57,974 nt of DNA from NCBI GenBank assembly GCA_043800905.1, contig JAZDMO010000003.1, forward strand, positions 1-57,974, given 5' to 3'. Made by a program: the position numbers and the translations under genes. The stretch is from Patescibacteria group bacterium. GTDB taxonomy: Bacteria > Patescibacteriota > Minisyncoccia > Phycocordibacterales > UBA12079. The notes beneath the pieces were generated by a model. The model had not been told where the DNA came from, did no database searches, and was given only the letters and a program-made list of their open reading frames with translations. Positions 1 to 57,974 of this stretch are shown piece after piece; positions within the stretch are counted from its first letter, which is position 1; each line of letters opens with the position of its first letter.

Positions 1-1
1 T

Positions 2-610
2 GGGGCGGTGGGGCTTTGGTCTACAAGCGATATGATAAATGGTGTTGGGACTGGTAAAAAACTTTATCTTGCTTCAAATAATAATTATGCGAACCCAGAG
101 GTAACAATAAATGCAGGCAACGTCGGCATCGGGACGACGGGGCCGGGGGCTACTTTAGATATAGCTGGTAGCACTGGAGCAACTGCTTTTAGGGTTACAT
201 CAAGCGGGACGCAAAATCTACCAGCTTATATTGAAAATACTGTTAATACAGCTGGATATCATGGTTTAAAGATTAAGGTCGCAAACGCCGCAGCTGGAAC
301 ACTTCCATTTTATGTTGATGTTGGTGCAAATAGGGTGTTTCAAATTCAAGGCGACGGCAACGTCGGCATCGGGACGACGAATCCTGGAGGCAAGTTAATC
401 GTAAAAGGTGCAGGAACTACAACCGGAGTGAATTTCCAAACTCAAAACAGCAGTGGAACGGCATTAGTAACGGCTTTAGACAGCGGGAATATCGGCATCG
501 GGACGACCACACCTTCCGCAAAATTAGAGGTAGCGGGTTCATTCAAAGCCACCGCCGGAGGAAGTACAATCAACCTAGAAGATGACGGAGATGTTATGAT
601 TGGAATATAA
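2..610 (+). CDS. C-terminal part of a GNVGIGTT-repeat surface / tail-fibre-like protein (5' end lies outside the window)
   Basis: Frame is open from the window edge. Three G-N-(V/I)-G-I-G-T-T motifs (nt 117, 356, 485) use the same GC-rich nucleotide motif as the 2560-aa protein at 7679-15361. Confidence 0.7.
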   Translation, partial: GAVGLWSTSDMINGVGTGKKLYLASNNNYANPEVTINAGNVGIGTTGPGATLDIAGSTGATAFRVTSSGTQNLPAYIENTVNTAGYHGLKIKVANAAAGTLPFYVDVGANRVFQIQGDGNVGIGTTNPGGKLIVKGAGTTTGVNFQTQNSSGTALVTALDSGNIGIGTTTPSAKLEVAGSFKATAGGSTINLEDDGDVMIGI

Positions 611-994
611 GTTTAGGTTTTAGGGTTTAGAAATTAGGTGTTAGGGATGAAAAAAGTTAAAGTTTTTTTTCACACGCCTCTCGAATTTTGGGGAGACTAT
701 CTATTTATCCAAAATTCGAGAGATATCGTATCCAAAATGTGAGTGCTAAAGTGTTTTTTAGGGCTAAGTTGAGCCGTAAAATATTTGAAAACCTGTCCGC
801 ATGAGGTTTAGAACTATATTTTTCCGAATTTTGGCAAAATATAGCTCAAATTGAACGAATTGTCGTATTTTCGTGATTTTTTAGACAAAAATATGAGAGA
901 TTTTTGCCCAAAATTCCCATTTTTTACCCAGAAATTCGTCGTTTTTAAAAAACCGTGTCATAATATCAAATTTTTTTAAAAAATCGAGAGGTTT

Positions 995-1043
995 ACCCTG
1001 TTAAATAAAATTTAGTGAGGAGCTAAATTTTATTTAACAGGGT
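995..1043. repeat. Perfect 21-bp-stem hairpin (ACCCTGTTAAATAAAATTTAG / CTAAATTTTATTTAACAGGGT, loop TGAGGAG); probably a degenerate member of the modular palindrome family
   Basis: Read directly. Flanks tcgagagg...gtgaagtcaaa weakly resemble the CGTCTCTGCGAGG...GTGGCAGTCCAG termini. A degenerate CTGCCTGCCGGCAAACGCAGG palindrome follows at 1069-1089. Confidence 0.6.
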
Positions 1044-1107
1044 GAAGTCAAAATTCTAAATTAATAATCTGCCTGCCGGCAAACGCAGGTTTAAAATTAA
1101 TCTAATT

Positions 1108-1713
1108 ATGTATAAAAAACCATACAATCCAAGTTTTAAAAAATTTACTCCCAACAAAAGTCGGGGAAATTTTAAGGTGCGAGGTCCGATTAAGAGTTTT
1201 AGAGATTTAGATGTTTATAATAAAAGTACCGCTTTGTCTGCTGAGATTTTCATTCTTGAAATTTCACAAGATTTTGGTTTATCTAAATTAGATAATGAAA
1301 TAGAATTGTTAAAAGATATTTCAAAATATGTGCCAAAAATGATAGCGGAAAGTTATGGAAATCGTTTTGATAATTTTTCTATAGCAGAAAGAAAATTAGA
1401 AAAAACAGCTCAGGTTATTACTTCAATTATTTCTAAAATAGATTTTATTATTTCAATTATTAAGAAAACACGAGAGAAAAATGAAGGAAGCGTCTCCAAA
1501 AATGATAGTGAAGTTACACCTATGGGTGGTCAAAAAGTCCAGAAAAAAACTAAAGAATCAAAAGAAGCCGAAATTCTTTTAGAAAAAGAAGAAATACAAG
1601 AATTAGAAAAAAGAATGAATGATTTATTAAAAGATTATTCAATTTTGAGAAATAAAGTGCTCAATTTGAAAAGAGCTTGGGTAAAAATAAACTTGAATTT
1701 TAATAAAAAATAG
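1108..1713 (+). CDS. Divergent four-helix-bundle (23S rRNA intervening-sequence-protein-like) protein with a K/E-rich C-terminal tail
   Basis: FRDLDVYNKSTALSAEIF and KMIAESYGNRF resemble the helix 1 and NIAEGyGr motifs of the four-helix-bundle family. Stop codon lies 1 nt before the next ATG. Confidence 0.5.
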   Translation: MYKKPYNPSFKKFTPNKSRGNFKVRGPIKSFRDLDVYNKSTALSAEIFILEISQDFGLSKLDNEIELLKDISKYVPKMIAESYGNRFDNFSIAERKLEKTAQVITSIISKIDFIISIIKKTREKNEGSVSKNDSEVTPMGGQKVQKKTKESKEAEILLEKEEIQELEKRMNDLLKDYSILRNKVLNLKRAWVKINLNFNKK

Positions 1714-1714
1714 T

Positions 1715-2779
1715 ATGGAAGAAGAATCAAAAAAAAGTCTTACTCACTGTCCTTATTGCCAAGGACCCAATATTGTTAAAAGTGGAATTCGTCAGAAAAA
1801 ACACGAAACGGTGCAGATTTATTATTGCAAAAATTGTGACAAAAAATTTACTCCGAGTATTACAAAAAATAGAACCTATCCGCTTAGAGTGATTTTGGAA
1901 GCAATTAATGGTTATAATAGTTTTAAGACAATGGAAGAATCAGCCAAGTTAGTAAATGAAAAATACGGACTTTCCATAAGTTCTCAAAATATTAGTAGCT
2001 GGATTTTGGGTTTTAAAGAATATTTGCCGATTTTGCGAATGCGAGATTATATTTCTCAAAAATATGATAAAAAAGATATCTTTGTGGAAGCCCATCTTTT
2101 TCACGGGCAAGTTTATGATTTTTTATATCATCGAGCTAAAACAGATTGTGTTATTGATGAGTTTTTTAAACATCAGAAATTTAAACCTTTACAAATTTTT
2201 TTAGAATTAGTGGATACAGATTGCCCTCATCAAATTTTTAAAGACAGTTCTCTTCGTTCTTCTGAATATAAAAATATTTTTAATTTAGATCAAGTTAAGA
2301 TTACCCCACGACCAAATTTTGCTTGTAAAACAGCAAAATTTGTATTGCAAACAGTAGTGAATAATAAATTGCGGCACGAAGTTTTGCAAAAATTTATGTT
2401 GTTGAATGACTCTGTGACGGTGGCGACGGAGGTGCCGATATTGTTGGATTATAAAGACGTACAACATTTTAAAGGGATGAAAGGTTTTGATGTTCCATTA
2501 GAATTAAAGGAGGGGGAAGTTATTACGGGGCACATTGATATTGTGCAGATTAGAAATGGAGCAGTGCATATTTTAGATTTTAAACCTGGAGCTAAAAGAG
2601 TAAAACCAATTGAGCAATTAACCATTTATGCCTTGGCTTTATCTCGTTTGACTGGTTTGAAGTTATTTGATTTTAAATGTGCTTGGTTTGACGAAGATAA
2701 TTACTATGAATTTTATCCTTTGCATGTTGTGATGAAAAAACAAAAGAAAGAGAAAAAAATAAAATCAAAATCTCTTTAA
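1715..2779 (+). CDS. Zinc-ribbon plus PD-(D/E)XK (RecB/Cas4-like) nuclease-domain protein
   Basis: N-terminal CPYC...CKNC zinc ribbon. C-terminal GHIDIV...ILDFKPG...QLTIYALAL matches the D / D-x-K / Q..Y nuclease motifs. Confidence 0.65.
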   Translation: MEEESKKSLTHCPYCQGPNIVKSGIRQKKHETVQIYYCKNCDKKFTPSITKNRTYPLRVILEAINGYNSFKTMEESAKLVNEKYGLSISSQNISSWILGFKEYLPILRMRDYISQKYDKKDIFVEAHLFHGQVYDFLYHRAKTDCVIDEFFKHQKFKPLQIFLELVDTDCPHQIFKDSSLRSSEYKNIFNLDQVKITPRPNFACKTAKFVLQTVVNNKLRHEVLQKFMLLNDSVTVATEVPILLDYKDVQHFKGMKGFDVPLELKEGEVITGHIDIVQIRNGAVHILDFKPGAKRVKPIEQLTIYALALSRLTGLKLFDFKCAWFDEDNYYEFYPLHVVMKKQKKEKKIKSKSL

Positions 2780-2940
2780 ATTAATAATACCTACTTGAAG
2801 ATACTATTTCCAAGTAATTCCTAAGGAATAATAAAAAATATAAAATTTGACTTAATAAATTAAGAGAAAAATTATTAAAAATGCAAGATTAAAAGTTCAG
2901 CAATTTTCTATTGAAAATACTTTGGATGAATTAGAAAAAG

Positions 2941-3317
2941 TCTTTAAAAATAAAGAAAAAATGAACAAAAAAGTTGTATAATTCTGACGACCATGGGTTA
3001 AAGACAGAAACTCTGTTCATTTTTTCTGCTGGATTGCCACGAATAAATTTTTGCGAAAATTTATTCTCGCAAAGACGAAAAGCGAAACGTCTCTGCGAGG
3101 AAAGATTTTTTGATTTTTGACGAAAAATCAAAAAATCTTGACGTGGCAGTCCAGAGATTTTAAATTTTATGCTGGATTGCTTCGTAAACTCGCAATGACG
3201 TTTATTAGCTGGATTGCTACAGAATTTTTTAAAACAAAAAATTCTTCGCAATGACAACGGGATGCTGGACCTGCCTATGCCGGCAGGCAGGTTGCCACGC
3301 TATCGCTCGCAATGACG
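2941..3317. repeat. Repeat cluster A: about 100-bp inverted-repeat arm (2941-3040) plus five modular palindrome units
   Basis: Units by my reading: 3029-3077 (+), 3088-3154 (-), 3172-3200 (+, minimal, no cargo), 3209-3255 (+), 3265-3317 (+, with nested GC palindrome at 3270-3291). Confidence 0.85.
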
Positions 3318-3349
3318 TTTATTCGAGAAAAATTTTGATATAATAATTA

Positions 3350-3955
3350 ATGATGAATAATTTAGAAAAAAATAATAATCCAAGAATAGGAGTTTTTGTT
3401 GATAATGCTAATTTGTTTTATGCTCAAAAACAATCTAAATGGAAAGTAGATATTCAAAAATTAAAAGAAATATTTTTAGTTCTTAACACTCAATTTATTC
3501 GTTATTATATTGCTATTCCATCTCAAGACGATTTGGTTTTTGCTGAAACACAAAAATATCTTGATAAAATAAAACAATTTGTAGATATACATACAAAACC
3601 TCTTAAATATATAAATATTGGAAATAAAATAATTAAAAAAGGAGATGTTGACGTAGATATAACTGTTGATGTAATTGAAAGTATTAAAGAATATGATGTG
3701 GCTGTTATTGTTTCGGGAGATAGTGATTATATTGCATTAAGAGATTTTTTATTAAGAAGAAATAAAAAAATTATTTTTATGGGTTTTAAAAATAATTTAT
3801 CTTACGAAATTAAGAAAGGAAAATATATTTTATTTGAGAGTATTCGTAAAGAGATTGAACTAGGGGATAAAAAAATAACTCCCGAGTTTAACCTCGGGAG
3901 AATATTATTACCATTAGTATATCCTATTGAAAATAAAAGTCAAGAAATAAATTAG
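3350..3955 (+). CDS. NYN-domain (LabA/DUF88-like) putative RNase
   Basis: IGVFVDNANLFY ... VSGDSDYIAL motifs are typical of NYN/LabA-like domains. Confidence 0.75.
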   Translation: MMNNLEKNNNPRIGVFVDNANLFYAQKQSKWKVDIQKLKEIFLVLNTQFIRYYIAIPSQDDLVFAETQKYLDKIKQFVDIHTKPLKYINIGNKIIKKGDVDVDITVDVIESIKEYDVAVIVSGDSDYIALRDFLLRRNKKIIFMGFKNNLSYEIKKGKYILFESIRKEIELGDKKITPEFNLGRILLPLVYPIENKSQEIN

Positions 3956-3962
3956 TCGAAAG

Positions 3963-4071
3963 CCTGCCTGCCCCCGCCTGCCGGCATGCAGGGGCAGGCA
4001 GGTCTAGTTTCTAACCGTCTCTGCGAGCTTGCGAAGCAGTCCAGTCTCGTACAATCACGAAGTGGTTTTTA
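3963..4071. repeat. Repeat cluster B: extended GC palindrome, a minimal (-) unit and a 27-nt junction module
   Basis: CCTGCCTGCCCC...GGGGCAGGCAGG at 3963-4003. CGTCTCTGCGAGCTTGCGAAGCAGTCCAG at 4016-4044. TCTCGTACAATCACGAAGTGGTTTTTA at 4045-4071. Confidence 0.8.
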
Positions 4072-4074
4072 AAA

Positions 4075-4362
4075 ATGGGTCTTAACGTCGGTTATGAACA
4101 AGATGGAAATGGAGAAGAGTATCTAAGACCGGCTGTTGTTCTAAAAAAATTTAATAAGAAAATATTTTTAGGAATTCCTTTAACAAAAATTAAAAAGGAT
4201 TTACCTTTTTATTATAATTTTGAGTTTAAAAAAATAAATAGTTCAGCCATTTTGTCTCAAATAAGATTGTTTGATTCAAAAAGATTAAAATTTAGATATG
4301 GGAAACTAAGTAAGTCTGATTTTGACAAAATAAAAGAAAAACTCATTGAATTACTTCAATAA
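4075..4362 (+). pseudogene. N-terminally truncated MazF/PemK-like toxin paralog
   Basis: Aligns with residues from LGLNIGYEQDG onward of the full-length paralogs at 7168 and 53230. The roughly 40 N-terminal residues are missing and repeat cluster B abuts the 5' end. Confidence 0.6.
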
Positions 4363-4491
4363 GTTTTTCTAATTTATACTCCTCAAAAGAGGAGGGCTCC
4401 TATATGGAGATTTATACATATATAATACCAAGCATAGACAATTTGTCAAGAAATAAATTAGTCAAAAGTCTGTAAAACCATAGATAAAACG

Positions 4492-4625
4492 CTGGACCTG
4501 CCTGCCGGCAGGCAGGTTGCCACGCTATCGTTCGCAATGACGAAGAAACGGATTTTGCGAAGCAAAATCCGTTACGAAAAACTTTGTTTTTCGTCTTTGC
4601 GAGGAGCCTGCGACGTGGCAATCTA
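4492..4625. repeat. Composite C: inverted pair of modular units (134 bp) with a nested GC palindrome
   Basis: CTGGA[CCTGCCTGCCGGCAGGCAGG]TTGCCACGCTATCGTTCGCAATGACG, then two small hairpins, then CGTCTTTGCGAGGAGCCTGCGACGTGGCAATCTAG. Same architecture as the in-CDS copy at 14870-15001. Confidence 0.85.
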
Positions 4626-4655
4626 GAAATAAATTTTTATGTTAAAATATTAATA

Positions 4656-6563
4656 ATGAAAAAAAATATATCAATTTTAATAAAATCGATTTTGATTATT
4701 TTTGCAATTGGTTTATTTGCTTATGGAGTTTATGCTACGGGTTTTATTTTTTCTCCAGACAAACAAACGGCTCAAGTAAACTCTTTACAAAAAGGTTTGG
4801 TTGGTCATTGGACTTTAGACGAAGCAGATTATAATTCTTCAACAGAGAGAGTTACAGACAAAACTCCTTATGAAAATCACGGGACAAATAATGGAGCTAT
4901 TCCAACGGTAGGAAAAAATGGAGAAAGTGGTGGGGCAATGAGTTTTTATGGAAATGATTATATTCAAATTGCTGATAGTAATGTTTTGGATAATACTTCT
5001 GAATTAACAATTTCTCTTTGGATTTATTTAGCATCAGCCCCTGCTGGTTATGCTACCCATCCTATTAGAAAATGGGGCGGGACTACTGATGCAAATTATG
5101 TTATGTATATTTTTGGTTCTAATCGAACTCTTCAATTTTATGCTAATAGGGGGGGTGTTTGGGGAGGTATTTCATCTGGTTATGTTCTTCCGTTAAATGC
5201 TTGGCATCATATTACTTTAGTTTATACCTCTACTATTGGTGGACAACTTTATGTTGATGGTGTTCCGTATGGGGGTCTTGGGACTTCTGGTGTTTTAGCC
5301 ACGAATTCCAGTCCTTTTTATATTGGTGAAGCTGATTTCGACGGCAAAATCGATGATGTTCGTATTTATAATCGTGCTTTGTCATCTACAGAAATCACTC
5401 AACTTTATGAAACTTCTAATACAAAATTAACTACTAGTTCTCTACAAAGAGGTTTGGTTTTGGACATGCCTTTAACTGAAAAATATACAAAAAGTGAGAG
5501 GACTAATCATCAAATTATTGCCAACAAAACTCCCTATGACGACGGAAAAAATTTTGGAGCAACCTTTAACTCAGGTATCGGAATGTTATTTGGTGACACT
5601 TTAGAAAGTATTATTATAAATTATCGAACTTGGAAAGAAGGGCAAACAGGTTCGGTGGGTATTTTTGGTCAAAATGGAAGCACTTCTGAAAATTATAGAA
5701 TTATAGATACTGATCCTTGGGGGAGACCTGCGGTAGTGTGGGAAGCCAGAGCTGATGCGGTGAGCGGTGCTGATGGTGGTTGGAACACTTCAAACTTTGC
5801 CATAGACCAAACAAAGATGTATCGTTTTTCTACATGGATTAGGCGAACAGTTTTAGGAAACGGAACTTACTATATGGGAGTATATGGAAAAAATTCAGCA
5901 GGAACAAATATTGGAGTTTTAAATAGATCAAATGGGGCGGTAAATACAAATCCATATTTTAGAGCCACTTCAGGAACAGAAATTCTTTCTACCAGTTCTT
6001 GGTTTTTGTTAGTGGCTCATGTTTGGCCTGAAGGTTCTGGAACAGGGAGTGTTTATACTGATACAGGTTTATATAATACTTCAGGAAATAAAATTGCTAC
6101 TCCGATTGATTTTGTTTGGCAAGGAGGAACTTCTTTAGGAATACATCGAACATATTTATATTATTCAACCAACACCGATACTCGTCAGCAGTGGATTTAT
6201 CCTCGGGTAGATATTATTGATGGAACAGAACCTTCTATTCAAGATTTATTAGATGGTTATGATAGTTATGGCAATGTCGTAGAAGTTACTTTGGAGGGAG
6301 ATAAAGAATCTGTTTCTTTTTGGTATTCTGATGATACCAGTGGGGGTTGGGTGCATGTAGTGAATTCTTCTGGAACTTATTATGTTAATGGGGAATTAGG
6401 GACTCCTGCTAAGTATCCAATTGTTATTTCTGGAGATTATATTAGTATTGGAAAAACTGCCGTTTCTGATTTTTTTGATGGAGAAATTTCTAATGTAAAA
6501 ATTTATAATCGGACTTTATCAGCCGATGAAGTCGGTTTACTTTATGATTTAGGAAGACAGTAG
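4656..6563 (+). CDS. Secreted or membrane-anchored LamG (concanavalin-A-like lectin) domain protein
   Basis: ATG at 4656 gives an N-terminal hydrophobic segment; the upstream part of ORF 4584 only reads through repeat C. Two LVGHW.LDE ... FDG.I.DVRIYNRALS ... LY modules are typical of LamG domains. Confidence 0.8.
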   Translation: MKKNISILIKSILIIFAIGLFAYGVYATGFIFSPDKQTAQVNSLQKGLVGHWTLDEADYNSSTERVTDKTPYENHGTNNGAIPTVGKNGESGGAMSFYGNDYIQIADSNVLDNTSELTISLWIYLASAPAGYATHPIRKWGGTTDANYVMYIFGSNRTLQFYANRGGVWGGISSGYVLPLNAWHHITLVYTSTIGGQLYVDGVPYGGLGTSGVLATNSSPFYIGEADFDGKIDDVRIYNRALSSTEITQLYETSNTKLTTSSLQRGLVLDMPLTEKYTKSERTNHQIIANKTPYDDGKNFGATFNSGIGMLFGDTLESIIINYRTWKEGQTGSVGIFGQNGSTSENYRIIDTDPWGRPAVVWEARADAVSGADGGWNTSNFAIDQTKMYRFSTWIRRTVLGNGTYYMGVYGKNSAGTNIGVLNRSNGAVNTNPYFRATSGTEILSTSSWFLLVAHVWPEGSGTGSVYTDTGLYNTSGNKIATPIDFVWQGGTSLGIHRTYLYYSTNTDTRQQWIYPRVDIIDGTEPSIQDLLDGYDSYGNVVEVTLEGDKESVSFWYSDDTSGGWVHVVNSSGTYYVNGELGTPAKYPIVISGDYISIGKTAVSDFFDGEISNVKIYNRTLSADEVGLLYDLGRQ

Positions 6564-6565
6564 CT

Positions 6566-6623
6566 AAAAAATAAAGAAAAGAGGCGATGGATTTTAGTCC
6601 ACCGCCTCTTTTCTTTATTTTTT
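6566..6623. terminator. Long hairpin terminator after the LamG gene (A-run before, T-run after; potentially bidirectional)
   Basis: AAAAAATAAAGAAAAGAGGCG...CGCCTCTTTTCTTTATTTTTT read directly. Confidence 0.65.
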
Positions 6624-6669
6624 AGAATTATAAATTATAGATTTTAAATTTTAAATTAATTTAAAAAAA

Positions 6670-6935
6670 CTCTGGACTCCTCCCGTGGCGAAAAGTAAAA
6701 CTTTTCCGTCATTGCGAGAATAAATTTTCGCAAAAATTTATTCGTGGCAACCTGCCTGCCGGCAGGCAGGTCCAGCGTCTCGTCATTGCGAATAAGGTTT
6801 TTTGATTTTTCGTCAAAAATCAAAAAACCTTATGTGGCAATCCAGCAGAAAAAATGAAAAAAAGTTGTATAATTATGACGGTCGTCAGAATTATACAACT
6901 TTTTGGTTTGTTTTTTGTTTATTTTTGGATGCTTT
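6670..6935. repeat. Repeat cluster D: two (-) modular units, the GTTGTATAATT..AATTATACAAC palindrome, and an inverted-repeat arm matching 2941-3040
   Basis: Units 6707-6775 (with nested GC palindrome at 6751-6770) and 6781-6845. Palindrome at 6863-6900. 6834-6935 is the reverse complement of 2941-3040 except for one replaced 22-24 nt segment. Confidence 0.85.
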
Positions 6936-7167
6936 TTGGTCTTTTTTAAATTTTACTTGGAGATAGTATCTCCAAGTTTTTTCGTTTATTTTTGGGGTCT
7001 TAAAAAAGCCATATTTATCCACATTTTTGTTTAAGAAAAAGGCTTTTTCGGGGTATAATTTTATATAAAGATTCTGCCTGAAAACAGGGGCGTGAATTTG
7101 TGTATAAATGGATCTTTTACCCTTATTTTTCAATGTTTAAAGAATAGCTTTTAAATAAAAATAAAAA

Positions 7168-7575
7168 ATGAAATTAAGAGAAAACATTATAAAAAAAGAT
7201 TTTGATGTTTGGAATATTCAAAAGAAAGAAATTCACAATCACGGAAGAAACAGATTATATCGTTTGAGAGATATTTGGTGGTGTAATTTGGGATTGAATA
7301 TAGGGTATGAACAAGATGGTACCGGAGAAAACAATGGGCGACCAGTTTTGGTGTTAAAAGGGTTGAGTAGAAATATTTGTTTGGTAATTCCTTTAACAAC
7401 TTCAATTGAACAACATTTTATGAGAATACCAATTGGAGAGATAGATGGTAAAAATGCTTCTGGAATAATTTCGCAAATTCGTGTGATTGATACTAAGAGG
7501 TTTGTAAATAAAATAGGAAAGATAGATAAAAAAAGATTTGATATAATTAGAAAAGCCATCAAAAACTTAATTTGA
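7168..7575 (+). CDS. MazF/PemK-family endoribonuclease toxin-like protein; no adjacent antitoxin ORF
   Basis: GYEQDG..RPVLVL ... PLTTS ... ISQIRVIDTKRFVNKIG aligns with the GSEQGG.RPVLV ... QIRTIDKQRL motifs of MazF/EndoA. Confidence 0.75.
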   Translation: MKLRENIIKKDFDVWNIQKKEIHNHGRNRLYRLRDIWWCNLGLNIGYEQDGTGENNGRPVLVLKGLSRNICLVIPLTTSIEQHFMRIPIGEIDGKNASGIISQIRVIDTKRFVNKIGKIDKKRFDIIRKAIKNLI

Positions 7576-7678
7576 CGACTTTTCTAATTTTTTCTCCCGC
7601 CTAAGGCGGGCAAGCCCGAAGGCACTTGTAATTAAATAATATCAAAGATAAACATTTTGTCAATAGAAGAATAAAAAA

Positions 7679-10600
7679 ATGAATTTTAATAAGCCAAACA
7701 AAAGAATAATTTTAACAAGTTTTTTGAGCTTGTTGATGCCTTTTTCTTTTGCTTCCGCTAAAAATTTTATTATTCATGATAGCAGTGATGCAAATAATAC
7801 TTATTTTTCTATAATCGGAACTACTGGTTATATTGGTTTAGGAGTAAGTAGTCCATCTACTCTTTTGCAATTAAAAAATAATAATTGGATTTCCGCGTTG
7901 GATGTTGCTGGGACGGGAGTGGTTAATATGTTTAAGGTTAATACTTCAAATCAAATTGAAGTAGGGGCTCCTCTTAATATTGGAAGTTTTGAATTTACTC
8001 CCGATTCTGGTTTGGTTACTTTTGCTGACATGGCTGTGACTTCCGCTTCTCCAATTGGAACTCCTGAAAGTTATGTTTTTAAATTGGATGGAGAAAATAT
8101 AATGTCTATTTATTCCGAATCTAATGGAGCAGGAGGAATTCAAAATAAAAGAGTAGGAATTGGAACCACAGCTCCCACACAAGCTCTCGAGGTTGCTGGA
8201 ACAATTTATTCATCTACAGGAGGATTTAAATTACCCGATGGAACCATTGTTGATTCTCAGTCTGATTTAACTCCAGTTACTCCCCATACCCAAATTTTGG
8301 TGGGAGATGCTTCTGATGTTGCAGTTGCCACTTCAACTTTGACCATTTTGGATTCTGGGAATGTTGGTATCGGGACGACGGCACCTACAAATAAATTACA
8401 TGTAAAAATTGATGCGGAAAGCACATTAGCTGTTTTGTTAGAAAATAATGGTACTGGTACGACTGCAAGAGATGTTCTTAAACTGGTTTCTTCTGGAACT
8501 GGTAATGGAACAAAAGTTTTTGAAGTTCAATCAAGCGGTGGAACAACTGAGGGTTTGGTTGTTATGGGTAGTGGCAACGTCGGCATCGGGACGACGGCAC
8601 CATCAGGAATTTTGCACACCTATGCATTAACAGGTAATAATAGTTTATATATTGATTCTTTTACAGATAATTCTTTTTTGCATTTGAGGTCAAATTTAGA
8701 TGGGTTAGGTGGAGAAGAAAGTGGAATTATATTTTCAGACGGAACAAGCGGTAAGTGGGAATTATACAAAAATTCAAACAATAATTTTTCTATTTATGAT
8801 TATACAAGAGCGGGAATATCTTTTGATATCGCTGATAACGGAGATATGTCTTTGATGCAATCTGGTGGCAACGTCGGGATTGGTACGACGAATCCAAGTC
8901 AGAAATTACACGTTAGTGGCGGAAGTGCTTTGTTTGCTTCTACAGAAGGAATTTTATTAAGTCCAGGTACGACAGCAGGAATTATTGGACATGATGGAAG
9001 TGCTTATAACGATTTGGAATTAAGGGCACAAGCTGGTACTCAGTTATATTTAAAATCCGACGGCAACGTCGGCATCGGGACGACGGGACCAGAGACAAAG
9101 TTTCAAGTTACAGGAACAGCAGGAACACAGGGTTCGGCTGGTCACGTTAGAAGAATAGTAAGTTTATATGATGATACAGCACAAGCTACTGGGGTCGGGT
9201 CGGGTATTGTTTTTGGCGGAAAATATACAGATGCAGGATTGTATACACAATTTGGAGGTATTTATGCACGAAAAGATAATGGGACAACTGGGAATTATGG
9301 AGCTTCATTAAACTTTTTTGCAAGAGAACACGGAGATGCTGTTTTGAATCCTGATATGGTAATTTCAAGTAGCGGCAACGTCGGCATTGGGACGACGGGG
9401 CCGACAACTGAGTTGATGGTACAAGGAGCAAACGGGATTACCCATAAAAGAAACACTGATAATGCTGGCGGGACATTGAAGCTGGGAGCAGGGACTGGAT
9501 TGGTTACATTGATGAGTTCTAACTTGGTTAATGGCGATTTGTCAATAAAAGATGATACAGGGGCAGTAATGGTTCATATCAAAGCAGACGGCAACGTCGG
9601 CATCGGGACGACGGGTCCTGGGTCTCCTTTAGAGGTTGCTACTGTGCCATCAACGGGAGAAAAATCATCAATTCAATTTGGGTCAGGGGGACATTTACTT
9701 TCAACATCAGTACCAATGGCAGGATTTTCTGGTGGGGCATATTTTAATTACAATGGTTCCTCGTATCAATGGATACCAGAAGATACTGGTGCCTCAACAT
9801 TTCAAATGTATAACGTGGCTAAAGGGGACTTTGCTATCACCACGAACAATGGGCTTACCGCAGGAGTTGCGTATACTCCGACTCCAAGATTGGTTATTAC
9901 ACCGACTGGAAATGTGGGATTGGGTGGAAGTATAACTAACTACTCTACTCTTGCAGGGTCAAGTCTAACAATAAATAACGGCAACGTCGGCATCGGAACG
10001 ACGAGTCCTGTAGGCAATCTTCATATAACTGATAGTGTTGGTGGTGGAAATTACCACTTAATTCTTGAAGACCCTGATGCAAGTGCAGATGAGAAGCAGT
10101 GGGTAATGAGAACAATTACAGGTCAATTAGATTTCAGAACTCGGACAGACAGTGGAACACAAAGCACGAAGTTGACAGTGTTAAACAACGGCAACGTCGG
10201 CATCGGGACGACGAGTCCTACAGATAAACTAGATGTAGCAGGAAATATAAGATTAACACATACCAGTCCTGACTTAGATTTTATGGCAAATGGAGGACAT
10301 TATAATTGGCGGATTGCGGCACAAGAAAATGTCAATAATGCTTTAGAAATCACACCATCAACTGCTGTTGATGGAAGCACTTTTTCAACTCCAGCTGTCA
10401 CAATTTTAAGCACCGGCAACGTCGGCATCGGAACAACTGCACCAAATTCTCAACTTCAGCTTACGCATGACACAACTACTATAACAACCGAAGCTGACTA
10501 CGCATTTAGTATTAAACCTGATTTGACAGCGGAGTTATTTATGGGAGTAAATACCACAGGCGGTTATAGTTTTATTCAATCATTCGACCCTGGTACAAAT

Positions 10601-13600
10601 TGGAATGGGAAACCTCTTATCTTAATGCCAAATGGTGGCAACATCGGCATCGGAACAACTGCACCTGGGGCGAAGTTACATATTTCTGGAGGTTCTGGAA
10701 TTATTGAAAATGCAGGGGTAGTGTCCTTAACACTTAAAGATTCCAGTAGTACTTCAATCCCAACCTTATATTTTGTCCAAGGAGCAACAACTCAAGCTTC
10801 AATTCAAGGCGGTACAGCAGTACAAGGACGACTCGATTTCAATACATATAACAATCCTAATACCATGACTTTGTTTAACGGCAACGTCGGCATCGGGACG
10901 ACGAATCCGGGTGCGAAGTTGGAAGTTAATGGTAAAGTTAAACTTACTACAGGAAATTCACTTCTATCTACTTATGTTGGAGACCTTGCTGAAACAGGAG
11001 GATATATGGAAACAAGTACTACAAATTTAAAATTTGTGACAAGAAATGGGCATATAGTTTTTGATACAACTGCAGGCAACGTCGGCATTGGGACGACGAA
11101 TCCTGGGGCGAAGTTGGAGGTAGCTGGGAATATTGAGCTTTCAGGAGCAAGTAGATACATAACTGTTGATGGAGGGAATCTATATTTAGATCCTAGTGAT
11201 GGTGTTGTAAATCTTTATGATAATGTTGATGATTTCGCATTGAATGTTTATAGTGGCTCTACCTTAAAGGCCAAAGTCAATTCAAATGGTAATAGTTATT
11301 TCAATGGAGGCAACGTCGGCATCGGAACAACAGCACCAGATGCGTTGTTAGATATATATAATGGAGCTTTGGTTAATAGAGCTTCTGCAGTTAATCATTA
11401 TAGAAACGTTCTTTCACAGTATCTTGGTGTCGGTAATCAAGTTGGAACTTTAAAAATAGTACTTCCAAAACAGTCAGATACTATGATAGACATAACAATA
11501 AAAGGTTATGATTATAGTGCTAATATCGGAGCTTGGGAAGTTAGAATAAGCGGTTATGTTTATTCTGGTACAGGTGGTTGGTATACACTTAATCATAAAG
11601 CACAAATTATCGGTAGCGCCCCATTTTCTAAAGTTCGTTTATCTTATGATGGCTCAAAGCCAATAATTCTTTTGGGCGATACTTCTACTGTTTGGTCTTA
11701 TAGTTCTATTGAAGTATCTGATGTCACTACTTCTTATGCAGGGATTACTGGTTGGGGGTCAGGGTGGACAGCTTCTTTAATTACCGATGAAACTGGTCTT
11801 ACTCTTAAAGCAACACCTTTGATTTCTACTTATACTACGGCGAGTGGCAACGTCGGCATCGGGACGACGGCACCGAATAGTAAGCTTACTGTTGGTTATG
11901 TTGGTTCTAATACAGCAAATGGATTAATTGGAAGTTTTTTCAACGGAGACGAAACAACTGTAAAAATATTAGGAACTGCTAATACAAATGATACTGGGGC
12001 TCATTTGCAGTTAATGGAAAATAATCCTGCTTTATATGGTTTTGATACTTGGTATGATACTGGCAACAATAAATTATTTATTGATTCATATACGAATGAT
12101 GTAAAAACAAATGTGATGGCGATGACAACAACTGGCAACGTCGGCATCGGGACGACAGCGCCGGGGGCGAAGCTGGATGTAAATGGAACTTCTTATTTAC
12201 GTGGTAAAACAACGATTAATTCCGCTGGTGAAATTGCTTCTGGTTATGCTCCTTTGCACATTAATCAAGCTGTTGCTAACTCGGTTGTCCTTGATGAAGA
12301 AACAACTACAGCGGGATTAAATATTCGTGGTTATTCTGATAATGTTAATTTACAATTAGGTGTTGGTGGTGTTTCTTTGGGATATAATTCATGGATACAA
12401 GCCTCTTATGATAATGGTGGTTCTTCAACTGGTACTGAGGCTTTATTATTAAATCCAGTTGGTGGCAACGTCGGGATTGGGACGACAGGACCTCAAGGAA
12501 TGTTACAAGTTGGTGCTCGCGCTCAAGCAACCCCCGCAACGTATCCAGGACGGATAATAGTAGGGGGAACCGCAGGATCTACACTTGAATCGGAGGGTGG
12601 TGTTGAGTTTCCAGTTGCCGACGATGGGTACTCATATAAGATTCAAGGACTTGCTTCAAGTGGATCAGTTTTGGCTTTCGGGAATAGGACCGCTTCTGCT
12701 ACATGGGTTGAACGAATGCGCATAAATCCCGTTGGTAACGTAGGTATTGGAACCACTGTACCAGACGAATCACTTGATGTTAATGGGGCTATACAAGCAA
12801 AGAGTGGTGCTCCCTCTGCCTTTAATGCTAATCATGTGGGTTATACTTTTTCTAGTGAGACGGATGGAGGAATGTTTAGCCCTGCTGATGGAAATATTGT
12901 ATTTGCATCAAATGGAACGGAGAGAATGAGAATAGATAATGCAGGTAATATCGGCATCGGGACGACGGCACCATCTACAAAATTCCAAGTAAAAGACGGT
13001 GGAGCAACCTTCAGTTTCAAAGAAGTCCCAATGATTTTTAACGCCGAAGCTTATGTTACTTCAGCAAATAGTATGTATAGCTCTTTGTATTTAGGTGATG
13101 CTTCTCATCCTCAATATGCAGGTTTAACTTATGATTCTAGCGGAAACGCTTTAAGTATTCTTTCCAATAATGCTGCTCGTATAACAATAAATAGTGCTGG
13201 AAATGTCGGCATCGGTACCACTGCACCATCTGCAAAACTCCAAGTCCAAGTAAGTAATAATGGATTAAATATAGTTAATGGATTAAGAAATGAAAATGCA
13301 ACAGAATCAGGTGGTAATGCTGTTGGAGTTGGATTTTTAAATGAGCCGAATGGAGATTGGTGGAAAGCGGCTATTGTTCACGAAAGAACTGGAGGGTATG
13401 GAATTGGTGATTTAAGATTTTTGGTAGATAGCGCCATAGATAGCAACAGTGTAGGCCTAACAGATACAAAAATGATTATTAAGAGCACTGGCAACGTCGG
13501 CATCGGAGTAGTCGATCCCGGATCTTTATTATCTCTTGCTAATAACAATTGGATTTCTGAAAAGAATGCCGCTGGTTCAGGTTATGTGAATATGTTTAAA

Positions 13601-15361
13601 GTAAATACTGATAATGAAATTGATGTAGGTACAACTTTGAACGCTGGAACTTTTGAATTTGCAGAAGACAGTGGAACAGTGACCGCTATGGATATGCCGG
13701 TTTCTTCATCGGCTAGCGCTGGAACAGACGAAGCCTATACTTTTAAAGTTGATGGAACAAATATTTTGACAGTTTTTGCTGAATCTAATGGAGCCGGAGG
13801 AATTCAAAATCCACGGGTGGGAATTGGTGATTCAACCCCTTCTTATCAGTTGGAACTTTCTACTAACTCCGCTGCCAAACCAACTTCTTCCTCTTGGACC
13901 GTTTCTTCCGATGAAAGATTAAAGGACGTTAATGAAGATTTCCCAAGAGGTTTGGAAGCTATTATGGGGTTGTATCCTATGTATATGAATTACAAGGTAG
14001 ATAATCCTTTGGGGCTTCCTTCGGATCAAGAGTTTATTGGTTTAGTTGCTCAAGATGTCGAAAAAGTAATTCCAGAAGCTGTGAAAACTGATGTAAATGG
14101 ATATTTAACGATTGATGCTGATCCAATCAAATGGACTATGATTAATGCGATTAAAGAATTAGGTTCAAAGATTAGTGGTTCTTTGGAAGAAAATTTTGGT
14201 ATTGGAACTGTTATTCCTTATCGTAAATTACAGGTTGAAGAAGCGGGAGAAAATCCTCAAATGAGAATTGCTTATGATGAAAGTAATTATGCAGAAATGC
14301 AAGTGAGTGCGGTGGGAGATTTAGCCTTAACTGCTCGAGGAGGAGATGTGAGATTGCCCGATGATAACTTAATGGTTTGTTCAGGTGGAGCTTGCCCTAC
14401 CAAAGCTTCTGCTTTGAATGGAACAGGAAATTTGGTAGTAGAAAATATTGCTTACGTTGCGGGAGCTTTGGGGATTGGAACAGAAAGTCCTGAAAGACCT
14501 TTGGATATTTATGAAACTCAATCTAACCCTCAGATGAGAATTTCTTATGATGATGATTTATATTCAGAATTTAAAGTTTCGGCGACTGGCGATTTGAGTA
14601 TTTCAGCTCAAGGAGGTGATGTGTCTGTTTTAGATGAAAATTTTAGAGTGTGTTCAGGTGAAGCTTGTCCATCAGAACTTTATAGTGCTAGTGGAAGAGG
14701 AAATTTGTTGGTAGAAAATAATATTTTAGCTTTGGGAAATGTTGGTATTAATACAGCCACTCCTGATTATACTTTGGATGTTAAAGGAACTTTACGAGCT
14801 TATGGAATTACCGATGCTTCTGATATTCGTTTGAAGAAAAATATTCGTTCACTTGTAGATACTTATAGTCTGGATTGCCACGCTATCGCTCGCAAAGACG
14901 AAGAACAAAGTTCTTCGTTAACGAATTTTGCTTTGCAAAATTCGTCTCTGCGAGCTGATAAGTCTACCTTAGGTATGGGAGCCTGCGACGTGGCAGTCCA
15001 GAAAAATACTGTTTTAGAAAATGTTATGAAATTAAGGGGAGTAAAATTTGAATGGAAAGATTCTGAGTTGGGAGTAGGGGATCAGATTGGTTTTATTGCT
15101 CAAGAAGTTGAAAAGGTTTATCCAGAATTAGTTTCCACAGATCAAGACGGATACAAGTCTGTTCAATACGGTAAAATGACCGCCGTGCTTGTGGGGGCAA
15201 TTCAAGAACTAACTAAATTATTTGAAGGGACTAAGATTGAATATTCAAGATTAGATAATCGAACTACTGAATTAGAAAAAGAAAATCAAGAATTGAAAAC
15301 AAAAACGGTTGAATTAGAAAACCGAATCAAAGCTCTTGAAAATATCTTCCGCCAAAAATAA
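7679..15361 (+). CDS. Giant (2560 aa) secreted GNVGIGTT-repeat tail-fibre-like protein with two peptidase-S74-type intramolecular-chaperone domains and a C-terminal coiled coil
   Basis: Signal-like N-terminus. More than 25 GN(V/I)GIGTT..P..KL.V repeats. S-D-x-R-L-K ... (I/V)G(F/L)(I/V)AQ(E/D)VEKV(Y/I)PE modules near nt 13904 and 14817. Heptad-like ELEKENQELKTKTVELENRIKALE at the end. Confidence 0.9.
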   Translation: MNFNKPNKRIILTSFLSLLMPFSFASAKNFIIHDSSDANNTYFSIIGTTGYIGLGVSSPSTLLQLKNNNWISALDVAGTGVVNMFKVNTSNQIEVGAPLNIGSFEFTPDSGLVTFADMAVTSASPIGTPESYVFKLDGENIMSIYSESNGAGGIQNKRVGIGTTAPTQALEVAGTIYSSTGGFKLPDGTIVDSQSDLTPVTPHTQILVGDASDVAVATSTLTILDSGNVGIGTTAPTNKLHVKIDAESTLAVLLENNGTGTTARDVLKLVSSGTGNGTKVFEVQSSGGTTEGLVVMGSGNVGIGTTAPSGILHTYALTGNNSLYIDSFTDNSFLHLRSNLDGLGGEESGIIFSDGTSGKWELYKNSNNNFSIYDYTRAGISFDIADNGDMSLMQSGGNVGIGTTNPSQKLHVSGGSALFASTEGILLSPGTTAGIIGHDGSAYNDLELRAQAGTQLYLKSDGNVGIGTTGPETKFQVTGTAGTQGSAGHVRRIVSLYDDTAQATGVGSGIVFGGKYTDAGLYTQFGGIYARKDNGTTGNYGASLNFFAREHGDAVLNPDMVISSSGNVGIGTTGPTTELMVQGANGITHKRNTDNAGGTLKLGAGTGLVTLMSSNLVNGDLSIKDDTGAVMVHIKADGNVGIGTTGPGSPLEVATVPSTGEKSSIQFGSGGHLLSTSVPMAGFSGGAYFNYNGSSYQWIPEDTGASTFQMYNVAKGDFAITTNNGLTAGVAYTPTPRLVITPTGNVGLGGSITNYSTLAGSSLTINNGNVGIGTTSPVGNLHITDSVGGGNYHLILEDPDASADEKQWVMRTITGQLDFRTRTDSGTQSTKLTVLNNGNVGIGTTSPTDKLDVAGNIRLTHTSPDLDFMANGGHYNWRIAAQENVNNALEITPSTAVDGSTFSTPAVTILSTGNVGIGTTAPNSQLQLTHDTTTITTEADYAFSIKPDLTAELFMGVNTTGGYSFIQSFDPGTNWNGKPLILMPNGGNIGIGTTAPGAKLHISGGSGIIENAGVVSLTLKDSSSTSIPTLYFVQGATTQASIQGGTAVQGRLDFNTYNNPNTMTLFNGNVGIGTTNPGAKLEVNGKVKLTTGNSLLSTYVGDLAETGGYMETSTTNLKFVTRNGHIVFDTTAGNVGIGTTNPGAKLEVAGNIELSGASRYITVDGGNLYLDPSDGVVNLYDNVDDFALNVYSGSTLKAKVNSNGNSYFNGGNVGIGTTAPDALLDIYNGALVNRASAVNHYRNVLSQYLGVGNQVGTLKIVLPKQSDTMIDITIKGYDYSANIGAWEVRISGYVYSGTGGWYTLNHKAQIIGSAPFSKVRLSYDGSKPIILLGDTSTVWSYSSIEVSDVTTSYAGITGWGSGWTASLITDETGLTLKATPLISTYTTASGNVGIGTTAPNSKLTVGYVGSNTANGLIGSFFNGDETTVKILGTANTNDTGAHLQLMENNPALYGFDTWYDTGNNKLFIDSYTNDVKTNVMAMTTTGNVGIGTTAPGAKLDVNGTSYLRGKTTINSAGEIASGYAPLHINQAVANSVVLDEETTTAGLNIRGYSDNVNLQLGVGGVSLGYNSWIQASYDNGGSSTGTEALLLNPVGGNVGIGTTGPQGMLQVGARAQATPATYPGRIIVGGTAGSTLESEGGVEFPVADDGYSYKIQGLASSGSVLAFGNRTASATWVERMRINPVGNVGIGTTVPDESLDVNGAIQAKSGAPSAFNANHVGYTFSSETDGGMFSPADGNIVFASNGTERMRIDNAGNIGIGTTAPSTKFQVKDGGATFSFKEVPMIFNAEAYVTSANSMYSSLYLGDASHPQYAGLTYDSSGNALSILSNNAARITINSAGNVGIGTTAPSAKLQVQVSNNGLNIVNGLRNENATESGGNAVGVGFLNEPNGDWWKAAIVHERTGGYGIGDLRFLVDSAIDSNSVGLTDTKMIIKSTGNVGIGVVDPGSLLSLANNNWISEKNAAGSGYVNMFKVNTDNEIDVGTTLNAGTFEFAEDSGTVTAMDMPVSSSASAGTDEAYTFKVDGTNILTVFAESNGAGGIQNPRVGIGDSTPSYQLELSTNSAAKPTSSSWTVSSDERLKDVNEDFPRGLEAIMGLYPMYMNYKVDNPLGLPSDQEFIGLVAQDVEKVIPEAVKTDVNGYLTIDADPIKWTMINAIKELGSKISGSLEENFGIGTVIPYRKLQVEEAGENPQMRIAYDESNYAEMQVSAVGDLALTARGGDVRLPDDNLMVCSGGACPTKASALNGTGNLVVENIAYVAGALGIGTESPERPLDIYETQSNPQMRISYDDDLYSEFKVSATGDLSISAQGGDVSVLDENFRVCSGEACPSELYSASGRGNLLVENNILALGNVGINTATPDYTLDVKGTLRAYGITDASDIRLKKNIRSLVDTYSLDCHAIARKDEEQSSSLTNFALQNSSLRADKSTLGMGACDVAVQKNTVLENVMKLRGVKFEWKDSELGVGDQIGFIAQEVEKVYPELVSTDQDGYKSVQYGKMTAVLVGAIQELTKLFEGTKIEYSRLDNRTTELEKENQELKTKTVELENRIKALENIFRQK
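8357..13513 (+). repeat. Dispersed coding 24-mer GGCAACGTCGGCATCGGGACGACG (GNVGIGTT) and near-identical variants
   Basis: Exact copies read at 8573, 9062, 9590, 10190, 10880 and 11846 (plus 117 and 356 in the upstream gene). At least 10 further copies show 1-4 differences (e.g. 9374, 9980, 10415, 11075, 11309, 12134, 12474, 12944, 13490). Confidence 0.85.
14870..15001. repeat. Composite E: inverted pair of modular units (132 bp, exactly 44 codons) in frame inside the giant CDS
   Basis: CTGGATTGCCACGCTATCGCTCGCAAAGACG, then hairpins ACGAAGAAC/GTTCTTCGT and ACGAATTTTGC/GCAAAATTCGT, then CGTCTCTGCGAG...GAGCCTGCGACGTGGCAGTCCAG. Starts on a codon boundary ((14870-7679) is divisible by 3). Confidence 0.85.
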
Positions 15362-15365
15362 AACC

Positions 15366-16193
15366 TTTTGGGGGTTTCGCCCCCAAAAATAGCAAAAATT
15401 AAAATGGCAAATAGAGAACCGTTATTAATAAATGAATATTATCACGCTTATAACCGTGGAGCCGATAAGCGAATTATTTTTGATGATGTTTTTGATATTT
15501 TAAGATTTCTGCAAAGTATGCAGGAATTTAACTCTGTAGAACCGATAGGTAGTATTTATGAAAAAAATTATCATAATAAAGAAGAGAATGTAAATTTTGG
15601 GGGTTTCGCCCCCAAAGCTTTTAAATCAGATAGGTTAGTTAAGATAGTCGCCTATTGTTTAAATCCGAATCATTTTCATTTGATATTAAGTCCGTTGGTA
15701 GAAAACGGGATTAGTGAATTTATGAAAAGACTAGGTGGTGGTTATACTACTTATTACAATATTAAAAATAATAGAAAAGGAGTATTATTTCAAGGAGTTT
15801 TCAAATCAAAACATATTGATTCTGACTCTTATCTTAGATTTTTGAGTGCTTATGTAAATTTAAATTTTAAAGTTCATAAAAAGTTTGAAAAAAATAATGG
15901 AAAAAACCAATCGGTTTTTAAATCAAGTTGGGATGAATATCTTAATGCAAAAATTATAAAGAAAAAAGGAACTAATGAACACAAAATTATAAACAACAAA
16001 GATGATATTTGCGATAAGTCAATGATTTTATCTCACTTTAATTCGATAGAAGAATATAAAAGATTTGCAATAGAATCATTAAGAGAAATTAAAAGGAAAA
16101 GATATAATGAAGATGATATAATTAAAGATGATTTTTCTTTGTAAGAAATCATCAAATTAATTTAATGATACTTGGGGATAGTATCCCCAAGTA
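15366..16193 (+). mobile_element. RAYT/IS200-like Y1 transposase unit 1 with flanking hairpins
   Basis: Left hairpin TTTTGGGGGTTTCGCCCCCAAAA at 15366-15389. The same hairpin occurs in frame inside the CDS at 15595-15616. A different right hairpin TACTTGGGGATAGTATCCCCAAGTA lies at 16169-16193. Confidence 0.5.
15404..16144 (+). CDS. Y1 HUH transposase-like protein (IS200/RAYT family)
   Basis: YHAYNRG N-terminal motif, HUH motif NPNHFHLIL, candidate catalytic Tyr in SAYVNLN. ATG at 15404; the TTG-started extension of ORF 15368 only reads through the left hairpin. Confidence 0.8.
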   Translation: MANREPLLINEYYHAYNRGADKRIIFDDVFDILRFLQSMQEFNSVEPIGSIYEKNYHNKEENVNFGGFAPKAFKSDRLVKIVAYCLNPNHFHLILSPLVENGISEFMKRLGGGYTTYYNIKNNRKGVLFQGVFKSKHIDSDSYLRFLSAYVNLNFKVHKKFEKNNGKNQSVFKSSWDEYLNAKIIKKKGTNEHKIINNKDDICDKSMILSHFNSIEEYKRFAIESLREIKRKRYNEDDIIKDDFSL

Positions 16194-16215
16194 TTTCTGG
16201 ATAAGGGTTTGGAAT

Positions 16216-19200
16216 ATGAAAATTTTTAAAATTTTAAATAAAAATAAAAAAAAATGGTGGGCTGTTTTCTTAGTATTTTTTTTAATTGCAAATTGTGCCC
16301 AAGCAAGTTTTACTAATTTATCAGGAAATTCTTTAAATAAAGGTTTGGTGGGTTCTTGGCCTTTAGATCGACAATCTACGGGAACAAATAATTATTTTGG
16401 TTATGCCGATTTTAACAGTTCTACGGATGAAATTACTTTACCAGCTATGAGTCTTGTTAATGGAAGTTATAATTTTAGTTTGTCTTATTGGTTAAAAGCT
16501 GAAAATATTCCGACTGTTGATGATTGGACTTATGCTGATTCACCAATTAGTTTTGGCGGTGATGGTACTGGTTTTATGACTTTTGCTGATGGAGGGTCAA
16601 ATCCAAACCGATTGTCTTTTCGGGCGAATTTTGCTTCGGTTGGTTGGACTTCTCCAGTAGAATCAGGTCAGTTGAGTAATAATGTTTGGTATCATATTGT
16701 TGTTACGTTTAATACCAGTAGTGGTTGGAAAATGTATCAAGATGGTGTTTTAGTTGATTCAAATACTATGTTGAATACTTTTTCTGGAGCTACTGTTAAT
16801 AATAAAATTGGGAAGTCGGATGGTGGAACAGACAGAAGTTTCGATGGAAAAATCACAGATGTTAGATTGTATAATACAACTTTATCAGCCGCTGATGTTT
16901 TGACTCTTTCTTATGTAAGTAATATTGCAGCTTCTGTGGTTCAAAGCAATTTATTTGCTTGGTGGAAACTTAATTATGATAGTGATGATTATTCTGGAAA
17001 TAGTAGAAATGGTACTAATACAGGAGTAACAATAACAATTCCTATGACAGATGGTTATTCCTATGACAAGACTCCTTATTCAAATGATATAACTATCAGT
17101 AGTGGTGGTGCAACCGATCGTTTTGGAAAAAGTTATGGATCTACGGATTTTAATGGAACCAGTAATTATTTAGAAGTTCCTAGTAGTTCCTCTATAGATA
17201 TTAGAAGAACCATTTCTTTTTCCTTTTGGTTTTATGTGGATACTCTCCCGAGTGCGTGGTCAGCTCTCTTTTCAAAAATGGATAGTAGCGGAAGTGTTGG
17301 GTCAAGAACCTACGCTGTGTTTTTGAATACAAATGGTTATTTGCATTTAACTTCGGCTGATGCTACCGGACAAGAAACTGCTGATACTGTTGCTGGTTCA
17401 ATTCAAACAGGTCGATGGTATCACTATATGGCGGTCATTGATAGAAATAGTGGAACTCTGAAATCATATTTAAACGGTGTTCAAGCAGCTTCAGGAACGG
17501 TAAGAACTACAGATACTGTTTCAAACAGTGAGCCTTTAAATATTGGATCACACAGGGGTAGTACTTATAATTATTTTGACGGAAGAATGGAAGATGTTCT
17601 TCTTTATGACAGAGCTTTAACAGCGAACGATGTTCTTTCACTTTATGATTCTTATAATCAAAAAGTTTCTGCTGGAAATTTGAATAAAGGTTTAGCTGGC
17701 CATTGGCCTTTAGATAGTGAAAGTAACAAGGGGAGTTATGGTTATGATATTTCGACTGCGGTTTATAATTCCAATTTTAGCATAGCATCTCAAGATACCA
17801 GTCCTCGTGAGATTAATTTTAATACAGACGGTACAAGAATGTTTATGTTGGGATTCACAGGAGTAGATGTTAACGAATACCACTGTACAACCGGTTTTGA
17901 TGTTAGCACTTGTACTTATGATTCTGTTTTTAGCGTGTCTACACAGGAAATTTATCCTCAAGGTCTCGCCTTTAATCCAGATGGTACCAAGATGTTTGTT
18001 ATTGGTTATTCTGGCGATGATGTTAACGAATACCATTGTACAGTAGGTTTTGATGTTAGTACTTGTTCTTATAATTCTGTTTATAGTGTATCTAGTTATG
18101 AGACTAATCCTTCTGGAATTGATTTTAATACAGATGGTACTAAGATGTTTATTGTTGGTTATGATGGGGATGCTGTCGATGAGTATCATTGTTCCACAGG
18201 ATTTTTAGTTAGTACCTGTGCTTATGATTCTACTTATAGTGTGGCTAGTCAAGAAATCGCTCCATATTCAGTTGTTTTTAATATAGATGGAACAAAAATG
18301 TTCATTGGTGGAAATAATAGCGGTTATGTTCGCGAGTATCATTTGAGTACAGGGTTTGATGTTTCTACCGCTAGTTATGATTCATCGTTAAATGTTTCTA
18401 GTTATGACACGACACCCTTAGGTATAGCTTTTAATACTAATGGTACTAAGATGTTTGTTTCTGGTTTTGCTGGACAAGATATAAATGAATTTGATCTTGA
18501 TACTTCTAGCGTGATTATGGCTGATAAAACTCCCAACTCAAACGATGGAATTACTTTTGATGGTCCAACCTTAATCATTGATCGTTTTGGAAAAACAGAT
18601 GGAGCGATGAGTTTTAGCGGGGGGGTTACTTCGGGTGATTATATCTCTCTTGGTTCTAGCCATGTAATTGATTTAACTAGTGCTACTGTATCTTTTTGGG
18701 CGAAAAGAGATGTTTTAGTTACTACTCAAGATGGTACTAATACGGCTGGAGCTCTTAGAATTCTTTATGGGGGAACTAGTTATAAATTTTTGGATCAATG
18801 GGTGAATGATACTTATTTTCAATTTCAAGGAGAAAGGGATGTCAACAGCGAGTATTGGGCAAATATTACTTCTAGTGTCGTAGCAGACACTAATTGGCAT
18901 CATTTTGTTATTACGGCAAATAATAATGTTTTTACTTTGTATATAGATGGTGTTTATCAGGGTGTTGATAATGATTCATCTGCTGGATATACTTCGAATA
19001 CTTGTACAATTTCAGATATTGCTAAAGGGTATACTGTTGCAAATAGTTCTTATGGTTCTTATTTTGATGGAAGTCTGTCCGATATGCGTTTTTATAACAG
19101 ACCGCTTTCTGCAGCTGAAGTTAGCACCTTATATTCTTCCTACAAACCAAAAATTTCCGCTGGAAATTTAAATAAAGGTTTGGTGGGTTTTTGGCCTTTG

Positions 19201-19809
19201 AATAGTCAAAGCCAAAAATCGAGTACAGTTTATGCTGATAAGACCCCTAATTCAAACGATGGTACCGCAACTAATGGTCCAGCTCTTACTACTGGTCCAA
19301 CTGGTAAGGTGAATGATGCTTTGAGTTTTAATGGTTCAAATCAATGTATAAATATTCCTAATTCAACAGCTCTTGATAACCAAACGATTACAATTTCGGC
19401 TTGGGTAAATCCGACAGCTGATGGAAATTATTTTATTTTTGAAAAAGGAAGTGTAAACACGCAATATTCTTTCTTTTTTGAAGGCGCGTATCTTAGATTT
19501 AGAACTATGGGGGCTGCTTCTTATGATTTAGCTATTGCTAAGACGACTGCAGGAATTACAAATGGTGAATGGCATCATGTAGCAGCGACTTTCGATGGAA
19601 CCACAAAAACAATTTATGTTGATGGAGCTTATGCTACATCTATGACTTGGGCAAATACAATATCTACAAATACTTGGGGAAGTATTATTGGTTGTTATGG
19701 AGGAACCACTCCGAGTTATTTTTTAAATGGAAAAATATCAGGAGTTCGTGTCTATAATCGAGCTCTTTCAGCTGAAGAAATAAATTTGCTTTATCAAACA
19801 AAACAATAA
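16216..19809 (+). CDS. Large secreted multi-LamG-domain protein with a central array of 51-aa repeats (putative beta-propeller)
   Basis: ATG at 16216 gives MKIFKILNKNKKKWWAVFLVFFLIANCAQA (signal-like). Several LNKGL.G.WPLD ... FDG...D.R.YNR.LSA.E...LY LamG modules. Confidence 0.85.
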   Translation: MKIFKILNKNKKKWWAVFLVFFLIANCAQASFTNLSGNSLNKGLVGSWPLDRQSTGTNNYFGYADFNSSTDEITLPAMSLVNGSYNFSLSYWLKAENIPTVDDWTYADSPISFGGDGTGFMTFADGGSNPNRLSFRANFASVGWTSPVESGQLSNNVWYHIVVTFNTSSGWKMYQDGVLVDSNTMLNTFSGATVNNKIGKSDGGTDRSFDGKITDVRLYNTTLSAADVLTLSYVSNIAASVVQSNLFAWWKLNYDSDDYSGNSRNGTNTGVTITIPMTDGYSYDKTPYSNDITISSGGATDRFGKSYGSTDFNGTSNYLEVPSSSSIDIRRTISFSFWFYVDTLPSAWSALFSKMDSSGSVGSRTYAVFLNTNGYLHLTSADATGQETADTVAGSIQTGRWYHYMAVIDRNSGTLKSYLNGVQAASGTVRTTDTVSNSEPLNIGSHRGSTYNYFDGRMEDVLLYDRALTANDVLSLYDSYNQKVSAGNLNKGLAGHWPLDSESNKGSYGYDISTAVYNSNFSIASQDTSPREINFNTDGTRMFMLGFTGVDVNEYHCTTGFDVSTCTYDSVFSVSTQEIYPQGLAFNPDGTKMFVIGYSGDDVNEYHCTVGFDVSTCSYNSVYSVSSYETNPSGIDFNTDGTKMFIVGYDGDAVDEYHCSTGFLVSTCAYDSTYSVASQEIAPYSVVFNIDGTKMFIGGNNSGYVREYHLSTGFDVSTASYDSSLNVSSYDTTPLGIAFNTNGTKMFVSGFAGQDINEFDLDTSSVIMADKTPNSNDGITFDGPTLIIDRFGKTDGAMSFSGGVTSGDYISLGSSHVIDLTSATVSFWAKRDVLVTTQDGTNTAGALRILYGGTSYKFLDQWVNDTYFQFQGERDVNSEYWANITSSVVADTNWHHFVITANNNVFTLYIDGVYQGVDNDSSAGYTSNTCTISDIAKGYTVANSSYGSYFDGSLSDMRFYNRPLSAAEVSTLYSSYKPKISAGNLNKGLVGFWPLNSQSQKSSTVYADKTPNSNDGTATNGPALTTGPTGKVNDALSFNGSNQCINIPNSTALDNQTITISAWVNPTADGNYFIFEKGSVNTQYSFFFEGAYLRFRTMGAASYDLAIAKTTAGITNGEWHHVAATFDGTTKTIYVDGAYATSMTWANTISTNTWGSIIGCYGGTTPSYFLNGKISGVRVYNRALSAEEINLLYQTKQ
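17818..18510 (+). repeat. Tandem 153-bp (51-aa) coding repeats FN.DGTKMF..G..G..V.EYH...GFDVST..YDS..SVS
   Basis: Unit starts read at 17818, 17971, 18124, 18277 and 18430, a constant 153-nt period. Confidence 0.8.
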
Positions 19810-19853
19810 ATTATTAGGGTTTTAGGTAACTATTTAAATATTTTTTTAAAAAT

Positions 19854-20712
19854 CTGGATTGCCACAGAATTTTTTAAAACAAAAATTCTTCGCAATGACG
19901 GAAAGCGAAGCGTCTCTGCGAGATTAGATTTTTTAATAAAAATCTAATCGTAGCAGTCTAGCGTTTAATTTTTTGGATTACTTTGTGATTTCAAAAGTCT
20001 GGATTCCACCCAAGCCTGCCTGCCGGCAGGCAGGGCGGACAGGTGCCACACAAGGTTTTTTGATTTTTCGTCAAAAATCAAAAAACTGTATAATTATGAC
20101 GGTCGTCATAATTATACAGTTTTTTTTTTTTGCTGGATTGCCATAGAATTTTTTAAAACAAAAAATTCTTCGCAATGACGAAAAACGAAGCGTCTCTGCG
20201 AGATTAGATTTTTTAATAAAAATCTAATCGTGGCAGTCCAGAGATTTTAAATTTAGCACTGGATTGCCACGTCAAAAATTAAGGCTCAAAAGTTTTTTAA
20301 AACTTTTGAGCCTTAATTTTTTCCTCGCAATGACGAATCTTTGGTTCGTTACGGTCCGCTTAGGGCGGACCGTCTTTGCGAGGAACAAAATGTAATGGAG
20401 TGACGAAGCAATCCAGTCTTGCACAATCACGAAGTGGTTTTTATTTCTGGATTGCCACACCGAGCACCAAAAACTTTAATTAAAGTTTTTGGTGCTCGGT
20501 TCGCAATGACGGACAAAACGAACAAAATCTGGGTTGCCACCCCCCTCATCCAGAAAAGTATCGTTGATTGTCATCAACACCAAAGAGAATAAAGGATTTG
20601 TTTAATAATAAAATAGAAAAAGAGTATTATAAATAAAAATTTATTTATAATACTTTTCTGGATGAGGGGTCGCAATGACAAATGAATGTTGGATGAAGGG
20701 GTGGAAATCTAG
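19854..20712. repeat. Repeat array G: about 860 bp of intergenic DNA made almost entirely of modular palindrome units
   Basis: Units: 19854-19900 (+), 19911-19961 (-), degenerate 19998-20050, palindrome 20086-20119, 20133-20180 (+), 20191-20241 (-), 20259-20335 (+), 20371-20416 (-), 20447-20511 (+), 20529-20679 (+, 151 bp). 19854-19961 is nearly duplicated at 20133-20241. Confidence 0.9.
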
Positions 20713-20820
20713 CTTTACAAAACAATAAAACTAATAGTTAGTTATCCACGGTAAAGAATTATTTAACCCTTACTTTATGTTGTATAATAGATTCATATCT
20801 AAGAAATAAATTTAGTATTT

Positions 20821-23055
20821 ATGTTCAATCAAATTGTTGAACTCATAAAAAATAGTGCAATAACCGCGGTTGGATTTGTGGTTGGTATCTTGGGTCATGG
20901 AAATGCCCTTGTTTCTGATTTGCCAATTTCTGGAACTCAAGGAGCCTCGATTGTTGAATCTTTGGAGGTTGATAATAGTATTCCCACAGAAGATTTTGTT
21001 TATCAAGATAATATGACCGAGTTTCAGAATTTAGAAATTCAACAAAATAATGTTGTTGTTCCTATTGCAAATCAAAATCCATCTTTAAATAATGGTTCAG
21101 GAAGTACTTCATATTTACCTAGGGACGAGGAGGCTAAAAGTCCAATTTTCATTAGGCCCGAAGAAAATTATTTACAGGCTACTTCTACGCTTTTAGCAGG
21201 TAATAATAATTTAATTATTCCGACAGGAGTAACCACATCTCTTCTTGGGGCAACTTCAACCGCGGCGACTACTTTATCTGAAATAGAAGAATTACGTCCC
21301 ATTAATCCCATAAAATCGACTAAAACTAAAAAAGAAGTGGATGTGTCTTTGTTGTTGGAAACTGATTTAGATACTTTTGATACTAATTTACAAATTGTTG
21401 ATGTAGTCGAAGATGAAAAATCTTATTATGTAAATTATTCTTTTCAAACTCTTGGTTTGGAAAATTATAAATGGTCTGTAGTTTTAAAAGAAAAACAAAT
21501 AATTATCGGAAGAGACGTTTTGGGTGAAGCTGATTTAGGAGATTATTTATCAAAAGAGTTAGGTGAAGTAGTAGAAAATGAAATTGTTTATTTAAAAGAA
21601 GCTCAAGAAATTCAAGCTATTAAATTTGCTAAAGAAGAGGCGGCTAGAAAAGCCGCTGAAAAGAAAGCTTCATCTTTATATAGTACTTTGGTTGGAAAAA
21701 TTTTGGATAATAAATCTGATGACTTTGAAGATTATGAGCCGGTTGTCAAAAAAGAAGAATTAGATGTTTTGGTTAAAGAAAAAGATACTGAAGATCCATC
21801 TGCTGATACGGAAAGTTCTCAAACAACAAATACAACAGGAACTACAATAAATACGGTTGTAGATAACAAAGCTCCTGTTATTGTTATTAATGGAAATAAT
21901 CCTGCTTTGATTCAATTAAATTCAACCTATTCTGATTTGGGAGCAAAGGTAACTGATAATATTAGTAAGAATTTGAGTGTTCAAATTGGAGGAGACGTGG
22001 TAAATACTGCCGTTGCGGATTCATATTTTGTTGAATATACAGCTACAGATGAGGCCGGTAACACTGCTCAGGCTACGAGAGAAGTTATTGTTTATGATTA
22101 TAATCTTGAGGATTCTGTTGAGGAAACTGTAAATGAAGATTCTAATTCTAATACCGCAACTTCTACAAACGTTACCACCTCTACAGAAGAAGTTGTAGAA
22201 ACTCCAATTGTTGAAGAAATAGCCTCTAGTACTTCTCAAGAAATAATCGTTGAAGATTCGACAGCTACATCTACCGCTACATCAACCGACACTGTTGTTT
22301 CTGAAGAAAACACTCCTGAATTAGAAGCTCCAAGTACTGATATAACCCAATCAACTTCTTTTGATATTTATGAAGTTGTTGACCCTAAAGTGGAAAAGGA
22401 GAAAGAAGAAAAAAATAACAAGTTAAAAAATACGATTGATGCTACGGTTGATACTGTGAATGAATCTATTGATAGTGTGGTAGAAAGCTTAGAACCAGTA
22501 ATTGAAGAAGCGGGGGCGGCTGTGGAAGCTGTAAGTGAAACTGTCGGTGAAGTTGCTGAAGAAATTTCTGCGATGATTGCTTCGATTCATTTCCGTGAAT
22601 TGTTAGGAAATATTTCAGCTTCTTTGGGAGCAAGTGTTGTTAATGCGACACAGGGCATTGGTAGTTTTTTAATAAAGATTGTCCCTGAAAGTGAGATATC
22701 GGTAAATAATTCTATGCCAGCGAATGTGGTTGATGTGGTTAATCCTTTTGTTGAAGAATCGAGCACAGAAAGATTTATTGTTCAAGTTAAAAATAGTGTT
22801 GATAAAGTCCTTAATCCTTTGTATGGCATTATTGGTTCAGCTTCTGATAAGGCTTATGATATGTTTTATTTTATTATGAAAAAAAGTCCTTGGGAAAAAA
22901 CGTCCGTTCAAAGTTATGACAGATTGACTGCTAGCATTGTTCAATCTGAAAATCAAAATCAAGAAGATTCGGGAAAAATAAAAAAAATTGGTGTAGCTCT
23001 GATGCAACTTCCAGAAAATGTTTTTGAATTTTTTAGTAGTCATCGTCCTCAATAA
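20821..23055 (+). CDS. Surface protein with an Ig-like DUF5011-type domain and S/T/E-rich low-complexity regions
   Basis: N-terminal hydrophobic segment. NKAPVIVINGNNPALIQLNSTYSDLGAKVTDN ... YFVEYTATDEAGNTAQATREVIVYD matches the DUF5011 pattern. Confidence 0.65.
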   Translation: MFNQIVELIKNSAITAVGFVVGILGHGNALVSDLPISGTQGASIVESLEVDNSIPTEDFVYQDNMTEFQNLEIQQNNVVVPIANQNPSLNNGSGSTSYLPRDEEAKSPIFIRPEENYLQATSTLLAGNNNLIIPTGVTTSLLGATSTAATTLSEIEELRPINPIKSTKTKKEVDVSLLLETDLDTFDTNLQIVDVVEDEKSYYVNYSFQTLGLENYKWSVVLKEKQIIIGRDVLGEADLGDYLSKELGEVVENEIVYLKEAQEIQAIKFAKEEAARKAAEKKASSLYSTLVGKILDNKSDDFEDYEPVVKKEELDVLVKEKDTEDPSADTESSQTTNTTGTTINTVVDNKAPVIVINGNNPALIQLNSTYSDLGAKVTDNISKNLSVQIGGDVVNTAVADSYFVEYTATDEAGNTAQATREVIVYDYNLEDSVEETVNEDSNSNTATSTNVTTSTEEVVETPIVEEIASSTSQEIIVEDSTATSTATSTDTVVSEENTPELEAPSTDITQSTSFDIYEVVDPKVEKEKEEKNNKLKNTIDATVDTVNESIDSVVESLEPVIEEAGAAVEAVSETVGEVAEEISAMIASIHFRELLGNISASLGASVVNATQGIGSFLIKIVPESEISVNNSMPANVVDVVNPFVEESSTERFIVQVKNSVDKVLNPLYGIIGSASDKAYDMFYFIMKKSPWEKTSVQSYDRLTASIVQSENQNQEDSGKIKKIGVALMQLPENVFEFFSSHRPQ

Positions 23056-23060
23056 AAACT

Positions 23061-24164
23061 ATGAATGAAAATGAAACAAAAAAAATTAGAGTTGCAATAA
23101 ACGGATTTGGAAGAATTGGTCGAGTTTTTTTGAAATTACTTTTGGAAAAAGAAAAATTTCTGACTCAAGATTCTTTGGGTTTAAAAAAAGAAATTGAAAT
23201 TGTTGCGATTAATGATCTTTCAGAAATAGAAAATTTAGCTTATCTATTAAAATATGATACTGCTAACGTTTTAAAAAACACTGATTTAGATTTAGAAATA
23301 ATTAAATCAGAAAAAGAAAAAAAGATTAGAATAGGTAAGATGGAAATTTTGTTTTTGAGTGAACCAGACCCAAACTATTTACCTTGGAAAGATTTAGATA
23401 TTGATGTGGTGTTAGAAGCTACAGGAGTTTTTAATAGCTATCAGAAAGCCAGTGCTCATTTACAAGCTGGGGCTAAAAGAGTTGTTTTAACCGCTCCTGC
23501 TAAGGGTGATAAATCTGGGGTAGCAATTCCTGATTATGGGGTAATAGGGAAGACTATTTTGATGGGGATTAATGAAGACGATTTAAAAACTTGTCAGATA
23601 AGTGCTAACGGTTCCTGTACGACTAATGCTGTTAGTCCTGTATTACAAATTTTAAAACAAAAAATTGGAATAAAAAAAGCAATTTTAAATACAATTCACT
23701 CTTATACTGCTACCCAAAAAATTATTGATTCGCCTGATAAAAAGGATTTTCGCAAGGGAAGAGCTGGAGCACAAAATATTATTCCTACTAGCACTGGGGC
23801 AGCTATCGCAACCACTTTAGCTATAAAAGATTTGGTAGGAAAATTTGATGGCATGGCTGTGCGTGTTCCTGTTATTTTAGGTTCTTTGGTGGACTTAACT
23901 TTTGTTACAGATAGAAATACTACCGAAGAGGAAATTAATCAGATTTTAATTGATGCTTCAAAAGAAAAGAAATGGAAAAATATTTTTGGAGTGACTAATG
24001 AACCAATCGTTTCTTCAGATGTTATTGGTAATAAATTTGCTTCTCTAGTAGATTTATCTTTAACTAAAGTGGTTGATCGTGATTTAGTAAAAGTTTTGAT
24101 ATGGTATGATAATGAAACAGGGTATGCTAATACTTTAATTGAACATATTCTAAAAGCTTTTTAA
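23061..24164 (+). CDS. gap: Glyceraldehyde-3-phosphate dehydrogenase
   Basis: INGFGRIGR NAD-binding motif and the SCTTN active site. Confidence 0.9.
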   Translation: MNENETKKIRVAINGFGRIGRVFLKLLLEKEKFLTQDSLGLKKEIEIVAINDLSEIENLAYLLKYDTANVLKNTDLDLEIIKSEKEKKIRIGKMEILFLSEPDPNYLPWKDLDIDVVLEATGVFNSYQKASAHLQAGAKRVVLTAPAKGDKSGVAIPDYGVIGKTILMGINEDDLKTCQISANGSCTTNAVSPVLQILKQKIGIKKAILNTIHSYTATQKIIDSPDKKDFRKGRAGAQNIIPTSTGAAIATTLAIKDLVGKFDGMAVRVPVILGSLVDLTFVTDRNTTEEEINQILIDASKEKKWKNIFGVTNEPIVSSDVIGNKFASLVDLSLTKVVDRDLVKVLIWYDNETGYANTLIEHILKAF

Positions 24165-24649
24165 TGCAAAATAATATGATTGAACATAAAAAAATTTTAA
24201 TATCTTCAGACCATGCTGGTTTTGAATTGAAAGAGGAATTAATTTCTTATATAAAAGATATTGGTTTAGAGGTTGAAGATTGTGGACCTTTTGAATATAA
24301 GTCAGAGGATGATTATCCTGATTTTATTAAACCAGTTGCGCAAAAAATTTCAGAAAATCCAAGTTTAAAAGCGATTATTATTGGTAAGTCAGGACAAGGA
24401 GAAGCTATGTGCGCAAATCGTTTTAAAAAAGTGCGAGCTATGGTTTATAATTGTTTAAATTTGAATATTATAAAATTATCAAGGGAAGATAATGATTCAA
24501 ATATTCTTTCTTTAGGAGCTGGTTTTATTACTACCGAAGATGCTCAAGAAGCTGTGAGAGTGTGGTTAGAAACACCGTTTTTAGGAGAAGAAAGACATTT
24601 AAGAAGAATCCATAAAATAGATGAAGACATTAAAACTATAGAATATTAA
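24164..24649 (+). CDS. rpiB: Ribose-5-phosphate isomerase B (RpiB/LacA/LacB family)
   Basis: SSDHAGFELK, GKSGQGEAMCANR motifs. TAATG overlap with gap. Confidence 0.85.
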   Translation: MQNNMIEHKKILISSDHAGFELKEELISYIKDIGLEVEDCGPFEYKSEDDYPDFIKPVAQKISENPSLKAIIIGKSGQGEAMCANRFKKVRAMVYNCLNLNIIKLSREDNDSNILSLGAGFITTEDAQEAVRVWLETPFLGEERHLRRIHKIDEDIKTIEY

Positions 24650-24654
24650 AAGAA

Positions 24655-24827
24655 ACGAATTTTGGTTTTGCTAAAATTTGTCTTTGCGAGAAGGGATAAT
24701 TTAGTAACCCGGTTACTGAATAAAAACTAACACGGATGCCTAAAGAGATTTAAATTTATAAACTAAAGTAACCGGGTTACTAAATTATTACTTTCGTGGC
24801 AACCTGCCTGCCGGTAGGCAGGTCCAG
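24655..24827. repeat. Repeat H: long (-) modular unit with a nested GC palindrome, between rpiB and rpe
   Basis: ACGAATTTTGG..CTAAAATTTGT hairpin, TGTCTTTGCGAG, long stem GATAATTTAGTAACCCGGTTACT...AGTAACCGGGTTACTAAATTAT, then CGTGGCAA[CCTGCCTGCCGGTAGGCAGG]TCCAG. Confidence 0.75.
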
Positions 24828-24853
24828 AAATAAGTAGTTCAAAAATTAATATA

Positions 24854-25555
24854 ATGAAAAAGACCGAAATAATTCCTGCGGTTTTACCAAAAACTTTTGA
24901 GGAATTGAGGGAAAAATTAAATAAAATAAAAAAAGCTTATGATGTTTTAGAAATAGAACATCGGGTTGTTCAAATTGATGTTTGTGAAGCTACTTTGAAT
25001 AAAAGTTTTGATCTTTTTAGAAAAGAAATTGAAGAATTGAGAGATAAAACCATTGATTTTGAAATAGAGTTAGATTTTATTACTAAAGATTTTAAAACAA
25101 GTATCGATGAATGGATTGATCTAGGTGTCCAAAGAGTGATAATTCATTATGCAAATTTAAAACCTTGGAATATTTTTCCTTGGATTTTTAAATTTAATAA
25201 ATTTGTTAAAAAAAATTCAGATAAAATTGAAATTGGTTTAGGAATTAATTTGGAAACACCTTTGAATAAAATTTTGCCTTATTTAAAAAAGGTTAAATTT
25301 GTTCAATTTATGGGAATTAAAAATATTGGGCATCAGGGACAAATTTTTGATGTTGTGGTTTTAGAAAAAATAAAGGAATTAAGAAAAATAAATTCAGAAA
25401 TAATCGTTTCTGTAGATGGGGGAATAAATTTAGATAATGCCCAGTCTGTTATTATGGCAGGAGCTAATCGTTTAGTAATTGGTTCAGCAATTTTGAATGA
25501 AAATAGTTCGGTAGAAGAAATCGTGAGAAATATAAAAAGTTTTAATAACTTTTAA
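24854..25555 (+). CDS. rpe: Probable ribulose-phosphate 3-epimerase (divergent)
   Basis: C-terminal VSVDGGINLDNA...AGANRLVIGSAI is typical of RPE. Lies between rpiB and tkt. The N-terminal half is divergent. Confidence 0.55.
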   Translation: MKKTEIIPAVLPKTFEELREKLNKIKKAYDVLEIEHRVVQIDVCEATLNKSFDLFRKEIEELRDKTIDFEIELDFITKDFKTSIDEWIDLGVQRVIIHYANLKPWNIFPWIFKFNKFVKKNSDKIEIGLGINLETPLNKILPYLKKVKFVQFMGIKNIGHQGQIFDVVVLEKIKELRKINSEIIVSVDGGINLDNAQSVIMAGANRLVIGSAILNENSSVEEIVRNIKSFNNF

Positions 25556-25568
25556 TTTAGTTAAAACT

Positions 25569-26387
25569 ATGCAAGAAAAAATAGAGGAGTTAGAAAAAAA
25601 AGCAAAAATTGTTCGGGAAGAAGTTTTGAAAATGGTTTCTCAGGCTGGTTCAGGTCATATTGCTGGCCCCTTAAGTACCATCGATATTTTGGTAGCTTTA
25701 TATTTTTCTGTTATGAAGTATGACGTTCAAAATCCAGATTGGAAAGATCGTGACAGGTTGATTTTATCTCATGGACATGTATGTCCCGCTCTTTATGCGG
25801 TTATGGCGGAAGCTGGATATTTTCCTAAAATTGAACTACAAAATTTAAGAAAATTTGGATCTAATTTGCAAGGACATCCACATCGAGAGTGGTTGAGGGG
25901 ATTGGAAACTAGTTCAGGGCCTTTAGGTGAAGGTTTATCGCAAGCGGTAGGAATGGCTTTGGCTGAAAAAATTAATAATTTAGAAAGCGAAAAGAAATTT
26001 TTTTGTTTAATGTCTGATGGAGAATTGCAAGAGGGTCAAGTTTGGGAAGCTTTAATGTTAGCGGGTCATAAAAAGATAAATAATTTAATCGCAATTATTG
26101 ATAGAAATAATATTCAAATTAGTGGCAATACAGAAGATGTGGTTTCTTTGGAACCTTTGCGAGATAAATTAGAAGCTTTTAATTGGGATGTCTTAGAAAT
26201 AAATGGTCATGATTTTGAACAAATACTAGGAGCTTTTGTTACCGCTAAAGCAATTTTGGATAAACCTGTAGTTATTATCGCCCATACCATTGCTGGTAAG
26301 GGTTTTAAAGAATTAGAAGATGATTATCATTGGCATGGCAAAGCCCCTAGTCAAAAATTAGTTGAAAAAATCTTAAAAAACAATTAG
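25569..26387 (+). CDS. tkt: Transketolase, N-terminal subunit (split form)
   Basis: GSGHIAGPLS, LSHGH, MSDGELQEGQVWEA (ThDP-binding) motifs. Its 272 aa correspond to the N-terminal section only. Confidence 0.85.
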   Translation: MQEKIEELEKKAKIVREEVLKMVSQAGSGHIAGPLSTIDILVALYFSVMKYDVQNPDWKDRDRLILSHGHVCPALYAVMAEAGYFPKIELQNLRKFGSNLQGHPHREWLRGLETSSGPLGEGLSQAVGMALAEKINNLESEKKFFCLMSDGELQEGQVWEALMLAGHKKINNLIAIIDRNNIQISGNTEDVVSLEPLRDKLEAFNWDVLEINGHDFEQILGAFVTAKAILDKPVVIIAHTIAGKGFKELEDDYHWHGKAPSQKLVEKILKNN

Positions 26388-26399
26388 AGCAATATAATC

Positions 26400-27213
26400 T
26401 GCGGAGGTTGAACCTCCGCATTTTTAAATCTTTACTTATTTATTTAAATTTATTATGAAAAAACCTCCGTTTTTAAATGATCATATCTATCACATATATA
26501 ATCGTGGGGTAGAAAAAAGAGATGTTTTTATGGATGATCATGATTATTTTCAATTTATTCATGATTTGTTTGAATTTAATGATAAGAACCCCGTTAATAA
26601 ATTACAGGAAGACAATTTTTCAATAATATCTACGGAGGTTCAACCTCCGCAGATAAGAAGAAAGAGAAATAATGATCGAGAGTTATTGGTAGAAATATTA
26701 GCTTTTGTGTTGATGCCAAATCATTTTCACTTGTTATTAAAACAAAAAAATGATGATGGGGTTGTAAAGTTTATGCAAAAAATAGGAACAGGCTACACCA
26801 TGAGCTTTAATAAAAAATATGATAGAGTTGGAAGCTTGTTTCAGGGAAGATTTAAAGCTGTTTTAGTAGAAAGAGAAGATCATCTTCTTTTTCTTCCTAA
26901 CTATATTCATTTAAATCCCATCAAAATAAAAAGGGATTTTTCTGTTAATAAAAATTTAATTTCTGCAGTTAGTGATTTAGAATTTTTAGAAAAATATCGT
27001 TGGAGTAGTTTACCTGATTATCTTGGTAAAAAGAATTTTCCATCGGTTATTTCAAAAGAATTTTTATTAGAAATTATAGGGAATCCAAGAGAATATAGAA
27101 AAGAGTTAAAAACTTGGTTGAAAAAAAATTATGATTTTAAAGCTATATTTGATGAAATAGTGTAGAGAATATGATACATTTTAAGACCTTCGGAGGTTGA
27201 ACCTCCGAAGGTC
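26400..27213 (+). mobile_element. RAYT/IS200-like Y1 transposase unit 2 with flanking hairpins
   Basis: TGCGGAGGTTGAACCTCCGCA at 26400-26420 (left). ATCTACGGAGGTTCAACCTCCGCAGAT at 26629-26655 (in frame, inside the CDS). GACCTTCGGAGGTTGAACCTCCGAAGGTC at 27185-27213 (right). Confidence 0.55.
26455..27165 (+). CDS. Y1 HUH transposase-like protein (IS200/RAYT family), paralog of 15404-16144
   Basis: YHIYNRG, HUH motif MPNHFHLLL, YIHLNPIK candidate catalytic Tyr motif. Confidence 0.8.
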   Translation: MKKPPFLNDHIYHIYNRGVEKRDVFMDDHDYFQFIHDLFEFNDKNPVNKLQEDNFSIISTEVQPPQIRRKRNNDRELLVEILAFVLMPNHFHLLLKQKNDDGVVKFMQKIGTGYTMSFNKKYDRVGSLFQGRFKAVLVEREDHLLFLPNYIHLNPIKIKRDFSVNKNLISAVSDLEFLEKYRWSSLPDYLGKKNFPSVISKEFLLEIIGNPREYRKELKTWLKKNYDFKAIFDEIV

Positions 27214-27250
27214 CATATATTTTTTAATGAATCTTTTTTAATAATTTGCT

Positions 27251-28390
27251 ATGATTGAAAAAATGAAAAATAAAGAAAAACCTGTCTGTCAACGAGGTAG
27301 AAAAATATTTGTTGGAATGTCAGGCGGTGTGGACTCTTCTCTTACCGCGGCTTTGTTATTGAAAGAAGGTTATGATGTGACCGGTGTTTTCATTAAAGTT
27401 TGGCAACCAGATTTTGTAGAGTGTTCTTGGCGAGAGGATAGATTGGATGCTATGCGAGTGTGTGCTAAATTAGGTATTAATTTTTTGGATTTAGATTTGG
27501 AAGAAGTATACAAGAGAGAAGTTTTTGATTATATGATAGAAGAATACAAAAATGGCAGAACTCCTAATCCAGATGTGATGTGTAATAAGAAAATTAAATT
27601 CGGAGCTTTTTTGGATTTTGCTTTAAAAAATGGAGTGGATTTTGTGGCTACAGGTCATTATGTTCGTTTAGAAGATAAAAAACTTTTAGCTGGAATTGAT
27701 GAAAATAAAGATCAGTCATATTTTTTATGGACACTTACTCAAGAACAATTAAAACATTGTATTTTCCCGATTGGACAATATACCAAACCAGAGGTACGGA
27801 AATTAGCTAAAAAATTTGAACTTTCTACCGCCGATAAAAAAGACAGTCAGGGTTTGTGTTTTGTGGGAAAAGTAGATATGAAAGATTTTTTAGAAAGATT
27901 TATTCCACAAAAAAAGGGAGATGTTTTGAATGAAAAAGGAAAAGTCATCGGCCACCATGATGGTATCCACTATTTCACCTTAGGACAAAGGCATGGTTTT
28001 GAAATTATTGAAAAAGGAACAGAAGACAAACCTTATTATGTAGTGGCTAAAGATTTAGAAAAAAATATTTTAATTGTGTCTAATCAAGACAAACAAAACT
28101 TTACAGAAAATTTAAAAAGAAAAGAAATTAAATTAGAAAATATAAATTGGACTTTAGGTGAGAAACCAAATTTCTTCACTTCGTCTCTGCGAGGAGATCA
28201 CGACGAAGCAGTCCAGAAAAAATATCAAGCCAGAATAAGATACAGACAGCCTTTGCAAGAATGTGTTTTGGTTGAAAAAGACAGAATTTTTTCGGTTGTT
28301 TTTGATATTCCACAAAAAAACGTGGCTTCAGGACAATCTGTGGTAATTTATGATGAAGATATTTGTTTGGGGGGTGGGGTGATTGTTTAA
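27251..28390 (+). CDS. mnmA: tRNA 2-thiouridine(34) synthase MnmA
   Basis: PP-loop VGMSGGVDSS, DQSYFL, C-terminal RIRYRQ and LGGG motifs. Confidence 0.9.
   Translation: MIEKMKNKEKPVCQRGRKIFVGMSGGVDSSLTAALLLKEGYDVTGVFIKVWQPDFVECSWREDRLDAMRVCAKLGINFLDLDLEEVYKREVFDYMIEEYKNGRTPNPDVMCNKKIKFGAFLDFALKNGVDFVATGHYVRLEDKKLLAGIDENKDQSYFLWTLTQEQLKHCIFPIGQYTKPEVRKLAKKFELSTADKKDSQGLCFVGKVDMKDFLERFIPQKKGDVLNEKGKVIGHHDGIHYFTLGQRHGFEIIEKGTEDKPYYVVAKDLEKNILIVSNQDKQNFTENLKRKEIKLENINWTLGEKPNFFTSSLRGDHDEAVQKKYQARIRYRQPLQECVLVEKDRIFSVVFDIPQKNVASGQSVVIYDEDICLGGGVIV
28182..28216. repeat. Minimal (-) modular unit in frame inside mnmA
   Basis: CGTCTCTGCGAGGAGATCACGACGAAGCAGTCCAG, translated as SSLRGDHDEAVQ. Confidence 0.75.
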
Positions 28391-28414
28391 AACATAAAAA
28401 TTTAAGAATATTAA

Positions 28415-28450
28415 ACAAAGGGAAATCGCTTTGCGATTTCCCTTTGTTTT
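28415..28450 (+). terminator. Intrinsic terminator after mnmA
   Basis: ACAAAGGGAAATCGC-ttt-GCGATTTCCCTTTGT followed by TTTT. Confidence 0.6.
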
Positions 28451-28492
28451 AAGACTTTTATGTTCTCGTGTCTCCATGTTATAATATTTAAC

Positions 28493-29335
28493 ATGAACGA
28501 CGAAATCTATATTATAAAGGCGAATGGAGAAAAGGAGCTCTTTGATGTTTCAAAATTAGAAAATTCTTTACGAAGAGCGGGAGCTGATTTGAAAACGATT
28601 AATATTATTGCTGATGAAATTTCAGAAAATTTGGAACAAAATATGACTACGGCAGAAATTTATCGCAAAGCTTTTGAACTTTTAAATCAAACTGAGAGTG
28701 TTCATGCTATAAGATATTCTGTTAAAAAAGCAGTTATGGATTTGGGACCCAACGGATTTTCTTTTGAGGATTTTGTAGGAGCGATGTTTCGTGAAATGGG
28801 GTATGCTGTTTTATTAAGACAGTTGGTTAGAGGTTTGTGCGTAGAACATGAAGTTGATTTTATTGCAAAAAATAATGAAAAATTTTTAATGGGTGAAGTA
28901 AAATTTCATAATGAGCAGGGAATTAAATCAGACTTAAAAGTTGTTTTGTATGTTAAAGAAAGATTTGATGATATCCAAAAAGGAGAATTTTTTAGAAACA
29001 TTGATAAAAATTTAAAATTTGAAAAATGGTTAATTACTAATACTAAATTTACTTCTCAAGCAATTCAATATGCTGAATGTTCTCGAGAAATTCAATTAAT
29101 GAGCTGGAATTATCCAATGAACAATAGTTTGTTTAATTTAATTGATAGAGCAAAACTTTATCCGATTACTTGTTTAAATTCGTTAAGTTCTCATGAAAAA
29201 CAATTGTTTTTAAATAAAAATATAGTATTGTGTAGAGAAATAAAAAGAGGGGGCGTTCGATTATTTAATTTAGTAGGAATCAAAAAAGAAAAACAAGAAG
29301 AAATTTTAAATGAGATTAATAATTTAACAAAATAA
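28493..29335 (+). CDS. ATP-cone domain fused to an Mrr-type (PD-(D/E)XK) restriction-endonuclease-like domain
   Basis: IIKANGEKELFDVSKLENSLRRAG is ATP-cone-like. FEDFVGAMFREMGY...VDFIA...GEVKF matches the Mrr catalytic core. ATG at 28493 is preferred over 28460. Confidence 0.6.
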   Translation: MNDEIYIIKANGEKELFDVSKLENSLRRAGADLKTINIIADEISENLEQNMTTAEIYRKAFELLNQTESVHAIRYSVKKAVMDLGPNGFSFEDFVGAMFREMGYAVLLRQLVRGLCVEHEVDFIAKNNEKFLMGEVKFHNEQGIKSDLKVVLYVKERFDDIQKGEFFRNIDKNLKFEKWLITNTKFTSQAIQYAECSREIQLMSWNYPMNNSLFNLIDRAKLYPITCLNSLSSHEKQLFLNKNIVLCREIKRGGVRLFNLVGIKKEKQEEILNEINNLTK

Positions 29336-29337
29336 TT

Positions 29338-29889
29338 ATGAGTTATAACTTTAAAAGTTTAAAAGATGGATTAACAAATATTGAAGCTTGGTTAGTTAAA
29401 GAATTTTCTAGTATACGAACAGGGATGGCATCTATGTCTTTATTAGATAATATTAGAGTTGAAAGTTACGGTTCATTTATATCAATTAATCAAGTGGCTA
29501 ATGTTGTTTTGGAAGATCCTAAAACCTTAAGAATTGTTCCTTGGGATGCTTCTCAAATTAAATCTATTGAAAAAGCTCTAACAGAAGCTGATTTGGGGGT
29601 TTCTGTGTCTGTGGATGGGAAAGGAATTCGATTAGCTTTTCCTGATTTAACCGGAGAAAGAAGAGAATCTTTGGTTAAAATGGCTAAAGCTAAATTAGAG
29701 CAGGCAAAGGTTTCTGTTAGGGGTGAAAGAGACCGAGTGTGGAATGAAATTCAAGAAGAAGAAAAAAAAGGAGGAATGGGCCAAGATGATAAGTTTAGAT
29801 ATAAAGAAGAAATGCAAAAAATTATTGATGAAAAAAATGAGGTTTTGCTAGGGTTGTTTAATAAGAAAGAAAAAGAAATTAAAGGATAA
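29338..29889 (+). CDS. frr: Ribosome recycling factor
   Basis: LDNIRVESYGS, PWD, PDLTGERRESLVKMAK motifs. Confidence 0.9.
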   Translation: MSYNFKSLKDGLTNIEAWLVKEFSSIRTGMASMSLLDNIRVESYGSFISINQVANVVLEDPKTLRIVPWDASQIKSIEKALTEADLGVSVSVDGKGIRLAFPDLTGERRESLVKMAKAKLEQAKVSVRGERDRVWNEIQEEEKKGGMGQDDKFRYKEEMQKIIDEKNEVLLGLFNKKEKEIKG

Positions 29890-29909
29890 ACAATAACTGA
29901 AATCTAAAA

Positions 29910-30290
29910 GTGAAAAACGAAAAACCGCAAGAAAAAGATAAAAAAGATTTAAGGTATCGAAGTTATGTTTTTAGTCTTGATATAATTTCTCTTTTAGAAA
30001 AATTACCTAAAAATTATATATATGAGATCCTAGGTAAACAGGTTTTAAGATCAGCTACTAGTATTGGGGCAAATATTGTAGAAGCTCAGGCTGGAAGTTC
30101 AAAAAAAGATTTTGTTCGTTTTTATCAAATTGCTCTTAAAAGTTGTAATGAAATTAAATATTGGTTGTCTATATTTAAAATAAAACAAAAAGATAATCTA
30201 AAAATTGAAGAATTGTTAAATGAAGCCATAGAGCTTGGCAATATTCTTGGAGCGAGTATAATAACTATGAAAAGTAAAAGAAAGCTTTAA
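29910..30290 (+). CDS. Four-helix-bundle protein (23S rRNA intervening-sequence protein family)
   Basis: GKQVLRSATSIGANIVEAQAGSSKKDFVRFYQIALKSCNEIKYWL is the signature of the family. GTG start. Confidence 0.8.
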   Translation: MKNEKPQEKDKKDLRYRSYVFSLDIISLLEKLPKNYIYEILGKQVLRSATSIGANIVEAQAGSSKKDFVRFYQIALKSCNEIKYWLSIFKIKQKDNLKIEELLNEAIELGNILGASIITMKSKRKL

Positions 30291-30342
30291 CTTTTCAGTT
30301 GCAGTTTTTACTTTTTCGTTTTTAATTTTTAATTTATATATT

Positions 30343-31443
30343 ATGTCTATTTTAATTTTTATTATAATTTTAGGTGTGTTGATATTCGTCCATGAATTGG
30401 GTCATTTTATTTTTGCCAAAAGAACAGGGATGTTGGTGGAAGAGTTTGCTATTGGTTTTCCTCCGCGTATTTTTTCTTTTAAAAAAGGCGAAACTAAATA
30501 TTCTATTGGGATTATTCCTTTGGGTGGTTATGTAAAAATTTTTGGTGAAGAATATGGAGAAGAAAATGGTGAGATTAACGAAAAAAATAAAGATAGAAGT
30601 TTTACTCAACAACCTAAAAAAAATCAAGCTTTGGTTTTGGCTGCGGGAGTAACCTTTAACTTGTTGTTAGCTTGGATATTATTTGCAGTTGCCTTTGGAT
30701 CAGGAATGCCTGTTTCTGTTAATACATTTTCCGGAATGGAAATAGAAAATCCTCAATTAATGTTGGTGGATGTTTTGAAGGATTCTCCGGCAGAAAAGGC
30801 TGGTTTAGTAGCAGGGGATAGTATTTTGTATTTAAATTCTGGGGAAGATTCTTTACAAAATTTTGAAAATACTTTGGTGGCTGAAGATTTTATTGCTACT
30901 CATGGAGGAAAGGAAATTAATATTTTTTATCATCATGGAAATGAAAATATTTTAACTACGATTGTTCCAGAAGAAGGTGTCGTAGAAGGAAAGTTTGCTA
31001 TTGGAGTTTCTTTGGATATGGTGGGGGAAGTAAGATTACCTTTTTTTATGGCGATTTGGGAAGCCTTAAAAACTACTGCTAATTTGACTATCATGACCAT
31101 TGTCGGTTTGTTTTGGTTTGTAGTAGGAATTTTCAATGGAGCGAGTTCTTTGTCTCAGATTTCTGGTCCTGTAGGAATTGTTTCTATGGTAGGGGGAGCT
31201 TTGAATTTTGGTTTTATTTATTTGTTAAGTTTTACCGCTTTGATTTCTATAAATCTTGCTGTAATTAATTTGATTCCTATCCCCGCTTTGGATGGAGGAA
31301 GAATATTATTTGTTTTGATTGAAAAAATAAAAGGGTCACCTATTAAACCTCAAATTGCTAATGGTTTAAATTTACTTGGTTTTGGTCTTTTATTGCTTTT
31401 AATGTTAGTTATTACAGTTAATGATATCCTCAATGTTTTCTAG
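30343..31443 (+). CDS. rseP: RIP metalloprotease RseP (site-2 protease)
   Basis: HELGHF zinc motif, PDZ-like segment (SPAEKAGLVAGD), multiple TM segments, NLIPIPALDGG. Confidence 0.85.
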   Translation: MSILIFIIILGVLIFVHELGHFIFAKRTGMLVEEFAIGFPPRIFSFKKGETKYSIGIIPLGGYVKIFGEEYGEENGEINEKNKDRSFTQQPKKNQALVLAAGVTFNLLLAWILFAVAFGSGMPVSVNTFSGMEIENPQLMLVDVLKDSPAEKAGLVAGDSILYLNSGEDSLQNFENTLVAEDFIATHGGKEINIFYHHGNENILTTIVPEEGVVEGKFAIGVSLDMVGEVRLPFFMAIWEALKTTANLTIMTIVGLFWFVVGIFNGASSLSQISGPVGIVSMVGGALNFGFIYLLSFTALISINLAVINLIPIPALDGGRILFVLIEKIKGSPIKPQIANGLNLLGFGLLLLLMLVITVNDILNVF

Positions 31444-31488
31444 TTATCCCTTTTGATTAAATCTAAATAATAGGTTAATATTAAGTGC

Positions 31489-32721
31489 ATGAAACAAAGC
31501 TTACTATTTACTAAAACTAGAAAAGAAGCCCCAAAAGATGAGGTTTCTAAAAATGCTCAATTATTAATTAGAGGTGGTTTTATCAATAAAGAAATTGCAG
31601 GAGCTTATGCTTATTTACCTTTAGGAATTAGAGTTTTGGAAAAAATAAATAATATCATCAGAAAAGAAATGAATGCTATTGGTGGACAGGAATTGTTTAT
31701 GACTATTTTACAGGATCAGGAAATTTGGAAAAAAACTAATAGATGGAGCGATGATATTGTAGATAATTGGTTTAAAACTAAATTAAAAAATGATACAGAA
31801 TTAGGAATGGCCTTTACTCATGAAGAGCCAATTACGAATATGATGAAAAATCATATTCAGTCTTTTAAGGATTTGCCTATTTTTGTTTATCAAATTCAAA
31901 CAAAATTTAGAAATGAAGCTAGAGCAAAAAGTGGAATAATGAGAGGCAGAGAATTTTTCATGAAAGATTTATACTCTTTTTCTAGAGATGATGAATCTCA
32001 TAATGAATTTTATAACAAAACAAAGGTAGCTTATATGAACATTTTTAATTCAGTGGGAGTTGGAGAAAAAACCTATATGACTTTTGCTTCAGGAGGAACT
32101 TTTTCTAAATATTCTCATGAATTTCAAACTTTATCAGAAGCGGGGGAAGACCATATTTATATTTGTGATAAGTGCCGAATTGCTATTAATGATGAAATTA
32201 TAACGGAACAAGATTCTTGCCCTGAATGTGGTAATAAAGATTTAAGAAAAGAAAAAGCAGTGGAAGCCGGAAATATTTTTAGTTTAGGAACTCGTTTTTC
32301 CGAAGCTTTTGATTTGTTCTATAAAGATGAAAAAGGAGAAAATCAATTAGTTGTAATGGGTAGTTATGGAATAGGACCGGGGCGTTTGATGGGTATTATT
32401 GCTGAAATATTGTCAGATGAAAAAGGAATTGTTTGGCCTGAATCAGTGGCTCCTTTTAAAGTTCACTTGATAAGTTTAGGTAAAAACGAAGAAGCTGAAA
32501 ATATCTATAAATTATTAAATGAAAAGGGAATTGAAGTTTTGTTTGATGATAGAGAAGTTTCAGCTGGTGAAAAATTTGCTGACTCAGATTTAATTGGAAT
32601 TCCTTATCGAGTGGTGGTTAGTGAAAAGAGTTTAAATCAAGGAGGGTTAGAACTGAAAAAAAGAAATGAATTAGAAACCAAAATTTTAAATAAGGAAGAA
32701 CTAATTGAATTAATGAATTAA
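31489..32721 (+). CDS. proS: Proline--tRNA ligase (short form without editing insertion)
   Basis: Class II motifs FRNEARAKSGIMRGREFFMKDLYSF and GSYGIGPGR. C-terminal anticodon-binding-like region. Confidence 0.8.
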   Translation: MKQSLLFTKTRKEAPKDEVSKNAQLLIRGGFINKEIAGAYAYLPLGIRVLEKINNIIRKEMNAIGGQELFMTILQDQEIWKKTNRWSDDIVDNWFKTKLKNDTELGMAFTHEEPITNMMKNHIQSFKDLPIFVYQIQTKFRNEARAKSGIMRGREFFMKDLYSFSRDDESHNEFYNKTKVAYMNIFNSVGVGEKTYMTFASGGTFSKYSHEFQTLSEAGEDHIYICDKCRIAINDEIITEQDSCPECGNKDLRKEKAVEAGNIFSLGTRFSEAFDLFYKDEKGENQLVVMGSYGIGPGRLMGIIAEILSDEKGIVWPESVAPFKVHLISLGKNEEAENIYKLLNEKGIEVLFDDREVSAGEKFADSDLIGIPYRVVVSEKSLNQGGLELKKRNELETKILNKEELIELMN

Positions 32722-32722
32722 A

Positions 32723-33805
32723 ATGAAAAAAAACAATTTTTTTGAAAAAATAAAAAGAAAATTTAAAGGATTGTTTTCCAATAATATTGGGATTGATTTA
32801 GGTACGGCTAATACGTTAATTTATGTTCAAGACAGAGGTATTGTAATCAACGAACCGACTGTAGTAGCAATGAATGTTAAAACCGGAAGGGTGGTAGCAG
32901 TGGGAGGGCAAGCTCAAAAAATGATTGGAAGAACGCCTGCTCATATTATGGCTGTGCGTCCTTTGGTGGACGGGGTTATTTCTGATTTTGAGGTAACCGA
33001 AGAGATGATTGCTCATTTAATAAATAAAGCCCAATCAAATAGAAAAAAAATTATTGGTCCAGTCGTTTTAGTTGGGGTGCCTTCTGGAATTACCAATGTT
33101 GAAACTCGAGCGGTTCGTGATGCTGTTAAAAATGCTGGGGCGAGAGAGGTTCATATTATTGAAGAGCCTATGGCGGCAGCGATTGGAAGTCGTTTGCCGA
33201 TTAAAGATGCAATTGGTTCTGTTATGATAGATATTGGAGGAGGAACTACTGATATTGCAGTGATTTCTTTGGGTGGGGTAGTTCTTTCAAAAAATCTTAG
33301 AATTGCAGGAGATCGATTTAATGAAGATATTATTCAATATGTTAGAAGTAAATTTAAAATTTTGATTGGAGAAAAGACGGCCGAAAGATTAAAAATAGAT
33401 ATTTGTTCGGCAATTCCTTTAGACGAACCTTTGGTAACTACTGTAAGAGGACGGGATTTAATTAGTGGTTTACCTAAAGAAATTACTATTGATGATACTC
33501 ATGTTAGAAAAGCAATTTCTCAATCATTGGTTTCTTTATTAGATGCTGTTAAAGAAGTTTTAGAAATGACTCCGCCAGAAATCGTTTCGGATATTTTGAA
33601 TCGAGGGGTTCATCTTAGTGGTGGTGGAGCTTTGATTAAAAATCTTGATGTTTTATTGGCCGATATTATAAAGGTACCGGTTTATATAGTTGACGATCCT
33701 TTAACCGCTGTGGCTCGTGGGTCAGGAGTGGTATTATCAGATTTAAATGAATATCGAGAAATTTTAATTCAAGACGAAGATGGCACACCTTTCAAGGGAC
33801 AATAG
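32723..33805 (+). CDS. mreB: Rod shape-determining protein MreB
   Basis: IGIDLGTANT, actin-fold phosphate motifs, DIGGGTTD. Confidence 0.9.
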   Translation: MKKNNFFEKIKRKFKGLFSNNIGIDLGTANTLIYVQDRGIVINEPTVVAMNVKTGRVVAVGGQAQKMIGRTPAHIMAVRPLVDGVISDFEVTEEMIAHLINKAQSNRKKIIGPVVLVGVPSGITNVETRAVRDAVKNAGAREVHIIEEPMAAAIGSRLPIKDAIGSVMIDIGGGTTDIAVISLGGVVLSKNLRIAGDRFNEDIIQYVRSKFKILIGEKTAERLKIDICSAIPLDEPLVTTVRGRDLISGLPKEITIDDTHVRKAISQSLVSLLDAVKEVLEMTPPEIVSDILNRGVHLSGGGALIKNLDVLLADIIKVPVYIVDDPLTAVARGSGVVLSDLNEYREILIQDEDGTPFKGQ

Positions 33806-34574
33806 AAAAAGAGTTTTAAAAAAAACCATATATAAAATTTTAATAATTTTATTAGTGGTTTTTTTATTTGCGACTAATCGTTTTAATTTTTTAGATAAAC
33901 CAATTCAGGCTGTTAGTACTCCTTTGTGGAAGATTAAAAATTATATTTTAAGTGAATCACAAGAGTTTATTTCTTTTTTGAAAAGTAAACAAACTTTGAT
34001 TGATGAAAATAATGTTTTGCGCGAAAAAGCTAATTATCTTTCTTATAAACTTGTCAATTATAATTTAATTGAAGAAGAAAATTTAGCTATTAAAAAAATT
34101 TTGGATAAGAAGAATGATTCTCGTATTATTTTAACCAATATTCTCCTTAAACCCAGTTTATCTTTTTATGATAATTTATTTGTGGATGCGGGGCTGGACT
34201 CTGGAGTTAAAATTGGAGATAGAGCCTTAGTTGGTCAAAGTATTATTGTCGGGGAGGTTGAAGAAGTTTACCCGCACTCTTCTAAAATTAAATTATTTTC
34301 TTTTTATGGAGATATTTTAGAGGTGGCTATTGGATTTAATAAAATTTTGGCAGAAGCAAAAGGTTTAGGGGGATTAATGTTTGAGATTAAATTACCTCAA
34401 GATGTTAAGATAAATAAAGGAGACTTCGTTACTTTACCAGATGAAGATATAAAAATTCTTGGAGTTATTGAAGATATTGAGATTAAACCCGAAGATCCTT
34501 TTCAGACTATTTTATTTAGAAGCCCTGTAAATATTTTTGAATTAAGATGGATAGAGCTATTACAAAAAGAATAA
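33780..34574 (+). CDS. mreC: Rod shape-determining protein MreC (probable)
   Basis: Position after mreB, N-terminal TM segment, coiled-coil region, C-terminal beta-rich domain. Confidence 0.65.
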   Translation: MAHLSRDNRKRVLKKTIYKILIILLVVFLFATNRFNFLDKPIQAVSTPLWKIKNYILSESQEFISFLKSKQTLIDENNVLREKANYLSYKLVNYNLIEEENLAIKKILDKKNDSRIILTNILLKPSLSFYDNLFVDAGLDSGVKIGDRALVGQSIIVGEVEEVYPHSSKIKLFSFYGDILEVAIGFNKILAEAKGLGGLMFEIKLPQDVKINKGDFVTLPDEDIKILGVIEDIEIKPEDPFQTILFRSPVNIFELRWIELLQKE

Positions 34575-34816
34575 TTTTTGACAGTTTCATTTTTTTGAGT
34601 CTCTTTTTGACCCCTTGGTGGTTTTTTTTAATTTTATGTTTAGTGGTTATTTTTGAAAAACCATTTTTTTATGAAATTTTAGTTTTTTCGTTAATGTTTG
34701 ATTTGTTATACTTTAGTTCAAGAGAAGTGCTGTATAATTTGCCGATTTTTTTTATCATTACAAGTTTGTTTTTGTTTTTGGTTCAGTTTTTTAGAAATCA
34801 ATTAAGGTTGTATTAA
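34547..34816 (+). CDS. Small polytopic membrane protein in the mreD position
   Basis: Three hydrophobic segments, located between mreC and PBP2. Too short and divergent to call mreD firmly. Confidence 0.4.
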   Translation: MDRAITKRIIFDSFIFLSLFLTPWWFFLILCLVVIFEKPFFYEILVFSLMFDLLYFSSREVLYNLPIFFIITSLFLFLVQFFRNQLRLY

Positions 34817-34817
34817 A

Positions 34818-36518
34818 ATGTTTTTTAATTTTTTTAGAAAGAATTATCGATGGAAAGACCTTGGGGATTTTATAAATCCTGATGACATTTTTTTAGACTC
34901 AAGTAATTTACCCGAGTTTAATGTTTATCAATTTGAAGGACAATTAGAAAGAACAATTTCTCAAAGAACTATTTTCTTTGTGGGAGCTTTTTTTTCTATA
35001 ATTTTAATTTCTTTTATTTTTAAAATAGATAAATTGCAGATTATTCATGGGGAAGAAATGCTAGAGAAAGGGGAAAATAATCGTCTGGAACATTCTATTG
35101 TTTTTCCGGAGAGAGGAATTATTTATGATAGAAATGGAGTTCTTTTAGCTTGGAATTCTCCTGATAAAATAGAAGGTCAAGATTTTTTGAAAAGAGAATA
35201 TCTTGATACTCAAGGGATCGCACATATTTTGGGTTATCTTAGTTATCCTCAAAAAGATAGCACTGGAAATTATTTTCAAGATAAATTTTTAGGCATGGGA
35301 GGGGTCGAGGATTTTTTTAATGAAAAAATGAGTGGGCAAACTGGATTAAAAATTGTAGAAAAAGATGCTCTTTTTGAAGTTAAATCTGAATCGACAACTA
35401 GACCAGCTAAGGAAGGAGAAAGCTTGGTGTTATCTTTAGATTATCGTCTTCAAAATGCTATGTACGGATATATGAAAGAATTATCAGAGAGAGTAGGTTT
35501 TATTGGTGGGGCTGGGGTCATTATGAATGTGGAAAATGGAGAGATCATTACAATGGTATCTTATCCAGAATTTGATTCTAAAATTATGACAGAGAAAGAG
35601 GATAAGGTTGCAATTAAATCATTTTCTAACGATAAAAAAAATCCATTTTTGAATCGGGTTACTTCTGGTCTTTTTACCCCAGGGTCAATTATTAAACCAT
35701 TTTTAGCTTTAGGAGCTTTGAATGAAGGCATTATTACGCCCGAAAAACAAATTTTAAGTACAGGCTCTATTTCTATTCAAAATCCATATTTTCCAGATCA
35801 AAAAACTGTTTTTAAAGATTGGAAAGCACATGGTTGGGTTAATATGATTCAAGCTTTGGCTGTTTCTTCCGATGTTTATTTTTATGAAGTTGGGGGTGGC
35901 TATGAAGATCAAAAAGGTTTAGGTATAGAAAAAATTAATGAGTATGTAAAGATTTTTGGTTTTAGTCGAGAAACAGGAATTGAAGCTTTTTCTGAAGAAC
36001 GAGGGTTGGTTCCTAATCCTCAATGGAAAGAAGACGTTTTTGGAGAAGAATGGCTTATTGGAAATACTTATCACACTGCAATTGGGCAATATGGTTTTCA
36101 AGTGACTCCTTTACAAGTGGTGAAAGCGGTTGGTGCGATTGCTAATAAGGGGAAACTTTTTCGTCCTACTATTTTAAAAAATAAGATGACTTATGACGAA
36201 TGTGAATTAATTGATATCAAAGAAGAATATTTTGATGTCATTCAGAAAGGAATGCGAGAAGCTATTTTAACTGGTACAGCTAAGGGTTTGAATGTTTCTT
36301 TTGTAAATGTATCAGCTAAAACAGGGACCGCCGAAAGAGGTGTAAAAAAAGATAAAGTCAATTCTTGGATAACTGGTTTTTTCCCTTCAGAAAAACCTAA
36401 GTATGCTTTTGTGGTAATTATGGAAGAGGGCCCTGTAGAAAACCAAATTGGAGGTCTTTATGTAATGCGACAAATGTTGGAATGGATGAATGTTTATACC
36501 CCTGAATATTTTAAATAA
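34818..36518 (+). CDS. mrdA: Penicillin-binding protein 2 (elongasome transpeptidase)
   Basis: SIIK (SxxK), SSD (SxN-like) and KTGTA motifs. Follows the mreBCD cluster. Confidence 0.85.
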   Translation: MFFNFFRKNYRWKDLGDFINPDDIFLDSSNLPEFNVYQFEGQLERTISQRTIFFVGAFFSIILISFIFKIDKLQIIHGEEMLEKGENNRLEHSIVFPERGIIYDRNGVLLAWNSPDKIEGQDFLKREYLDTQGIAHILGYLSYPQKDSTGNYFQDKFLGMGGVEDFFNEKMSGQTGLKIVEKDALFEVKSESTTRPAKEGESLVLSLDYRLQNAMYGYMKELSERVGFIGGAGVIMNVENGEIITMVSYPEFDSKIMTEKEDKVAIKSFSNDKKNPFLNRVTSGLFTPGSIIKPFLALGALNEGIITPEKQILSTGSISIQNPYFPDQKTVFKDWKAHGWVNMIQALAVSSDVYFYEVGGGYEDQKGLGIEKINEYVKIFGFSRETGIEAFSEERGLVPNPQWKEDVFGEEWLIGNTYHTAIGQYGFQVTPLQVVKAVGAIANKGKLFRPTILKNKMTYDECELIDIKEEYFDVIQKGMREAILTGTAKGLNVSFVNVSAKTGTAERGVKKDKVNSWITGFFPSEKPKYAFVVIMEEGPVENQIGGLYVMRQMLEWMNVYTPEYFK

Positions 36519-36587
36519 TTTTATATTTAGGTTTTTTGTTGACTTAATTTAGATGATTCTCTACAATTAAGAAAGACAAAAGGTCTG

Positions 36588-36616
36588 TTGTAAATTGACA
36601 TTATTGTTGCTATAAT
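36588..36616 (+). promoter_or_regulatory. Putative sigma-70 promoter for greA
   Basis: TTGTAA, 17 nt, TATAAT with TGc extended -10, about 50 nt upstream of the ATG. Confidence 0.35.
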
Positions 36617-36663
36617 ATCTCTTCATATTTAAATATGAATTTATAGATAAATATCTTTGCCTT

Positions 36664-37137
36664 ATGAAAAATTCAGAAGAATATTTAACAGAACAGAAAC
36701 ATCGTGAGCTTGTAGATGAGCTTGATTTTTTGCGCACTACACGTAGACAAGAAGTCGCTGATAATTTAAAAGAAGCTCGTTCCTTGGGGGATTTGAGTGA
36801 AAATGCTGAATATCATCAAGCTCGGGAAGAACAAGCTAATATTGAAAAAAGAATTAAGGATTTAGAAGCTATTTTAAAAAATGCAGTTTTATTGGGGAAA
36901 AAAAGTAGTGGAAACGGAAAGGTTGATATTGGGGCTATTGTTACATTGCAAAAAAAAGATGAAAAAAATTCTATTACCTATACGATTGTCGGTAGTCAAG
37001 AAGTCGATATGTCTCAAAATAAAATTTCTAATTCCTCTCCTTTGGTTCAAGCGATGTTAGGGAAGACTAAGGGCGAAAGTTTTTCTTTTAAATCTCCTCG
37101 TGGAATTCAAGATTATAAGATTTTGGACATAAAATAA
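36664..37137 (+). CDS. greA: Transcription elongation factor GreA
   Basis: LGDLSENAEYHQAREEQ motif; 157 aa. Confidence 0.9.
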   Translation: MKNSEEYLTEQKHRELVDELDFLRTTRRQEVADNLKEARSLGDLSENAEYHQAREEQANIEKRIKDLEAILKNAVLLGKKSSGNGKVDIGAIVTLQKKDEKNSITYTIVGSQEVDMSQNKISNSSPLVQAMLGKTKGESFSFKSPRGIQDYKILDIK

Positions 37138-37196
37138 GATTTTTAAATCTTATTTTATGAATTAAAAATTTTAAATTTTAGATTTTAAATTAAAGA

Positions 37197-37230
37197 AAAG
37201 GCGGCGGGCTAAAGCCCGCCGCCTTTTTTC
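37197..37230 (+). terminator. Intrinsic terminator after greA
   Basis: GGCGGCGGGC-taaa-GCCCGCCGCC followed by TTTTTT. Confidence 0.75.
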
Positions 37231-37277
37231 ATTTTTTTATAGATGTAAGATTTTCTTCTTCATTCCTTTCCGTGAAT

Positions 37278-37409
37278 CGTCATTGCGAATTTACGAAGCA
37301 ATCTGCCTGCCGGCAGGCAGGTCCAGCGTTTTTTTAATTAAATCACTTCGTGATTTCACAAGTCTGGATTACCGCGTCGTTCCGTTACACTTCACTTTTC
37401 GCAATGACG
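37278..37409. repeat. Repeat cluster I: (-) minimal unit with nested GC palindrome, junction module, (+) unit
   Basis: CGTCATTGCGAATTTACGAAGCAAT[CTGCCTGCCGGCAGGCAGG]TCCAG at 37278-37326. AAATCACTTCGTGATTTCACAAGT at 37340-37363. CTGGATTACCGC...TTCGCAATGACG at 37364-37409. Confidence 0.8.
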
Positions 37410-37533
37410 GATTTTCCAATAATATATCCTTAAGCTAGCCAACCCTATAAAAATTTAATATACTAAAGTAAAGAAAAATCATAAAGTGGTTTTTCTCCTA
37501 AAAACTAAAAGCTAATAACTAATCTACAAAAAA

Positions 37534-39003
37534 ATGGCCTCATTAGAAGAAATAAGAAAAATTCGTTTAGAAAAAAAAGCAAAATTGGAAACGAAAGGAT
37601 TAAAAGCCTATGCGATTACTGTTGACTTTTCACATACTTTAAAAGAAGTGGCGGAAAATTTTGAAGAAGGAAAAGAAGTTCAATTGGTTGGACGGGTAAT
37701 GTCTTTACGTGGACAAGGGGCTTTGCTTTTTTTAAATTTTTTTGATGGCACAGAAACATTTCAAGCTGTTTTGAAAAAAGAAGTTTTGGGCGATGATGAC
37801 TTTGCTTTTTTTGAAGAAGTGGTAGATATCGGAGATTTTATTTCAGTTAGTGGAAAATTGTTTATTACTCAAAGAGGACAGGCTTCAGTAGAAGTTTCGG
37901 AATGGAAAGTAATTTCAAAGGCTTTGCGACCTTTACCTGAAAAATTCCACGGTTTGCAAGATATAGAGCAGAAGTATCGTAAAAGATATTTAGATGCTTT
38001 AAGTAATCCAGAAGTTTTTGAAAGTTTTAAAATTCGTTCACAAGTAGTAGCAAAAATAAGAGAAATTTTAAATGCGGAAAATTTTCTAGAAGTAGAAACT
38101 CCTATTTTACAAAATCAGGCCTCAGGAGCTATGGCGGAAACTTTTAAAACTCATCATAACGATTATGATATGGATATGGTTTTGCGAATTTCTTTGGAAG
38201 CTGAATTAAAAATAATTATGACTGCGGGTTATCCAGCGGTTTACGAAATTGGAAAAAATTTCCGCAATGAAGGTTCAGATTCTTCTCATATGCAAGAATT
38301 TACTATGTTGGAATGGTATAAAGCTTATCAAGATTTGGAATACAACTTGGCTTTGACTGAGAAAATGATAAAAACTGTTGCCAGTGAAATAGTGGGGAAG
38401 ACTCAATTTAAAATTATTGATGCCAACGATAAAATAGTGGAAATTGATTTAGGTGGGGAATGGGGAAGAATAAAATTTAATGATTTAATAAAAGAAAATA
38501 CTGGTTGGGATCCTCAGGGGGCTTCGCGAGAAGAAATAGAAGAAAATGCTTTAAAATTAGGTTTTGATAAAAAAGATTTAGAAGCAACTTCAAATGGAAA
38601 TTTACTTGATTTTATTTTTAAAAAATCTTCTCGTCATAAAATAATTCAACCAACTTTTGTGATGAATTATCCAGGGTCTTTGAAGCCTTTAGCAATGCAA
38701 AATGAAGATGGAACCGCTGAAGTAGCTCAGTTGATTATTGCTGGGGCAGAAATCACTAATCAGTATGCCGAATTGATTGATCCTGTGATTCAGCGTGAAC
38801 TTTTGGAAAAACAAGCAGAATTGAAAAAAAAGGGAGACAAAGAGACTATGGATTTGAATAATGATTTTATTGAAGCTATGGAACATGGCATGCCTCCAAT
38901 GACGGGTTTTGGAATGGGTATTGATAGATTGGTAGCCATCTTAACCGAATCCCCAAATCTAAGAGATACCGTTTTCTTTCCTATTATGAAACCAATGAAA
39001 TAA
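37534..39003 (+). CDS. lysS: Lysine--tRNA ligase (class II)
   Basis: OB-fold N-terminus. Class II motifs including FRNEG and GMGIDRL. Confidence 0.9.
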   Translation: MASLEEIRKIRLEKKAKLETKGLKAYAITVDFSHTLKEVAENFEEGKEVQLVGRVMSLRGQGALLFLNFFDGTETFQAVLKKEVLGDDDFAFFEEVVDIGDFISVSGKLFITQRGQASVEVSEWKVISKALRPLPEKFHGLQDIEQKYRKRYLDALSNPEVFESFKIRSQVVAKIREILNAENFLEVETPILQNQASGAMAETFKTHHNDYDMDMVLRISLEAELKIIMTAGYPAVYEIGKNFRNEGSDSSHMQEFTMLEWYKAYQDLEYNLALTEKMIKTVASEIVGKTQFKIIDANDKIVEIDLGGEWGRIKFNDLIKENTGWDPQGASREEIEENALKLGFDKKDLEATSNGNLLDFIFKKSSRHKIIQPTFVMNYPGSLKPLAMQNEDGTAEVAQLIIAGAEITNQYAELIDPVIQRELLEKQAELKKKGDKETMDLNNDFIEAMEHGMPPMTGFGMGIDRLVAILTESPNLRDTVFFPIMKPMK

Positions 39004-39057
39004 TTTTAGTCTAAAATTATTTCAAATTATAAATGAAAAATTAAAAATTATAAATTT

Positions 39058-39090
39058 AAACAGGCGATCGCTTCGCGGTCGCCTGTTTTG
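39058..39090 (+). terminator. Intrinsic terminator after lysS
   Basis: ACAGGCGATCGC-ttc-GCGGTCGCCTGT followed by TTTT. Confidence 0.6.
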
Positions 39091-39105
39091 TTTAAATATT
39101 GAAAT

Positions 39106-39288
39106 AAAAAAGGGTGACCTAATAAAAGTGTCACCCGCGGATTTTTCCTGATGGCTGAAGATGGTTATCTTCCTCAAAAAAGAACTGTTTTTAGTCCGAA
39201 ATGAGGGTTGGATTTGCAAGCGTGGGTTTTTACCACTAACCTACTCTTTACCATTGAGTTGCTGAAGCAATCCAACCCTCATTCGGTA
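39106..39288 (-). ncRNA. Candidate stand-alone structured sRNA (about 180 nt), family not recognised
   Basis: On the minus strand: extended -10 TGgTATTAT (39295-39303) with TTGATT upstream. About 20-bp closing stem (39196-39217 with 39267-39286). Small hairpin GAAGAT/ATCTTC. Terminator GGGTGAC...GTCACCC plus TTTTTT (39106-39136). No credible ORF. Confidence 0.3.
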
Positions 39289-39500
39289 ATGGAGATAATA
39301 CCAGAAAACAAAAAAAATCAATATTATTAAAACTCTTTGGCTACGCCCGTAGTCGATAGAATTTCCTCCCCACCAAAAAATCACTTCCACTCAAGACGAA
39401 CAAGCAATATAACTCTCCTGAACCTGCCCATATAGGTAGGTTGAATTTTTTAATTTTGTGGTAGAATGGAGATAATAGTAAATATTTAAGTTAAATTAAT

Positions 39501-39725
39501 ATGAAGAAATTTAAATTTTCAGAAATTTTTAGAGAAAATTCGGATGGTTCTTTAGAGCCCATAAGACATATCTCTGTTAATAAAATAAGTTTTGGTCCTG
39601 GAGTTATGTTTCAAAAAGGTGTGGTTTTGGGTGGAATTAATTTTCATCTTTATAAAAATTGGGATATTGCAGCCGAAGAGAAAGAAGATGGTTCTTTAGA
39701 AATTATGGGTTTTTATGAATTATAA
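39501..39725 (+). CDS. Hypothetical protein (74 aa)
   Basis: ORF with an ATG start, tightly followed by the next ORF. No recognisable motif. Confidence 0.45.
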   Translation: MKKFKFSEIFRENSDGSLEPIRHISVNKISFGPGVMFQKGVVLGGINFHLYKNWDIAAEEKEDGSLEIMGFYEL

Positions 39726-39727
39726 AA

Positions 39728-40072
39728 ATGTTGGTGGTTCCAAGTAAAAAAGAAATAGTTGGTCTTGTTGAGGCTCAAGCTAGTTCGATTGAAGATGTTT
39801 CTAATAGACTTGTTAAATTAGAAAGGTCAATAGAAAAACAAGATTCAAAAAATAATAATATTATTATTGGAGTACTTGTGGCCCTTGTCTTTATTGTGGC
39901 TACTGTTGCTGTAGAGGTGATTTTAACAAATATAAAGGAATTTGATTTTTATTCAAATTTATCTGAACAAAACGATGTTTTTATTAAAGAGTTTAATGAA
40001 CAACGATTTGAAATTCAGAGATTAGATAATAATATAAATAATATAAAAATTAGAAATCCTTATTTAAAATAA
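39728..40072 (+). CDS. Hypothetical single-pass membrane protein (114 aa)
   Basis: Central hydrophobic segment IIIGVLVALVFIVATVAVEVIL. Starts 2 nt after the previous stop. Confidence 0.45.
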   Translation: MLVVPSKKEIVGLVEAQASSIEDVSNRLVKLERSIEKQDSKNNNIIIGVLVALVFIVATVAVEVILTNIKEFDFYSNLSEQNDVFIKEFNEQRFEIQRLDNNINNIKIRNPYLK

Positions 40073-40210
40073 TTAAAAAATATAGAAGAAATAGTTTAAA
40101 TTTTAATAAACTAAGCGAGGTCTAGTTATATAAAAATTGAAATTTAGTAGAAGTTAATAATTTTTAATAAATACTTGTCATTATCCGTTATTTCTGCTAA
40201 CATATGGGCT

Positions 40211-40657
40211 ATGTTAAAAATAAGATTACAAAGAGTCGGTAGAAAGCACGATCCTTCTTACAGGGTTCTTTTAATCGATTCTCAACAAGGACCTAAAAGT
40301 GGTAAGTTTATTGAAAACCTTGGATTTTATGACACTATCAGAAAAATTAAACAATTGAAGGGAGAAAGAATTAAATATTGGATTGGGCAAGGAGCACAAG
40401 TTTCAGATACAGTTCACAATATTCTTGTTTCAGAAAAAGTGATTGAAGGAAAGAAAAAGAATGTTTTACCTAAAAAATCTCCAGTGATTGACGAAGCTAA
40501 ATTGAAAGCTGAAGCAGAAGCAAAAGAAGCTAAGGAAAAAGCAGAGAAAGAAGCTTCCGAGACTCCTGTAGAGGAAACTCCAGTTGAAGCCGTAGCTGAG
40601 GAAGTTGTAGAAGAGGTTAAAGAAGAAACTTCAGCTGAAGAAATAAAAACTGCCTAA
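40211..40657 (+). CDS. rpsP: 30S ribosomal protein S16 with an acidic/K-rich C-terminal extension
   Basis: MLKIRLQRVGRKHDPSYRV is the canonical S16 N-terminus, so the ATG at 40211 is preferred over the TTG at 40175. Confidence 0.85.
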   Translation: MLKIRLQRVGRKHDPSYRVLLIDSQQGPKSGKFIENLGFYDTIRKIKQLKGERIKYWIGQGAQVSDTVHNILVSEKVIEGKKKNVLPKKSPVIDEAKLKAEAEAKEAKEKAEKEASETPVEETPVEAVAEEVVEEVKEETSAEEIKTA

Positions 40658-40707
40658 ACAATTTGAAAAAAATTATTTAGAATTTTAGATTTTAAATTTT
40701 AAATTGA

Positions 40708-40738
40708 AAAAAAGCGCTGCCGAGTCAGCGCTTTTTTC
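40708..40738. terminator. Bidirectional terminator between rpsP and the MFS gene
   Basis: AAAAAA-AGCGCTG-ccgagt-CAGCGCT-TTTTTT. Confidence 0.7.
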
Positions 40739-40748
40739 TTTTGGTGAA

Positions 40749-41915
40749 TTACCCCACCAAATATTCTTTTTTTATTGTCGGAATAAAACTAAAAATGATT
40801 AGAGCTATTCCTAAAATAATAAAGGTATAATTAATAGACCAATCCATCAAAAAACCAACAAGAGGGTAAAGGATAGCTGTGATTATTTTACGGAACATTT
40901 CCGCAAAAGATAAAGCTGTGGTTTGGTAAGCTTCTTCTATATGTTCCAGCATATAGTTGGTTGATAGAGTTGGTCGGGATAAACCGAAAGCACTTATCAC
41001 AAGAATTCCAAATATTTTGAAGAAAATGTTTCCTAAAGATATTCCTATCAAAAACAAAAACAAGCCTGACACAAAAGAACTAAAGAAAAGAAAGTTTTTG
41101 TCCCCTCCAAAAAATTTTTCAAATTTTGGGAGGTTTGAAAGAACCATTATCTGAGACAAACAAATTAAAGCATGAATTGTCCCAAAATAAATAATTTCTA
41201 ATCCTTCCTGTCTTAAAAACGGTTGATAAATCCAGATCAGAAAAAAACAAAAAACTTGAACAATGATTTTATCAAAAGTAATCATTGTTAGTGCTTTTGA
41301 TTTTTTAAAACAGAAAAATCCGTTTATCAAAGTTTCTTTAAAAGATTTTAGATTTACTCCGTTATTGGGTTCTGTTAGGGTAAGGCTTATAACAAAAGCA
41401 ATTAAAGGACAGGTTGCAGTGATTAAAACAGCTTCGCGTAATCCGAAGTAATGAGCAACAATACTTCCTAGGGCGGCGGAAATTAACATTCCGATCATTC
41501 CAAAACTTTTGTTTCTTCCTAAAACAATCTTTTTTTGGTGTTTTCTATTAAGATTATTTAGGGTACAAGCAATAAGCGAACTTTCTGTCCCTGAAATCAG
41601 AGAACATCCGATTGCTAGGACTAGTTCTCCTAGACAGAAAATCCAAAAATTTGGGATACTTCCATAAATCAAAAAACCAATACCATTCAGGAGCAATCCC
41701 AGTGTTAGGCTTAACTTTTTTCCAAAACGATCGGCAAAACCACCCGAAGGAAACTCAAACACAAAACAGCAAATCATAAACCAAGATTGTAGAGTTAGAG
41801 TTTGGGAAAAACTTATTTTACCCCAATCGGTGAAGAAGGGAACTAGTATTCCTCCCATAAAACTAAAACTAGCAACAAAACTAATCAGGTGCATTTTCCA
41901 GATGTTTGATTTCAT
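40749..41915 (-). CDS. MFS transporter
   Basis: About 12 hydrophobic segments. MFS motif A-like GGFADRFGKK. ATG at 41915 is preceded by AAGGAG and preferred over the GTG at 41924. Confidence 0.8.
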   Translation of the reverse strand: MKSNIWKMHLISFVASFSFMGGILVPFFTDWGKISFSQTLTLQSWFMICCFVFEFPSGGFADRFGKKLSLTLGLLLNGIGFLIYGSIPNFWIFCLGELVLAIGCSLISGTESSLIACTLNNLNRKHQKKIVLGRNKSFGMIGMLISAALGSIVAHYFGLREAVLITATCPLIAFVISLTLTEPNNGVNLKSFKETLINGFFCFKKSKALTMITFDKIIVQVFCFFLIWIYQPFLRQEGLEIIYFGTIHALICLSQIMVLSNLPKFEKFFGGDKNFLFFSSFVSGLFLFLIGISLGNIFFKIFGILVISAFGLSRPTLSTNYMLEHIEEAYQTTALSFAEMFRKIITAILYPLVGFLMDWSINYTFIILGIALIIFSFIPTIKKEYLVG

Positions 41916-41971
41916 GTGCCACACTCCTTTTTTAAATTGTAAAAGAACTGGTCTTAAAAGGTTTTGCTAAA

Positions 41972-42283
41972 CAAAAAAACTCGGCGTTTTTATTTAGCCG
42001 AGAGGTTTTTAAGAGATTTTTTAAAAAGGAGAGATTTTTAGAATTGGAGTTTAAAATACTCACGGCTAAATATAAATGAAGGATTTCCATAAATAGGGAA
42101 AATACCTGTCTTTGCGACAGACAAACCATTCATATTATTTTGTCGTGAATAATTTTTATTCATCCCGTTAGAGATAGTTTACCAAAGGTAAACGTTCTCG
42201 AATTAAACTTTTAATCTTTAACCCCGCTAAATCTCTAACGGGATTCATAACTTTAAAATACCACTTAATTAGAGGGATGTCAA
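41972..42283 (-). promoter_or_regulatory. Candidate structured leader (riboswitch/attenuator-like) upstream of the MFS transporter
   Basis: On the minus strand: TTGACA, 17 nt, TGgTATTTT (42255-42283). A 12-bp stem CCCGTTAGAGAT/ATCTCTAACGGG (42164-42175 with 42231-42242) encloses the hairpin GTTTACC/GGTAAAC. Terminator CTCGGC...GCCGAG plus TTTTTTT (41972-42002) lies about 55 nt before the MFS start. Confidence 0.3.
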
Positions 42284-42329
42284 ACAAAATGAGGTTATTT
42301 TTCTATGCACATTTTTTCTAAAAAAACAA

Positions 42330-42358
42330 TTGACATCTTATTTAAAATAAGCTAAACT
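42330..42358 (+). promoter_or_regulatory. Putative sigma-70 promoter upstream of rpoB
   Basis: TTGACA, 17 nt, TAAACT, about 255 nt upstream of the rpoB ATG. Confidence 0.35.
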
Positions 42359-42614
42359 AGTCTCTTAGAAGTTTTGCCCGCTCTATTGAGTTGCGATTGT
42401 GACGAAATTTATTATTAATATTTAAAAAATAATCAACCCAAAAGTGGTTAAGTGTTTTTATTTTTTCAAAGATCCTTGGCTTGTTTTTCTACACAAGGAC
42501 TTTTTATTAATTATATAGAACTTTTAAATAGAAAAAATTTTATATTTAAAAGGGGTGTAATTAAAGATGTTATTAGTTTGATATTTATCATTATAAATCG
42601 CAACAATTTTTATT

Positions 42615-45600
42615 ATGGCAAAACAAAAAACTCGGGAACAAAAATATTTCAAGAAGTATAAAAAATCTCTAGTAGAACTTCCCAATCTTGTAGAATCTCA
42701 ATTGGCTTCTTATCAAGAATTTGTGGATAAAGGTATCGCCGAGGTTTTAACAGAATTCAACCCTATAGAAGACTACTCTGGCAAAAAATTTAAGTTAGAA
42801 TTTTTGGATTTTGAATTTAATAAACCTAAGACAGATGAGTTCTTTGCAAAAGACAATAAAATGTCTTATCAAGCGGGGATTAAAGCTAAGGTTAAATTAA
42901 CTAATAAAATTTTAAAAATTGAAAAAGAACAAGAAATTTTCTTGACTGATTTTCCTATGATGACTGATCATGGGACTTTTATCATTAACGGAGTAGAAAG
43001 AGTAGTGGTACCCCAATTAGGACGATCTTTTGGAATGTTTTTTACCGCACAAGAATTGAAGGGTAAGACTTGTTTTGGAGTAAAAATTATTCCTTATAGA
43101 GGTTCTTGGATTGAAATTGATTCAGAGTCTGATGGTTTAATTTATGTCAAAATTGATAGAAAAAGAAAGTTTTTGATTAGTTCTCTTTTGCGTGTTTTGT
43201 CTGATGGAACCGATGAACAGATTTTGGCTCAATTTAAAGATAAGGATTTAAGAGAATTGATGGAGAAAAACTTTAAAGCTGACGGAGCTAAAAATCGTGA
43301 TGAGTCATTTATTGAAATTCATAAAAGATTAAGAGATGGAGAATTAACTACTGCTAGCCATGCTGAGGTTTTCGTAAAAAGTTTATTTGAGGCAGAAAGA
43401 TATGACTTACACAAGGTTGGTCGTTTCTATTTTAATAAAAGATTTGGTAAAGCTGTGAATCGAAAGGAGTTAGAAAGGAAAGATATTGATGTAAATGATC
43501 TTGTAACAATTATTGAACATATCAATAAATTGAATAATGACCCAGAAGCTCAACCTGATGATATTGATCATTTAGGTTCTCGTCGTTTGAAATATTTTGG
43601 TGAAATGATTCAACAAAAATTCAGAGTGGGAATGTTCCAAATTAAAAGGAATATTCAAGACAGAATGTCTATTATGGGAGTAGATGCTACTTTACCAGTA
43701 CAGTTTGTAAGCACTCGACCTTTGCAGGCCAGAATTAAAGAATTTTTCACCACTAATCAATTGTCACAATTTATGTTGCAAGACAATATTTTGGCTGAGT
43801 TGGAACATTTGAGAACTGTGTCAGCTTTAGGACCGGGAGGTTTAGTGAGAGAAAGAGCATCTATTGAAGTGCGTGACGTACACCCTTCTCATTATGGAAG
43901 ATTATGTCCTATCCAAACCCCTGAAGGTCAAAACATTGGATTGATTTTACGTTTAGCTAATTATGCTCGCGTGAATGATTTTGGAATGATTGAAACTCCC
44001 TACGCTAAAGTAGAAAAAGGAAAAATTACTGATGAAGTTGTTTTCTTAAATGCTGCCGATGAAGAAGATAAATTTATTGCTGATGGAACTTTGGAAAGAG
44101 ATGAAAAAGGAAAAATTTTACATGATACCGTTGAAGTCAGAATCAATGGAAAACCGGGAATTGTTTCTAAAGATAAAGTTAATTATATTGACGTTTCTTC
44201 TAAACAGGCCTTTTCTGTGGCTACTTCTATGATTCCTTTCTTGAATCATGATGATGCTAACCGTGCTTTGATGGGATCTAACATGCAGAAGCAGTCAGTT
44301 CCTTGTATTAATCCTGAAGCTCCTTTGGTAGCGACTGGAATTGAAGAGAGAGCTGCTCGCGCAACAGGAAGATTATTGATTGCTAAGGAAAGCGGTGTGG
44401 TTTCTTATGTAGATGCTAAAATGATTAAGATTAAGAACAGTACCGGTAGTCAGACAGAATATCCTTTAATTAATTTTATGAGAACTAACTCATTTTCTTC
44501 TTTGAGTCATCGTCCTTTGGTAGATTTGAATCAAAAAGTAAAGAAGGGTGATATTTTAGCTGACGTTTCTTCAACCGATAATGGACAAATAGCTTTGGGT
44601 CAAAACATTTTAATTGCCTTTATGTCTTGGTATGGTTTCAATTACGAGGATGCTATTATTATTTCTGACCGTTTGGTAAAAAGAGATAAATTTACTTCTA
44701 TTCACGTAGAAGAATTCGTAGAAGATGTCCGAGATACTAAATTAGGTGAAGAAGTAACTACTCACGATATTCCTAATGTGGGAGAAGGAAAATTGAAAAA
44801 TCTTGATGAAGATGGAATTATTCGTGTGGGAGCTGAAGTTGAACCGGGAGATATTTTGGTTGGAAAAATTACTCCTAAAGGAGAAACTCAATTAACCCCA
44901 GAGGAAAGATTGTTAAGATCAATTTTTGGAGAAAAAGCTCAGGACGTGAAAGATACTTCTTTACGAGTTAAGGGAGGTAAGAAAGGTTTTGTAATTAATG
45001 TTAAAGTCTTTTCTCGTGAAAAGGGAGAAATTAATGAACCTGGAGTAATTAAAAGAATTTATGTAGAAGTTGCTCAATTAAGAAATGTTTCTGTGGGAGA
45101 TAAGTTGGCCGGAAGACACGGAAATAAAGGAGTTATTTCAAGAATTTTACCTCAAGAAGATATGCCTTATATGGCAGATGGAACACCTGTGGATATTATT
45201 TTGACTCCGTTGGGTGTGCCTTCTCGTATGAACTTGGGTCAGATTTTAGAATTACATTTAGGAATGGCTGCTAAGAAGTTAAACTATCAAGCTGTTGTGC
45301 CTCCTTTTGCAGGAGCAACTGAAGAAGAAATTAAAGATGAATTAGAAAAAGCTGGTTTGGATAGGAGCGGAAGAATGCCTCTTTATGATGGTTTAACTGG
45401 AGAAAAATTTGATCAAGATATTGCTGTCGGTTATATGTATATGTTGAAACTTCACCACATGGTAGAAGATAAATTACATATGCGTGCTGTCGGGCCTTAT
45501 TCACTTATTAACCAACAACCTTTGGGAGGAAAAGCTCAAAGAGGAGGTCAGAGATTTGGAGAAATGGAAGTGTGGGCTTTGCTTGGTCATGGAACAGCTC

Positions 45601-45779
45601 ACATTTTGCGCGAAGTTTTGACTATTAAATCAGATGACATTATTGGAAGATCGGCTGCTTTTGATGCGATAGTTAAAGGAAGAAAAATTCCTGAACCAAA
45701 TATTCCTGCTTCATTTAACGTATTATTAAATAATTTGCGAGGTCTAGCATTAGATATAGATTTAAAAAAATCTAACTAA
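42615..45779 (+). CDS. rpoB: DNA-directed RNA polymerase subunit beta
   Basis: Full-length match to conserved RpoB blocks (e.g. GRHGNKGVISRI, GGQRFGEMEVWAL). Confidence 0.95.
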   Translation: MAKQKTREQKYFKKYKKSLVELPNLVESQLASYQEFVDKGIAEVLTEFNPIEDYSGKKFKLEFLDFEFNKPKTDEFFAKDNKMSYQAGIKAKVKLTNKILKIEKEQEIFLTDFPMMTDHGTFIINGVERVVVPQLGRSFGMFFTAQELKGKTCFGVKIIPYRGSWIEIDSESDGLIYVKIDRKRKFLISSLLRVLSDGTDEQILAQFKDKDLRELMEKNFKADGAKNRDESFIEIHKRLRDGELTTASHAEVFVKSLFEAERYDLHKVGRFYFNKRFGKAVNRKELERKDIDVNDLVTIIEHINKLNNDPEAQPDDIDHLGSRRLKYFGEMIQQKFRVGMFQIKRNIQDRMSIMGVDATLPVQFVSTRPLQARIKEFFTTNQLSQFMLQDNILAELEHLRTVSALGPGGLVRERASIEVRDVHPSHYGRLCPIQTPEGQNIGLILRLANYARVNDFGMIETPYAKVEKGKITDEVVFLNAADEEDKFIADGTLERDEKGKILHDTVEVRINGKPGIVSKDKVNYIDVSSKQAFSVATSMIPFLNHDDANRALMGSNMQKQSVPCINPEAPLVATGIEERAARATGRLLIAKESGVVSYVDAKMIKIKNSTGSQTEYPLINFMRTNSFSSLSHRPLVDLNQKVKKGDILADVSSTDNGQIALGQNILIAFMSWYGFNYEDAIIISDRLVKRDKFTSIHVEEFVEDVRDTKLGEEVTTHDIPNVGEGKLKNLDEDGIIRVGAEVEPGDILVGKITPKGETQLTPEERLLRSIFGEKAQDVKDTSLRVKGGKKGFVINVKVFSREKGEINEPGVIKRIYVEVAQLRNVSVGDKLAGRHGNKGVISRILPQEDMPYMADGTPVDIILTPLGVPSRMNLGQILELHLGMAAKKLNYQAVVPPFAGATEEEIKDELEKAGLDRSGRMPLYDGLTGEKFDQDIAVGYMYMLKLHHMVEDKLHMRAVGPYSLINQQPLGGKAQRGGQRFGEMEVWALLGHGTAHILREVLTIKSDDIIGRSAAFDAIVKGRKIPEPNIPASFNVLLNNLRGLALDIDLKKSN

Positions 45780-45810
45780 TTTTTTAGCTCATTTTTGAGC
45801 CAGTAAATAT

Positions 45811-48800
45811 ATGGAAAAAAATACTATGGAAAATAAAAAAGAGCAAATTAAAGATAGATCAGAAATCTCTGGTTTAGATTTTGATTCTGTTACTCTAAAG
45901 CTAGCTTCACCAGAAAAGATTTTAGAATGGTCCTATGGAGAAGTAACAAAACCAGAAACTATTAATTACAGAACTCAAAGAAGCGAAAAAGGAGGTTTGT
46001 TTGATGAAAAAATATTTGGACCAGATAAAGATTATGAATGTTATTGTGGAAAATATAAAGGAATTCGTTATAAAGATATTGTTTGTGAAAAGTGTGGAGT
46101 AGAAATTACTCGTTCTATTGTTAGACGAGAAAGAATGGGTCATATTGAATTAGCTTCACCAGTATCTCATATTTGGTTTTTGAAAAGTATTCCTTCAAGA
46201 ATTGCTTTGATTTTGGATATTAGTATGGCTGATTTAAGAAAGGTAATTTATTTTGCAGGTTATATTGTAATTAATGTTAACTTGGAAGAAAAAGCTCGAA
46301 TAATAAGGGAAGTAGAAGCTGAATTTAAAACAAAAATAAAAAATCTAGAAGATGCAAAATCTAAAAATAAGATGAAGGAGCTTATTTTAGATGTAAAAAG
46401 AGAAATTGAATCTATTACTGAAGGAGCTGTTTTTGATGAAATTACTTATAATAAATATTCTTACAAATATGGGGCAATGTTTGAAGCTGGGATTGGAGCT
46501 GAAACTATTTATAATATTTGTAAAAAAATTGATTTAAATGCTTTGAAAAATTCTTTGGAAAAAGAGTTAGAAAAAGCCGGTTCTATTAAAAAAGTTAAAC
46601 TTAACAAACAATTATCTTTTGTTAAATCTATGTTGGCTTCAGGGGTAAGACCAGAATGGATGTTTTTAACTAATATTCCTGTAATTCCTCCAGCATTGAG
46701 ACCAATGGTGGTTTTGAGTGGCGGAAAACATGCGACATCGGATGTAAACGATTTGTATCGTCGGGTTATCAATAGAAATAATCGTTTGAAAAAATTGATG
46801 GAGATTAATGCTCCAGATGTTATTTTAAGAAATGAAAAAAGAATTTTGCAGGAAGCTGTGGATTCATTGATTGATAATTCCATTCGATATTCAGGAGGTT
46901 CTTCTGCTATGAGTCAATCACAAAGAAGACCTTTGAAATCTTTAGCAGATAATTTAAAAGGAAAACAAGGTTTATTCCGACAAAATTTGTTAGGTAAGCG
47001 AGTAGATTATTCTGGTCGTTCTGTTATTGTGGTTGGTCCACACCTAGATTTGGATCAATGTGGTTTGCCTAAGAAAATGGCTCTGGAATTATTTAAACCT
47101 TTTGTTATTTCTAGAATTTTGAAAGATGAATTGGCTCATAATATTAAATGGGCTAGTCGTTTGATTGAAGAAGGTTCACCAGAAGTTTGGGCTATTTTGG
47201 AAGATGTTATTCAAAACAAATATGTTTTGTTAAACCGTGCTCCAACTTTGCACCGTTTGGGTATTCAAGCTTTCAAGCCATTATTGGTGGAAGGAAAGGC
47301 TATTCAAGTTCACCCACTAGTGTGTGCGGCTTTTAACGCGGACTTCGACGGAGATCAGATGGCGGTTCACTTGCCTTTGAGCCGAGAAGCTCAAATTGAA
47401 GCCAAAGAAATTATGGCGGCTGATAAAAATATTTTGAAACCGGGAACAGGGGAACCAATTGTTGATCCTAAAATGGATATGGCTTTGGGTTGTTATTGGA
47501 TGACTAAAATTGTTGAAGGTGCTAAGGGAGAAGGAAAATATTTCTCCAGTGTTAATGAAGCTATCATTACCTATGAATTTGGCGAGTTAGATTTAAGAGC
47601 TAAAATTCATGTTTTACCAACCAGTACTGAAAAATATGCTCAGTTCAAGGGTGAATTATTTGAAACTACTGCTGGTCGTCTATTATTCAATAGTGTGCTT
47701 CCAAAGGAATATCCTTATATGAATCAGTCTATTGGTAAGAAGGATTTATCTAATTTAACTAATGATTTAATTGAGGTTTATGGTATTTATAATATTGCTC
47801 CAATTCTTGGAAAGATTAAGGATTTTGGATTTAAATATGCCACTAAATCAGGGGTGACTTGGGGAATTGATAATGTGATTGTCCCAGAAAAGAAGTATGA
47901 AATTATTGAAGATTCAAAAAATAAATCAGCTGAAGTTTGGTCACAATATAATGATGGTTTGTTAACTAAAGAAGAAAGACACAGAAAGAATATTGAAATT
48001 TGGCATGGGGCTAAAGATGCAATTGAAAAATTAATTCCTGCAACTTTGGATATTCAAGGTTCCGCTTTTGACATGTGGAGTTCAGGAGCTCGAGGTTCTA
48101 TCGGACAGTTCACTCAAATGGCAGGAATGAGAGGTTTGATTCAAAACACTGCTGGAGAAACTATTGAAAATCCAGTTATTTCTTGTTTGAAAGAAGGTTT
48201 GACTCCAATTGAATATTTCACTACCACCCATGGTTCTAGAAAAGGTCTTGCCGATACTGCTTTGAATACAGCTAAGGCTGGTTATTTGACTAGAAAACTT
48301 TTTGATGTCGCTCAGGATGTAGTTATTTTAGAAGAAGACTGCGGAACTAAAGAGTATATTACTTTGGGAAGGGAAAGTATTTCTGGAATTGAAATCTCTT
48401 TAGCTAAAAATATTAGTGGAAGAATTTTAGCCAAAGATGTTAAGGATCCTTCCGGAAAGGTTTTGTTTAAAGAAGGTTATCTTTTAACTAAAGATGATGC
48501 TAAAGCAATTGAAAATGCTGGGGTAGAGAAAGTCGATGTAAGATCACCGATGACTTGTGCTACAGCGAGAGGAATTTGTCAGAAGTGTTACGGAGCTGAT
48601 CTAGGTACTAATAAATTAATTGATTTAGGAGAAACTGCAGGAACTGTGGCGGCTCAAGCGATTGGAGAACCGGGTACACAGCTAACAATGAGAACCTTCC
48701 ATACAGGAGGTACCGCTACTCAAGGTGGAGATATTACTCAAGGTTTGCCTCGAGTGGAAGAAATTTTTGAAAAAAGATCTCCAAAAACTCCAGCAGTTAT

Positions 48801-49518
48801 CAGTAAAGTGAGTGGAACTGTAACCGATGTTATCGATAATGATGACCAAAAAACTGTTATTATTATTCCTGATGTTGATAGTAAGGGCTCTAAAAAAGGA
48901 CAACAGGTTATTTTTGATATTCCTTATAACCGTATGATTACTGTGGCTGTCGGAGATATTGTAAAGAAAGGACAATTATTGACTGATGGTTCTGCTGATA
49001 TTTCTGAATTATTTAAATATGCTGGTAAAAAAGAAATTCAAGAATATATTATTAAAGAAACAGTTAAAATTTACGAATTACAAGGAGCGGCTACTTCAAG
49101 AAAACATATTGAAGTTATTATTAAACAAATGTTATCTCGAAGAAGAATTAGAAATTCTGGAGGAACTAATTTAGCTGTGGGGTCAGTTGCAGAAGATTAT
49201 ATTTTAAAGAGAGCTAACGAAAAAGCTAAAGCCGAAGGCTTAGAAGAAGCTAAGGGAGAACAAATGGTTTTGGGAATTACTGAAGTTTCTCTAACCAGAC
49301 ATTCTTTCTTATCATCTGTTTCTTTCCAAAATACAACCAAAATGTTAATTAATGCTTCTATTCGTGGAGCTAAAGATGAGATGGTTGGTTTGAAAGAAAA
49401 TGTTATTGTGGGAAGATTGGTTCCAGCCGGAACAGGATTTAAAGGAAGTAAAAAGTGGGAAATGGTTCAGCCATTAAAAAACGAAGAAGATGTAGAGAAT
49501 GACGATGATGAAGAATAG
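45811..49518 (+). CDS. rpoC: DNA-directed RNA polymerase subunit beta'
   Basis: Zinc-binding CYCGKYK..CEKCGVE, catalytic NADFDGDQMAVH, bridge-helix and trigger-loop blocks. Confidence 0.95.
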   Translation: MEKNTMENKKEQIKDRSEISGLDFDSVTLKLASPEKILEWSYGEVTKPETINYRTQRSEKGGLFDEKIFGPDKDYECYCGKYKGIRYKDIVCEKCGVEITRSIVRRERMGHIELASPVSHIWFLKSIPSRIALILDISMADLRKVIYFAGYIVINVNLEEKARIIREVEAEFKTKIKNLEDAKSKNKMKELILDVKREIESITEGAVFDEITYNKYSYKYGAMFEAGIGAETIYNICKKIDLNALKNSLEKELEKAGSIKKVKLNKQLSFVKSMLASGVRPEWMFLTNIPVIPPALRPMVVLSGGKHATSDVNDLYRRVINRNNRLKKLMEINAPDVILRNEKRILQEAVDSLIDNSIRYSGGSSAMSQSQRRPLKSLADNLKGKQGLFRQNLLGKRVDYSGRSVIVVGPHLDLDQCGLPKKMALELFKPFVISRILKDELAHNIKWASRLIEEGSPEVWAILEDVIQNKYVLLNRAPTLHRLGIQAFKPLLVEGKAIQVHPLVCAAFNADFDGDQMAVHLPLSREAQIEAKEIMAADKNILKPGTGEPIVDPKMDMALGCYWMTKIVEGAKGEGKYFSSVNEAIITYEFGELDLRAKIHVLPTSTEKYAQFKGELFETTAGRLLFNSVLPKEYPYMNQSIGKKDLSNLTNDLIEVYGIYNIAPILGKIKDFGFKYATKSGVTWGIDNVIVPEKKYEIIEDSKNKSAEVWSQYNDGLLTKEERHRKNIEIWHGAKDAIEKLIPATLDIQGSAFDMWSSGARGSIGQFTQMAGMRGLIQNTAGETIENPVISCLKEGLTPIEYFTTTHGSRKGLADTALNTAKAGYLTRKLFDVAQDVVILEEDCGTKEYITLGRESISGIEISLAKNISGRILAKDVKDPSGKVLFKEGYLLTKDDAKAIENAGVEKVDVRSPMTCATARGICQKCYGADLGTNKLIDLGETAGTVAAQAIGEPGTQLTMRTFHTGGTATQGGDITQGLPRVEEIFEKRSPKTPAVISKVSGTVTDVIDNDDQKTVIIIPDVDSKGSKKGQQVIFDIPYNRMITVAVGDIVKKGQLLTDGSADISELFKYAGKKEIQEYIIKETVKIYELQGAATSRKHIEVIIKQMLSRRRIRNSGGTNLAVGSVAEDYILKRANEKAKAEGLEEAKGEQMVLGITEVSLTRHSFLSSVSFQNTTKMLINASIRGAKDEMVGLKENVIVGRLVPAGTGFKGSKKWEMVQPLKNEEDVENDDDEE

Positions 49519-49675
49519 AAACAAACTAAAACAAAAAAAAGAAGATGATGCCAGATATTATTTAAAGGATTAAGGGTGAATCCAGTTAGAAGTTTTCGGT
49601 TGAATAAATGAGATTATAAAATTATAAGTTTAATAAATACCACGTGTGTTTTTAAAATAATTTATTTCTAACGGG

Positions 49676-51388
49676 ATGAATAATATTGAAAAAATAAAAG
49701 AAAGATTGAATATTGTCGATGTTATTGGTGCTTATTTAAAGCTAGAAAAAGCTGGCGCCAATTACAAAGCACGATGTCCTTTCCATAATGAAAAGACACC
49801 TTCTTTTTTTATTTCTCCTGACAGAGGAACTTTTAAATGTTTTGGTTGTGGGGAAGGAGGAGATATTTTTTCTTTTGTAGAAAAATTTGAAGGAGTAGAT
49901 TTTCAAGGTTCTTTAAAAATTTTAGCAGATAAAGCTGGGGTAGAACTAGTTAGAGAAAATCCTCAGAAAAGGGATAAAAGAGAAAGACTTTTTGACGTCA
50001 TGGAAGAGTCAACTATTTTTTTTGAAAATAATTTGAAAGAAAATACTGAGGCATTAGCGTATTTAAACAATAGGGGTTTAAAAACAGAAACTATTAAAGA
50101 CTTTAGAATTGGTTATGCTAAAGAAGCTTGGGAAGATTTGTTTCTTTTTTTGAAGAAAAAAGGCTTTAAGGAACAAGAAATTCTTGAAGCGGGGCTGATT
50201 AAGGCTCGGGAGAAGGGAAATGGTTATTATGACCGTTTTAGAGAGAGAATCATTTTTCCTCTTTTTGACAGTTCTGGTCGAGTGATTGCTTTTTCTGGTC
50301 GTTATTTCAATCCTCATGCTAAATCAGAAAAAGAAGTGGCTAAATATCTTAATAGTCCTGAAACAGAGTTATTTAGTAAATCCAATGTTCTTTATGGTTT
50401 TAATTTTGCCAAAAATCATATTAGAAAAAATAATTTTTCTATTTTAGTGGAAGGACAGATGGATTTGGTAATGTGTCATCAATCCGGTTATAGAAATACT
50501 GTGGCTAGTTCAGGAACTGCTTTAACGGAAAATCATTTAGCTCTTTTGAAAAGAATTTCTGATAATTTAGTTTTAGCTTTTGATGGAGATAATGCTGGTT
50601 TTTCTTCCGCAGTTAAGGCTGCTCAAGTTGCTTTAAAAAAGGAAATGGATGTTAAGCTTTTAGAGATTTTAGAAAATTCAGATCCAGCAGATACTCTTTT
50701 GTATAAAAAAGATATTTGGCAAAAAAATTTAAAAGGAGCTAAACATATTATTCATTTTTATTTGAATAAATTAGGTAAAGAGATTACTGATAAGAGAAAA
50801 TTAGGGGCTGAGGTTCAGAAAAAAGTTTTACCACTTCTTCTTTTAATAGAAAGTGAAATTGAAAAATCTAATTTTGTTAAAGATATCGCTGATTTTTTGC
50901 AGGTTCCAGAAAAAGCTATTAGGGAAGAATTGGAGAAGGTAAAGAACAAAATTCCTCAAGAGAAAAGTTCTGTCATAAAATCAAAAGAAAAACCAAAGAT
51001 TCAAAAAAATAGATTGCAAAGTATTTTAAAACAATTATCTGCGATTTATTGGTGGCAAAAAAATAAAGAGATTATTGATGTAAAAATAATTCCATCAGAA
51101 ATTTCACAAGTTGTTGGCTTGGAAATGTGGGAAAAAATAGAAAATATTTCTGATAAAGATAAAGACGCGATTGTTTTTGAAATTGAAAATATGTATGAAG
51201 AAAACACTGATTTAGGTGGAAAGGTTAAAGAATTACTGTTGAATTTAAAATATGAATTTTTAGGTAATTTGATGGAAAAAATTATGGAAGAACAAAAAGA
51301 GGCTGAAAGAGAAGGAAATTTAGAACTTGCTCAAGAAAAATTTAAATTATATAGTGAATATTCAAAACAGAGGGATCAATTAGTTTAA
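49676..51388 (+). CDS. dnaG: DNA primase
   Basis: Zinc finger CPFHNEKTPSF...CFGCG. TOPRIM VEGQMD...DGDNAG. Confidence 0.9.
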   Translation: MNNIEKIKERLNIVDVIGAYLKLEKAGANYKARCPFHNEKTPSFFISPDRGTFKCFGCGEGGDIFSFVEKFEGVDFQGSLKILADKAGVELVRENPQKRDKRERLFDVMEESTIFFENNLKENTEALAYLNNRGLKTETIKDFRIGYAKEAWEDLFLFLKKKGFKEQEILEAGLIKAREKGNGYYDRFRERIIFPLFDSSGRVIAFSGRYFNPHAKSEKEVAKYLNSPETELFSKSNVLYGFNFAKNHIRKNNFSILVEGQMDLVMCHQSGYRNTVASSGTALTENHLALLKRISDNLVLAFDGDNAGFSSAVKAAQVALKKEMDVKLLEILENSDPADTLLYKKDIWQKNLKGAKHIIHFYLNKLGKEITDKRKLGAEVQKKVLPLLLLIESEIEKSNFVKDIADFLQVPEKAIREELEKVKNKIPQEKSSVIKSKEKPKIQKNRLQSILKQLSAIYWWQKNKEIIDVKIIPSEISQVVGLEMWEKIENISDKDKDAIVFEIENMYEENTDLGGKVKELLLNLKYEFLGNLMEKIMEEQKEAEREGNLELAQEKFKLYSEYSKQRDQLV

Positions 51389-51416
51389 TTATTATTAGGG
51401 GTTAATTTATATAAAT

Positions 51417-52745
51417 ATGGCGAAAAAAACAATAAAAAACAAAAAAACAACCCAAAAAAATCAAAAGGATAAGAAATCCAAAAAGATTTTGAAGACTAAA
51501 AAAACAAAAAAGGTTGCAAAAAAAATCGCTAAAAAAACCAGCCCAAAAGCTGGTGTCAAAAAGCCTATTTCAAAAACCCCTAAGAAGGTTGTGGTTAAAA
51601 AAACTGTTGCAAAAAAAACAGTCACCAAAAAGACACCTATAAAGAAAGTGGTTGTTAAAAAGTTGACAAAAAAACAAGATGAAAATCGAATCAAAATTAA
51701 TGCTTTATTGAAAAAGGGGAAGGAAATTGGTTTTGTTACTTTTGATAATATTTTGAAAGAATTTCCTTTTATTGAAGATGATGTTTCTCTTTTAGAAAAT
51801 ATTTATGAACAATTTGAAAGTTCTGGTATCGACATCTTAGAAAGCGGTGGAATGTTGGATGCGGATGTAGATGCTCTTCTTCCTAAATTAGGAAAACATA
51901 CTCGTTCCTATGATTCCATTCAGATGTATTTGAAAGAAATTGGACAATACGAACTTTTGACACAATCCCAAGAAATTGAATTAGCCAAAAGAATTGAAAC
52001 TGGCGATGAAGATGCTAAAAACCTATTAGCTAGAGCCAATTTAAGATTGGTAGTTTCCATTGCTAAAAAATATACAGGTAGAAGTCCTGATTTAACTTTA
52101 TTGGATTTAATTCAAGAAGGTTCTTTGGGTTTATTTAAAGCGGTTGATAAATTTGATTATACTAAAGGTTTTAAATTTTCTACTTATGCGACTTGGTGGA
52201 TTAGACAAGCTATTACTCGTGCCTTAGCTGATCAATCTAGAACTATTCGTATTCCTGTGCACATGGTGGAAACCATTGCTAAATACAAACAGGTTTCTAG
52301 AAAATTATCTCAAGATTTAGGGCGAGCTCCATTACCAGAAGAAATTGCCACTGAAATGGATTTGCCTGTAGATAAGGTTTATAATATTTTTCGTATCGAT
52401 AGAAGAATTGTTTCTTTGGAAAACCCTGTGGGTGGGGAAGACAGTGACGGAAAATCAACTTTAGAAAATTTTGTGCCAGATGAATCCATTGCTTCACCTG
52501 AACAAGAATCTTCTAAAAGAATTTTGAAAGATCAAATTCAAGATATTTTGAGTGATTTAACTCAAAAAGAAAGAAAAATTTTGGAAATGAGAAGCGGAAT
52601 TCAAGATGGGGTAAATCATACTTTAGAAGAAGTGGGGAAGGAATTTGGGGTGACCCGAGAAAGAATTCGTCAGATTGAAGCCAAAGCTCATGAAAAAATC
52701 AGAAATAGTGATAAGATTGATAGATTAAGAAATATTGATTTTTAG
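51417..52745 (+). CDS. rpoD: Primary sigma factor RpoD with a roughly 85-aa lysine-rich N-terminal region
   Basis: Region 2 [21 protein letters not shown], region 4 [20 protein letters not shown]. The N-terminus is KK/AKK-rich. Confidence 0.9.
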
Positions 52746-52797
52746 GAAACGCGGAATTGTGCGGATAATACGCTGACTCAATGCGGAAAAATGTTTT

Positions 52798-52848
52798 CGT
52801 CATTGCGAGCCTGCCTGCCGGCAGACAGGCTTCAGCGAAGCAATCCAG
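52798..52848. repeat. Repeat J: (-) modular unit carrying the GC palindrome as its cargo
   Basis: CGTCATTGCGAG[CCTGCCTGCCGGCAGACAGG]CTTCAGCGAAGCAATCCAG. Confidence 0.8.
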
Positions 52849-52853
52849 TTTTT

Positions 52854-52896
52854 AAAAAAAGAACACCCGAATCTGCTTGCGCAAATTCGGGTGTTT
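52854..52896 (-). terminator. Hairpin terminator between rpoD and the convergent small gene (best T-run on the minus strand)
   Basis: AAAAAAA-g-AACACCCGAAT...ATTCGGGTGTT. Confidence 0.55.
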
Positions 52897-52915
52897 GGGA
52901 TGAAGGAGTTAGGGT

Positions 52916-53119
52916 TTAGTCTTGCAGGAGCTTTTTAACTGTGGCAATAACCAACCCAGAAGCAATTTCTTTTAATTTTTCAGAAGGAACAGAATCGGTT
53001 ACTTCCAACGCTGTCATTATTCCGTTTCTTACTCCTTTCAATAGAGAAGAAATTCCGTTTGTTTCCATTTGATTTAAAACTACTTCACCTACCGTTGGAA
53101 TAACATTACATTTAAACAT
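52916..53119 (-). CDS. Hypothetical small protein (67 aa)
   Basis: ATG at 53119 is preceded by AAGGAGG at about 7 nt spacing. The longer ORF start at 53182 lacks an RBS. Confidence 0.5.
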   Translation of the reverse strand: MFKCNVIPTVGEVVLNQMETNGISSLLKGVRNGIMTALEVTDSVPSEKLKEIASGLVIATVKKLLQD

Positions 53120-53229
53120 TTTTGCCTCCTTTTCTGTTATGTGTTTCTGATAATAGTATACATAAAAGAATACAATTATCAATATATATAAAATATCAAA
53201 AAATAATACTTTTTGTTATACTTTGTAAT

Positions 53230-53646
53230 ATGAATTTAATGAAAAAAGAATCAAAAAATTTTGACGATTGGAATAATATAAAAAAGAAGATAGATTTTGA
53301 AGAATATAAAGATATCCTGCCTAAAAATAGAGAAATATGGTGGTCTTCGTTAGGATTAAACATTGGGGTTGAAGCAGATGGAAAAAATGAAAATTATGAA
53401 AGACCGGTTTTAATTTTGAAAGTTTTTAATAGAGAATGTTTTCTAGGCGTTCCGATAACTAGTATTGATAAAAGTAATAAGAAGTATTATTTTCCTATCT
53501 TATATAAAGATTTAAAGTCTTTTGCAGTTTTATCACAAATAAAGCTTTTTAGTACAAAAAGATTGTCTCGTATGATTTACAAAATAGATAGTAAAAATTT
53601 TATAGAATTGAAAAAAGAATTAACAAAAATAGCTGGTTTAAAATAA
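53230..53646 (+). CDS. MazF/PemK-family toxin-like protein; no adjacent antitoxin ORF
   Basis: Paralog of 7168-7575 (EIWWSSLGLNIGVEADG..RPVLILK...VPITS...LSQIKLFSTKRL). ATG at 53230. Confidence 0.75.
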   Translation: MNLMKKESKNFDDWNNIKKKIDFEEYKDILPKNREIWWSSLGLNIGVEADGKNENYERPVLILKVFNRECFLGVPITSIDKSNKKYYFPILYKDLKSFAVLSQIKLFSTKRLSRMIYKIDSKNFIELKKELTKIAGLK

Positions 53647-53768
53647 AAAAACGAAAACCCCGCAAGCGGGGCTTTCTCGGCCGTTTGATTAAATCAAACA
53701 TTTATACTTATAATCTTAGCAAACTTGTAAAGTAAGTCAAGTCTAAAAATATTAAATAACAAAAATAT

Positions 53769-55235
53769 ATGAATTTCACTAAAACAGATTTTAAAAAATA
53801 TCTCATTTGTCCTGAGTGTTTGTGGTTGGAAAAGAAAAAACCAGAAGAATACCAAAAAGGAGAAATTGATGAATTTTTGCAAAAATTAATTGATGACGGT
53901 TATGAGGTTGAGGAATATGTTAAAAAAATGTTTCCTTCAGCAGTGATTTTGGCTGGCTCCGAAGATTATTTAATTAAAAGAACTCAAGAAGAAATTCCAA
54001 AACAAGGAATTATATTTCAACCAACTTTTAAAACTAAAAGAAATCTTTTGGCTCGAGTGGATATGTTGCGTTTCAATGACGAAATTAAAAAATGGGATAT
54101 TTATGAAATCAAATCTAGTTCAGAAATTAAAACTGATGTAATGCACAATCACATTAAAGATGTGGCTTTTCAGAAATTAGTTTTGCAGGAAAGTGGTTTA
54201 GAAATAGGAGATTGTTATATTGTCCATTTAAATCGTGATTATATTAGAAAGGGCGAACTGGATTATGTAAAATTATTTGTGTTTGCTAATGTAAACGAAG
54301 CCGTAGAAAATGATTACCCTGAAGTTTATTATCATGTAGATAAGGCCTTAGAACTGTTGGTTCAGGATGATTTACATTTTTCTTCTTGTTCTTGTTTGTA
54401 TAAAAGTGCTGGGCAGAGATGTGATTGTTTCGCTCATTTTAATCCGCAGGTACCAGAATATTCCACCGCTCATATTTTGCGAGGAAAGAAATTAACTGAA
54501 TTAGTAGATATGGATATTTTTGATCCCAAAGGCATTCCAGAAGATTTTAAATTAACTGAACCACAAAGAATAAAAGTGCAATTACAAAAAATTGGAAAAA
54601 TTCAAATAGACGCAAACAGTATTCAAGAAACTTTGAATCAATTAGTTTACCCGCTTTATTTTCTAGACTATGAAACTATTTTAAAACCCATTCCACCTTT
54701 AGATGGTTATAATCCCAATTCGCAGATAGTTTTTCAATATTCACTTCATGTTTTGGAAGAAAACGGAGAGATGCAACATTTTGAATATTTAGCTCAAGAT
54801 TTAGAAAGCTCTACTGAAGCCTTAGTAAAATCATTATCGGAAAACATTGGTCCTAAAGGAAATGTAATTGTGTGGCATAAGACTTTTGAAAAAGGAAGAA
54901 ATGATGAATTAGCTAAATTACATCCAGAATACAAAAACTTTTTTCAAGATATAAATAAGCGAATTTTTGATTTAAAAGAAGTTTTTCAAAAAGATTATTT
55001 AGATCCGCGAGCTTTTGGAAGTGCTTCTATTAAAAAAATCTTACCTTTATTAGTACCCGAACTTTCCTATAAAAATTTAGCGGTGCAAAATGGAACTATG
55101 GCTATGTCTGCTTGGGAAAAAATGTTAAAGGAAAGTGGGGAAGAAAAGGAACAAACTCGAAAAGATATGTTAGAATATTGTGCTTTAGATACTATGGCAA
55201 TGGTTAAGATTTTTGAAGTGGTGAAAAAACTTTAA
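53769..55235 (+). CDS. DUF2779-type protein: Cas4-like PD-(D/E)XK nuclease N-domain plus RNase-H-fold (DnaQ-like) C-domain
   Basis: N-terminal Cys (LICPEC) plus CSC...C.C cluster. YEIKSS nuclease-like motif. C-terminal YFLDYET ... HKTFE ... CALDT exonuclease-like motifs. Confidence 0.65.
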   Translation: MNFTKTDFKKYLICPECLWLEKKKPEEYQKGEIDEFLQKLIDDGYEVEEYVKKMFPSAVILAGSEDYLIKRTQEEIPKQGIIFQPTFKTKRNLLARVDMLRFNDEIKKWDIYEIKSSSEIKTDVMHNHIKDVAFQKLVLQESGLEIGDCYIVHLNRDYIRKGELDYVKLFVFANVNEAVENDYPEVYYHVDKALELLVQDDLHFSSCSCLYKSAGQRCDCFAHFNPQVPEYSTAHILRGKKLTELVDMDIFDPKGIPEDFKLTEPQRIKVQLQKIGKIQIDANSIQETLNQLVYPLYFLDYETILKPIPPLDGYNPNSQIVFQYSLHVLEENGEMQHFEYLAQDLESSTEALVKSLSENIGPKGNVIVWHKTFEKGRNDELAKLHPEYKNFFQDINKRIFDLKEVFQKDYLDPRAFGSASIKKILPLLVPELSYKNLAVQNGTMAMSAWEKMLKESGEEKEQTRKDMLEYCALDTMAMVKIFEVVKKL

Positions 55236-55307
55236 ATATTTAAAAATAAAACCCAGTCTCGGCTGACCAAAGGTCAGTGGGACTGGGCTTTTCATACAGT
55301 TGAATTT

Positions 55308-55610
55308 TTATATTAACTGATTAAAAAGGTTTTTAACATTGGAACCGAGTAGTTGAAAAAAAATTGCTTGCTTGGATGGTTCTAAAAGAGAAAGTCTGTC
55401 GAAGATTTCCTCAGCTGTTTCTGTTGCTTCAAAACCTGCAATTGGAACGAATTCTTCTGGAGAGGCAAGAATATCTTTTCCATCGTAGCTGACATAAATT
55501 ATTGCCAGTTTTTCTTCGATATCTTTCTTTCCAATGAGGATTACTTGTTCTCCATCAACAGAAAAGGTTGTTCCTAGTGGGGCGGTTTTAAAAAAAACTT
55601 TTTGATCCAT
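55308..55610 (-). CDS. Hypothetical protein (100 aa)
   Basis: ORF with no recognisable motif. Confidence 0.45.
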   Translation of the reverse strand: MDQKVFFKTAPLGTTFSVDGEQVILIGKKDIEEKLAIIYVSYDGKDILASPEEFVPIAGFEATETAEEIFDRLSLLEPSKQAIFFQLLGSNVKNLFNQLI

Positions 55611-55692
55611 TTAAAATTTCCTTTTTGATTTTTGTTAAGAGCTGTTTTTTACCAGACGACACTATAACATAATGATTTTGTTTTGTGAAGAT

Positions 55693-56547
55693 TTAAATGT
55701 TTTTGGAGATTTCTATTTCAGACCCTCCCTCTGGAATTATTTTTTCAATTATAAGTCTATTATCTTTTAGTTTGGCTTGAGTGATTATGTTTCTTTTGTT
55801 GTTTTCAAAATAATGAGCCTTTGGCCATTTGTCAAAGGCTTGGATTTTAAGAAAGTTTTTTTCTGGATTATCATTTAAATCAATTAGTGCATCAGAAGAT
55901 TTTAATTTATCGCAAAAGGTAGCTTTGTCGTGGTTTTGTTCTTGGGGAATAATTTCACCACTTAACCATTTTGAGATACTATTTCCAAGTAATTTAGCTC
56001 CTAGCTGAGCGAGAGTTTTTTCTAATTCTGATTGAGTGGGCATTTCTGAAATAGAATTTTTCCATAAAGTAATTTTCTCTTGGGTTAAAATTGGTCCATG
56101 ATCCATTTTTTCATCTAACAGGATAATAGACACACCTGTCTCTTTGTCTCCATTTAAAATCGCTGAATGAATAGGAGTTGCTCCTCGGTGAAGAGGTAAT
56201 AAAGAAGGATGTACATTTAAAGTTCCTTTGGTTGGAATATTTAAAATTTCTTGAGGAATAATATTGCCGTAAGCAGCCACAATAAATAAATCCCAGTTTT
56301 CTGATTTTAATTTATTGATAAATTCTTCATCTAGTTTTTCTGGTTGTAGAGTTGGGATTTGATTTGCATCCGCCCAAATTTTAACAGGTGGGGGAGTTAA
56401 AATCATTTTTCGCCCAGCTTTTCTATCTGGTTGAGTAATAATCAAATCAGGCAATATTTCATTGTTTTTTAATTCTTGGAGAATATCCACTGCAAACTCA
56501 GGGCTACCAAAAAAGGCTATGTGGGGTTTGTTTTTTGTTTCATTCAT
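55693..56547 (-). CDS. fmt: Methionyl-tRNA formyltransferase
   Basis: IAFFGSPEFAV, TQPDRKAGR, HPSLLPLHRG motifs. Confidence 0.9.
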   Translation of the reverse strand: MNETKNKPHIAFFGSPEFAVDILQELKNNEILPDLIITQPDRKAGRKMILTPPPVKIWADANQIPTLQPEKLDEEFINKLKSENWDLFIVAAYGNIIPQEILNIPTKGTLNVHPSLLPLHRGATPIHSAILNGDKETGVSIILLDEKMDHGPILTQEKITLWKNSISEMPTQSELEKTLAQLGAKLLGNSISKWLSGEIIPQEQNHDKATFCDKLKSSDALIDLNDNPEKNFLKIQAFDKWPKAHYFENNKRNIITQAKLKDNRLIIEKIIPEGGSEIEISKNI

Positions 56548-56549
56548 AA

Positions 56550-57377
56550 TTAAAATGGGCTTTTAATATTTTTTAATAAAGGATTGGTCACTTGAGTATA
56601 AATTTGGGTTGTTCTTATATTACTATGTCCTAACAATTCTTGCACATATCTAACATCAACTCCGTTTTCTAACAAGTGAGTAGCAAAACTATGTCTAAGT
56701 GAGTGAAAGGTGGCGTCTTTTTTAATTTTAGATTTTTCTAAAGATTTTTTAAAAATTTCTTGAAAAGAACGAGTTGTTAATTTTCCTCCACGGTTAGATT
56801 CAAAAACGATGTCATCGGCTTGTTTATTAAAAATAATGTTTTGTATGTCGGTTGATAATTTTTGAGAAAAAGTAGTGATTCTATCTTTTTTACCTTTTGC
56901 ATTTTTAATATGAACTATATTTTCTTTTAAATTTATATCTTTTACTTTTAAATTTTGAATTTCACTAATTCTTAAACCTCCGGCATAGGCTAGAGCAATA
57001 GCTGTCCGGTATTTTATATTTGAGGTATTTCCTAAAATTTCTTTTATTTCTTCTCTTGTTAAAACAATAGGTAGTTTTTTATTTCTTTTTGAAAATTTTA
57101 AATCAATTTTTCCGTTATCTTTTAATATTTCTTTATAAAAAAATTTAATTGAATTTAGAGCCAGATTTACTGTTTGAGGAGATTGTTTCTTTTCAAATTT
57201 TTCTAATAAAAAATTCTCAATGGCTTCTTTTTTGTTTTTAATATTTCTCTTTTTAGAGAAAATTAAAAACTGTTTGATATATAATAAGTAAGATTTTATA
57301 GTTTTAGGACTATAATTTCTTAATTTTAATAAATTTTTAGTTTGTTTTAATAATTTATCCATGATAAAATTATTCAA
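56550..57377 (-). CDS. Tyrosine recombinase / integrase (XerC/XerD-like)
   Basis: SAM-like N-domain. Catalytic ARG ... HSLRHSFATHLL ... LLGHSNIRTTQIYTQV. Confidence 0.85.
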   Translation of the reverse strand: MNNFIMDKLLKQTKNLLKLRNYSPKTIKSYLLYIKQFLIFSKKRNIKNKKEAIENFLLEKFEKKQSPQTVNLALNSIKFFYKEILKDNGKIDLKFSKRNKKLPIVLTREEIKEILGNTSNIKYRTAIALAYAGGLRISEIQNLKVKDINLKENIVHIKNAKGKKDRITTFSQKLSTDIQNIIFNKQADDIVFESNRGGKLTTRSFQEIFKKSLEKSKIKKDATFHSLRHSFATHLLENGVDVRYVQELLGHSNIRTTQIYTQVTNPLLKNIKSPF

Positions 57378-57514
57378 AATAAAGGTCGAATTGATTTGTA
57401 AAATATAATACTAAATATTCGTATTTAATACAAATTTTATATTTTTATCCGAAAATAACTTCGCATAAAAACGAGTTAGGCGACATTTTTTTCAAATTAT
57501 TTTTTGCTCACAAG

Positions 57515-57547
57515 AAAAAAGAGCGTCAACTGTTAAGTCAACGCTCT
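57515..57547 (-). terminator. Intrinsic terminator after the small membrane-protein gene
   Basis: Minus strand: AGAGCGT...ACGCTCT followed by TTTTTT. Confidence 0.5.
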
Positions 57548-57571
57548 GGGTTTGAACCGGATCTGCTCTCG

Positions 57572-57700
57572 TTATTTCTCTTTTTTTTCCAGAATTTTCC
57601 GGATTTTTTCCAGTTCCGATACTACAAAATAAAAGCCACTGATGAGCACGATTGTCTGCCATGCGATTTGAATACATGCGATTTGAATAATTTCTCCCAT
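57572..57700 (-). CDS. Small hydrophobic protein (42 aa)
   Basis: ATG at 57700 is preceded by AAGGAGG 7 nt upstream. MGEIIQIACIQIAWQTIVLISGFYFVVSELEKIRKILEKKEK has one TM-like segment. Confidence 0.5.
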   Translation of the reverse strand: MGEIIQIACIQIAWQTIVLISGFYFVVSELEKIRKILEKKEK

Positions 57701-57800
57701 TTTGTACCTCCTTAAAGGTTTTATTAAAGAGCAGATCCTCACAATAGCGAGAAACCACCCTTTTTGGGTTAAAAGACGATTTCTCAACTATTGACATTTT

Positions 57801-57829
57801 AGTATAGCAGATAACGGCTAATATGTCAA
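57801..57829 (-). promoter_or_regulatory. Near-consensus sigma-70 promoter driving the small ORF with an approximately 95-nt leader
   Basis: Minus strand: TTGACA, 17 nt, TATACT. Confidence 0.45.
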
Positions 57830-57893
57830 GTCCACCGTAATATCCCAATAGCTTGGAAACACTTTTAACAAAAAAGTGTAATATTCAAGCATT

Positions 57894-57974
57894 ATGTATA
57901 CAAAGAATCCAAATATGCCTAAAGTTCGTAGAGATGCAGCTCACATGGTCTACAAAGGCTATGGAGTAAGAACT
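57894..57974 (+). CDS. 5' end of an ORF running off the window; possibly an HTH/transposase-like N-terminus
   Basis: MYTKNPNMPKVRRDAAHMVYKGYGVRT. Only 27 codons are visible. The resemblance to IS-type HTH N-termini is from memory only. Confidence 0.25.
   Translation, partial: MYTKNPNMPKVRRDAAHMVYKGYGVRT

Follow-up and report, generated by a model that had tools for sequence, protein, structure and literature searches.

The window, which is the whole stretch of DNA that was analysed, comprises 57,974 nucleotides from a Patescibacteria group bacterium (GCA_043800905.1 JAZDMO010000003.1:1-57974). Near one end it carries a large ORF and the 3' part of a second one, both containing the repeated peptide motif GNVGIGTT. 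The translation of the large ORF has a hydrophobic N-terminus, and its N-terminal 157 aa match relatives. It matches Pfam Peptidase_S74 (PF13884; E 1.5e-21, two stretches, the best at aa 2443-2485) and contains two SDxxxK motifs. It also matches the solved stalks of two Bdellovibrio MAT (mosaic adhesive trimer) fibres, Bd2133 (8OND, E 7.8e-12, three stretches) and Bd3182 (8OJN, E 8.7e-4). Judged from its sequence, the product appears to be a phage-tail-fibre-like or MAT-like fibre with two S74 chaperone motifs. Its putative beta-helix modules are 65-179 aa long and each is opened by the junction motif; conserved motifs alternate with highly variable segments. The copies of the motif are referred to as anchors below.

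2..610 (+): second fibre-like ORF, 3' part, truncated by the contig start, three junction motifs
116..139 (+): anchor, exact canonical 24-mer
356..379 (+): anchor, exact canonical 24-mer
485..508 (+): anchor (GNIGIGTT), 4 mismatches
7679..15361 (+): fibre ORF, 2560 aa; has a hydrophobic leader at the N-terminus, contains 20 junction motifs and carries two S74-type motifs in its C-terminal part
8357..8380 (+): first anchor of the large ORF, 4 mismatches, 5' half A/T-form and 3' half canonical
8573..8596 (+): anchor, exact
8867..8890 (+): anchor, 3 mismatches
9062..9085 (+): anchor, exact
9374..9397 (+): anchor, 1 mismatch (ATC>ATT)
9590..9613 (+): anchor, exact
9980..10003 (+): anchor, 1 mismatch (GGG>GGA)
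10190..10213 (+): anchor, exact
10415..10438 (+): anchor, 3 mismatches, confined to the last three codons
10637..10660 (+): anchor (GNIGIGTT), 4 mismatches
10880..10903 (+): anchor, exact
11075..11098 (+): anchor, 1 mismatch
11309..11332 (+): anchor, 3 mismatches, confined to the last three codons
11846..11869 (+): anchor, exact
12134..12157 (+): anchor, 1 mismatch
12464..12487 (+): anchor, 3 mismatches
12734..12757 (+): anchor in host-typical codons, 7 mismatches
12944..12967 (+): anchor (GNIGIGTT), 3 mismatches, at the left edge of a module also present in the C6 paralogue
12968..13198 (+): interior of that module
13199..13222 (+): anchor, right border of that module, 5 mismatches
13490..13513 (+): last anchor (GNVGIGVV), canonical over its first 17 nt; same-genus orthologues are similar from here on (aa 1936-1946)
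13907..13924 (+): first SDxxxK motif, S74 type (SDERLK, aa 2077)
14819..14836 (+): second SDxxxK motif (SDIRLK, aa 2381)
15368-16144: Y1_Tnp ORF, directly 3' of the fibre ORF

The canonical 24-mer, GGCAACGTCGGCATCGGGACGACG, was found eight times exactly, at 116, 356, 8573, 9062, 9590, 10190, 10880 and 11846, all on the + strand; an exact match was seen in 0 of 100 shuffles. The initial annotation had listed the same eight copies (with 117 for 116) and at least ten more with 1-4 differences, of which we counted 12. There were 17 matches at up to 3 mismatches and, in the whole 646,679-base genome, 20 at up to 4. These 20 are all on the window's contig and in the two ORFs above, so the two-gene spread noted before was borne out and holds genome-wide. 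Every copy is in frame and encodes GN(V/I)GIGTT. A six-frame peptide search of the genome returned 26 motif sites, 23 in ORFs 2..610 and 7679..15361 and three in a single gene on contig C6 with A/T-ending codons. The 23 sites in the window are in-frame direct repeats. Spacings are 195-537 nt and always a multiple of 3. The first anchor and the last three or four diverge most from the canonical word, and departures from it in the fibre gene are mostly C>T and G>A. A previously reported A/T-form copy is real and begins at 12734, not 12733. The inverted repeat CGTCG...CGACG is likewise present in the 24-mer. DNA uptake sequences are over-represented genome-wide; this candidate was rejected on the confinement of all 20 matches (up to 4 mismatches) to two ORFs of one contig.

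Codon choice within and around the motif

At the 19 strict GNVGIGTT sites, the canonical codons were used at frequencies of 0.84, 0.89, 0.89, 0.79, 0.74, 0.68, 0.79 and 0.68 over the eight positions. The same codons elsewhere in these ORFs, motif removed, had frequencies of 0.07, 0.18, 0.08, 0.07, 0.14, 0.17, 0.09 and 0.09. The contrast between GC-ending motif codons and A/T-ending surroundings, as originally described, is one of 0.68-0.89 against 0.07-0.18. The GC3 of the genome is about 0.215, with GGC, GTC, ATC and ACG used at 6%, 7%, 10% and 6%, and the non-motif codons of the fibre ORF are at 0.18-0.29 from end to end.

Codon identity was compared between repeats, pair by pair, wherever both carried an identical residue. 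It was 0.43-0.81 within the motif and at background in the flanks, where the values were 0.29 for the invariant Pro at +9 (0.34 expected), 0.27 for Leu at +13 (0.32 expected) and 0.42 for Val at +15 (0.38 expected). The motif is conserved at the nucleotide level and with sharp limits: raised identity in the fibre gene is confined to it and is toward the rarest codons of the genome. The C6 paralogue and the orthologue in the same-genus genome G001 spell the motif A/T-rich, so the GC form is not imposed by the protein or by the genome. These codon data support the earlier suggestion that the underlying process acts on the DNA and not on the protein alone.

Module boundaries, gene dialects and spread of the word

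Homology blocks in this family end at the motif. When repeats of at least 120 nt and at least 85% identity were considered, 159 of 286 repeat ends within loci were at most 8 nt from a motif, against an expected fraction of 0.10; between loci the count was 57 of 126, against 0.07. Two viral contigs, L449 and L468, are 100% identical through an anchor, unrelated from the next base, and identical again from another anchor. Neighbouring modules map to non-adjacent places in L178 and L210. Syntenic orthologues have 2560, 2705 and 3371 aa, and their similarity to the fibre gene begins at its last anchor; upstream of it they share no close modules, and no same-genus genome has a close counterpart of the repeat region.

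In the fibre gene itself, a blastn search at 80% identity or more detected no recent module duplicate, the sole match being the module on C6. The interior of this module is 85% identical in nucleotides, while the 60 nt beyond each anchor are 32% identical. Its anchors have been reset: among codons for the same amino acid, 11 of 14 differ in the two anchors compared with 15 of 62 in the interior. The comparison with orthologues and paralogues called for in the initial annotation showed one anchor-bounded module and orthologues of different length.

Every gene has its own version, or dialect, of the motif. The variance in the count of canonical codons was 0.78 within ORFs and 6.68 in total (76 multi-site ORFs). 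In AT-rich ORFs, GC3 was also raised beside canonical anchors, being 0.53 for codon -1 and 0.31-0.39 for codons +8 to +11, compared with 0.25 at a distance (105 sites in 50 loci); no such shoulder flanked the A/T-form anchors. Multiple copies do not necessarily bring the GC form, as G036 (23 motifs) and G001 (20) are still in A/T form. Conversely, 19% of single-motif ORFs have at least six canonical codons, about as often as multi-copy ORFs, which means that intragenic homogenisation is not required. Synonymous differences in collinear homologues were about equal in anchors (69 of 338) and interiors (1841 of 7134), counts in which reciprocal hits appear twice and ascertained loci are included. 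No significant result came from a test for hybrid anchors of the half-and-half kind.

Beyond this genome, too, the 24-mer is widespread, a fact absent from the initial annotation; it was found in hundreds of loci from other taxa and viruses. In an unascertained metagenome sample, 27 of the 196 sites coding for GNVGIGTT were spelled with it (in 12 of the 118 loci, GC 0.34-0.66), with 24,576 encodings possible. All-GC3 sites were one and the same of 64 possible variants in 27 of 35 cases. The choice of third base is fixed by position, with C over G by 124 to 5 at Gly1 and G over C by 80 to 17 at Thr7. The canonical word is favoured in ORFs of all GC3 classes, even where GGC and ACC are usual. 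Within the phylum the exact word is patchy (18 of 401 genomes, 17 of 320 genera), and it is common among relatives with GC3 of 0.40-0.46. A full-text literature search for the motif peptide retrieved neither the motif nor its DNA form.

Proposed crossover anchors and alternative explanations

We give an even chance to the explanation that the motifs act as crossover anchors and that, gene by gene, their synonymous sites undergo concerted evolution toward a widely shared GC-rich version. The 24-mer would be the DNA form of the junction motif at the head of every beta-helix module in a surface fibre of the MAT-like, S74 type. With an invariant peptide, the junctions alone resemble one another among otherwise unrelated modules, and they may serve as short-homology crossover points for module replacement, duplication and loss. 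As zones of crossover and heteroduplex, their synonymous sites would not evolve independently. Short-tract conversion could reset the junctions of a gene together, in concerted evolution, and therefore each gene would have its own dialect; the resetting process would favour G/C. The dialect of the fibre gene, being the GC-rich version common to many genomes and viruses, would then permit module exchange among them. We infer that the breakpoints are placed by anchor homology rather than by selection against broken modules, that the GC form is kept up by conversion, and that a shared dialect matters for exchange. Random breaks filtered by selection for intact modules could also produce breakpoints at the motif, and a homology of 24 nt is close to the lower limit for RecA-type recombination. 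Conversion, biased or not, explains neither the position-wise fixation of C or G nor the single variant at 27 of 35 all-GC3 sites. Among the three mechanisms proposed initially, the recombination anchor is best supported. Motif-restricted conversion fits the dialects, the reset anchor codons and the GC3 shoulder, but GC bias alone leaves the fixed C/G choice unexplained. The hairpin signal is weak.

A bolder form of this explanation is possible, though we think it unlikely. Here the canonical 24-mer would be a DNA-level adapter standard shared across domains of life and kept by frequency-dependent, module-level selection. Phages, giant-virus-like contigs, ultra-small bacteria and archaea, predatory bacteria and others would keep the same junction spelling, such that a module bracketed by the word could be copied into any gene so spelled. 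The GC-rich, partly palindromic form would have been chosen because a homology of 24 nt then suffices. If true, standardised cloning junctions would have an equivalent in nature.

We consider it improbable that sequence-specific selection maintains the word in the transcript or in single-stranded DNA. Such selection could act through a hairpin (CGUCG-N9-CGACG), a slow-codon cluster that pauses the ribosome at module starts, or a factor-bound word; such a pause may aid co-translational folding or trimerisation. The preference for the word in every GC3 class, the fixed C/G choice and the sharp edges of the motif are consistent with such selection. All eight motif codons are rare in this genome, but the same codons are common in GC-rich hosts and so rarity is not the common factor. 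The third bases of Val3 and Thr7 are complementary at 0.61 versus 0.50 expected (289 sites, 183 loci); however, a non-pairing control reaches 0.58 and the second testable pair does not covary. When six exact copies were folded in context, the stem formed part of the minimum-energy structure in two, and z-scores ran from -0.02 to -2.95. By stability the word stands at about 640-830 among the 24,576 encodings, and 20 of the 64 all-GC3 variants equal or surpass it. The stem is missing from other recurrent dialects, A/T-form genes of the same family manage without it, and no Rfam match was obtained.

We similarly regard it as improbable that the spelling is solely a by-product of GC-biased gene conversion among motifs that take no part in module exchange. 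Conversion with a GC bias is an existing proposal for bacteria (PMC4450053). It would account for GC enrichment limited to the sole homologous tract and a short shoulder, for the gene-level dialects and for the reset codons in the C6-shared module. It does not predict one particular C/G choice across taxa, canonical sites in single-copy ORFs or block boundaries at the motif, and many multi-copy genes, G036 and G001 among them, remain in A/T form.

The chance is small that the repeat region arrived recently from a GC-richer donor and that its motifs have not yet worn to host composition. The patchy distribution in the phylum, the relatives with GC3 of 0.40-0.46, the lack of a close counterpart in same-genus genomes and the excess of C>T and G>A deviations agree with such an arrival. 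Against it, the non-motif codons are already at host GC3 and the adjacent Pro and Leu codons are already randomised; synonymous sites in the motif should decay equally fast.

It is very unlikely that the motifs are targets of a dedicated enzyme, such as a shufflon-type recombinase or the neighbouring Y1 (IS200/RAYT-like) transposase acting on DNA hairpins. The Y1_Tnp ORF is directly downstream, also adjoins the G002 and G004 orthologues, and the 24-mer contains an inverted repeat. Nevertheless, all copies are in-frame direct repeats, other taxa and viruses carry the word in hundreds of loci, the separate REP-like palindromes of this genome suit such an enzyme better, and the NCBIfam RAYT score of 21.4 is far under the cutoff of 80. 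Shufflon-type inversion involves sites in inverted orientation and a dedicated recombinase; it was rejected with all 23 sites direct and the neighbour Y1-transposase-like rather than a tyrosine or serine invertase. Least probable and largely refuted is ordinary translational selection for accurate or optimal codons at invariant residues: 5 of 6 codon types have a perfectly matching tRNA (GCC, GUU, GAU, CCC, CGU) among the 33 found, but two large conserved-looking ORFs, putatively rpoB and rpoC by size and position, use ACG at 0% and GGC at 1-4%, the paralogue and other genes spell the motif with A/T-ending codons, and no such bias is seen at the invariant Pro and Leu.

Tail fibres and related adhesins set which cells a phage, predator or episymbiont attaches to, and they are known mosaics. 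The seam of such a mosaic is visible here at single-base resolution, and one nucleotide spelling of it is preferred across genomes that range from AT-rich to GC-rich. If this spelling promotes exchange, it would explain fast fibre diversification, provide a DNA marker with which to search metagenomes for exchangeable fibre modules and suggest natural junctions for fibre engineering in laboratory phages. If it is kept by biased conversion instead, it would be an unusually clean small-scale prokaryotic example of that process.

Several known systems resemble the one described here. The T-even phage gp38 adhesins have conserved glycine-rich motifs between hypervariable segments. The likeness extends to breakpoints at motifs in family members (the 159 of 286 and 57 of 126 repeat ends, L449/L468) and, in this gene, to one anchor-bounded module. 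The gp38 exchanges are among closely related phages of one host group, and one synonymous spelling common to different phyla and domains is not described for their motifs; the modules here, unlike those of gp38, are whole putative beta-helix domains of 65-179 aa. In Borrelia vls, nucleotide-conserved 17-bp direct repeats bracket variable segments exchanged by segmental conversion. Antigenic-variation systems of this kind have silent donor cassettes and one expression site. The fibre gene shares the short, nucleotide-conserved direct repeats around variable segments, but they sit inside one expressed ORF.

In the MAT fibres, GN(V/L)G(I/L)GT aligns to the first residues of delimited beta-helix regions (G683-, N814-; PMC10769870), and the same paper cites S74-type phage tail fibres and spikes, namely the T5 L-shaped fibre and the K1F endosialidase. 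The text of that paper does not discuss codons or contain the word 'nucleotide'. The present fibre differs in its 2560 aa with two S74-type motifs and 20 junctions, encoded in a genome of 647 kb. As in GC-biased conversion and concerted evolution of repeats (PMC4450053), GC3 is raised in a recombining tract of an AT-rich genome, and the repeats are more alike within the gene than between orthologues or paralogues. Here, however, the tract is only 24-33 nt and the outcome is one specific sequence rather than merely G/C, with C and G not equivalent and the choice fixed at each position.

A fixed synonymous spelling in a long fibre gene

The GC-rich 24-mer GGCAACGTCGGCATCGGGACGACG occurs in eight exact copies in the window, at 116, 356, 8573, 9062, 9590, 10190, 10880 and 11846, and a shuffle control gave matches in 0 of 100. 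There are 17 copies in the window when up to three mismatches are allowed, and 20 in the 646,679-base, 22-contig genome when up to four are allowed, all on the + strand and all on the window contig. A six-frame search for the encoded peptide, GN(V/I)GIGTT, located 26 sites genome-wide, 23 of which belong to two window ORFs, a 5'-truncated one (2..610) and one of 2560 aa (7679..15361). The remaining three are in a single gene on C6, another contig of this genome, and every one is written in A/T-ending codons. In the large ORF the in-frame copies, hereafter anchors, are spaced by 195-537 nt, each spacing being divisible by three, and the anchors at the array ends differ most from the 24-mer. The sites listed in the initial annotation were confirmed, although two of their coordinates were off by one. 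The contig start (window 1-610) cuts into a fibre-like gene that has these anchors as well. Probably the assembly broke inside a repeat-rich fibre gene, and the genome may therefore hold more anchors than were counted.

The spelling of the anchors departs sharply from that of their surroundings. At the 19 strict GNVGIGTT sites, the eight codons of the 24-mer, or canonical codons, were used at 0.68-0.89, compared with 0.07-0.18 outside the motif in the same ORFs. They are among the rarest codons genome-wide (GGC 6%, GTC 7%, ATC 10%, ACG 6%). GC3 is 0.215 for the genome and 0.18-0.29 for the non-motif part of the fibre gene over its full length. The flanks provided the best internal control, as codon identity could be compared between repeat pairs that agree in amino acid at the position in question. 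This identity was 0.43-0.81 within the motif and at background level in the flanks, with 0.29 versus 0.34 expected for the invariant Pro at +9, 0.27 versus 0.32 for Leu at +13 and 0.42 versus 0.38 for Val at +15. No repeat common to the modules, the beta-helix segments each opened by one anchor, extended beyond the motif plus a few bases, in agreement with the earlier observation that the sequence just outside the 24-mer is diverged. Conservation at the nucleotide level thus holds. The feature is real and the main idea of the initial annotation was largely right, while the mechanism behind the 24-mer is about half settled.

The large ORF contains an SDxxxK motif at aa 2077 and another at aa 2381, and Peptidase_S74 matches it in two stretches (E 1.5e-21). 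It matches the solved Bdellovibrio fibre stalks Bd2133 (8OND, E 7.8e-12) and Bd3182 (8OJN, E 8.7e-4), which PMC10769870 describes as 'mosaic adhesive trimer' (MAT) fibres with intertwined trimeric beta-helices akin to those of phage T5 and K1F fibres. The motif aligns with the residues that this paper takes as the beginnings of beta-helix regions (G683-, N814-), and therefore appears to form the first strand in every module. The protein is a new and very long fibre of the MAT/S74 kind, for which NCBIfam returned no family match. Together with its neighbours it forms a surface-protein cluster, and the locus, followed by glycolysis and pentose-phosphate genes, is a chromosomal surface-protein locus and no prophage.

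Features of the locus
4584-6563: Laminin_G_3 (concanavalin-like lectin) protein, two matched stretches; flanks the fibre gene
7679-15361, + strand: fibre gene, 2560 aa
15368-16144: Y1 (IS200-like) transposase ORF, directly 3' of the fibre gene
16165-19809: Laminin_G_3 (concanavalin-like lectin) protein, four matched stretches; flanks the fibre gene
20821-23055: Ig-like surface protein

Several repeats accompany these genes. The N-terminal domain of the fibre (7862-8170; LLQLKNNNWIS...RVGIGTT) recurs after the last anchor (13526-13834; LLSLANNNWIS...RVGIGDS), with 137 nt at 70%, and is followed there by the first S74 motif, further stalk and the second S74 motif. The ORF has the appearance of a fusion of two fibre genes, or of one fibre with two cleavage sites. 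GC-rich REP-like elements, each built of the palindrome ACCTGCCTGCCGGCAGGCAGGT and a tail of 25-40 nt, are present at 3264-3317, 4491-4542 and 6750-6771 and within the fibre ORF at 14861-15013, where the copy is read in frame as part of the second S74 region (...LDCHAIARKDEEQ...GACDVAVQ). A 25-mer from this element has eight genome copies at up to four mismatches.

Probable exchange of modules at the motif

Across all retrieved loci, stretches repeated over 120 nt or more at 85% identity or higher were collected. Within loci, 159 of 286 repeat ends fell within 8 nt of a motif (0.10 expected), and between loci 57 of 126 did so (0.07 expected). Many of the within-locus repeats represent the same module at non-adjacent places of one gene. 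Two viral contigs (L449 and L468) agree at 100% until an anchor ends and have unrelated sequence immediately after it, identity resuming at a later anchor, and in another contig pair (L178 and L210) neighbouring modules of one contig map far apart in the other.

One such case was found in this genome. The module between the anchors at 12944 and 13199 is common to the fibre gene and its C6 paralogue, with an interior that is 85% identical, compared with 32% for the 60 nt outside each anchor. Where both copies encode the same amino acid, the codons differ at 11 of 14 anchor positions, compared with 15 of 62 interior ones. The anchors of the window are nearer the canonical word than those of C6. 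As the anchors differ more than the module that they bracket, they have been reset independently of it. Other genomes within the genus and the family carry orthologues at syntenic positions, next to Y1, Ig-like or GAPDH genes; the complete ones are 2705 and 3371 aa long. Their similarity to the fibre is 50-60% across the last ~620 aa and starts at aa 1936-1946, where the last anchor is at aa 1938; upstream, matches are scattered at 30-50%, with nothing better. Comparison with paralogue and orthologues supports the proposal of a recombination anchor. No recently duplicated module was visible inside the fibre gene. Hybrid anchors, read as runs of canonical codons left by crossovers, showed slightly fewer switches than expected, not significantly so (a fraction of 0.03-0.28 of the simulations gave no more than was observed). 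The family, where block ends cluster at the motif, and the one anchor-bounded module here give good support to the view that modules are exchanged at the junction motifs.

The canonical word across genomes and genes

Exact matches to the word were found in at least 120 stretches each of the genome and the viral collections. Those listed carry, as deposited, labels that span many phyla of bacteria and several groups of archaea, and on the viral side include contigs labelled giant-virus bins. Within this genome, copies with up to four mismatches occur only in the two fibre-like ORFs; elsewhere the exact word is present in other taxa and viral contigs. In an even sample of the phylum it was present in 18 of 401 genomes and 17 of 320 genera, this genome having the most exact copies; a reversed-pattern control found none in the same 401 genomes.

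To remove ascertainment bias, a fully degenerate coding pattern was used for the viral and metagenome samples, each comprising the first ~120 stretches listed and not a random draw, with some near-duplicate loci and non-independent sites within a locus. Among the viral matches listed, 4 of 243 sites in 123 ORFs were exact, and 43 sites had at least five canonical codons versus 4.0 expected from the codon usage of each ORF (maximum 12 in 1000 simulations). Among the metagenome matches listed (196 sites, 118 loci), the exact word made up 27 sites, which came from 12 loci of GC 0.34-0.66; the second commonest variant had seven sites in a single locus. Here 78 sites had at least five canonical codons versus 8.1 expected (maximum 19). 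G or C stood at every wobble position in 35 sites, and although 64 variants of this type can be written, 27 of these sites were the canonical one. Each position has a fixed preference, either for C or for G (Gly1 C 124 : G 5; Val C 104 : G 18; Gly6 G 81 : C 37; Thr7 G 80 : C 17). The conserved Pro next to exact copies is written in all four codons (CCG 88, CCA 64, CCT 44 and CCC 24 in 225 loci), and the edges of the motif are therefore sharp across taxa too.

The spelling state is a property of the gene. In 76 multi-site ORFs the variance of the canonical-codon count was 0.78 within ORFs versus 6.68 overall. The canonical word is used by five relatives (G006, G007, G014, G019 and G025), G004 has a form with GGA and ACC, and A/T-rich dialects of their own occur in G036, with 23 motifs, and in G001, which belongs to the same genus and has 20; the C6 paralogue retains an A/T form. 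Low-GC3 A/T-form anchors are also position-biased (loci L241-L356 and L475-L592 of the unascertained samples: Gly4 GGT 143/232; Gly6 mostly GGA, 94; Gly1 GGG 1/232), with preferences that partly mirror the canonical word through transitions. A second, G-rich spelling, GGGAATGTGGGGGTGGGGACGACG (GNVGVGTT), recurs identically across families (L376, L377, L378, L379, L380 and L381; relatives G019, G010, G014 and G011). A third, all-C spelling, GGCAAC[AG]TCGGCATCGGCACCACC, lies 41-43 aa upstream of a spelling rich in GGG, within a type of module that has two motifs.

Conserved repeats bracket cassettes in antigenic-variation systems, and the junction motif may work in a similar way. It differs from these precedents in the use of one among 24,576 synonymous spellings, in the sharpness of its 24-nt limits, in dialects that go with the gene, and in the recurrence of the same word in viral contigs and in genomes that belong to different domains and range from AT-rich to GC-rich. 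A full-text literature search did not find the motif peptide in print, and a search on tail fibres, recombination breakpoints and motifs showed nothing on it among the titles and abstracts listed. The word 'nucleotide' does not occur in the MAT paper (PMC10769870).

Maintenance of the spelling

Conversion, biased or not, could account for part of the pattern. In AT-rich ORFs, GC3 was 0.25 at a distance from canonical anchors but reached 0.53 just before them, at codon -1, and 0.31-0.39 over codons +8 to +11 (105 sites, 50 loci), and A/T-form anchors had no such shoulder. This shoulder and the deviant anchors at array ends are consistent with a tract-based process, and the reset anchors of the C6-shared module also speak for the biased conversion suggested earlier. 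However, conversion leaves unexplained the C or G choice fixed by position and the canonical word in single-copy ORFs. Since a single-copy ORF is roughly as likely to be canonical as a multi-copy one, intragenic homogenisation is insufficient as the sole cause. General purifying selection on the wobble bases was not seen in collinear homologues, as these sites differed about as often in anchors (69/338, 0.204) as in interiors (1841/7134, 0.258), counts in which reciprocal hits are counted twice and loci ascertained for the exact word are included.

The initial annotation also suggested that the 24-mer could act as a hairpin signal, and the case for this is weak. Covariation of wobble bases was 0.61 versus 0.50 at one pair, but was absent at the other, and the control gave 0.58. 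The hairpin (-6.0 kcal/mol) ranks only about 640-830 among 24,576 encodings, 20 of the 64 all-GC3 variants are as stable, the stem formed in two of six predicted folds in context, and the other recurrent dialects lack it. Rfam had no family match in the window. Where Asp precedes the motif (9047-9100 and 9575-9628), GAC GGC AAC GTC can form a GACG-GCAA-CGUC stem-loop, which competes with the CGTCG/CGACG stem in the predicted fold.

Action of the neighbouring Y1 transposase on the 24-mer is unlikely because the canonical word is spread so widely. Its ORF matches the REP-associated tyrosine transposase profile weakly (21.4 bits, cutoff 80), and homologues adjoin the orthologous fibre genes of two relatives (G002 and G004). 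An exact 22-mer, TTTTGGGGGTTTCGCCCCCAAA, is present at 15366 and 15595.

Recent horizontal transfer without amelioration is likewise unlikely, since the flanks already carry host GC3. Selection for optimal or accurate codons was rejected, with flank Pro and Leu at background and ACG at 0% and GGC at 1-4% in two large ORFs taken for rpoB/rpoC from size and position alone. Rare-codon pausing fails as a universal cause because GC-rich ORFs favour the same codons, and a DNA uptake signal is ruled out by the confinement of the genome's copies (up to four mismatches) to the window contig. Creation of CpG, considered from the sequence, accounts for five of the eight wobble bases but not for GGC at position 1, the most enriched codon of the canonical word.

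Follow-up and report, generated by a model that had tools for sequence, protein, structure and literature searches.

A 57,974-nt stretch of DNA from a Patescibacteria (CPR) genome, hereafter the window, carries short repeats with conserved ends and divergent interiors, which raises the question of what these elements are and what multiplies them. The original prediction counted about 25 units with self-complementary cargo and took them for an uncharacterized family outside the REP sequences, possibly served by local Y1 proteins, by attC-like logic or as structured RNA. While its observation is confirmed by our analysis, its interpretation is only partly supported. In tag, foot, and tail, the repeats match the known CGTC-tagged REP kind.

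Anatomy of the CGTC units

Within the 58-kb window, 25 units with both frame halves were delimited at the places originally predicted, plus remnants at 20000–20048 and 20701–20712, a count far above chance. The terminus CTGGATTGCCAC, with at most two mismatches, has 20 matches in the window (1.8 expected) and CTCGCAATGACG has 26 (1.2 expected), numbers which none of 100 shuffles attains. Read CGTC first, the frame is CGTC-(A/T)(T/C)TGCGAG-[middle]-G(T/A)(G/A)GCA(A/G)TCCAG. The frame type can be written as ATTGCGAG.

The tag reads CGTC in 22 of the 25 units and TGTC in three, the tail CCAG in 23 and CTAG in two. Both the CGTC tag and the CCAG tail remain unpaired in minimum-energy folds of single units, while the frame halves pair with each other through a 5-bp foot, ATTGC/GCAAT, which closes the hairpin. 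This foot covaries: head position 6 and tail position 7 form T-A in 19 units and C-G in six, with no mismatch among the 25. Position 2 of the stem is hence paired throughout (19 T-A, 6 C-G), while at position 1 the pair A-T occurs in 14 units and the opposition T.T in 11. Beyond the foot lie a 3+3 internal loop and then a middle of 5–128 nt. The units and associated elements are:

3029–3077, minus: CGTC unit, 25-nt AT-rich hairpin middle (z −4.7); left half of tags-inside pair 3029–3154
3088–3154, plus: CGTC unit of B type (CGTCTCTGCGAG..GCAGTCCAG), 43-nt hairpin middle with loop GACG (z −7.4)
3172–3200, minus: minimal 29-nt unit, CGTCATTGCGAG-TTTAC-GAAGCAATCCAG
3209–3256, minus: TGTC-tag variant, 24-nt hairpin middle equal to those at 19866 and 20145
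3265–3317, minus: unit with the short middle CGATAGC, its tail (GCAA^TCCAG) interrupted by a nested GC palindrome
4016–4044, plus: minimal unit of B type; a GC palindrome nested in itself lies before it (3963–4002)
4492–4542, minus: unit bearing a GC palindrome in its tail; makes up the left half of pair 4492–4626, whose 49-nt spacer holds two hairpins
4592–4626, plus: unit with middle GAGCCTGCGAC, near the Bradyrhizobium long-type middle GAGCCCTTGCGAC
6707–6775, plus: unit with 25-nt hairpin middle and GC palindrome in the tail
6781–6845, plus: unit whose 41-nt hairpin middle is a compensated, flipped copy of the 3102 middle (z −9.2)
14870–15001: tags-inside pair of 14870–14900 (minus) and 14943–15001 (plus), 132 bp or 44 codons, in frame within ORF 7679–15361 and interrupting a Peptidase_S74 domain
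19854–19961: tags-inside A+B pair of 19854–19900 (minus) and 19911–19961 (plus), 10-nt spacer GAAAGCGAAG
20000–20130: degenerate mosaic combining a GC palindrome enclosed by a frame remnant, a 3102-type hairpin copy that lacks a frame, and a terminator-like palindrome of 46 nt centered on GACGGTCGTC
20133–20241: tags-inside A+B pair, 91% identical to 19854–19961; four-way cloverleaf (dG −31.6, z −10.4)
20259–20416: tags-inside pair of 20259–20335 (minus, 53-nt hairpin middle) and 20371–20416 (plus, non-hairpin middle) with a GC-hairpin spacer
20447–20511, minus: unit with a 42-nt perfect palindrome as middle (z −10.4)
20529–20712, minus: unit 20529–20680 with TGTC tag and 128-nt middle closed by a 20-bp stem (z −7.4), adjoined by a truncated partner tail (20701–20712)
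24654–24827, plus: spacer-type hairpin overlapping the tag, then unit 24679–24827 (125-nt middle, GC palindrome in tail); occupies the rpiB-rpe spacer
28182–28216, plus: B-type unit in frame within mnmA, encoding SSLRGDHDEAVQ
37278–37409: tags-outside pair of 37278–37326 (plus, GC palindrome in tail) and 37364–37409 (minus, non-hairpin middle)
52798–52848, plus: unit with GC palindrome in the middle (loop) position

The two extremes of length had been recognized correctly, namely the 29-nt minimal unit at 3172–3200 and the long unit at 20529, which measures 152 nt. Three PemK-like genes apparently lie near unit clusters, and the flanks of the 23S-rRNA-IVP gene hold no units.

Most clusters are located between co-directional genes, right after stop codons. 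The units might therefore be kept as RNA hairpins, i.e. as terminators, mRNA 3′-end stabilizers, or processing sites, with a copy number set by selection rather than transposition. Their very stable folds, a G-T (G-U) pair in the outer stem of the pairs on the top strand, and the terminator-like 46-nt palindrome associated with them agree with such a role, and RNA roles have been argued for many REPs (Di Nocera et al., PMC3733652). However, 13 units are in plus and 12 in minus orientation although the window genes are almost all on the plus strand, two genes harbor in-frame insertions, and a generic hairpin role leaves unexplained why different phyla share an identical 21-nt frame. Moreover, the units have no T tracts of their own, and a search of the whole window against Rfam 15 returned no match at gathering score and only generic hairpin (miRNA-precursor) noise below threshold. 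Selection for RNA function is thus an unlikely source of the repeats.

Variable middles and a nested palindrome

Folding was assessed for the 18 middles of at least 22 nt, each against 200 dinucleotide shuffles. Thirteen fold far better than their shuffles (z −3.2 to −10.4, 0–1 of 200 shuffles being as good), and one more is marginal (z −2.2). Self-complementarity of the cargo is not universal, as had been stated: the middles of units 14943, 20371, 37364, and 28182 form no hairpin. The 42-nt perfect palindrome (20459–20500), the 20-bp stem (20542/20650), and the compensatory change between AAGA..TCTT (3102) and AAGG..CCTT (6794) had all been read correctly. In contrast, some middles are related to each other: five types are present two or three times in the window, every time within frames. 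The fixed frame with a structurally constrained, sequence-free middle is real, and in other phyla as well the identical frame surrounds variable and mostly hairpin-forming middles. An RNAalifold analysis of a GC-rich soil subfamily was set aside because indels at the variable apex spoiled the alignment, leaving only two compensated pairs.

An independent GC palindrome is nested in window units, within tails, within a loop, and within itself, and it stands free in the loci L152, L242, and L243. Its occurrence both free and inside units, there at two defined positions, suggests another scenario, in which the frame, instead of being mobile itself, serves for landing or recombination, and a site-specific enzyme (attC-like, IS110/bridge-RNA-like, or Xer-like) inserts hairpin cargos into the loop of a CGTC hairpin already in place. 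One middle is indeed flipped relative to its frame (6781–6845 compared with 3102), and the sole tyrosine recombinase in the window, a 275-aa Xer-like protein, is encoded at 56550–57377, 36 kb away. Filamentous prophages with an IS110-type enzyme integrate at Neisseria dRS3, and REPs are frequent targets of IS110-family elements. Yet AT-rich middles never occur outside frames in the window, copies recur as whole units with their middles included, and orthologous sites gain or lack whole units and pairs rather than middles. The window contains no integron integrase, cassette context, or IS110 gene, which argues against the attC-like reading, and about 25 Xer sites per 58 kb are hardly compatible with chromosome stability. 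We consider cargo insertion into a landing site improbable. Xer/dif-like and CRISPR-like readings were ruled out by spacing, density, and the lack of regular arrays.

Inverted pairs

Six tags-inside and four tags-outside pairs alternate along the arrays and carry 12-bp inverted termini. Four of the inverted pairs adopt a four-way cloverleaf structure (z −8 to −10), in which the frames of both units pair mutually. These pairs fold as single elements, in agreement with the REPIN-like character attributed to them originally.

Empty and filled sites among relatives

The in-frame mnmA unit adds 13 codons to MnmA and is found in two of 120 homologues. Between two lineages it is identical at 34 of 35 positions, while the flanking coding DNA is only 48–70% identical. 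A syntenic locus (L121) carries a different pair at another mnmA site. Likewise, the rpiB-rpe spacer is filled in the window and measures 34 bp in the relative L242. In silico removal of 14870–15001 restores a contiguous Peptidase_S74 match (profile positions 1–57, compared with 14–57 with the insert). The expected presence/absence polymorphism hence exists, and between orthologous sites it concerns whole units and pairs. No target-site duplication is definable at the mnmA or S74 sites, and no excision junction is definable for the units.

These sites also bear on an ordinary decaying repeat that arose by local duplication without any propagation mechanism. Such an origin fits the two 108–109-bp pairs (19854–19961 and 20133–20241), which lie 280 bp apart and are 91% identical, as well as the several remnants. 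It is already contradicted by dispersed, polymorphic copies: the units occupy 10 separate places over 50 kb and lie inside two genes, relatives have empty orthologous sites, conservation of the frame extends across phyla, and the foot covaries. Simple decay is accordingly hardly credible. The in-frame copies in mnmA and in the tail-fibre-like protein suggest that streamlined genomes tolerate selfish palindromes within essential genes, and they may account for small ORFs that are spurious and for unusual variation in length among CPR protein families.

Relation to the CGTC-tagged REP superfamily

The CGTC-tagged REP superfamily was described in 2013 (Di Nocera, De Gregorio and Rocco, BMC Genomics 14:522; PMC3733652). 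Its members have an unpaired CGTC (or TGTC/CCTC) tag, an unpaired CCA tail, and stems that begin with complementary A-T pairs at the first and second positions; they form dimers and intragenic copies, have no dedicated transposase, and include Neisseria dRS3 and Rickettsia RPE-4/RPE-6 (PMC3733652). The window units share the unpaired CGTC/TGTC tag, a foot starting AT(T), with A-T at its first position in 14 of 25 units, and the unpaired CCA(G) tail, together with frequent inverted pairs, heterodimers, in-frame intragenic copies, a patchy phylum distribution, and the lack of a transposase gene flanked by units. Further, the published CGTC-3 peptide VIAGLDPAIH back-translates, in our reading rather than the paper's, to DNA with an ATTGC...GCAAT foot and a CCA tail. 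The frame recurs unchanged in Alpha-, Beta-, and Gammaproteobacteria, Bacteroidales, Elusimicrobium, Melainabacteria, Parcubacteria, and viral contigs, so that the family is as widespread as had been supposed.

Some traits set the window apart. Families CGTC-1 to -4 have perfect 8–9-bp stems and 4–5-nt loops (PMC3733652), whereas the 5-bp closing stem, internal loop, and 5–128-nt middle of the window units misfit all four. Variable loops were noted in Bradyrhizobium, K. olearia, and M. prima, and bulged members were possibly missed (PMC3733652). Among published dimers, the tags-outside arrangement (HH) predominates and tags-inside (TT) is rare (PMC3733652), and in other phyla the same frame likewise stands mostly in tags-outside pairs; in the window, tags-inside pairs are as common (six compared with four). 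Additionally, Patescibacteria is a phylum outside the 2013 survey, and another palindrome family is nested within the window units.

By tag, foot, and tail, the repeats thus match CGTC-tagged REPs, and neither their proposed exclusion from REPs nor the label uncharacterized holds. New are the CPR host, the long AT-rich middles (up to 128 nt), the nested independent GC palindrome, and the BIME-like alternating arrays, as are in-frame units within mnmA and within a Peptidase_S74 domain, relatives showing both empty and filled sites. A literature search with sequence strings returned only unrelated primers, and exact-protein look-ups for two window proteins matched no record.

Search for the mobilizing enzyme

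To our knowledge, CGTC REPs have been orphans since 2013, with no accepted mobilizing enzyme. Two Y1/RAYT-like genes are encoded in the window (15404–16144 and 26455–27165), and their products had been proposed to act on the units. In both proteins, the HUH motif reads NHFHL and the tyrosine motif YxxxN; both match Y1_Tnp and, with scores below cut-off, REP_Tyr_transpos, and they are the only HUH enzymes in the window. The first gene lies 400 bp downstream of the pair 14870–15001. However, the hairpin bordering each gene (GGAGGTTSAACCTCC or TTGGGGGTTTCGCCCCCAA) is a different one, particular to that gene, and also lies in frame inside it; by the cognate-REP rule, this hairpin would be the substrate. 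In orthologues these hairpins covary with the gene and are kept in loci without CGTC units. Orthologues of the second gene sit in 20.7-kb and 14.3-kb syntenic loci that lack the CGTC frame, the former (L242) holding nine such hairpins, and conversely L121 has a CGTC pair and no Y1 gene at that locus. Because their cognate hairpin (GGAGGTTSAACCTCC) differs from the CGTC units, the two local genes are unlikely mobilizers, and we give this assignment little credence.

The wider search covered loci bearing CGTC units. Tblastn with both Y1 proteins gave no match in 1.54 Mb of such loci, a CPR Y1-family profile matched none of 4189 ORFs near units, and none of 359 loci had a Y1 ORF close to its units. 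When all ORFs at most 1.5 kb from units in these loci were clustered without bias, only HK97/GTA-like head-tail genes (from related viral contigs) and an ABC transporter stood out, and no recombinase. In the 58-kb window, no cognate RAYT flanked by CGTC REPs was seen, just as the 2013 survey saw no Y1 gene flanked by CGTC units (PMC3733652). The second Y1 protein had no match among PDB sequences. In Neisseria, dRS3 (ATTCCCGCGCAGGCGGGAATC), a CGTC-1 member, forms a REPIN population that decays where the Group 2 RAYT is frameshifted (bioRxiv 10.1101/2021.07.10.451892).

Proposed mode of propagation

We lean, with slight confidence over its converse, toward the units being REP-type elements of the CGTC superfamily: short non-coding hairpin DNA that multiplies in the genome singly or as REPIN/BIME-like inverted pairs. 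The anatomy with its covarying foot, the cross-phylum frame identity, the insertion polymorphism including in-frame sites, and the nested GC palindrome are direct observations on which this proposal builds. The frame (CGTC tag, ATTGC/GCAAT foot, CCAG tail) would be what the propagating machinery reads. By analogy with REPIN systems, this machinery is most likely a trans-acting HUH/Y1 (RAYT-type) enzyme of single-stranded DNA. The apex would go unread and could therefore drift, undergo correction as a palindrome, flip, and take up further mini-palindromes, processes that may generate the apparent cargo. More speculatively, and with low probability, the CGTC frame could be a cross-phylum docking module for a single-strand DNA enzyme, with the apex of such hairpins being, in CPR, a preferred entry for other mini-palindromes. 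This would imply nested, Russian-doll-like elements, also written in frame into essential proteins.

CGTC REPs are widespread, in pathogens (Neisseria, Rickettsia) as well as symbionts, and the dense, evidently polymorphic population in a minimal CPR genome extends their hosts to Patescibacteria. As constraint is confined to tag, foot, and tail, it tells what any enzyme must read. The minimal genome also offers a very small gene set for the mobilizer search. On the docking-module reading, a CPR genome with only about 1000 genes and yet a dense, polymorphic CGTC population would expose the CGTC mobilizer to simple phylogenetic profiling.

Comparison with other known systems

With regard to MITEs, the pairs have 12-bp inverted termini, no related IS is present in the window, and no target-site duplication is definable at mnmA or S74. 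Like the units, integron attC sites have conserved outer cores around a palindrome that is imperfect, varies in length, and is free in sequence; attC sites are recognized as folded single-stranded DNA. In contrast, the window units are dispersed or stacked without intervening genes, lack integrase and gene cassettes, and have termini that do not fit the R''/R' core consensus RYYYAAC/GTTRRRY.

Small dispersed repeats (SDR) of Nostoc and other cyanobacteria are reportedly tiny hairpin elements nested in each other and in other repeats. The window shares this nesting of very small hairpins with preserved hairpin structure, while the sequences are unrelated and the nesting rules in the window rest on a handful of cases. 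Rickettsia palindromic elements (RPE) also lie in frame in protein genes, comparable to the 13 codons in MnmA and 44 codons in Peptidase_S74. RPE inserts are tolerated as extra peptide segments, as the window inserts may be; RPE-1 is longer and unrelated in sequence.

The REPIN-RAYT system (Bertels and Rainey) and the E. coli REP/BIME system with TnpA-REP differ in that the window tag is CGTC rather than GTAG, no RAYT flanked by window units was found, and the RAYT-like genes present have another cognate hairpin. Nevertheless, they share with the window inverted REP pairs of about 110–160 nt that fold as one structure, conserved ends around a freer interior and, as in BIMEs, arrays alternating in orientation with conserved spacers. 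Moreover, the REPIN seed of Neisseria belongs to CGTC-1 and is linked with a Group 2 RAYT (bioRxiv 10.1101/2021.07.10.451892).

Fixed frames and free middles

Each CGTC-tagged unit consists of a head that carries the tag, a variable middle and a tail with CCAG, head and tail together forming the frame. The two terminal 12-mers originally pointed out are strongly enriched: in the window (33% G+C), the first matches 20 times against 1.8 expected and the second 26 times against 1.2, counts that 100 shuffles never approached. Reading every site in the window yielded 25 units with both halves at ten places, as first noted, plus remnants. The consensus, CGTC end first, is CGTC-(A/T)(T/C)TGCGA(G/A)-[middle]-G(T/A)(G/A)GCA(A/G)TCCAG. 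The tag reads CGTC in 22 of 25 units and TGTC in three, CCAG ends the tail in 23 of 25, and head positions 2-4 and 7-11 are invariant, as are most tail positions. The closest named relatives of the window's MnmA and Y1 proteins are Patescibacteria, 'Candidatus Pacebacteria'.

Both halves are mutually complementary via an ATTGC/GCAAT foot, whose second pair is T-A in 19 units and C-G on both sides in the same six, without a single mismatch. Since these six form one subfamily, one event may account for the covariation. Minimum-energy folds of individual units are closed by the foot, with tag and tail single-stranded. That the units work as RNA hairpins we consider unlikely; no Rfam family matches them.

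The middles had been described as always self-complementary and mutually unrelated. Among 18 middles of at least 22 nt, 13 form much stabler folds than their dinucleotide shuffles do (z -3.2 to -10.4), but in four units the middle is not palindromic. Five middle types recur in the window, each two or three times and exclusively within frames. When metagenomes were scanned for longer middles, the same frame enclosed many unrelated, mostly hairpin-forming middles on contigs of 32-69% G+C. One AT-rich middle is inverted relative to its frame (loop GACG at 3119, CGTC at 6811). The frame might be read as a landing site for such cargo, which we regard as no less improbable than a function as RNA. 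A 20-nt palindrome, CCTGCCTGCCGGCAGGCAGG, GC-rich in a genome of 33% G+C, occurs in the window in seven copies (≤3 mismatches) and a further, gapped one at 3270-3291. This GC palindrome lies in unit tails (GCAA^TCCAG), once at the loop position and once in its own centre. As it also stands free in three comparison loci (L152, L242, L243), it is an independent element nesting in units.

GC palindrome in the window: 3963-4002, 4497-4516, 6751-6770, 20015-20034, 24803-24822, 37302-37321, 52810-52829
GC palindrome in L152: 988-6823

Arrays and pairs

Units alternate in orientation along the arrays (13 plus, 12 minus). Six pairs have their tags inside, separated by 10 nt or by 35-49 nt carrying hairpins of their own, and four have them outside, two of these with a common conserved 17-nt spacer. 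Tags-inside pairs fold into a four-way cloverleaf in which the frames of both units are base-paired together (z -8 to -10).

Further sequences accompany the units. A conserved module, TCT(C/T)G(T/C)ACAATCACGAAGTGGTTTTT, adjoins the CCAG tail of some. A 46-nt AT-rich palindrome, whose centre ATGACGGTCGTCAT comprises two CGTC motifs face to face, is terminator-like on both strands, and CGTC clusters adjoin every copy. The window has three PemK/MazF-like toxin genes, every one of them downstream of a CGTC cluster; this proximity may be due to chance (about 1 in 100 by rough count).

TCT(C/T)G(T/C)ACAATCACGAAGTGGTTTTT module: 4045-4070, 20417-20446; inverted copies near 19975-19999, 37340-37363
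46-nt palindrome: 6859-6909, 20080-20130; partial copy 2968-3018
PemK/MazF-like genes: 4075-4362, 7168-7575, 53122-53646

Insertions and empty sites

Presence/absence polymorphism, which the original reading requires, was found, and sites within and between genes bear signs of movement and constraint. The mnmA unit (28182-28216) encodes 13 extra residues, FFTSSLRGDHDEAVQ, an insert found in just 2 of 120 MnmA homologues. The other carrier (L120) has a unit identical at 34 of 35 positions within flanking coding DNA of 48-70% identity. In a syntenic relative, L121, whose MnmA is 63% identical, a different A+B pair lies ~25 codons upstream. The pair at 14870-15001 spans exactly 44 codons of a giant ORF; the Peptidase_S74 match is partial with the pair (profile 14-57, 52.5 bits) and contiguous after its in silico removal (profile 1-57, 60.3 bits). 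The rpiB-rpe spacer measures 205 bp with a 149-nt unit in the window versus 34 bp in syntenic L242. The CGTC frame is absent from L242 (20.7 kb) and L243 (14.3 kb).

An mnmA hot spot lies ~25 codons upstream of where the window carries its insert; palindrome-encoded peptides there differ between CPR lineages (VEVQPPQVE, SREVRPPEVE, TTWKPGFQVE, or an entire CGTC pair). Further downstream, mnmA varies at a second site (SPNLSDGQGK, DPKSEIGQEK). Between them, the giant ORF and ORF 8-610 have ~22 copies of GGCAACGTCGGCATCGGGACGAC, a coding repeat (GNVGIGTT) spaced at 195-540 nt. A gene for a 23S-rRNA-intervening-sequence (four-helix-bundle) protein, at 29910-30290 between frr and an M50 protease gene, is missing at that position in the syntenic loci L242 and L243; its flanks carry no repeat.

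mnmA variable sites: alignment of MnmA homologues P0001-P0120; L120 935-965; L121 10830-10955; L242 11580
Giant ORF: 7679-15361, 2560 aa, S74 C-terminus
GGCAACGTCGGCATCGGGACGAC coding repeats: window 115-534, 8340-13506

Y1 genes carry their own hairpins

Both RAYT-like genes of the window encode Y1_Tnp proteins; HUH and tyrosine motifs are present, and NCBIfam's model for REP-associated tyrosine transposases matches them below its cut-off. Gene 26455-27165 has hairpin GGAGGTTSAACCTCC upstream and downstream, and gene 15404-16144 has TTGGGGGTTTCGCCCCCAA upstream and the variant ACTTGGGGATAGTATCCCCAAGT downstream. In each, the upstream hairpin is repeated in frame between the N-terminal motif (YHxYNRG) and the HUH motif. 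This site is conserved in the Y1 family (>7800 members in Patescibacteria) as xEV(Q/E)Pxx, and adjacent residues keep the palindrome. Flanking and internal hairpins covary across lineages (CCGGAGG... in L242, TACGAGG... in L244). L242 holds nine copies of the Y1-type hairpin in 20.7 kb, one within mnmA. Orthologues occupy the tkt-Y1-mnmA position in L242 and L243 and are absent there in L121.

Y1 genes with hairpins: window 26403-27206, 15367-16192; L242 9858-19993; L243 3540-4272; L244 9949-10756

The arrangement resembles a REPtron with a further copy of its REP within the transposase gene. Because its own hairpin flanks each gene, that hairpin and not the CGTC unit would, by usual REPtron logic, be the substrate of both enzymes. 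Given these different flanking hairpins, the suggested action of the local Y1 proteins on the units is not supported, and their mobilising the units is quite unlikely. Our searches for Y1 genes close to CGTC units elsewhere, in 1.54 Mb of loci bearing CGTC units and among 4189 ORFs near units, found none, in agreement with a 2013 survey (PMC3733652). The only positive link between CGTC-type REPs and RAYTs is indirect: a Neisseria REPIN with seed ATTCCCGCGCAGGCGGGAATC decays in a lineage with a frameshifted Group 2 RAYT (bioRxiv 10.1101/2021.07.10.451892).

We tentatively propose, at somewhat less than even odds, that the unit is a non-autonomous single-strand hairpin element. Recognition of tag, foot and tail would occur in trans and would probably fall to an HUH/Y1 enzyme that is lost or has its gene elsewhere in the genome, while the unconstrained apex would gather palindromic sequence and nested elements.

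Comparison with CGTC-tagged REPs

A frame pattern scan over one genome per species returned at least 119 stretches. Among the matches listed, the identical frame occurs in Alphaproteobacteria (Bradyrhizobium, sphingomonads, Methylobacterium, Rickettsiales), Gammaproteobacteria (Legionellales, Coxiellaceae, Solimonas), Betaproteobacteria (Azoarcus), Acidobacteriota, Bacteroidales, Elusimicrobium, Melainabacteria, Chitinispirillales, Bacillota MAGs and one Parcubacteria MAG, so the family is as widespread as supposed; plain local duplication is a very remote explanation of the units. In these matches, tags-outside pairs predominate and most middles are mini-hairpins of the GCGAAGC type; further small hairpins occur as well, among them an AT-rich one from a Rickettsia endosymbiont. 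Viral contigs also contain the frame, many of the matches listed being related HK97/GTA-like head-tail clusters; in IMG/VR loci L245-L324, it lies at syntenic intergenic sites of such clusters (portal, capsid, tail tube). As the same frame holds variable hairpin middles elsewhere, a fixed frame with a free structured middle is a general trait of this CGTC branch, of which the CPR window is the extreme, AT-rich form.

The family, at first suspected to be uncharacterised, is a known one. Most REPs fall into GTAG- and CGTC-tagged superfamilies in the scheme of Di Nocera, De Gregorio and Rocco (2013; PMC3733652). In the CGTC superfamily, the tag (CGTC or at times TGTC) is unpaired, as is a tail fitting CCA, and stems start with A-T pairs; dimers are frequent, copies within genes are known, no transposase gene is flanked by such units, and members include Neisseria dRS3 and Rickettsia RPE-4/RPE-6 (PMC3733652). 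The original observation is confirmed and its interpretation partly right. New are the host phylum, the size range of the variable middle, the other palindrome nested inside units, the BIME-like alternation of orientation and the insertions in frame within genes, for which empty sites can be demonstrated. Classification and mechanism taken as a whole, in a judgement weighted toward the secure classification over the inferred mechanism, are slightly favoured. The window units very probably belong to the CGTC superfamily: they differ from its four published families (8-9-bp stems, 4-5-nt loops) in these metrics, but share with CGTC REPs the tag, the tail, dimers, intragenic copies and the absence of a flanked transposase gene.

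Follow-up and report, generated by a model that had tools for sequence, protein, structure and literature searches.

A 35-nt stretch inside the mnmA gene of a Patescibacteria genome is very probably a copy of a CGTC-tagged REP that has inserted into the coding sequence. The window in which it lies is the whole stretch of DNA analyzed here, 57,974 nt of contig JAZDMO010000003.1, and all positions are counted from its first letter. The repeat family itself is already published as the CGTC-tagged REP super-family, with documented in-frame 'decorated' proteins (PMC3733652); what is new is the host gene, the phylum and an apparently recurrent use of one site, and this is otherwise a further case of a known phenomenon. 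The window has a single occurrence of CGTCTCTGCGAGGAGATCACGACGAAGCAGTCCAG, and 100 shuffles gave 0 matches; exactly as the original prediction had it, the sequence lies within mnmA at 28182–28216 on the forward strand, where it is translated in frame as SSLRGDHDEAVQ. The locus is composed of the following features.

27251–28390, + strand: host gene mnmA (tRNA 2-thiouridine(34) synthase), an intact ORF of 379 aa
28175–28216, + strand: whole inserted segment of 42 nt by comparison with empty-site alleles, made up of TTCACTT and the 35-nt unit, with boundaries set by analogy with positions 4793–4834 of a second carrier locus (L207) and uncertain by a few bases
28182–28216, + strand: probable CGTC-tagged REP unit of 35 nt, made up of a CGTC head, TCTGC stem half, GAG, core GAGATCACGA, CGAA, GCAGT stem half and CCAG tail
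28187–28190, + strand: 5′ half of the closing stem (CTGC), pairing with 28208–28211
28208–28211, + strand: 3′ half of the closing stem (GCAG), pairing with 28187–28190

The host ORF matches Pfam PF03054, PF20259 and PF20258 as well as PDB entries 2hma/2der/9hlv (E about 1e-90), and the invariant catalytic columns are present, including the PP-loop SGGVDS and both conserved cysteines. Judged from its sequence and a structural model, the ORF appears to have every feature of an MnmA (PP-loop, PRC-barrel, C-terminal barrel, cysteines and fold). The gene had been described as essential, which holds for B. subtilis but not for E. coli, where it is dispensable (PMC13602947). Relative to empty-site alleles, the 42-nt segment replaces one orthologue codon (AAT/AGT). 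The gene is thus longer by 39 nt, or 13 residues, and stays in frame; the mnmA frame reads F-F-T-S-S-L-R-G-D-H-D-E-A-V-Q-K-K-Y across the insert. The 35-nt unit encodes (S)SLRGDHDEAVQ in this frame and contains no stop codon. The insertion had originally been proposed from 29 residues counted between the W and RYR landmarks, against 16 in E. coli and B. subtilis MnmA, with the excess of 12–13 residues equated with the length of the element. The count of 29 is correct and the close orthologues do have 16, giving an excess of 13 residues (39 nt); the equation with element length stands for the 13 residues gained but not for the unit by itself, as the net 39 nt consist of the 35-nt unit plus seven T-rich bases in place of one codon.

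Base composition and codon choice both set the unit apart. It has 60% G+C versus approximately 31% in the surrounding region, and it is spelled with codons that the genome seldom uses (TCG 4%, CTG 1%, GTC 5%), with a probability of about 7e-10 that the peptide would be spelled in this way under host codon usage. Comparing the window gene with that of the second carrier lineage, codons for the same residue are identical in 11/11 cases inside the element versus 157/258 (61%) outside it (P about 0.004), in genes that are 75% identical. Codon constraint thus fails to account for the nucleotide match, which removes one ground on which the original prediction was to fall, and the family resemblance of the mnmA unit is far beyond chance.

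Approximately 23 units of the family are found in the window, in eight places. They share a common plan, with CGTC[AT][CT]TGCGAG as the 5′ head, CG[AT][AG]GCA[AG]TCCAG as the tail and a hairpin core that varies from unit to unit, and the mnmA unit carries head and tail at the spacing typical of the family. The 12-nt head motif occurs 23 times at up to one mismatch versus 0.09 expected; one of the 23 begins with TGTC rather than CGTC. Nearly all complete units end with CCAG, with CTAG or TCTAG in three. Unit cores span from 4 to >50 nt and include long AT-rich palindromes and nested second palindromes. Apart from the mnmA copy, the units are located as follows.

3029–3317: intergenic cluster of five units (3029–3077 −, 3088–3154 +, 3172–3200 −, 3209–3256 −, 3265–3317 −)
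4016–4626: units at 4016–4044 + (29 nt, minimal), 4492–4542 − and 4592–4626 + (35 nt, minimal), the last being the closest relative of the mnmA copy within the window
6707–6845, + strand: two tandem units (6707–6775, 6781–6845)
14870–15001: head-to-head pair (14870–14900 −; 14943–15001 +) in the giant ORF 7679–15361, in frame as ..LDCHAIARKDEE..SSLRADKSTLGMGACDVAVQK
19854–20511: intergenic cluster of seven units with two head-to-head dimers (19854–19900 − with 19911–19961 +; 20133–20180 − with 20191–20241 +)
37278–37409: units at 37278–37326 + and 37364–37409 −
52798–52848, + strand: unit with CCTGCCTGCCGGCAGACAGG core

Head-to-head pairs are thus seen at 3029/3088, 14870/14943, 19854/19911 and 20133/20191. 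The pair at 14870–15001 splits the C-terminal Peptidase_S74 domain of its ORF, and with these two units as the other case, the mnmA copy is a second independent in-frame insertion of the family, in agreement with the original prediction. The termini had also been held to be compatible with an open frame, and the unit ends are indeed free of stop codons in 5/6 frames. A scan of the whole window with Rfam at gathering thresholds returned zero families.

Covariation supports the formation of hairpins by these units. At one pair of the closing stem in the window units, C..G is found in 6, T..A in 17 and a discordant pair in 0, and across loci the stem variants are compensatory (ATTGC/GCAAT 182, TCTGC/GCAGT 10, ATCGC/GCGAT 3, ACTGC/GCAGT 1, ATTCT/AGAAT 1). 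The first stem positions are (A/T)T...AAT in 17/23 window units and TC...GT in the mnmA copy and five others; in the TC...GT units, T faces T at the first position and a compensatory C-G pair occupies the second. Core stems vary in a compensatory manner too, and their loops are mostly C-GNA-G, a known DNA mini-hairpin motif (PMC13037366). The mnmA copy has four Watson–Crick pairs (CTGC/GCAG), followed by GA/GA, G-C, GA/GA and G-C around a 4-nt ATCA loop, and it reaches an 11-position stem only when the tandem G.A pairs are counted. In nearest-neighbor DNA folding (ViennaRNA), minimal units score no higher than shuffles, with z = −0.6 to +1.3 for the mnmA copy, so that the hairpin case rests on covariation and the known G.A and GNA motifs rather than on folding energies. 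The description of the minimal mnmA unit as palindromic is therefore weak, the unit being barely palindromic by standard folding. A hammerhead or a kink-turn at the GA...GAA junction was considered but discarded, as there is no CUGA box, three-way junction or 3-nt bulge.

CGTC-tagged REPs were described by Di Nocera, De Gregorio & Rocco (2013, BMC Genomics 14:522; PMC3733652) as units with an unpaired 5′ CGTC (or TGTC; CCTC variants allowed) tag, a self-complementary body and an unpaired 3′ CCA tail. Stems are 8–9 bp with loops of 4–5 nt, and the first two stem positions are complementary A-T (PMC3733652). The many dispersed copies are mostly intergenic, with head-to-head dimers predominating and some copies intragenic and in frame; they occur in five phyla, mostly in alpha-proteobacteria, and no transposase has been linked to them (PMC3733652). 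The super-family includes Rickettsia RPE-4/-6 (CGTC-4 and CGTC-1, respectively) and Neisseria dRS3 (CGTC-1) (PMC3733652). REP-decorated tRNA and DNA-repair enzymes recur in the same survey, which argues that many REPs act as RNA and in whose list of decorated genes mnmA is absent (PMC3733652). The mnmA unit starts with CGTC at 28182 and ends with ...GCAGT-CCAG at its 3′ side, the family is multi-copy and mostly intergenic with head-to-head dimers predominating (about 23 units in eight places), and the Y1 transposase genes of the window are not flanked by the repeats. Canonical units of 30 and 36 nt, retrieved from Bradyrhizobium, sphingomonads, Legionella and others, have a head and tail identical to those in the window. 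Unlike the published units, those of the window have a closing stem of 4–5 Watson–Crick pairs followed by a GA/GA junction and a core of 4 to >50 nt, the mnmA copy is the TCTGC/GCAGT variant with an unpaired first stem position, and the host is a Patescibacteria genome. The core type of the mnmA copy is also found at unrelated loci in Balneola, Flavipsychrobacter, Legionellales, Absconditabacterales and another Patescibacteria MAG, and in run X8 it is 5–10 times deeper than its flanks; both observations point to a multi-copy sequence type that could insert repeatedly.

Like the mnmA unit, Rickettsia palindromic elements are palindromic, sit in frame in housekeeping genes and add a peptide without destroying the protein (PMC10969869), but RPE-1 is about 100–150 bp long and confined to Rickettsia, whereas the mnmA unit is 35 nt (42 nt with prefix) and resides in a free-standing ultra-small bacterium of another phylum. 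A link to RPE-4/RPE-6 is suggested by the classification in PMC3733652 and by a unit with matching ends on a Rickettsia-endosymbiont contig (L063). The REPIN/RAYT and E. coli REP/BIME systems share short hairpins, a 4-nt unpaired tag, inverted doublets of two slightly different unit types and a genome that also encodes an HUH Y1 protein family; however, their tag is GTAG rather than CGTC, and RAYT-linked REPs are usually lineage-specific, whereas the CGTC unit type is nearly identical across phyla. Neisseria dRS3, by its CGTC-1 classification in PMC3733652, has the CGTC head, AT-initiated stem and CCA tail. Its stem sequence is another one, and it forms large mosaic intergenic arrays. MITEs (ERIC, Nezha, QMITE, others) are also small, non-autonomous and structured, with occasional in-frame fusion to host ORFs (PMC10969869). 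The CGTC unit is far shorter than a typical MITE and has neither transposon-type terminal inverted repeats nor a target-site duplication: in the mnmA copy, inverted symmetry is limited to the 4–5-bp closing stem, and there is no direct repeat. Full-text literature searches with the repeat as a DNA string or as translated peptides returned chance primer matches only.

Alignment of MnmA homologues shows that the insert peptide is present only where the nucleotide element is present, as the original prediction implied. In 117/119 homologues there is no insert and the sequence reads PD-LN-KKY (pattern P-[DEN]-[LF]-x-K-K-Y), encoded in the empty-allele DNA as CCA GAT TTA AAT AAA AAA TAT. Alignments with PDB entries open a 10–12-residue gap at the same site, and the Pfam C-terminal domain of the window protein takes 88 residues over 76 profile positions. 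The only other carrier lineage of the 13-residue insert among the 119 homologues is P0002 (loci L001/L207), which carries TCGTCTCTGCGAGGAGGTCACGACGAAGCAGTCCAG; 35/36 bases are identical to the window unit, versus 75% for the remaining gene. A search for more carriers with the C-terminal 94 residues gave 10 short fragments, none with the insert. In a neighbor-joining tree, P0002 groups with the insert-free P0015, P0004 and P0021 (80–82% amino-acid identity) on both sides of the site; its identity to the window protein is 74%, and the window protein is approximately 74% identical to all those relatives. A recombinant patch, in which the C-terminal domain would have been transferred between carriers, was considered and rejected: downstream of the site, P0002 is 85% identical to P0015/P0004 and 68% to the window. 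The MnmA of P0004 has a different unit, in another frame, in another loop of the protein.

Empty sites were also recovered from metagenomes, as short Logan contigs from relatives of the P0002 lineage. Contigs from runs X6 and X7 join position 4792 of L207 to 4835 with AAT between them, which corresponds to an empty site (PEFNKKY), and run X6 holds filled and empty forms together. The X7 contig may be an assembly chimera of two strains, since its upstream part is identical while its downstream part is 14% different. The empty allele reads GAA TTT AAT AAA and the filled one GAA TTT TTTGTTT-unit AAA, so the AAT is replaced. The junction is not clean, with seven extra T-rich bases before the CGTC tag and an FF(T/V) prefix common to both carriers, and comparison of the empty and filled alleles revealed no flanking direct repeat or target-site duplication.

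The AF2 model of the window MnmA (mean pLDDT 90; TM-score 0.85–0.89 to 2hma and 2det) places the insert as coil with pLDDT of about 73–76 and no secondary structure, between strands 286–296 and 321–324. In this model the 13 added residues connect strands one and two of the C-terminal beta-barrel as a coil, a surface loop of the kind that had been expected, and the PP-loop and catalytic cysteines are unaffected. The loop corresponds to residues 308–320 of the ORF and 304–316 of the model, from which the first four ORF residues are absent. The mnmA copy is probably a tolerated passenger in a gene that presumably still works, and a survivor of insertions of which others would have been removed by selection because they broke the frame, introduced a stop codon or hit a structured region.

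Since P0002 has a near-identical unit at the same codon while its nearer relatives and co-occurring strains are empty, we consider it more probable that the unit was gained twice, separately, at a site that is permissive or preferred than that one old gain was followed by repeated exact losses. It is unlikely that a single ancient insertion in the ancestor of the window and P0002 lineages was lost exactly in most descendants (P0015, P0021, P0004, P0003 and others), with the unit staying nearly unchanged because the family sequence is strongly constrained. The filled alleles do share codon position, orientation and frame, and the FF(T/V) prefix found in both is a hint of shared ancestry; the prefix has diverged at about the gene-wide rate (6/10 bases identical), and with a core type that is nearly identical across phyla, 35/36 identity is no proof of a recent event. 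However, P0002 is nested among its insert-free relatives on either side of the site, an even closer empty allele co-occurs with it, and the 117 empty alleles all keep the L/F-x-KKY spacing, which would require many exact losses. Moreover, as the filled allele has no AAT, excising the unit alone would not restore the empty sequence. It is quite improbable that the insert was co-opted and is under selection, whether through a loop contact (tRNA or a sulfur-relay partner) or as a hairpin in mRNA or DNA with a role in message stability, translational pausing or supercoiling. Conservation of the unit at all synonymous sites between two lineages, the two or three separate REP insertions in MnmA loops and the recurrent decorated tRNA and DNA-repair enzymes and RNA-acting REPs of PMC3733652 would fit such a role, but intergenic copies of the core type in unrelated phyla are equally conserved, so that the conservation need not reflect mnmA function. 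The loop is also confined to 2/119 lineages, with close relatives lacking it, and is of low confidence in the model. Repeats are classic sites of assembly error, and the window organism is found in a single shallow run (X1, depth 2) whose contig ends at 28150, before the unit. Even so, an assembly error that placed a repeat within mnmA, or a chance likeness between a native loop and the repeat, is exceedingly improbable: independent assemblies of the other lineage (L001 from ENA; L207 from a 594-kb contig) have this structure too, contigs of runs X6, X8, X9 and X10 show it with no differences, the ORF stays open with a length gain divisible by three, and the probability of chance is negligible.

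The window encodes two IS200-like Y1_Tnp genes, at 26455–27165 and 15368–16144 (Pfam 1.7e-8 and 2.5e-7), and placement of the unit by the neighboring Y1 (HUH) transposase at 26455–27165, as in a REP/RAYT (REPIN) system, was weighed as a mechanism. The units nearest to the two genes are the mnmA unit, 1017 bp downstream of this one, and the in-frame dimer of the giant ORF, 367 bp upstream of the other; the family has head-to-head doublets as REPINs do, and GNA-loop hairpins would suit an enzyme acting on single-stranded DNA. Nonetheless, CGTC units flank neither gene, as a REPtron would require, and the Y1 genes are instead bracketed by private hairpins of their own (GGAGGTT[GC]AACCTCC three times; TGGGGGTTTCGCCCCCA twice). 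Only the general Y1_Tnp Pfam model is passed, with NCBIfam REP_Tyr_transpos NF047646 giving 49.6 and 21.4 bits, below its cutoff of 80. At 80 homologous Y1 loci the head motif occurs at 0.037 per kb versus 0.41 per kb in the window, and in 120 unit-bearing loci no Y1 match was found, either with tblastn (none outside the window) or with an HMM of 73 homologues against 5745 ORFs. With no Y1 in unit-bearing loci and Y1 loci almost free of units, and with no transposase linked to CGTC REPs in the literature (PMC3733652), the Y1 gene is rejected as the preferred mechanism and is a very unlikely agent of the insertion. Comparison of Y1 homologue loci and unit-bearing loci yielded no mobilizing enzyme. 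Our tentative working guess is that the family moves as a hairpin of single-stranded DNA that a trans-acting enzyme copies; somewhat less likely still, template switching between the flanks, T-rich on the 5′ side and A-rich on the 3′ side, may have brought in a copy from another locus, which would explain the replaced codon and the absent target-site duplication.

A broader proposition is that CGTC-REP units land non-randomly in coding DNA, one type having entered the same mnmA codon two or more times in distant Patescibacteria, with orientation and frame unchanged, and another unit a different loop in a third lineage. We regard this as doubtful. Were it true, it would imply targeted or hot-spot insertion, for instance by recognition of a T-tract/A-tract junction or by a replication-linked template switch, or alternatively selection for decorating the tRNA-binding barrel of MnmA, and it would provide a natural filled/empty allele pair for working out CGTC REP mobilization. 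The junctions available are those of an allele with the unit, a co-occurring allele that lacks it and another lineage with the unit at that codon. To our knowledge, no transposase has ever been tied to the CGTC REP class, which makes such allele pairs raw material on how the class spreads.

CGTC-tagged REPs, mainly alpha-proteobacterial as described in 2013, also occur in abundance in a Patescibacteria genome that is ultra-small and AT-rich, where they decorate a core translation-fidelity enzyme. For annotation, the 13-residue loop of MnmA and peptides of the forms SLRG..EA(I/V)Q, RHCE..TKQS, VIAR..RSSP and LDCF..LAMT should be read as repeat-derived rather than as family features, as such peptides can mislead alignments, domain boundaries and gene calls.

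The CGTC unit in question, a copy of a repeat family with a CGTC head, a variable hairpin core and a CCAG tail, occurs once in the window and lies in frame in mnmA, as the original prediction had stated.

28182-28216, + strand: CGTC unit CGTCTCTGCGAGGAGATCACGACGAAGCAGTCCAG, inside ORF 27251-28390
27251-28390: mnmA host ORF, 379 aa

The host ORF contains all three Pfam domains of tRNA 2-thiouridylase (PF03054, PF20259 and PF20258) and matches the solved MnmA structures 2hma, 2der and 9hlv with E about 1e-90. Across the site its frame reads ...INWTLGEKPN-FFTSSLRGDHDEAV-QKKYQARIRYRQ, and the G+C content is 60% in the unit versus about 31% in the surrounding DNA. We aligned 119 MnmA homologues that are 56-73% identical and for the most part are named as MnmA of Pacebacteria or Patescibacteria; 117 of them carry P-[DEN]-[LF]-x-K-K-Y, and in these W and RYR are separated by 16 residues. 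The window protein has 29 residues in that interval, an excess of exactly 13, which bears out the spacing difference first proposed. HMMER alignments against E. coli, B. subtilis and S. pneumoniae MnmA likewise open a gap of 10-12 residues at this position, and the DNA of relatives at four loci (L204, L205, L002 and L003) shows the empty allele, CCA GAT TTA AAT AAA AAA TAT. Among the 119 homologues the insert recurs only in P0002 (PE-FFVSSLRGGHDEAV-QKKY), the MnmA of a second carrier, and among related genomes it is found solely where the nucleotide element occurs. Codon constraint can be excluded as the cause of the nucleotide match, because orthologues lack the peptide and because the codons TCG, CTG, CGA, CAC, GAC, GTC and CAG of the unit are rare in the window genome (product of relative frequencies about 7e-10). 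The finding is genuine, and its initial interpretation is supported.

The head CGTC[AT][CT]TGCGAG has 23 occurrences in the window at up to 1 mismatch, versus 0.09 expected, and the tail GCA[AG]TCCAG is likewise enriched. Pairing of heads and tails gives about 23 CGTC units, on both strands and in eight places, with cores from 4 nt to >50 nt; the long cores are perfect palindromes rich in AT, and minimal units measure 29-35 nt. Head-to-head pairing is seen for several units, two slightly different unit types making up each pair. Head position 6 (T/C) covaries with the tail (A/G) in 17 T..A and 6 C..G units with 0 discordant (about 1e-5 by an exact test calculated by hand, a figure inflated by kinship of the copies). 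One pair lies in frame in the 2560-residue ORF 7679-15361, read as ..LDCHAIARKDEE..SSLRADKSTLGMGACDVAVQK, making the mnmA copy the second in-frame case, as predicted. This pair splits the C-terminal Peptidase_S74 intramolecular-chaperone domain of the ORF; downstream of the pair, the alignment to the domain profile is confined to positions 14-57.

3172-3200 (-): minimal unit, no nested palindrome
3265-3317 (-): unit with nested CCTGCCTGCCGGCAGGCAGG
4016-4044: minimal unit
4492-4542 (-): unit with nested CCTGCCTGCCGGCAGGCAGG
4592-4626: minimal unit
6707-6775 (+): unit with nested CCTGCCTGCCGGCAGGCAGG
14870-14900 (-): minimal unit, in frame in ORF 7679-15361, no nested palindrome
14943-15001 (+): unit in frame in ORF 7679-15361
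37278-37326 (+): unit with nested CCTGCCTGCCGGCAGGCAGG

The second palindrome, CCTGCCTGCCGGCAGGCAGG, has 7 copies in the window and is nested in unit tails, with GCAA before it and TCCAG after it. Units that differ only in its presence, namely 3265-3317 and 14870-14900 (CGTC.TTGCGAGCGATAGCGTGGCAA^TCCAG) and 37278-37326 and 3172-3200, are internal filled/empty pairs in which a repeat has inserted within a repeat. An NYN-domain gene (3350-3955) and a PemK/MazF-type toxin gene (7168-7575) also lie between the densest clusters (2931-4626 and 6619-6940).

The window family falls within the CGTC-tagged REPs, a class that Di Nocera et al. described in 2013 (PMC3733652). Members of this class carry CGTC as an unpaired tag and CCA as their tail, form mostly head-to-head dimers, and are known from five phyla, alpha-proteobacteria above all. 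In that scheme CGTC-1 corresponds to Neisseria dRS3 and Rickettsia RPE-6, and CGTC-4 to RPE-4 (PMC3733652). In a head-N(0-30)-tail scan of one genome per species, the matches listed, a lower bound, include units in Bradyrhizobium, sphingomonads, Methylobacterium, Legionella, Coxiellaceae, Bacteroidales, Melainabacteria, Clostridia, Acidobacteria and a Rickettsia endosymbiont, the commonest forms among them being CGTCATTGCGAGCG[N]AGCGAAGCAATCCAG (30 nt) and CGTCATTGCGAGGAGCGAAGCGACGAAGCAATCCAG (36 nt). A relaxed scan recovered compensatory stem variants (ATTGC/GCAAT 182, TCTGC/GCAGT 10, ATCGC/GCGAT 3, ACTGC/GCAGT 1, ATTCT/AGAAT 1), and the core stems vary in the same manner (GC/GC, GGC/GCC, AGCC/GGCT, GACC/GGTC, CCGC/GCGG), showing that the hairpin is kept by compensatory change. 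Minimal units receive no significant score under standard energy models. Core loops are mostly C-GNA-G, and GCGNAGC is known as the classical DNA mini-hairpin of extraordinary stability (PMC13037366). From these sequences, the architecture would comprise a CGTC tag, a 5-bp stem, a GA/GA(A) junction, a variable hairpin closed by G-C, and the CCAG tail.

In-frame intragenic CGTC REPs have been documented in repair genes, tRNA synthetases and truB, and in one case, the Xanthomonas recB genes, REPs lie 'about at the same site' (PMC3733652). The decorated-gene table of that study does not contain mnmA/trmU, and our literature search found no paper linking REPs and Patescibacteria. The mnmA copy is a fresh instance of the known REP/RPE-decorated proteins, new in gene and phylum and with an apparently recurrent site. 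Family units occur nearby in related genomes with the mnmA insert and in those lacking it alike, so that a genome with the family need not have this insertion.

The most useful by-product of the mnmA case is a filled/empty allele pair (mnmA with and without the unit) from public runs containing the P0002 organism, whose mnmA is present on two contigs, L001 (1.35 kb) and L207 (594 kb). In two public sequencing runs (X6 and X7) a contig links L207 position 4792 to 4835 via AAT, giving CCA GAA TTT AAT AAA AAA TAT (PEFNKKY); the filled form is also present in X6 and is the sole form in X8-X10. These empty-site contigs show that the filled allele differs from the empty one in having TTTGTTT and the 35-nt unit in place of the AAT codon (net +39 nt), and comparison of the two alleles reveals no target-site duplication. 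The X7 contig is identical to the filled allele (L207 4600-4899) over 193 nt upstream and differs at 9/65 bases downstream; it may be a genuine recombinant, broken at the REP site, or a chimera that the de Bruijn graph made from two strains. When 241 million metagenome records were scanned for any unit tail joined directly to the KKY-ARIRYR codons, L207 was the sole match, and 185,579 genomes gave 0 matches.

The P0002 and window units differ at 1/36 bases, versus 75% nucleotide and 74% amino-acid identity for the whole genes; same-residue codons are identical at 11/11 positions inside the unit and 157/258 elsewhere (P about 0.004), and the 10 bases directly upstream have diverged (TTCTTCACTT versus TTTTTTGTTT). 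This near-identity cannot date the event, because the core type GAGGAG[AG]TCACGACGAAGCA is a multi-copy sequence type spanning phyla, found at other loci in Balneola, Flavipsychrobacter, Legionellales, Absconditabacterales and another Patescibacteria MAG, with k-mers at 5-10 times flank depth in X8. P0002 is not the sister of the window protein; its nearest relatives, P0015, P0021 and P0004 (80-82%), lack the insert, and the grouping is the same upstream and downstream of the site, which leaves no sign of a recombinant patch. We favour two separate gains at one site as the probable history over a single ancient gain, which would entail many exact losses and appears unlikely; the remaining weight falls on allele transfer or unresolved scenarios.

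What is established for the insertion itself is a family member within coding sequence, with the frame kept, empty alleles in existence and no target duplication. Our best, tentative guess is that a trans-acting enzyme may have copied the unit in the form of a single-stranded DNA hairpin. The alternative, to which we give somewhat less weight, is a replication-linked template switch from one flank to the other (T-rich on the 5′ side, A-rich on the 3′ side), which would explain the replaced codon. Two IS200-like Y1 transposase genes are each close to one of the two in-frame sites.

15368-16144: IS200-like Y1 gene
15369-15385 and 15598-15614: private G+C-rich palindrome TGGGGGTTTCGCCCCCA, 2 copies (start and internal)
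26455-27165: IS200-like Y1 gene
26403-26417, 26634-26648 and 27192-27206: private G+C-rich palindrome GGAGGTT[G/C]AACCTCC, 3 copies (52 bp before the start; in the ORF, read TEVQPPQ; 27 bp past the stop)

As movers of CGTC units these genes are unlikely candidates: both score under the cutoff of the model for REP-associated tyrosine transposases (RAYT), CGTC units flank neither, each has its own private hairpins, and 80 homologous loci are nearly devoid of units. This agrees with the published lack of a dedicated transposase, none associated with CGTC REPs being known (PMC3733652). The upstream-to-internal palindrome spacing is about 230 nt in both genes, and neither palindrome occurs elsewhere in the window (0.01-0.02 expected); the arrangement looks like a REPtron/'TIRtron', unrelated to CGTC units. 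The annotated N-termini MEVEPPQ.. of two MnmA homologues, P0023 and P0037, are the translated GGAGGTTGAACCTCC palindrome of the window Y1 gene, and are probably upstream hairpins absorbed by over-long gene calls.

In an AlphaFold model (85-sequence alignment; mean pLDDT 90, pTM 0.87; numbering that of the ORF minus 4) the insert is a coil with pLDDT of about 73-76 between C-terminal barrel strands 286-296 and 321-324, the beta-barrel loop that had been anticipated. Its superposition on 2hma, 2det and 2deu gives TM-scores of 0.85-0.89, and in the alignment the columns of the PP-loop and of both conserved cysteines are invariant. The unit lacks a stop in 5/6 frames, in line with the proposal that its termini are compatible with an open frame. 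We infer that the insert would be a tolerated surface decoration of MnmA.

A third MnmA decorated by a REP is P0004 (Ca. Pacebacteria GCA_030636105.1, L002 10826-10975), where the insertion occupies a second site. Its gene carries a different, 47-nt CGTC unit, CGTCTCTGCGAGAAGTGGAGCAATAGCGAAACGACGAAGCAGTCCAG, preceded by a hairpin GGCGAGGC-TTC-GCCTCGCC and read in another frame as IVSARSGAIAKRRSSP (..GRGFASPIVSARSGAIAKRRSSP..), in a variable linker before the C-terminal barrel. The gene order of window 24164-29889 (ribulose-phosphate epimerase, transketolase-N, mnmA, ATP-cone/Mrr-like gene, frr) is shared with two Pacebacteria genomes (L002 and L205), except that the Y1 gene 26455-27165, between the transketolase gene and mnmA, is found in the window only.

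In the giant ORF 7679-15361, which encodes a tail-fibre-like or surface-fibre protein, the GGCAACGTCGGCATCGGGACGAC motif (G-N-V-G-I-G-T-T) recurs about 22 times, once every 200-400 nt, and a similar repeat-bearing ORF at 8-610 extends past the left window end. ORF 16165-19809 contains four to five copies of a 153-nt (51-codon) tandem repeat at 17818-18429 (60-76% identity), and shares LamG-type 'FDG.I..VR.YNRALS' segments with ORF 4584-6563 and others.
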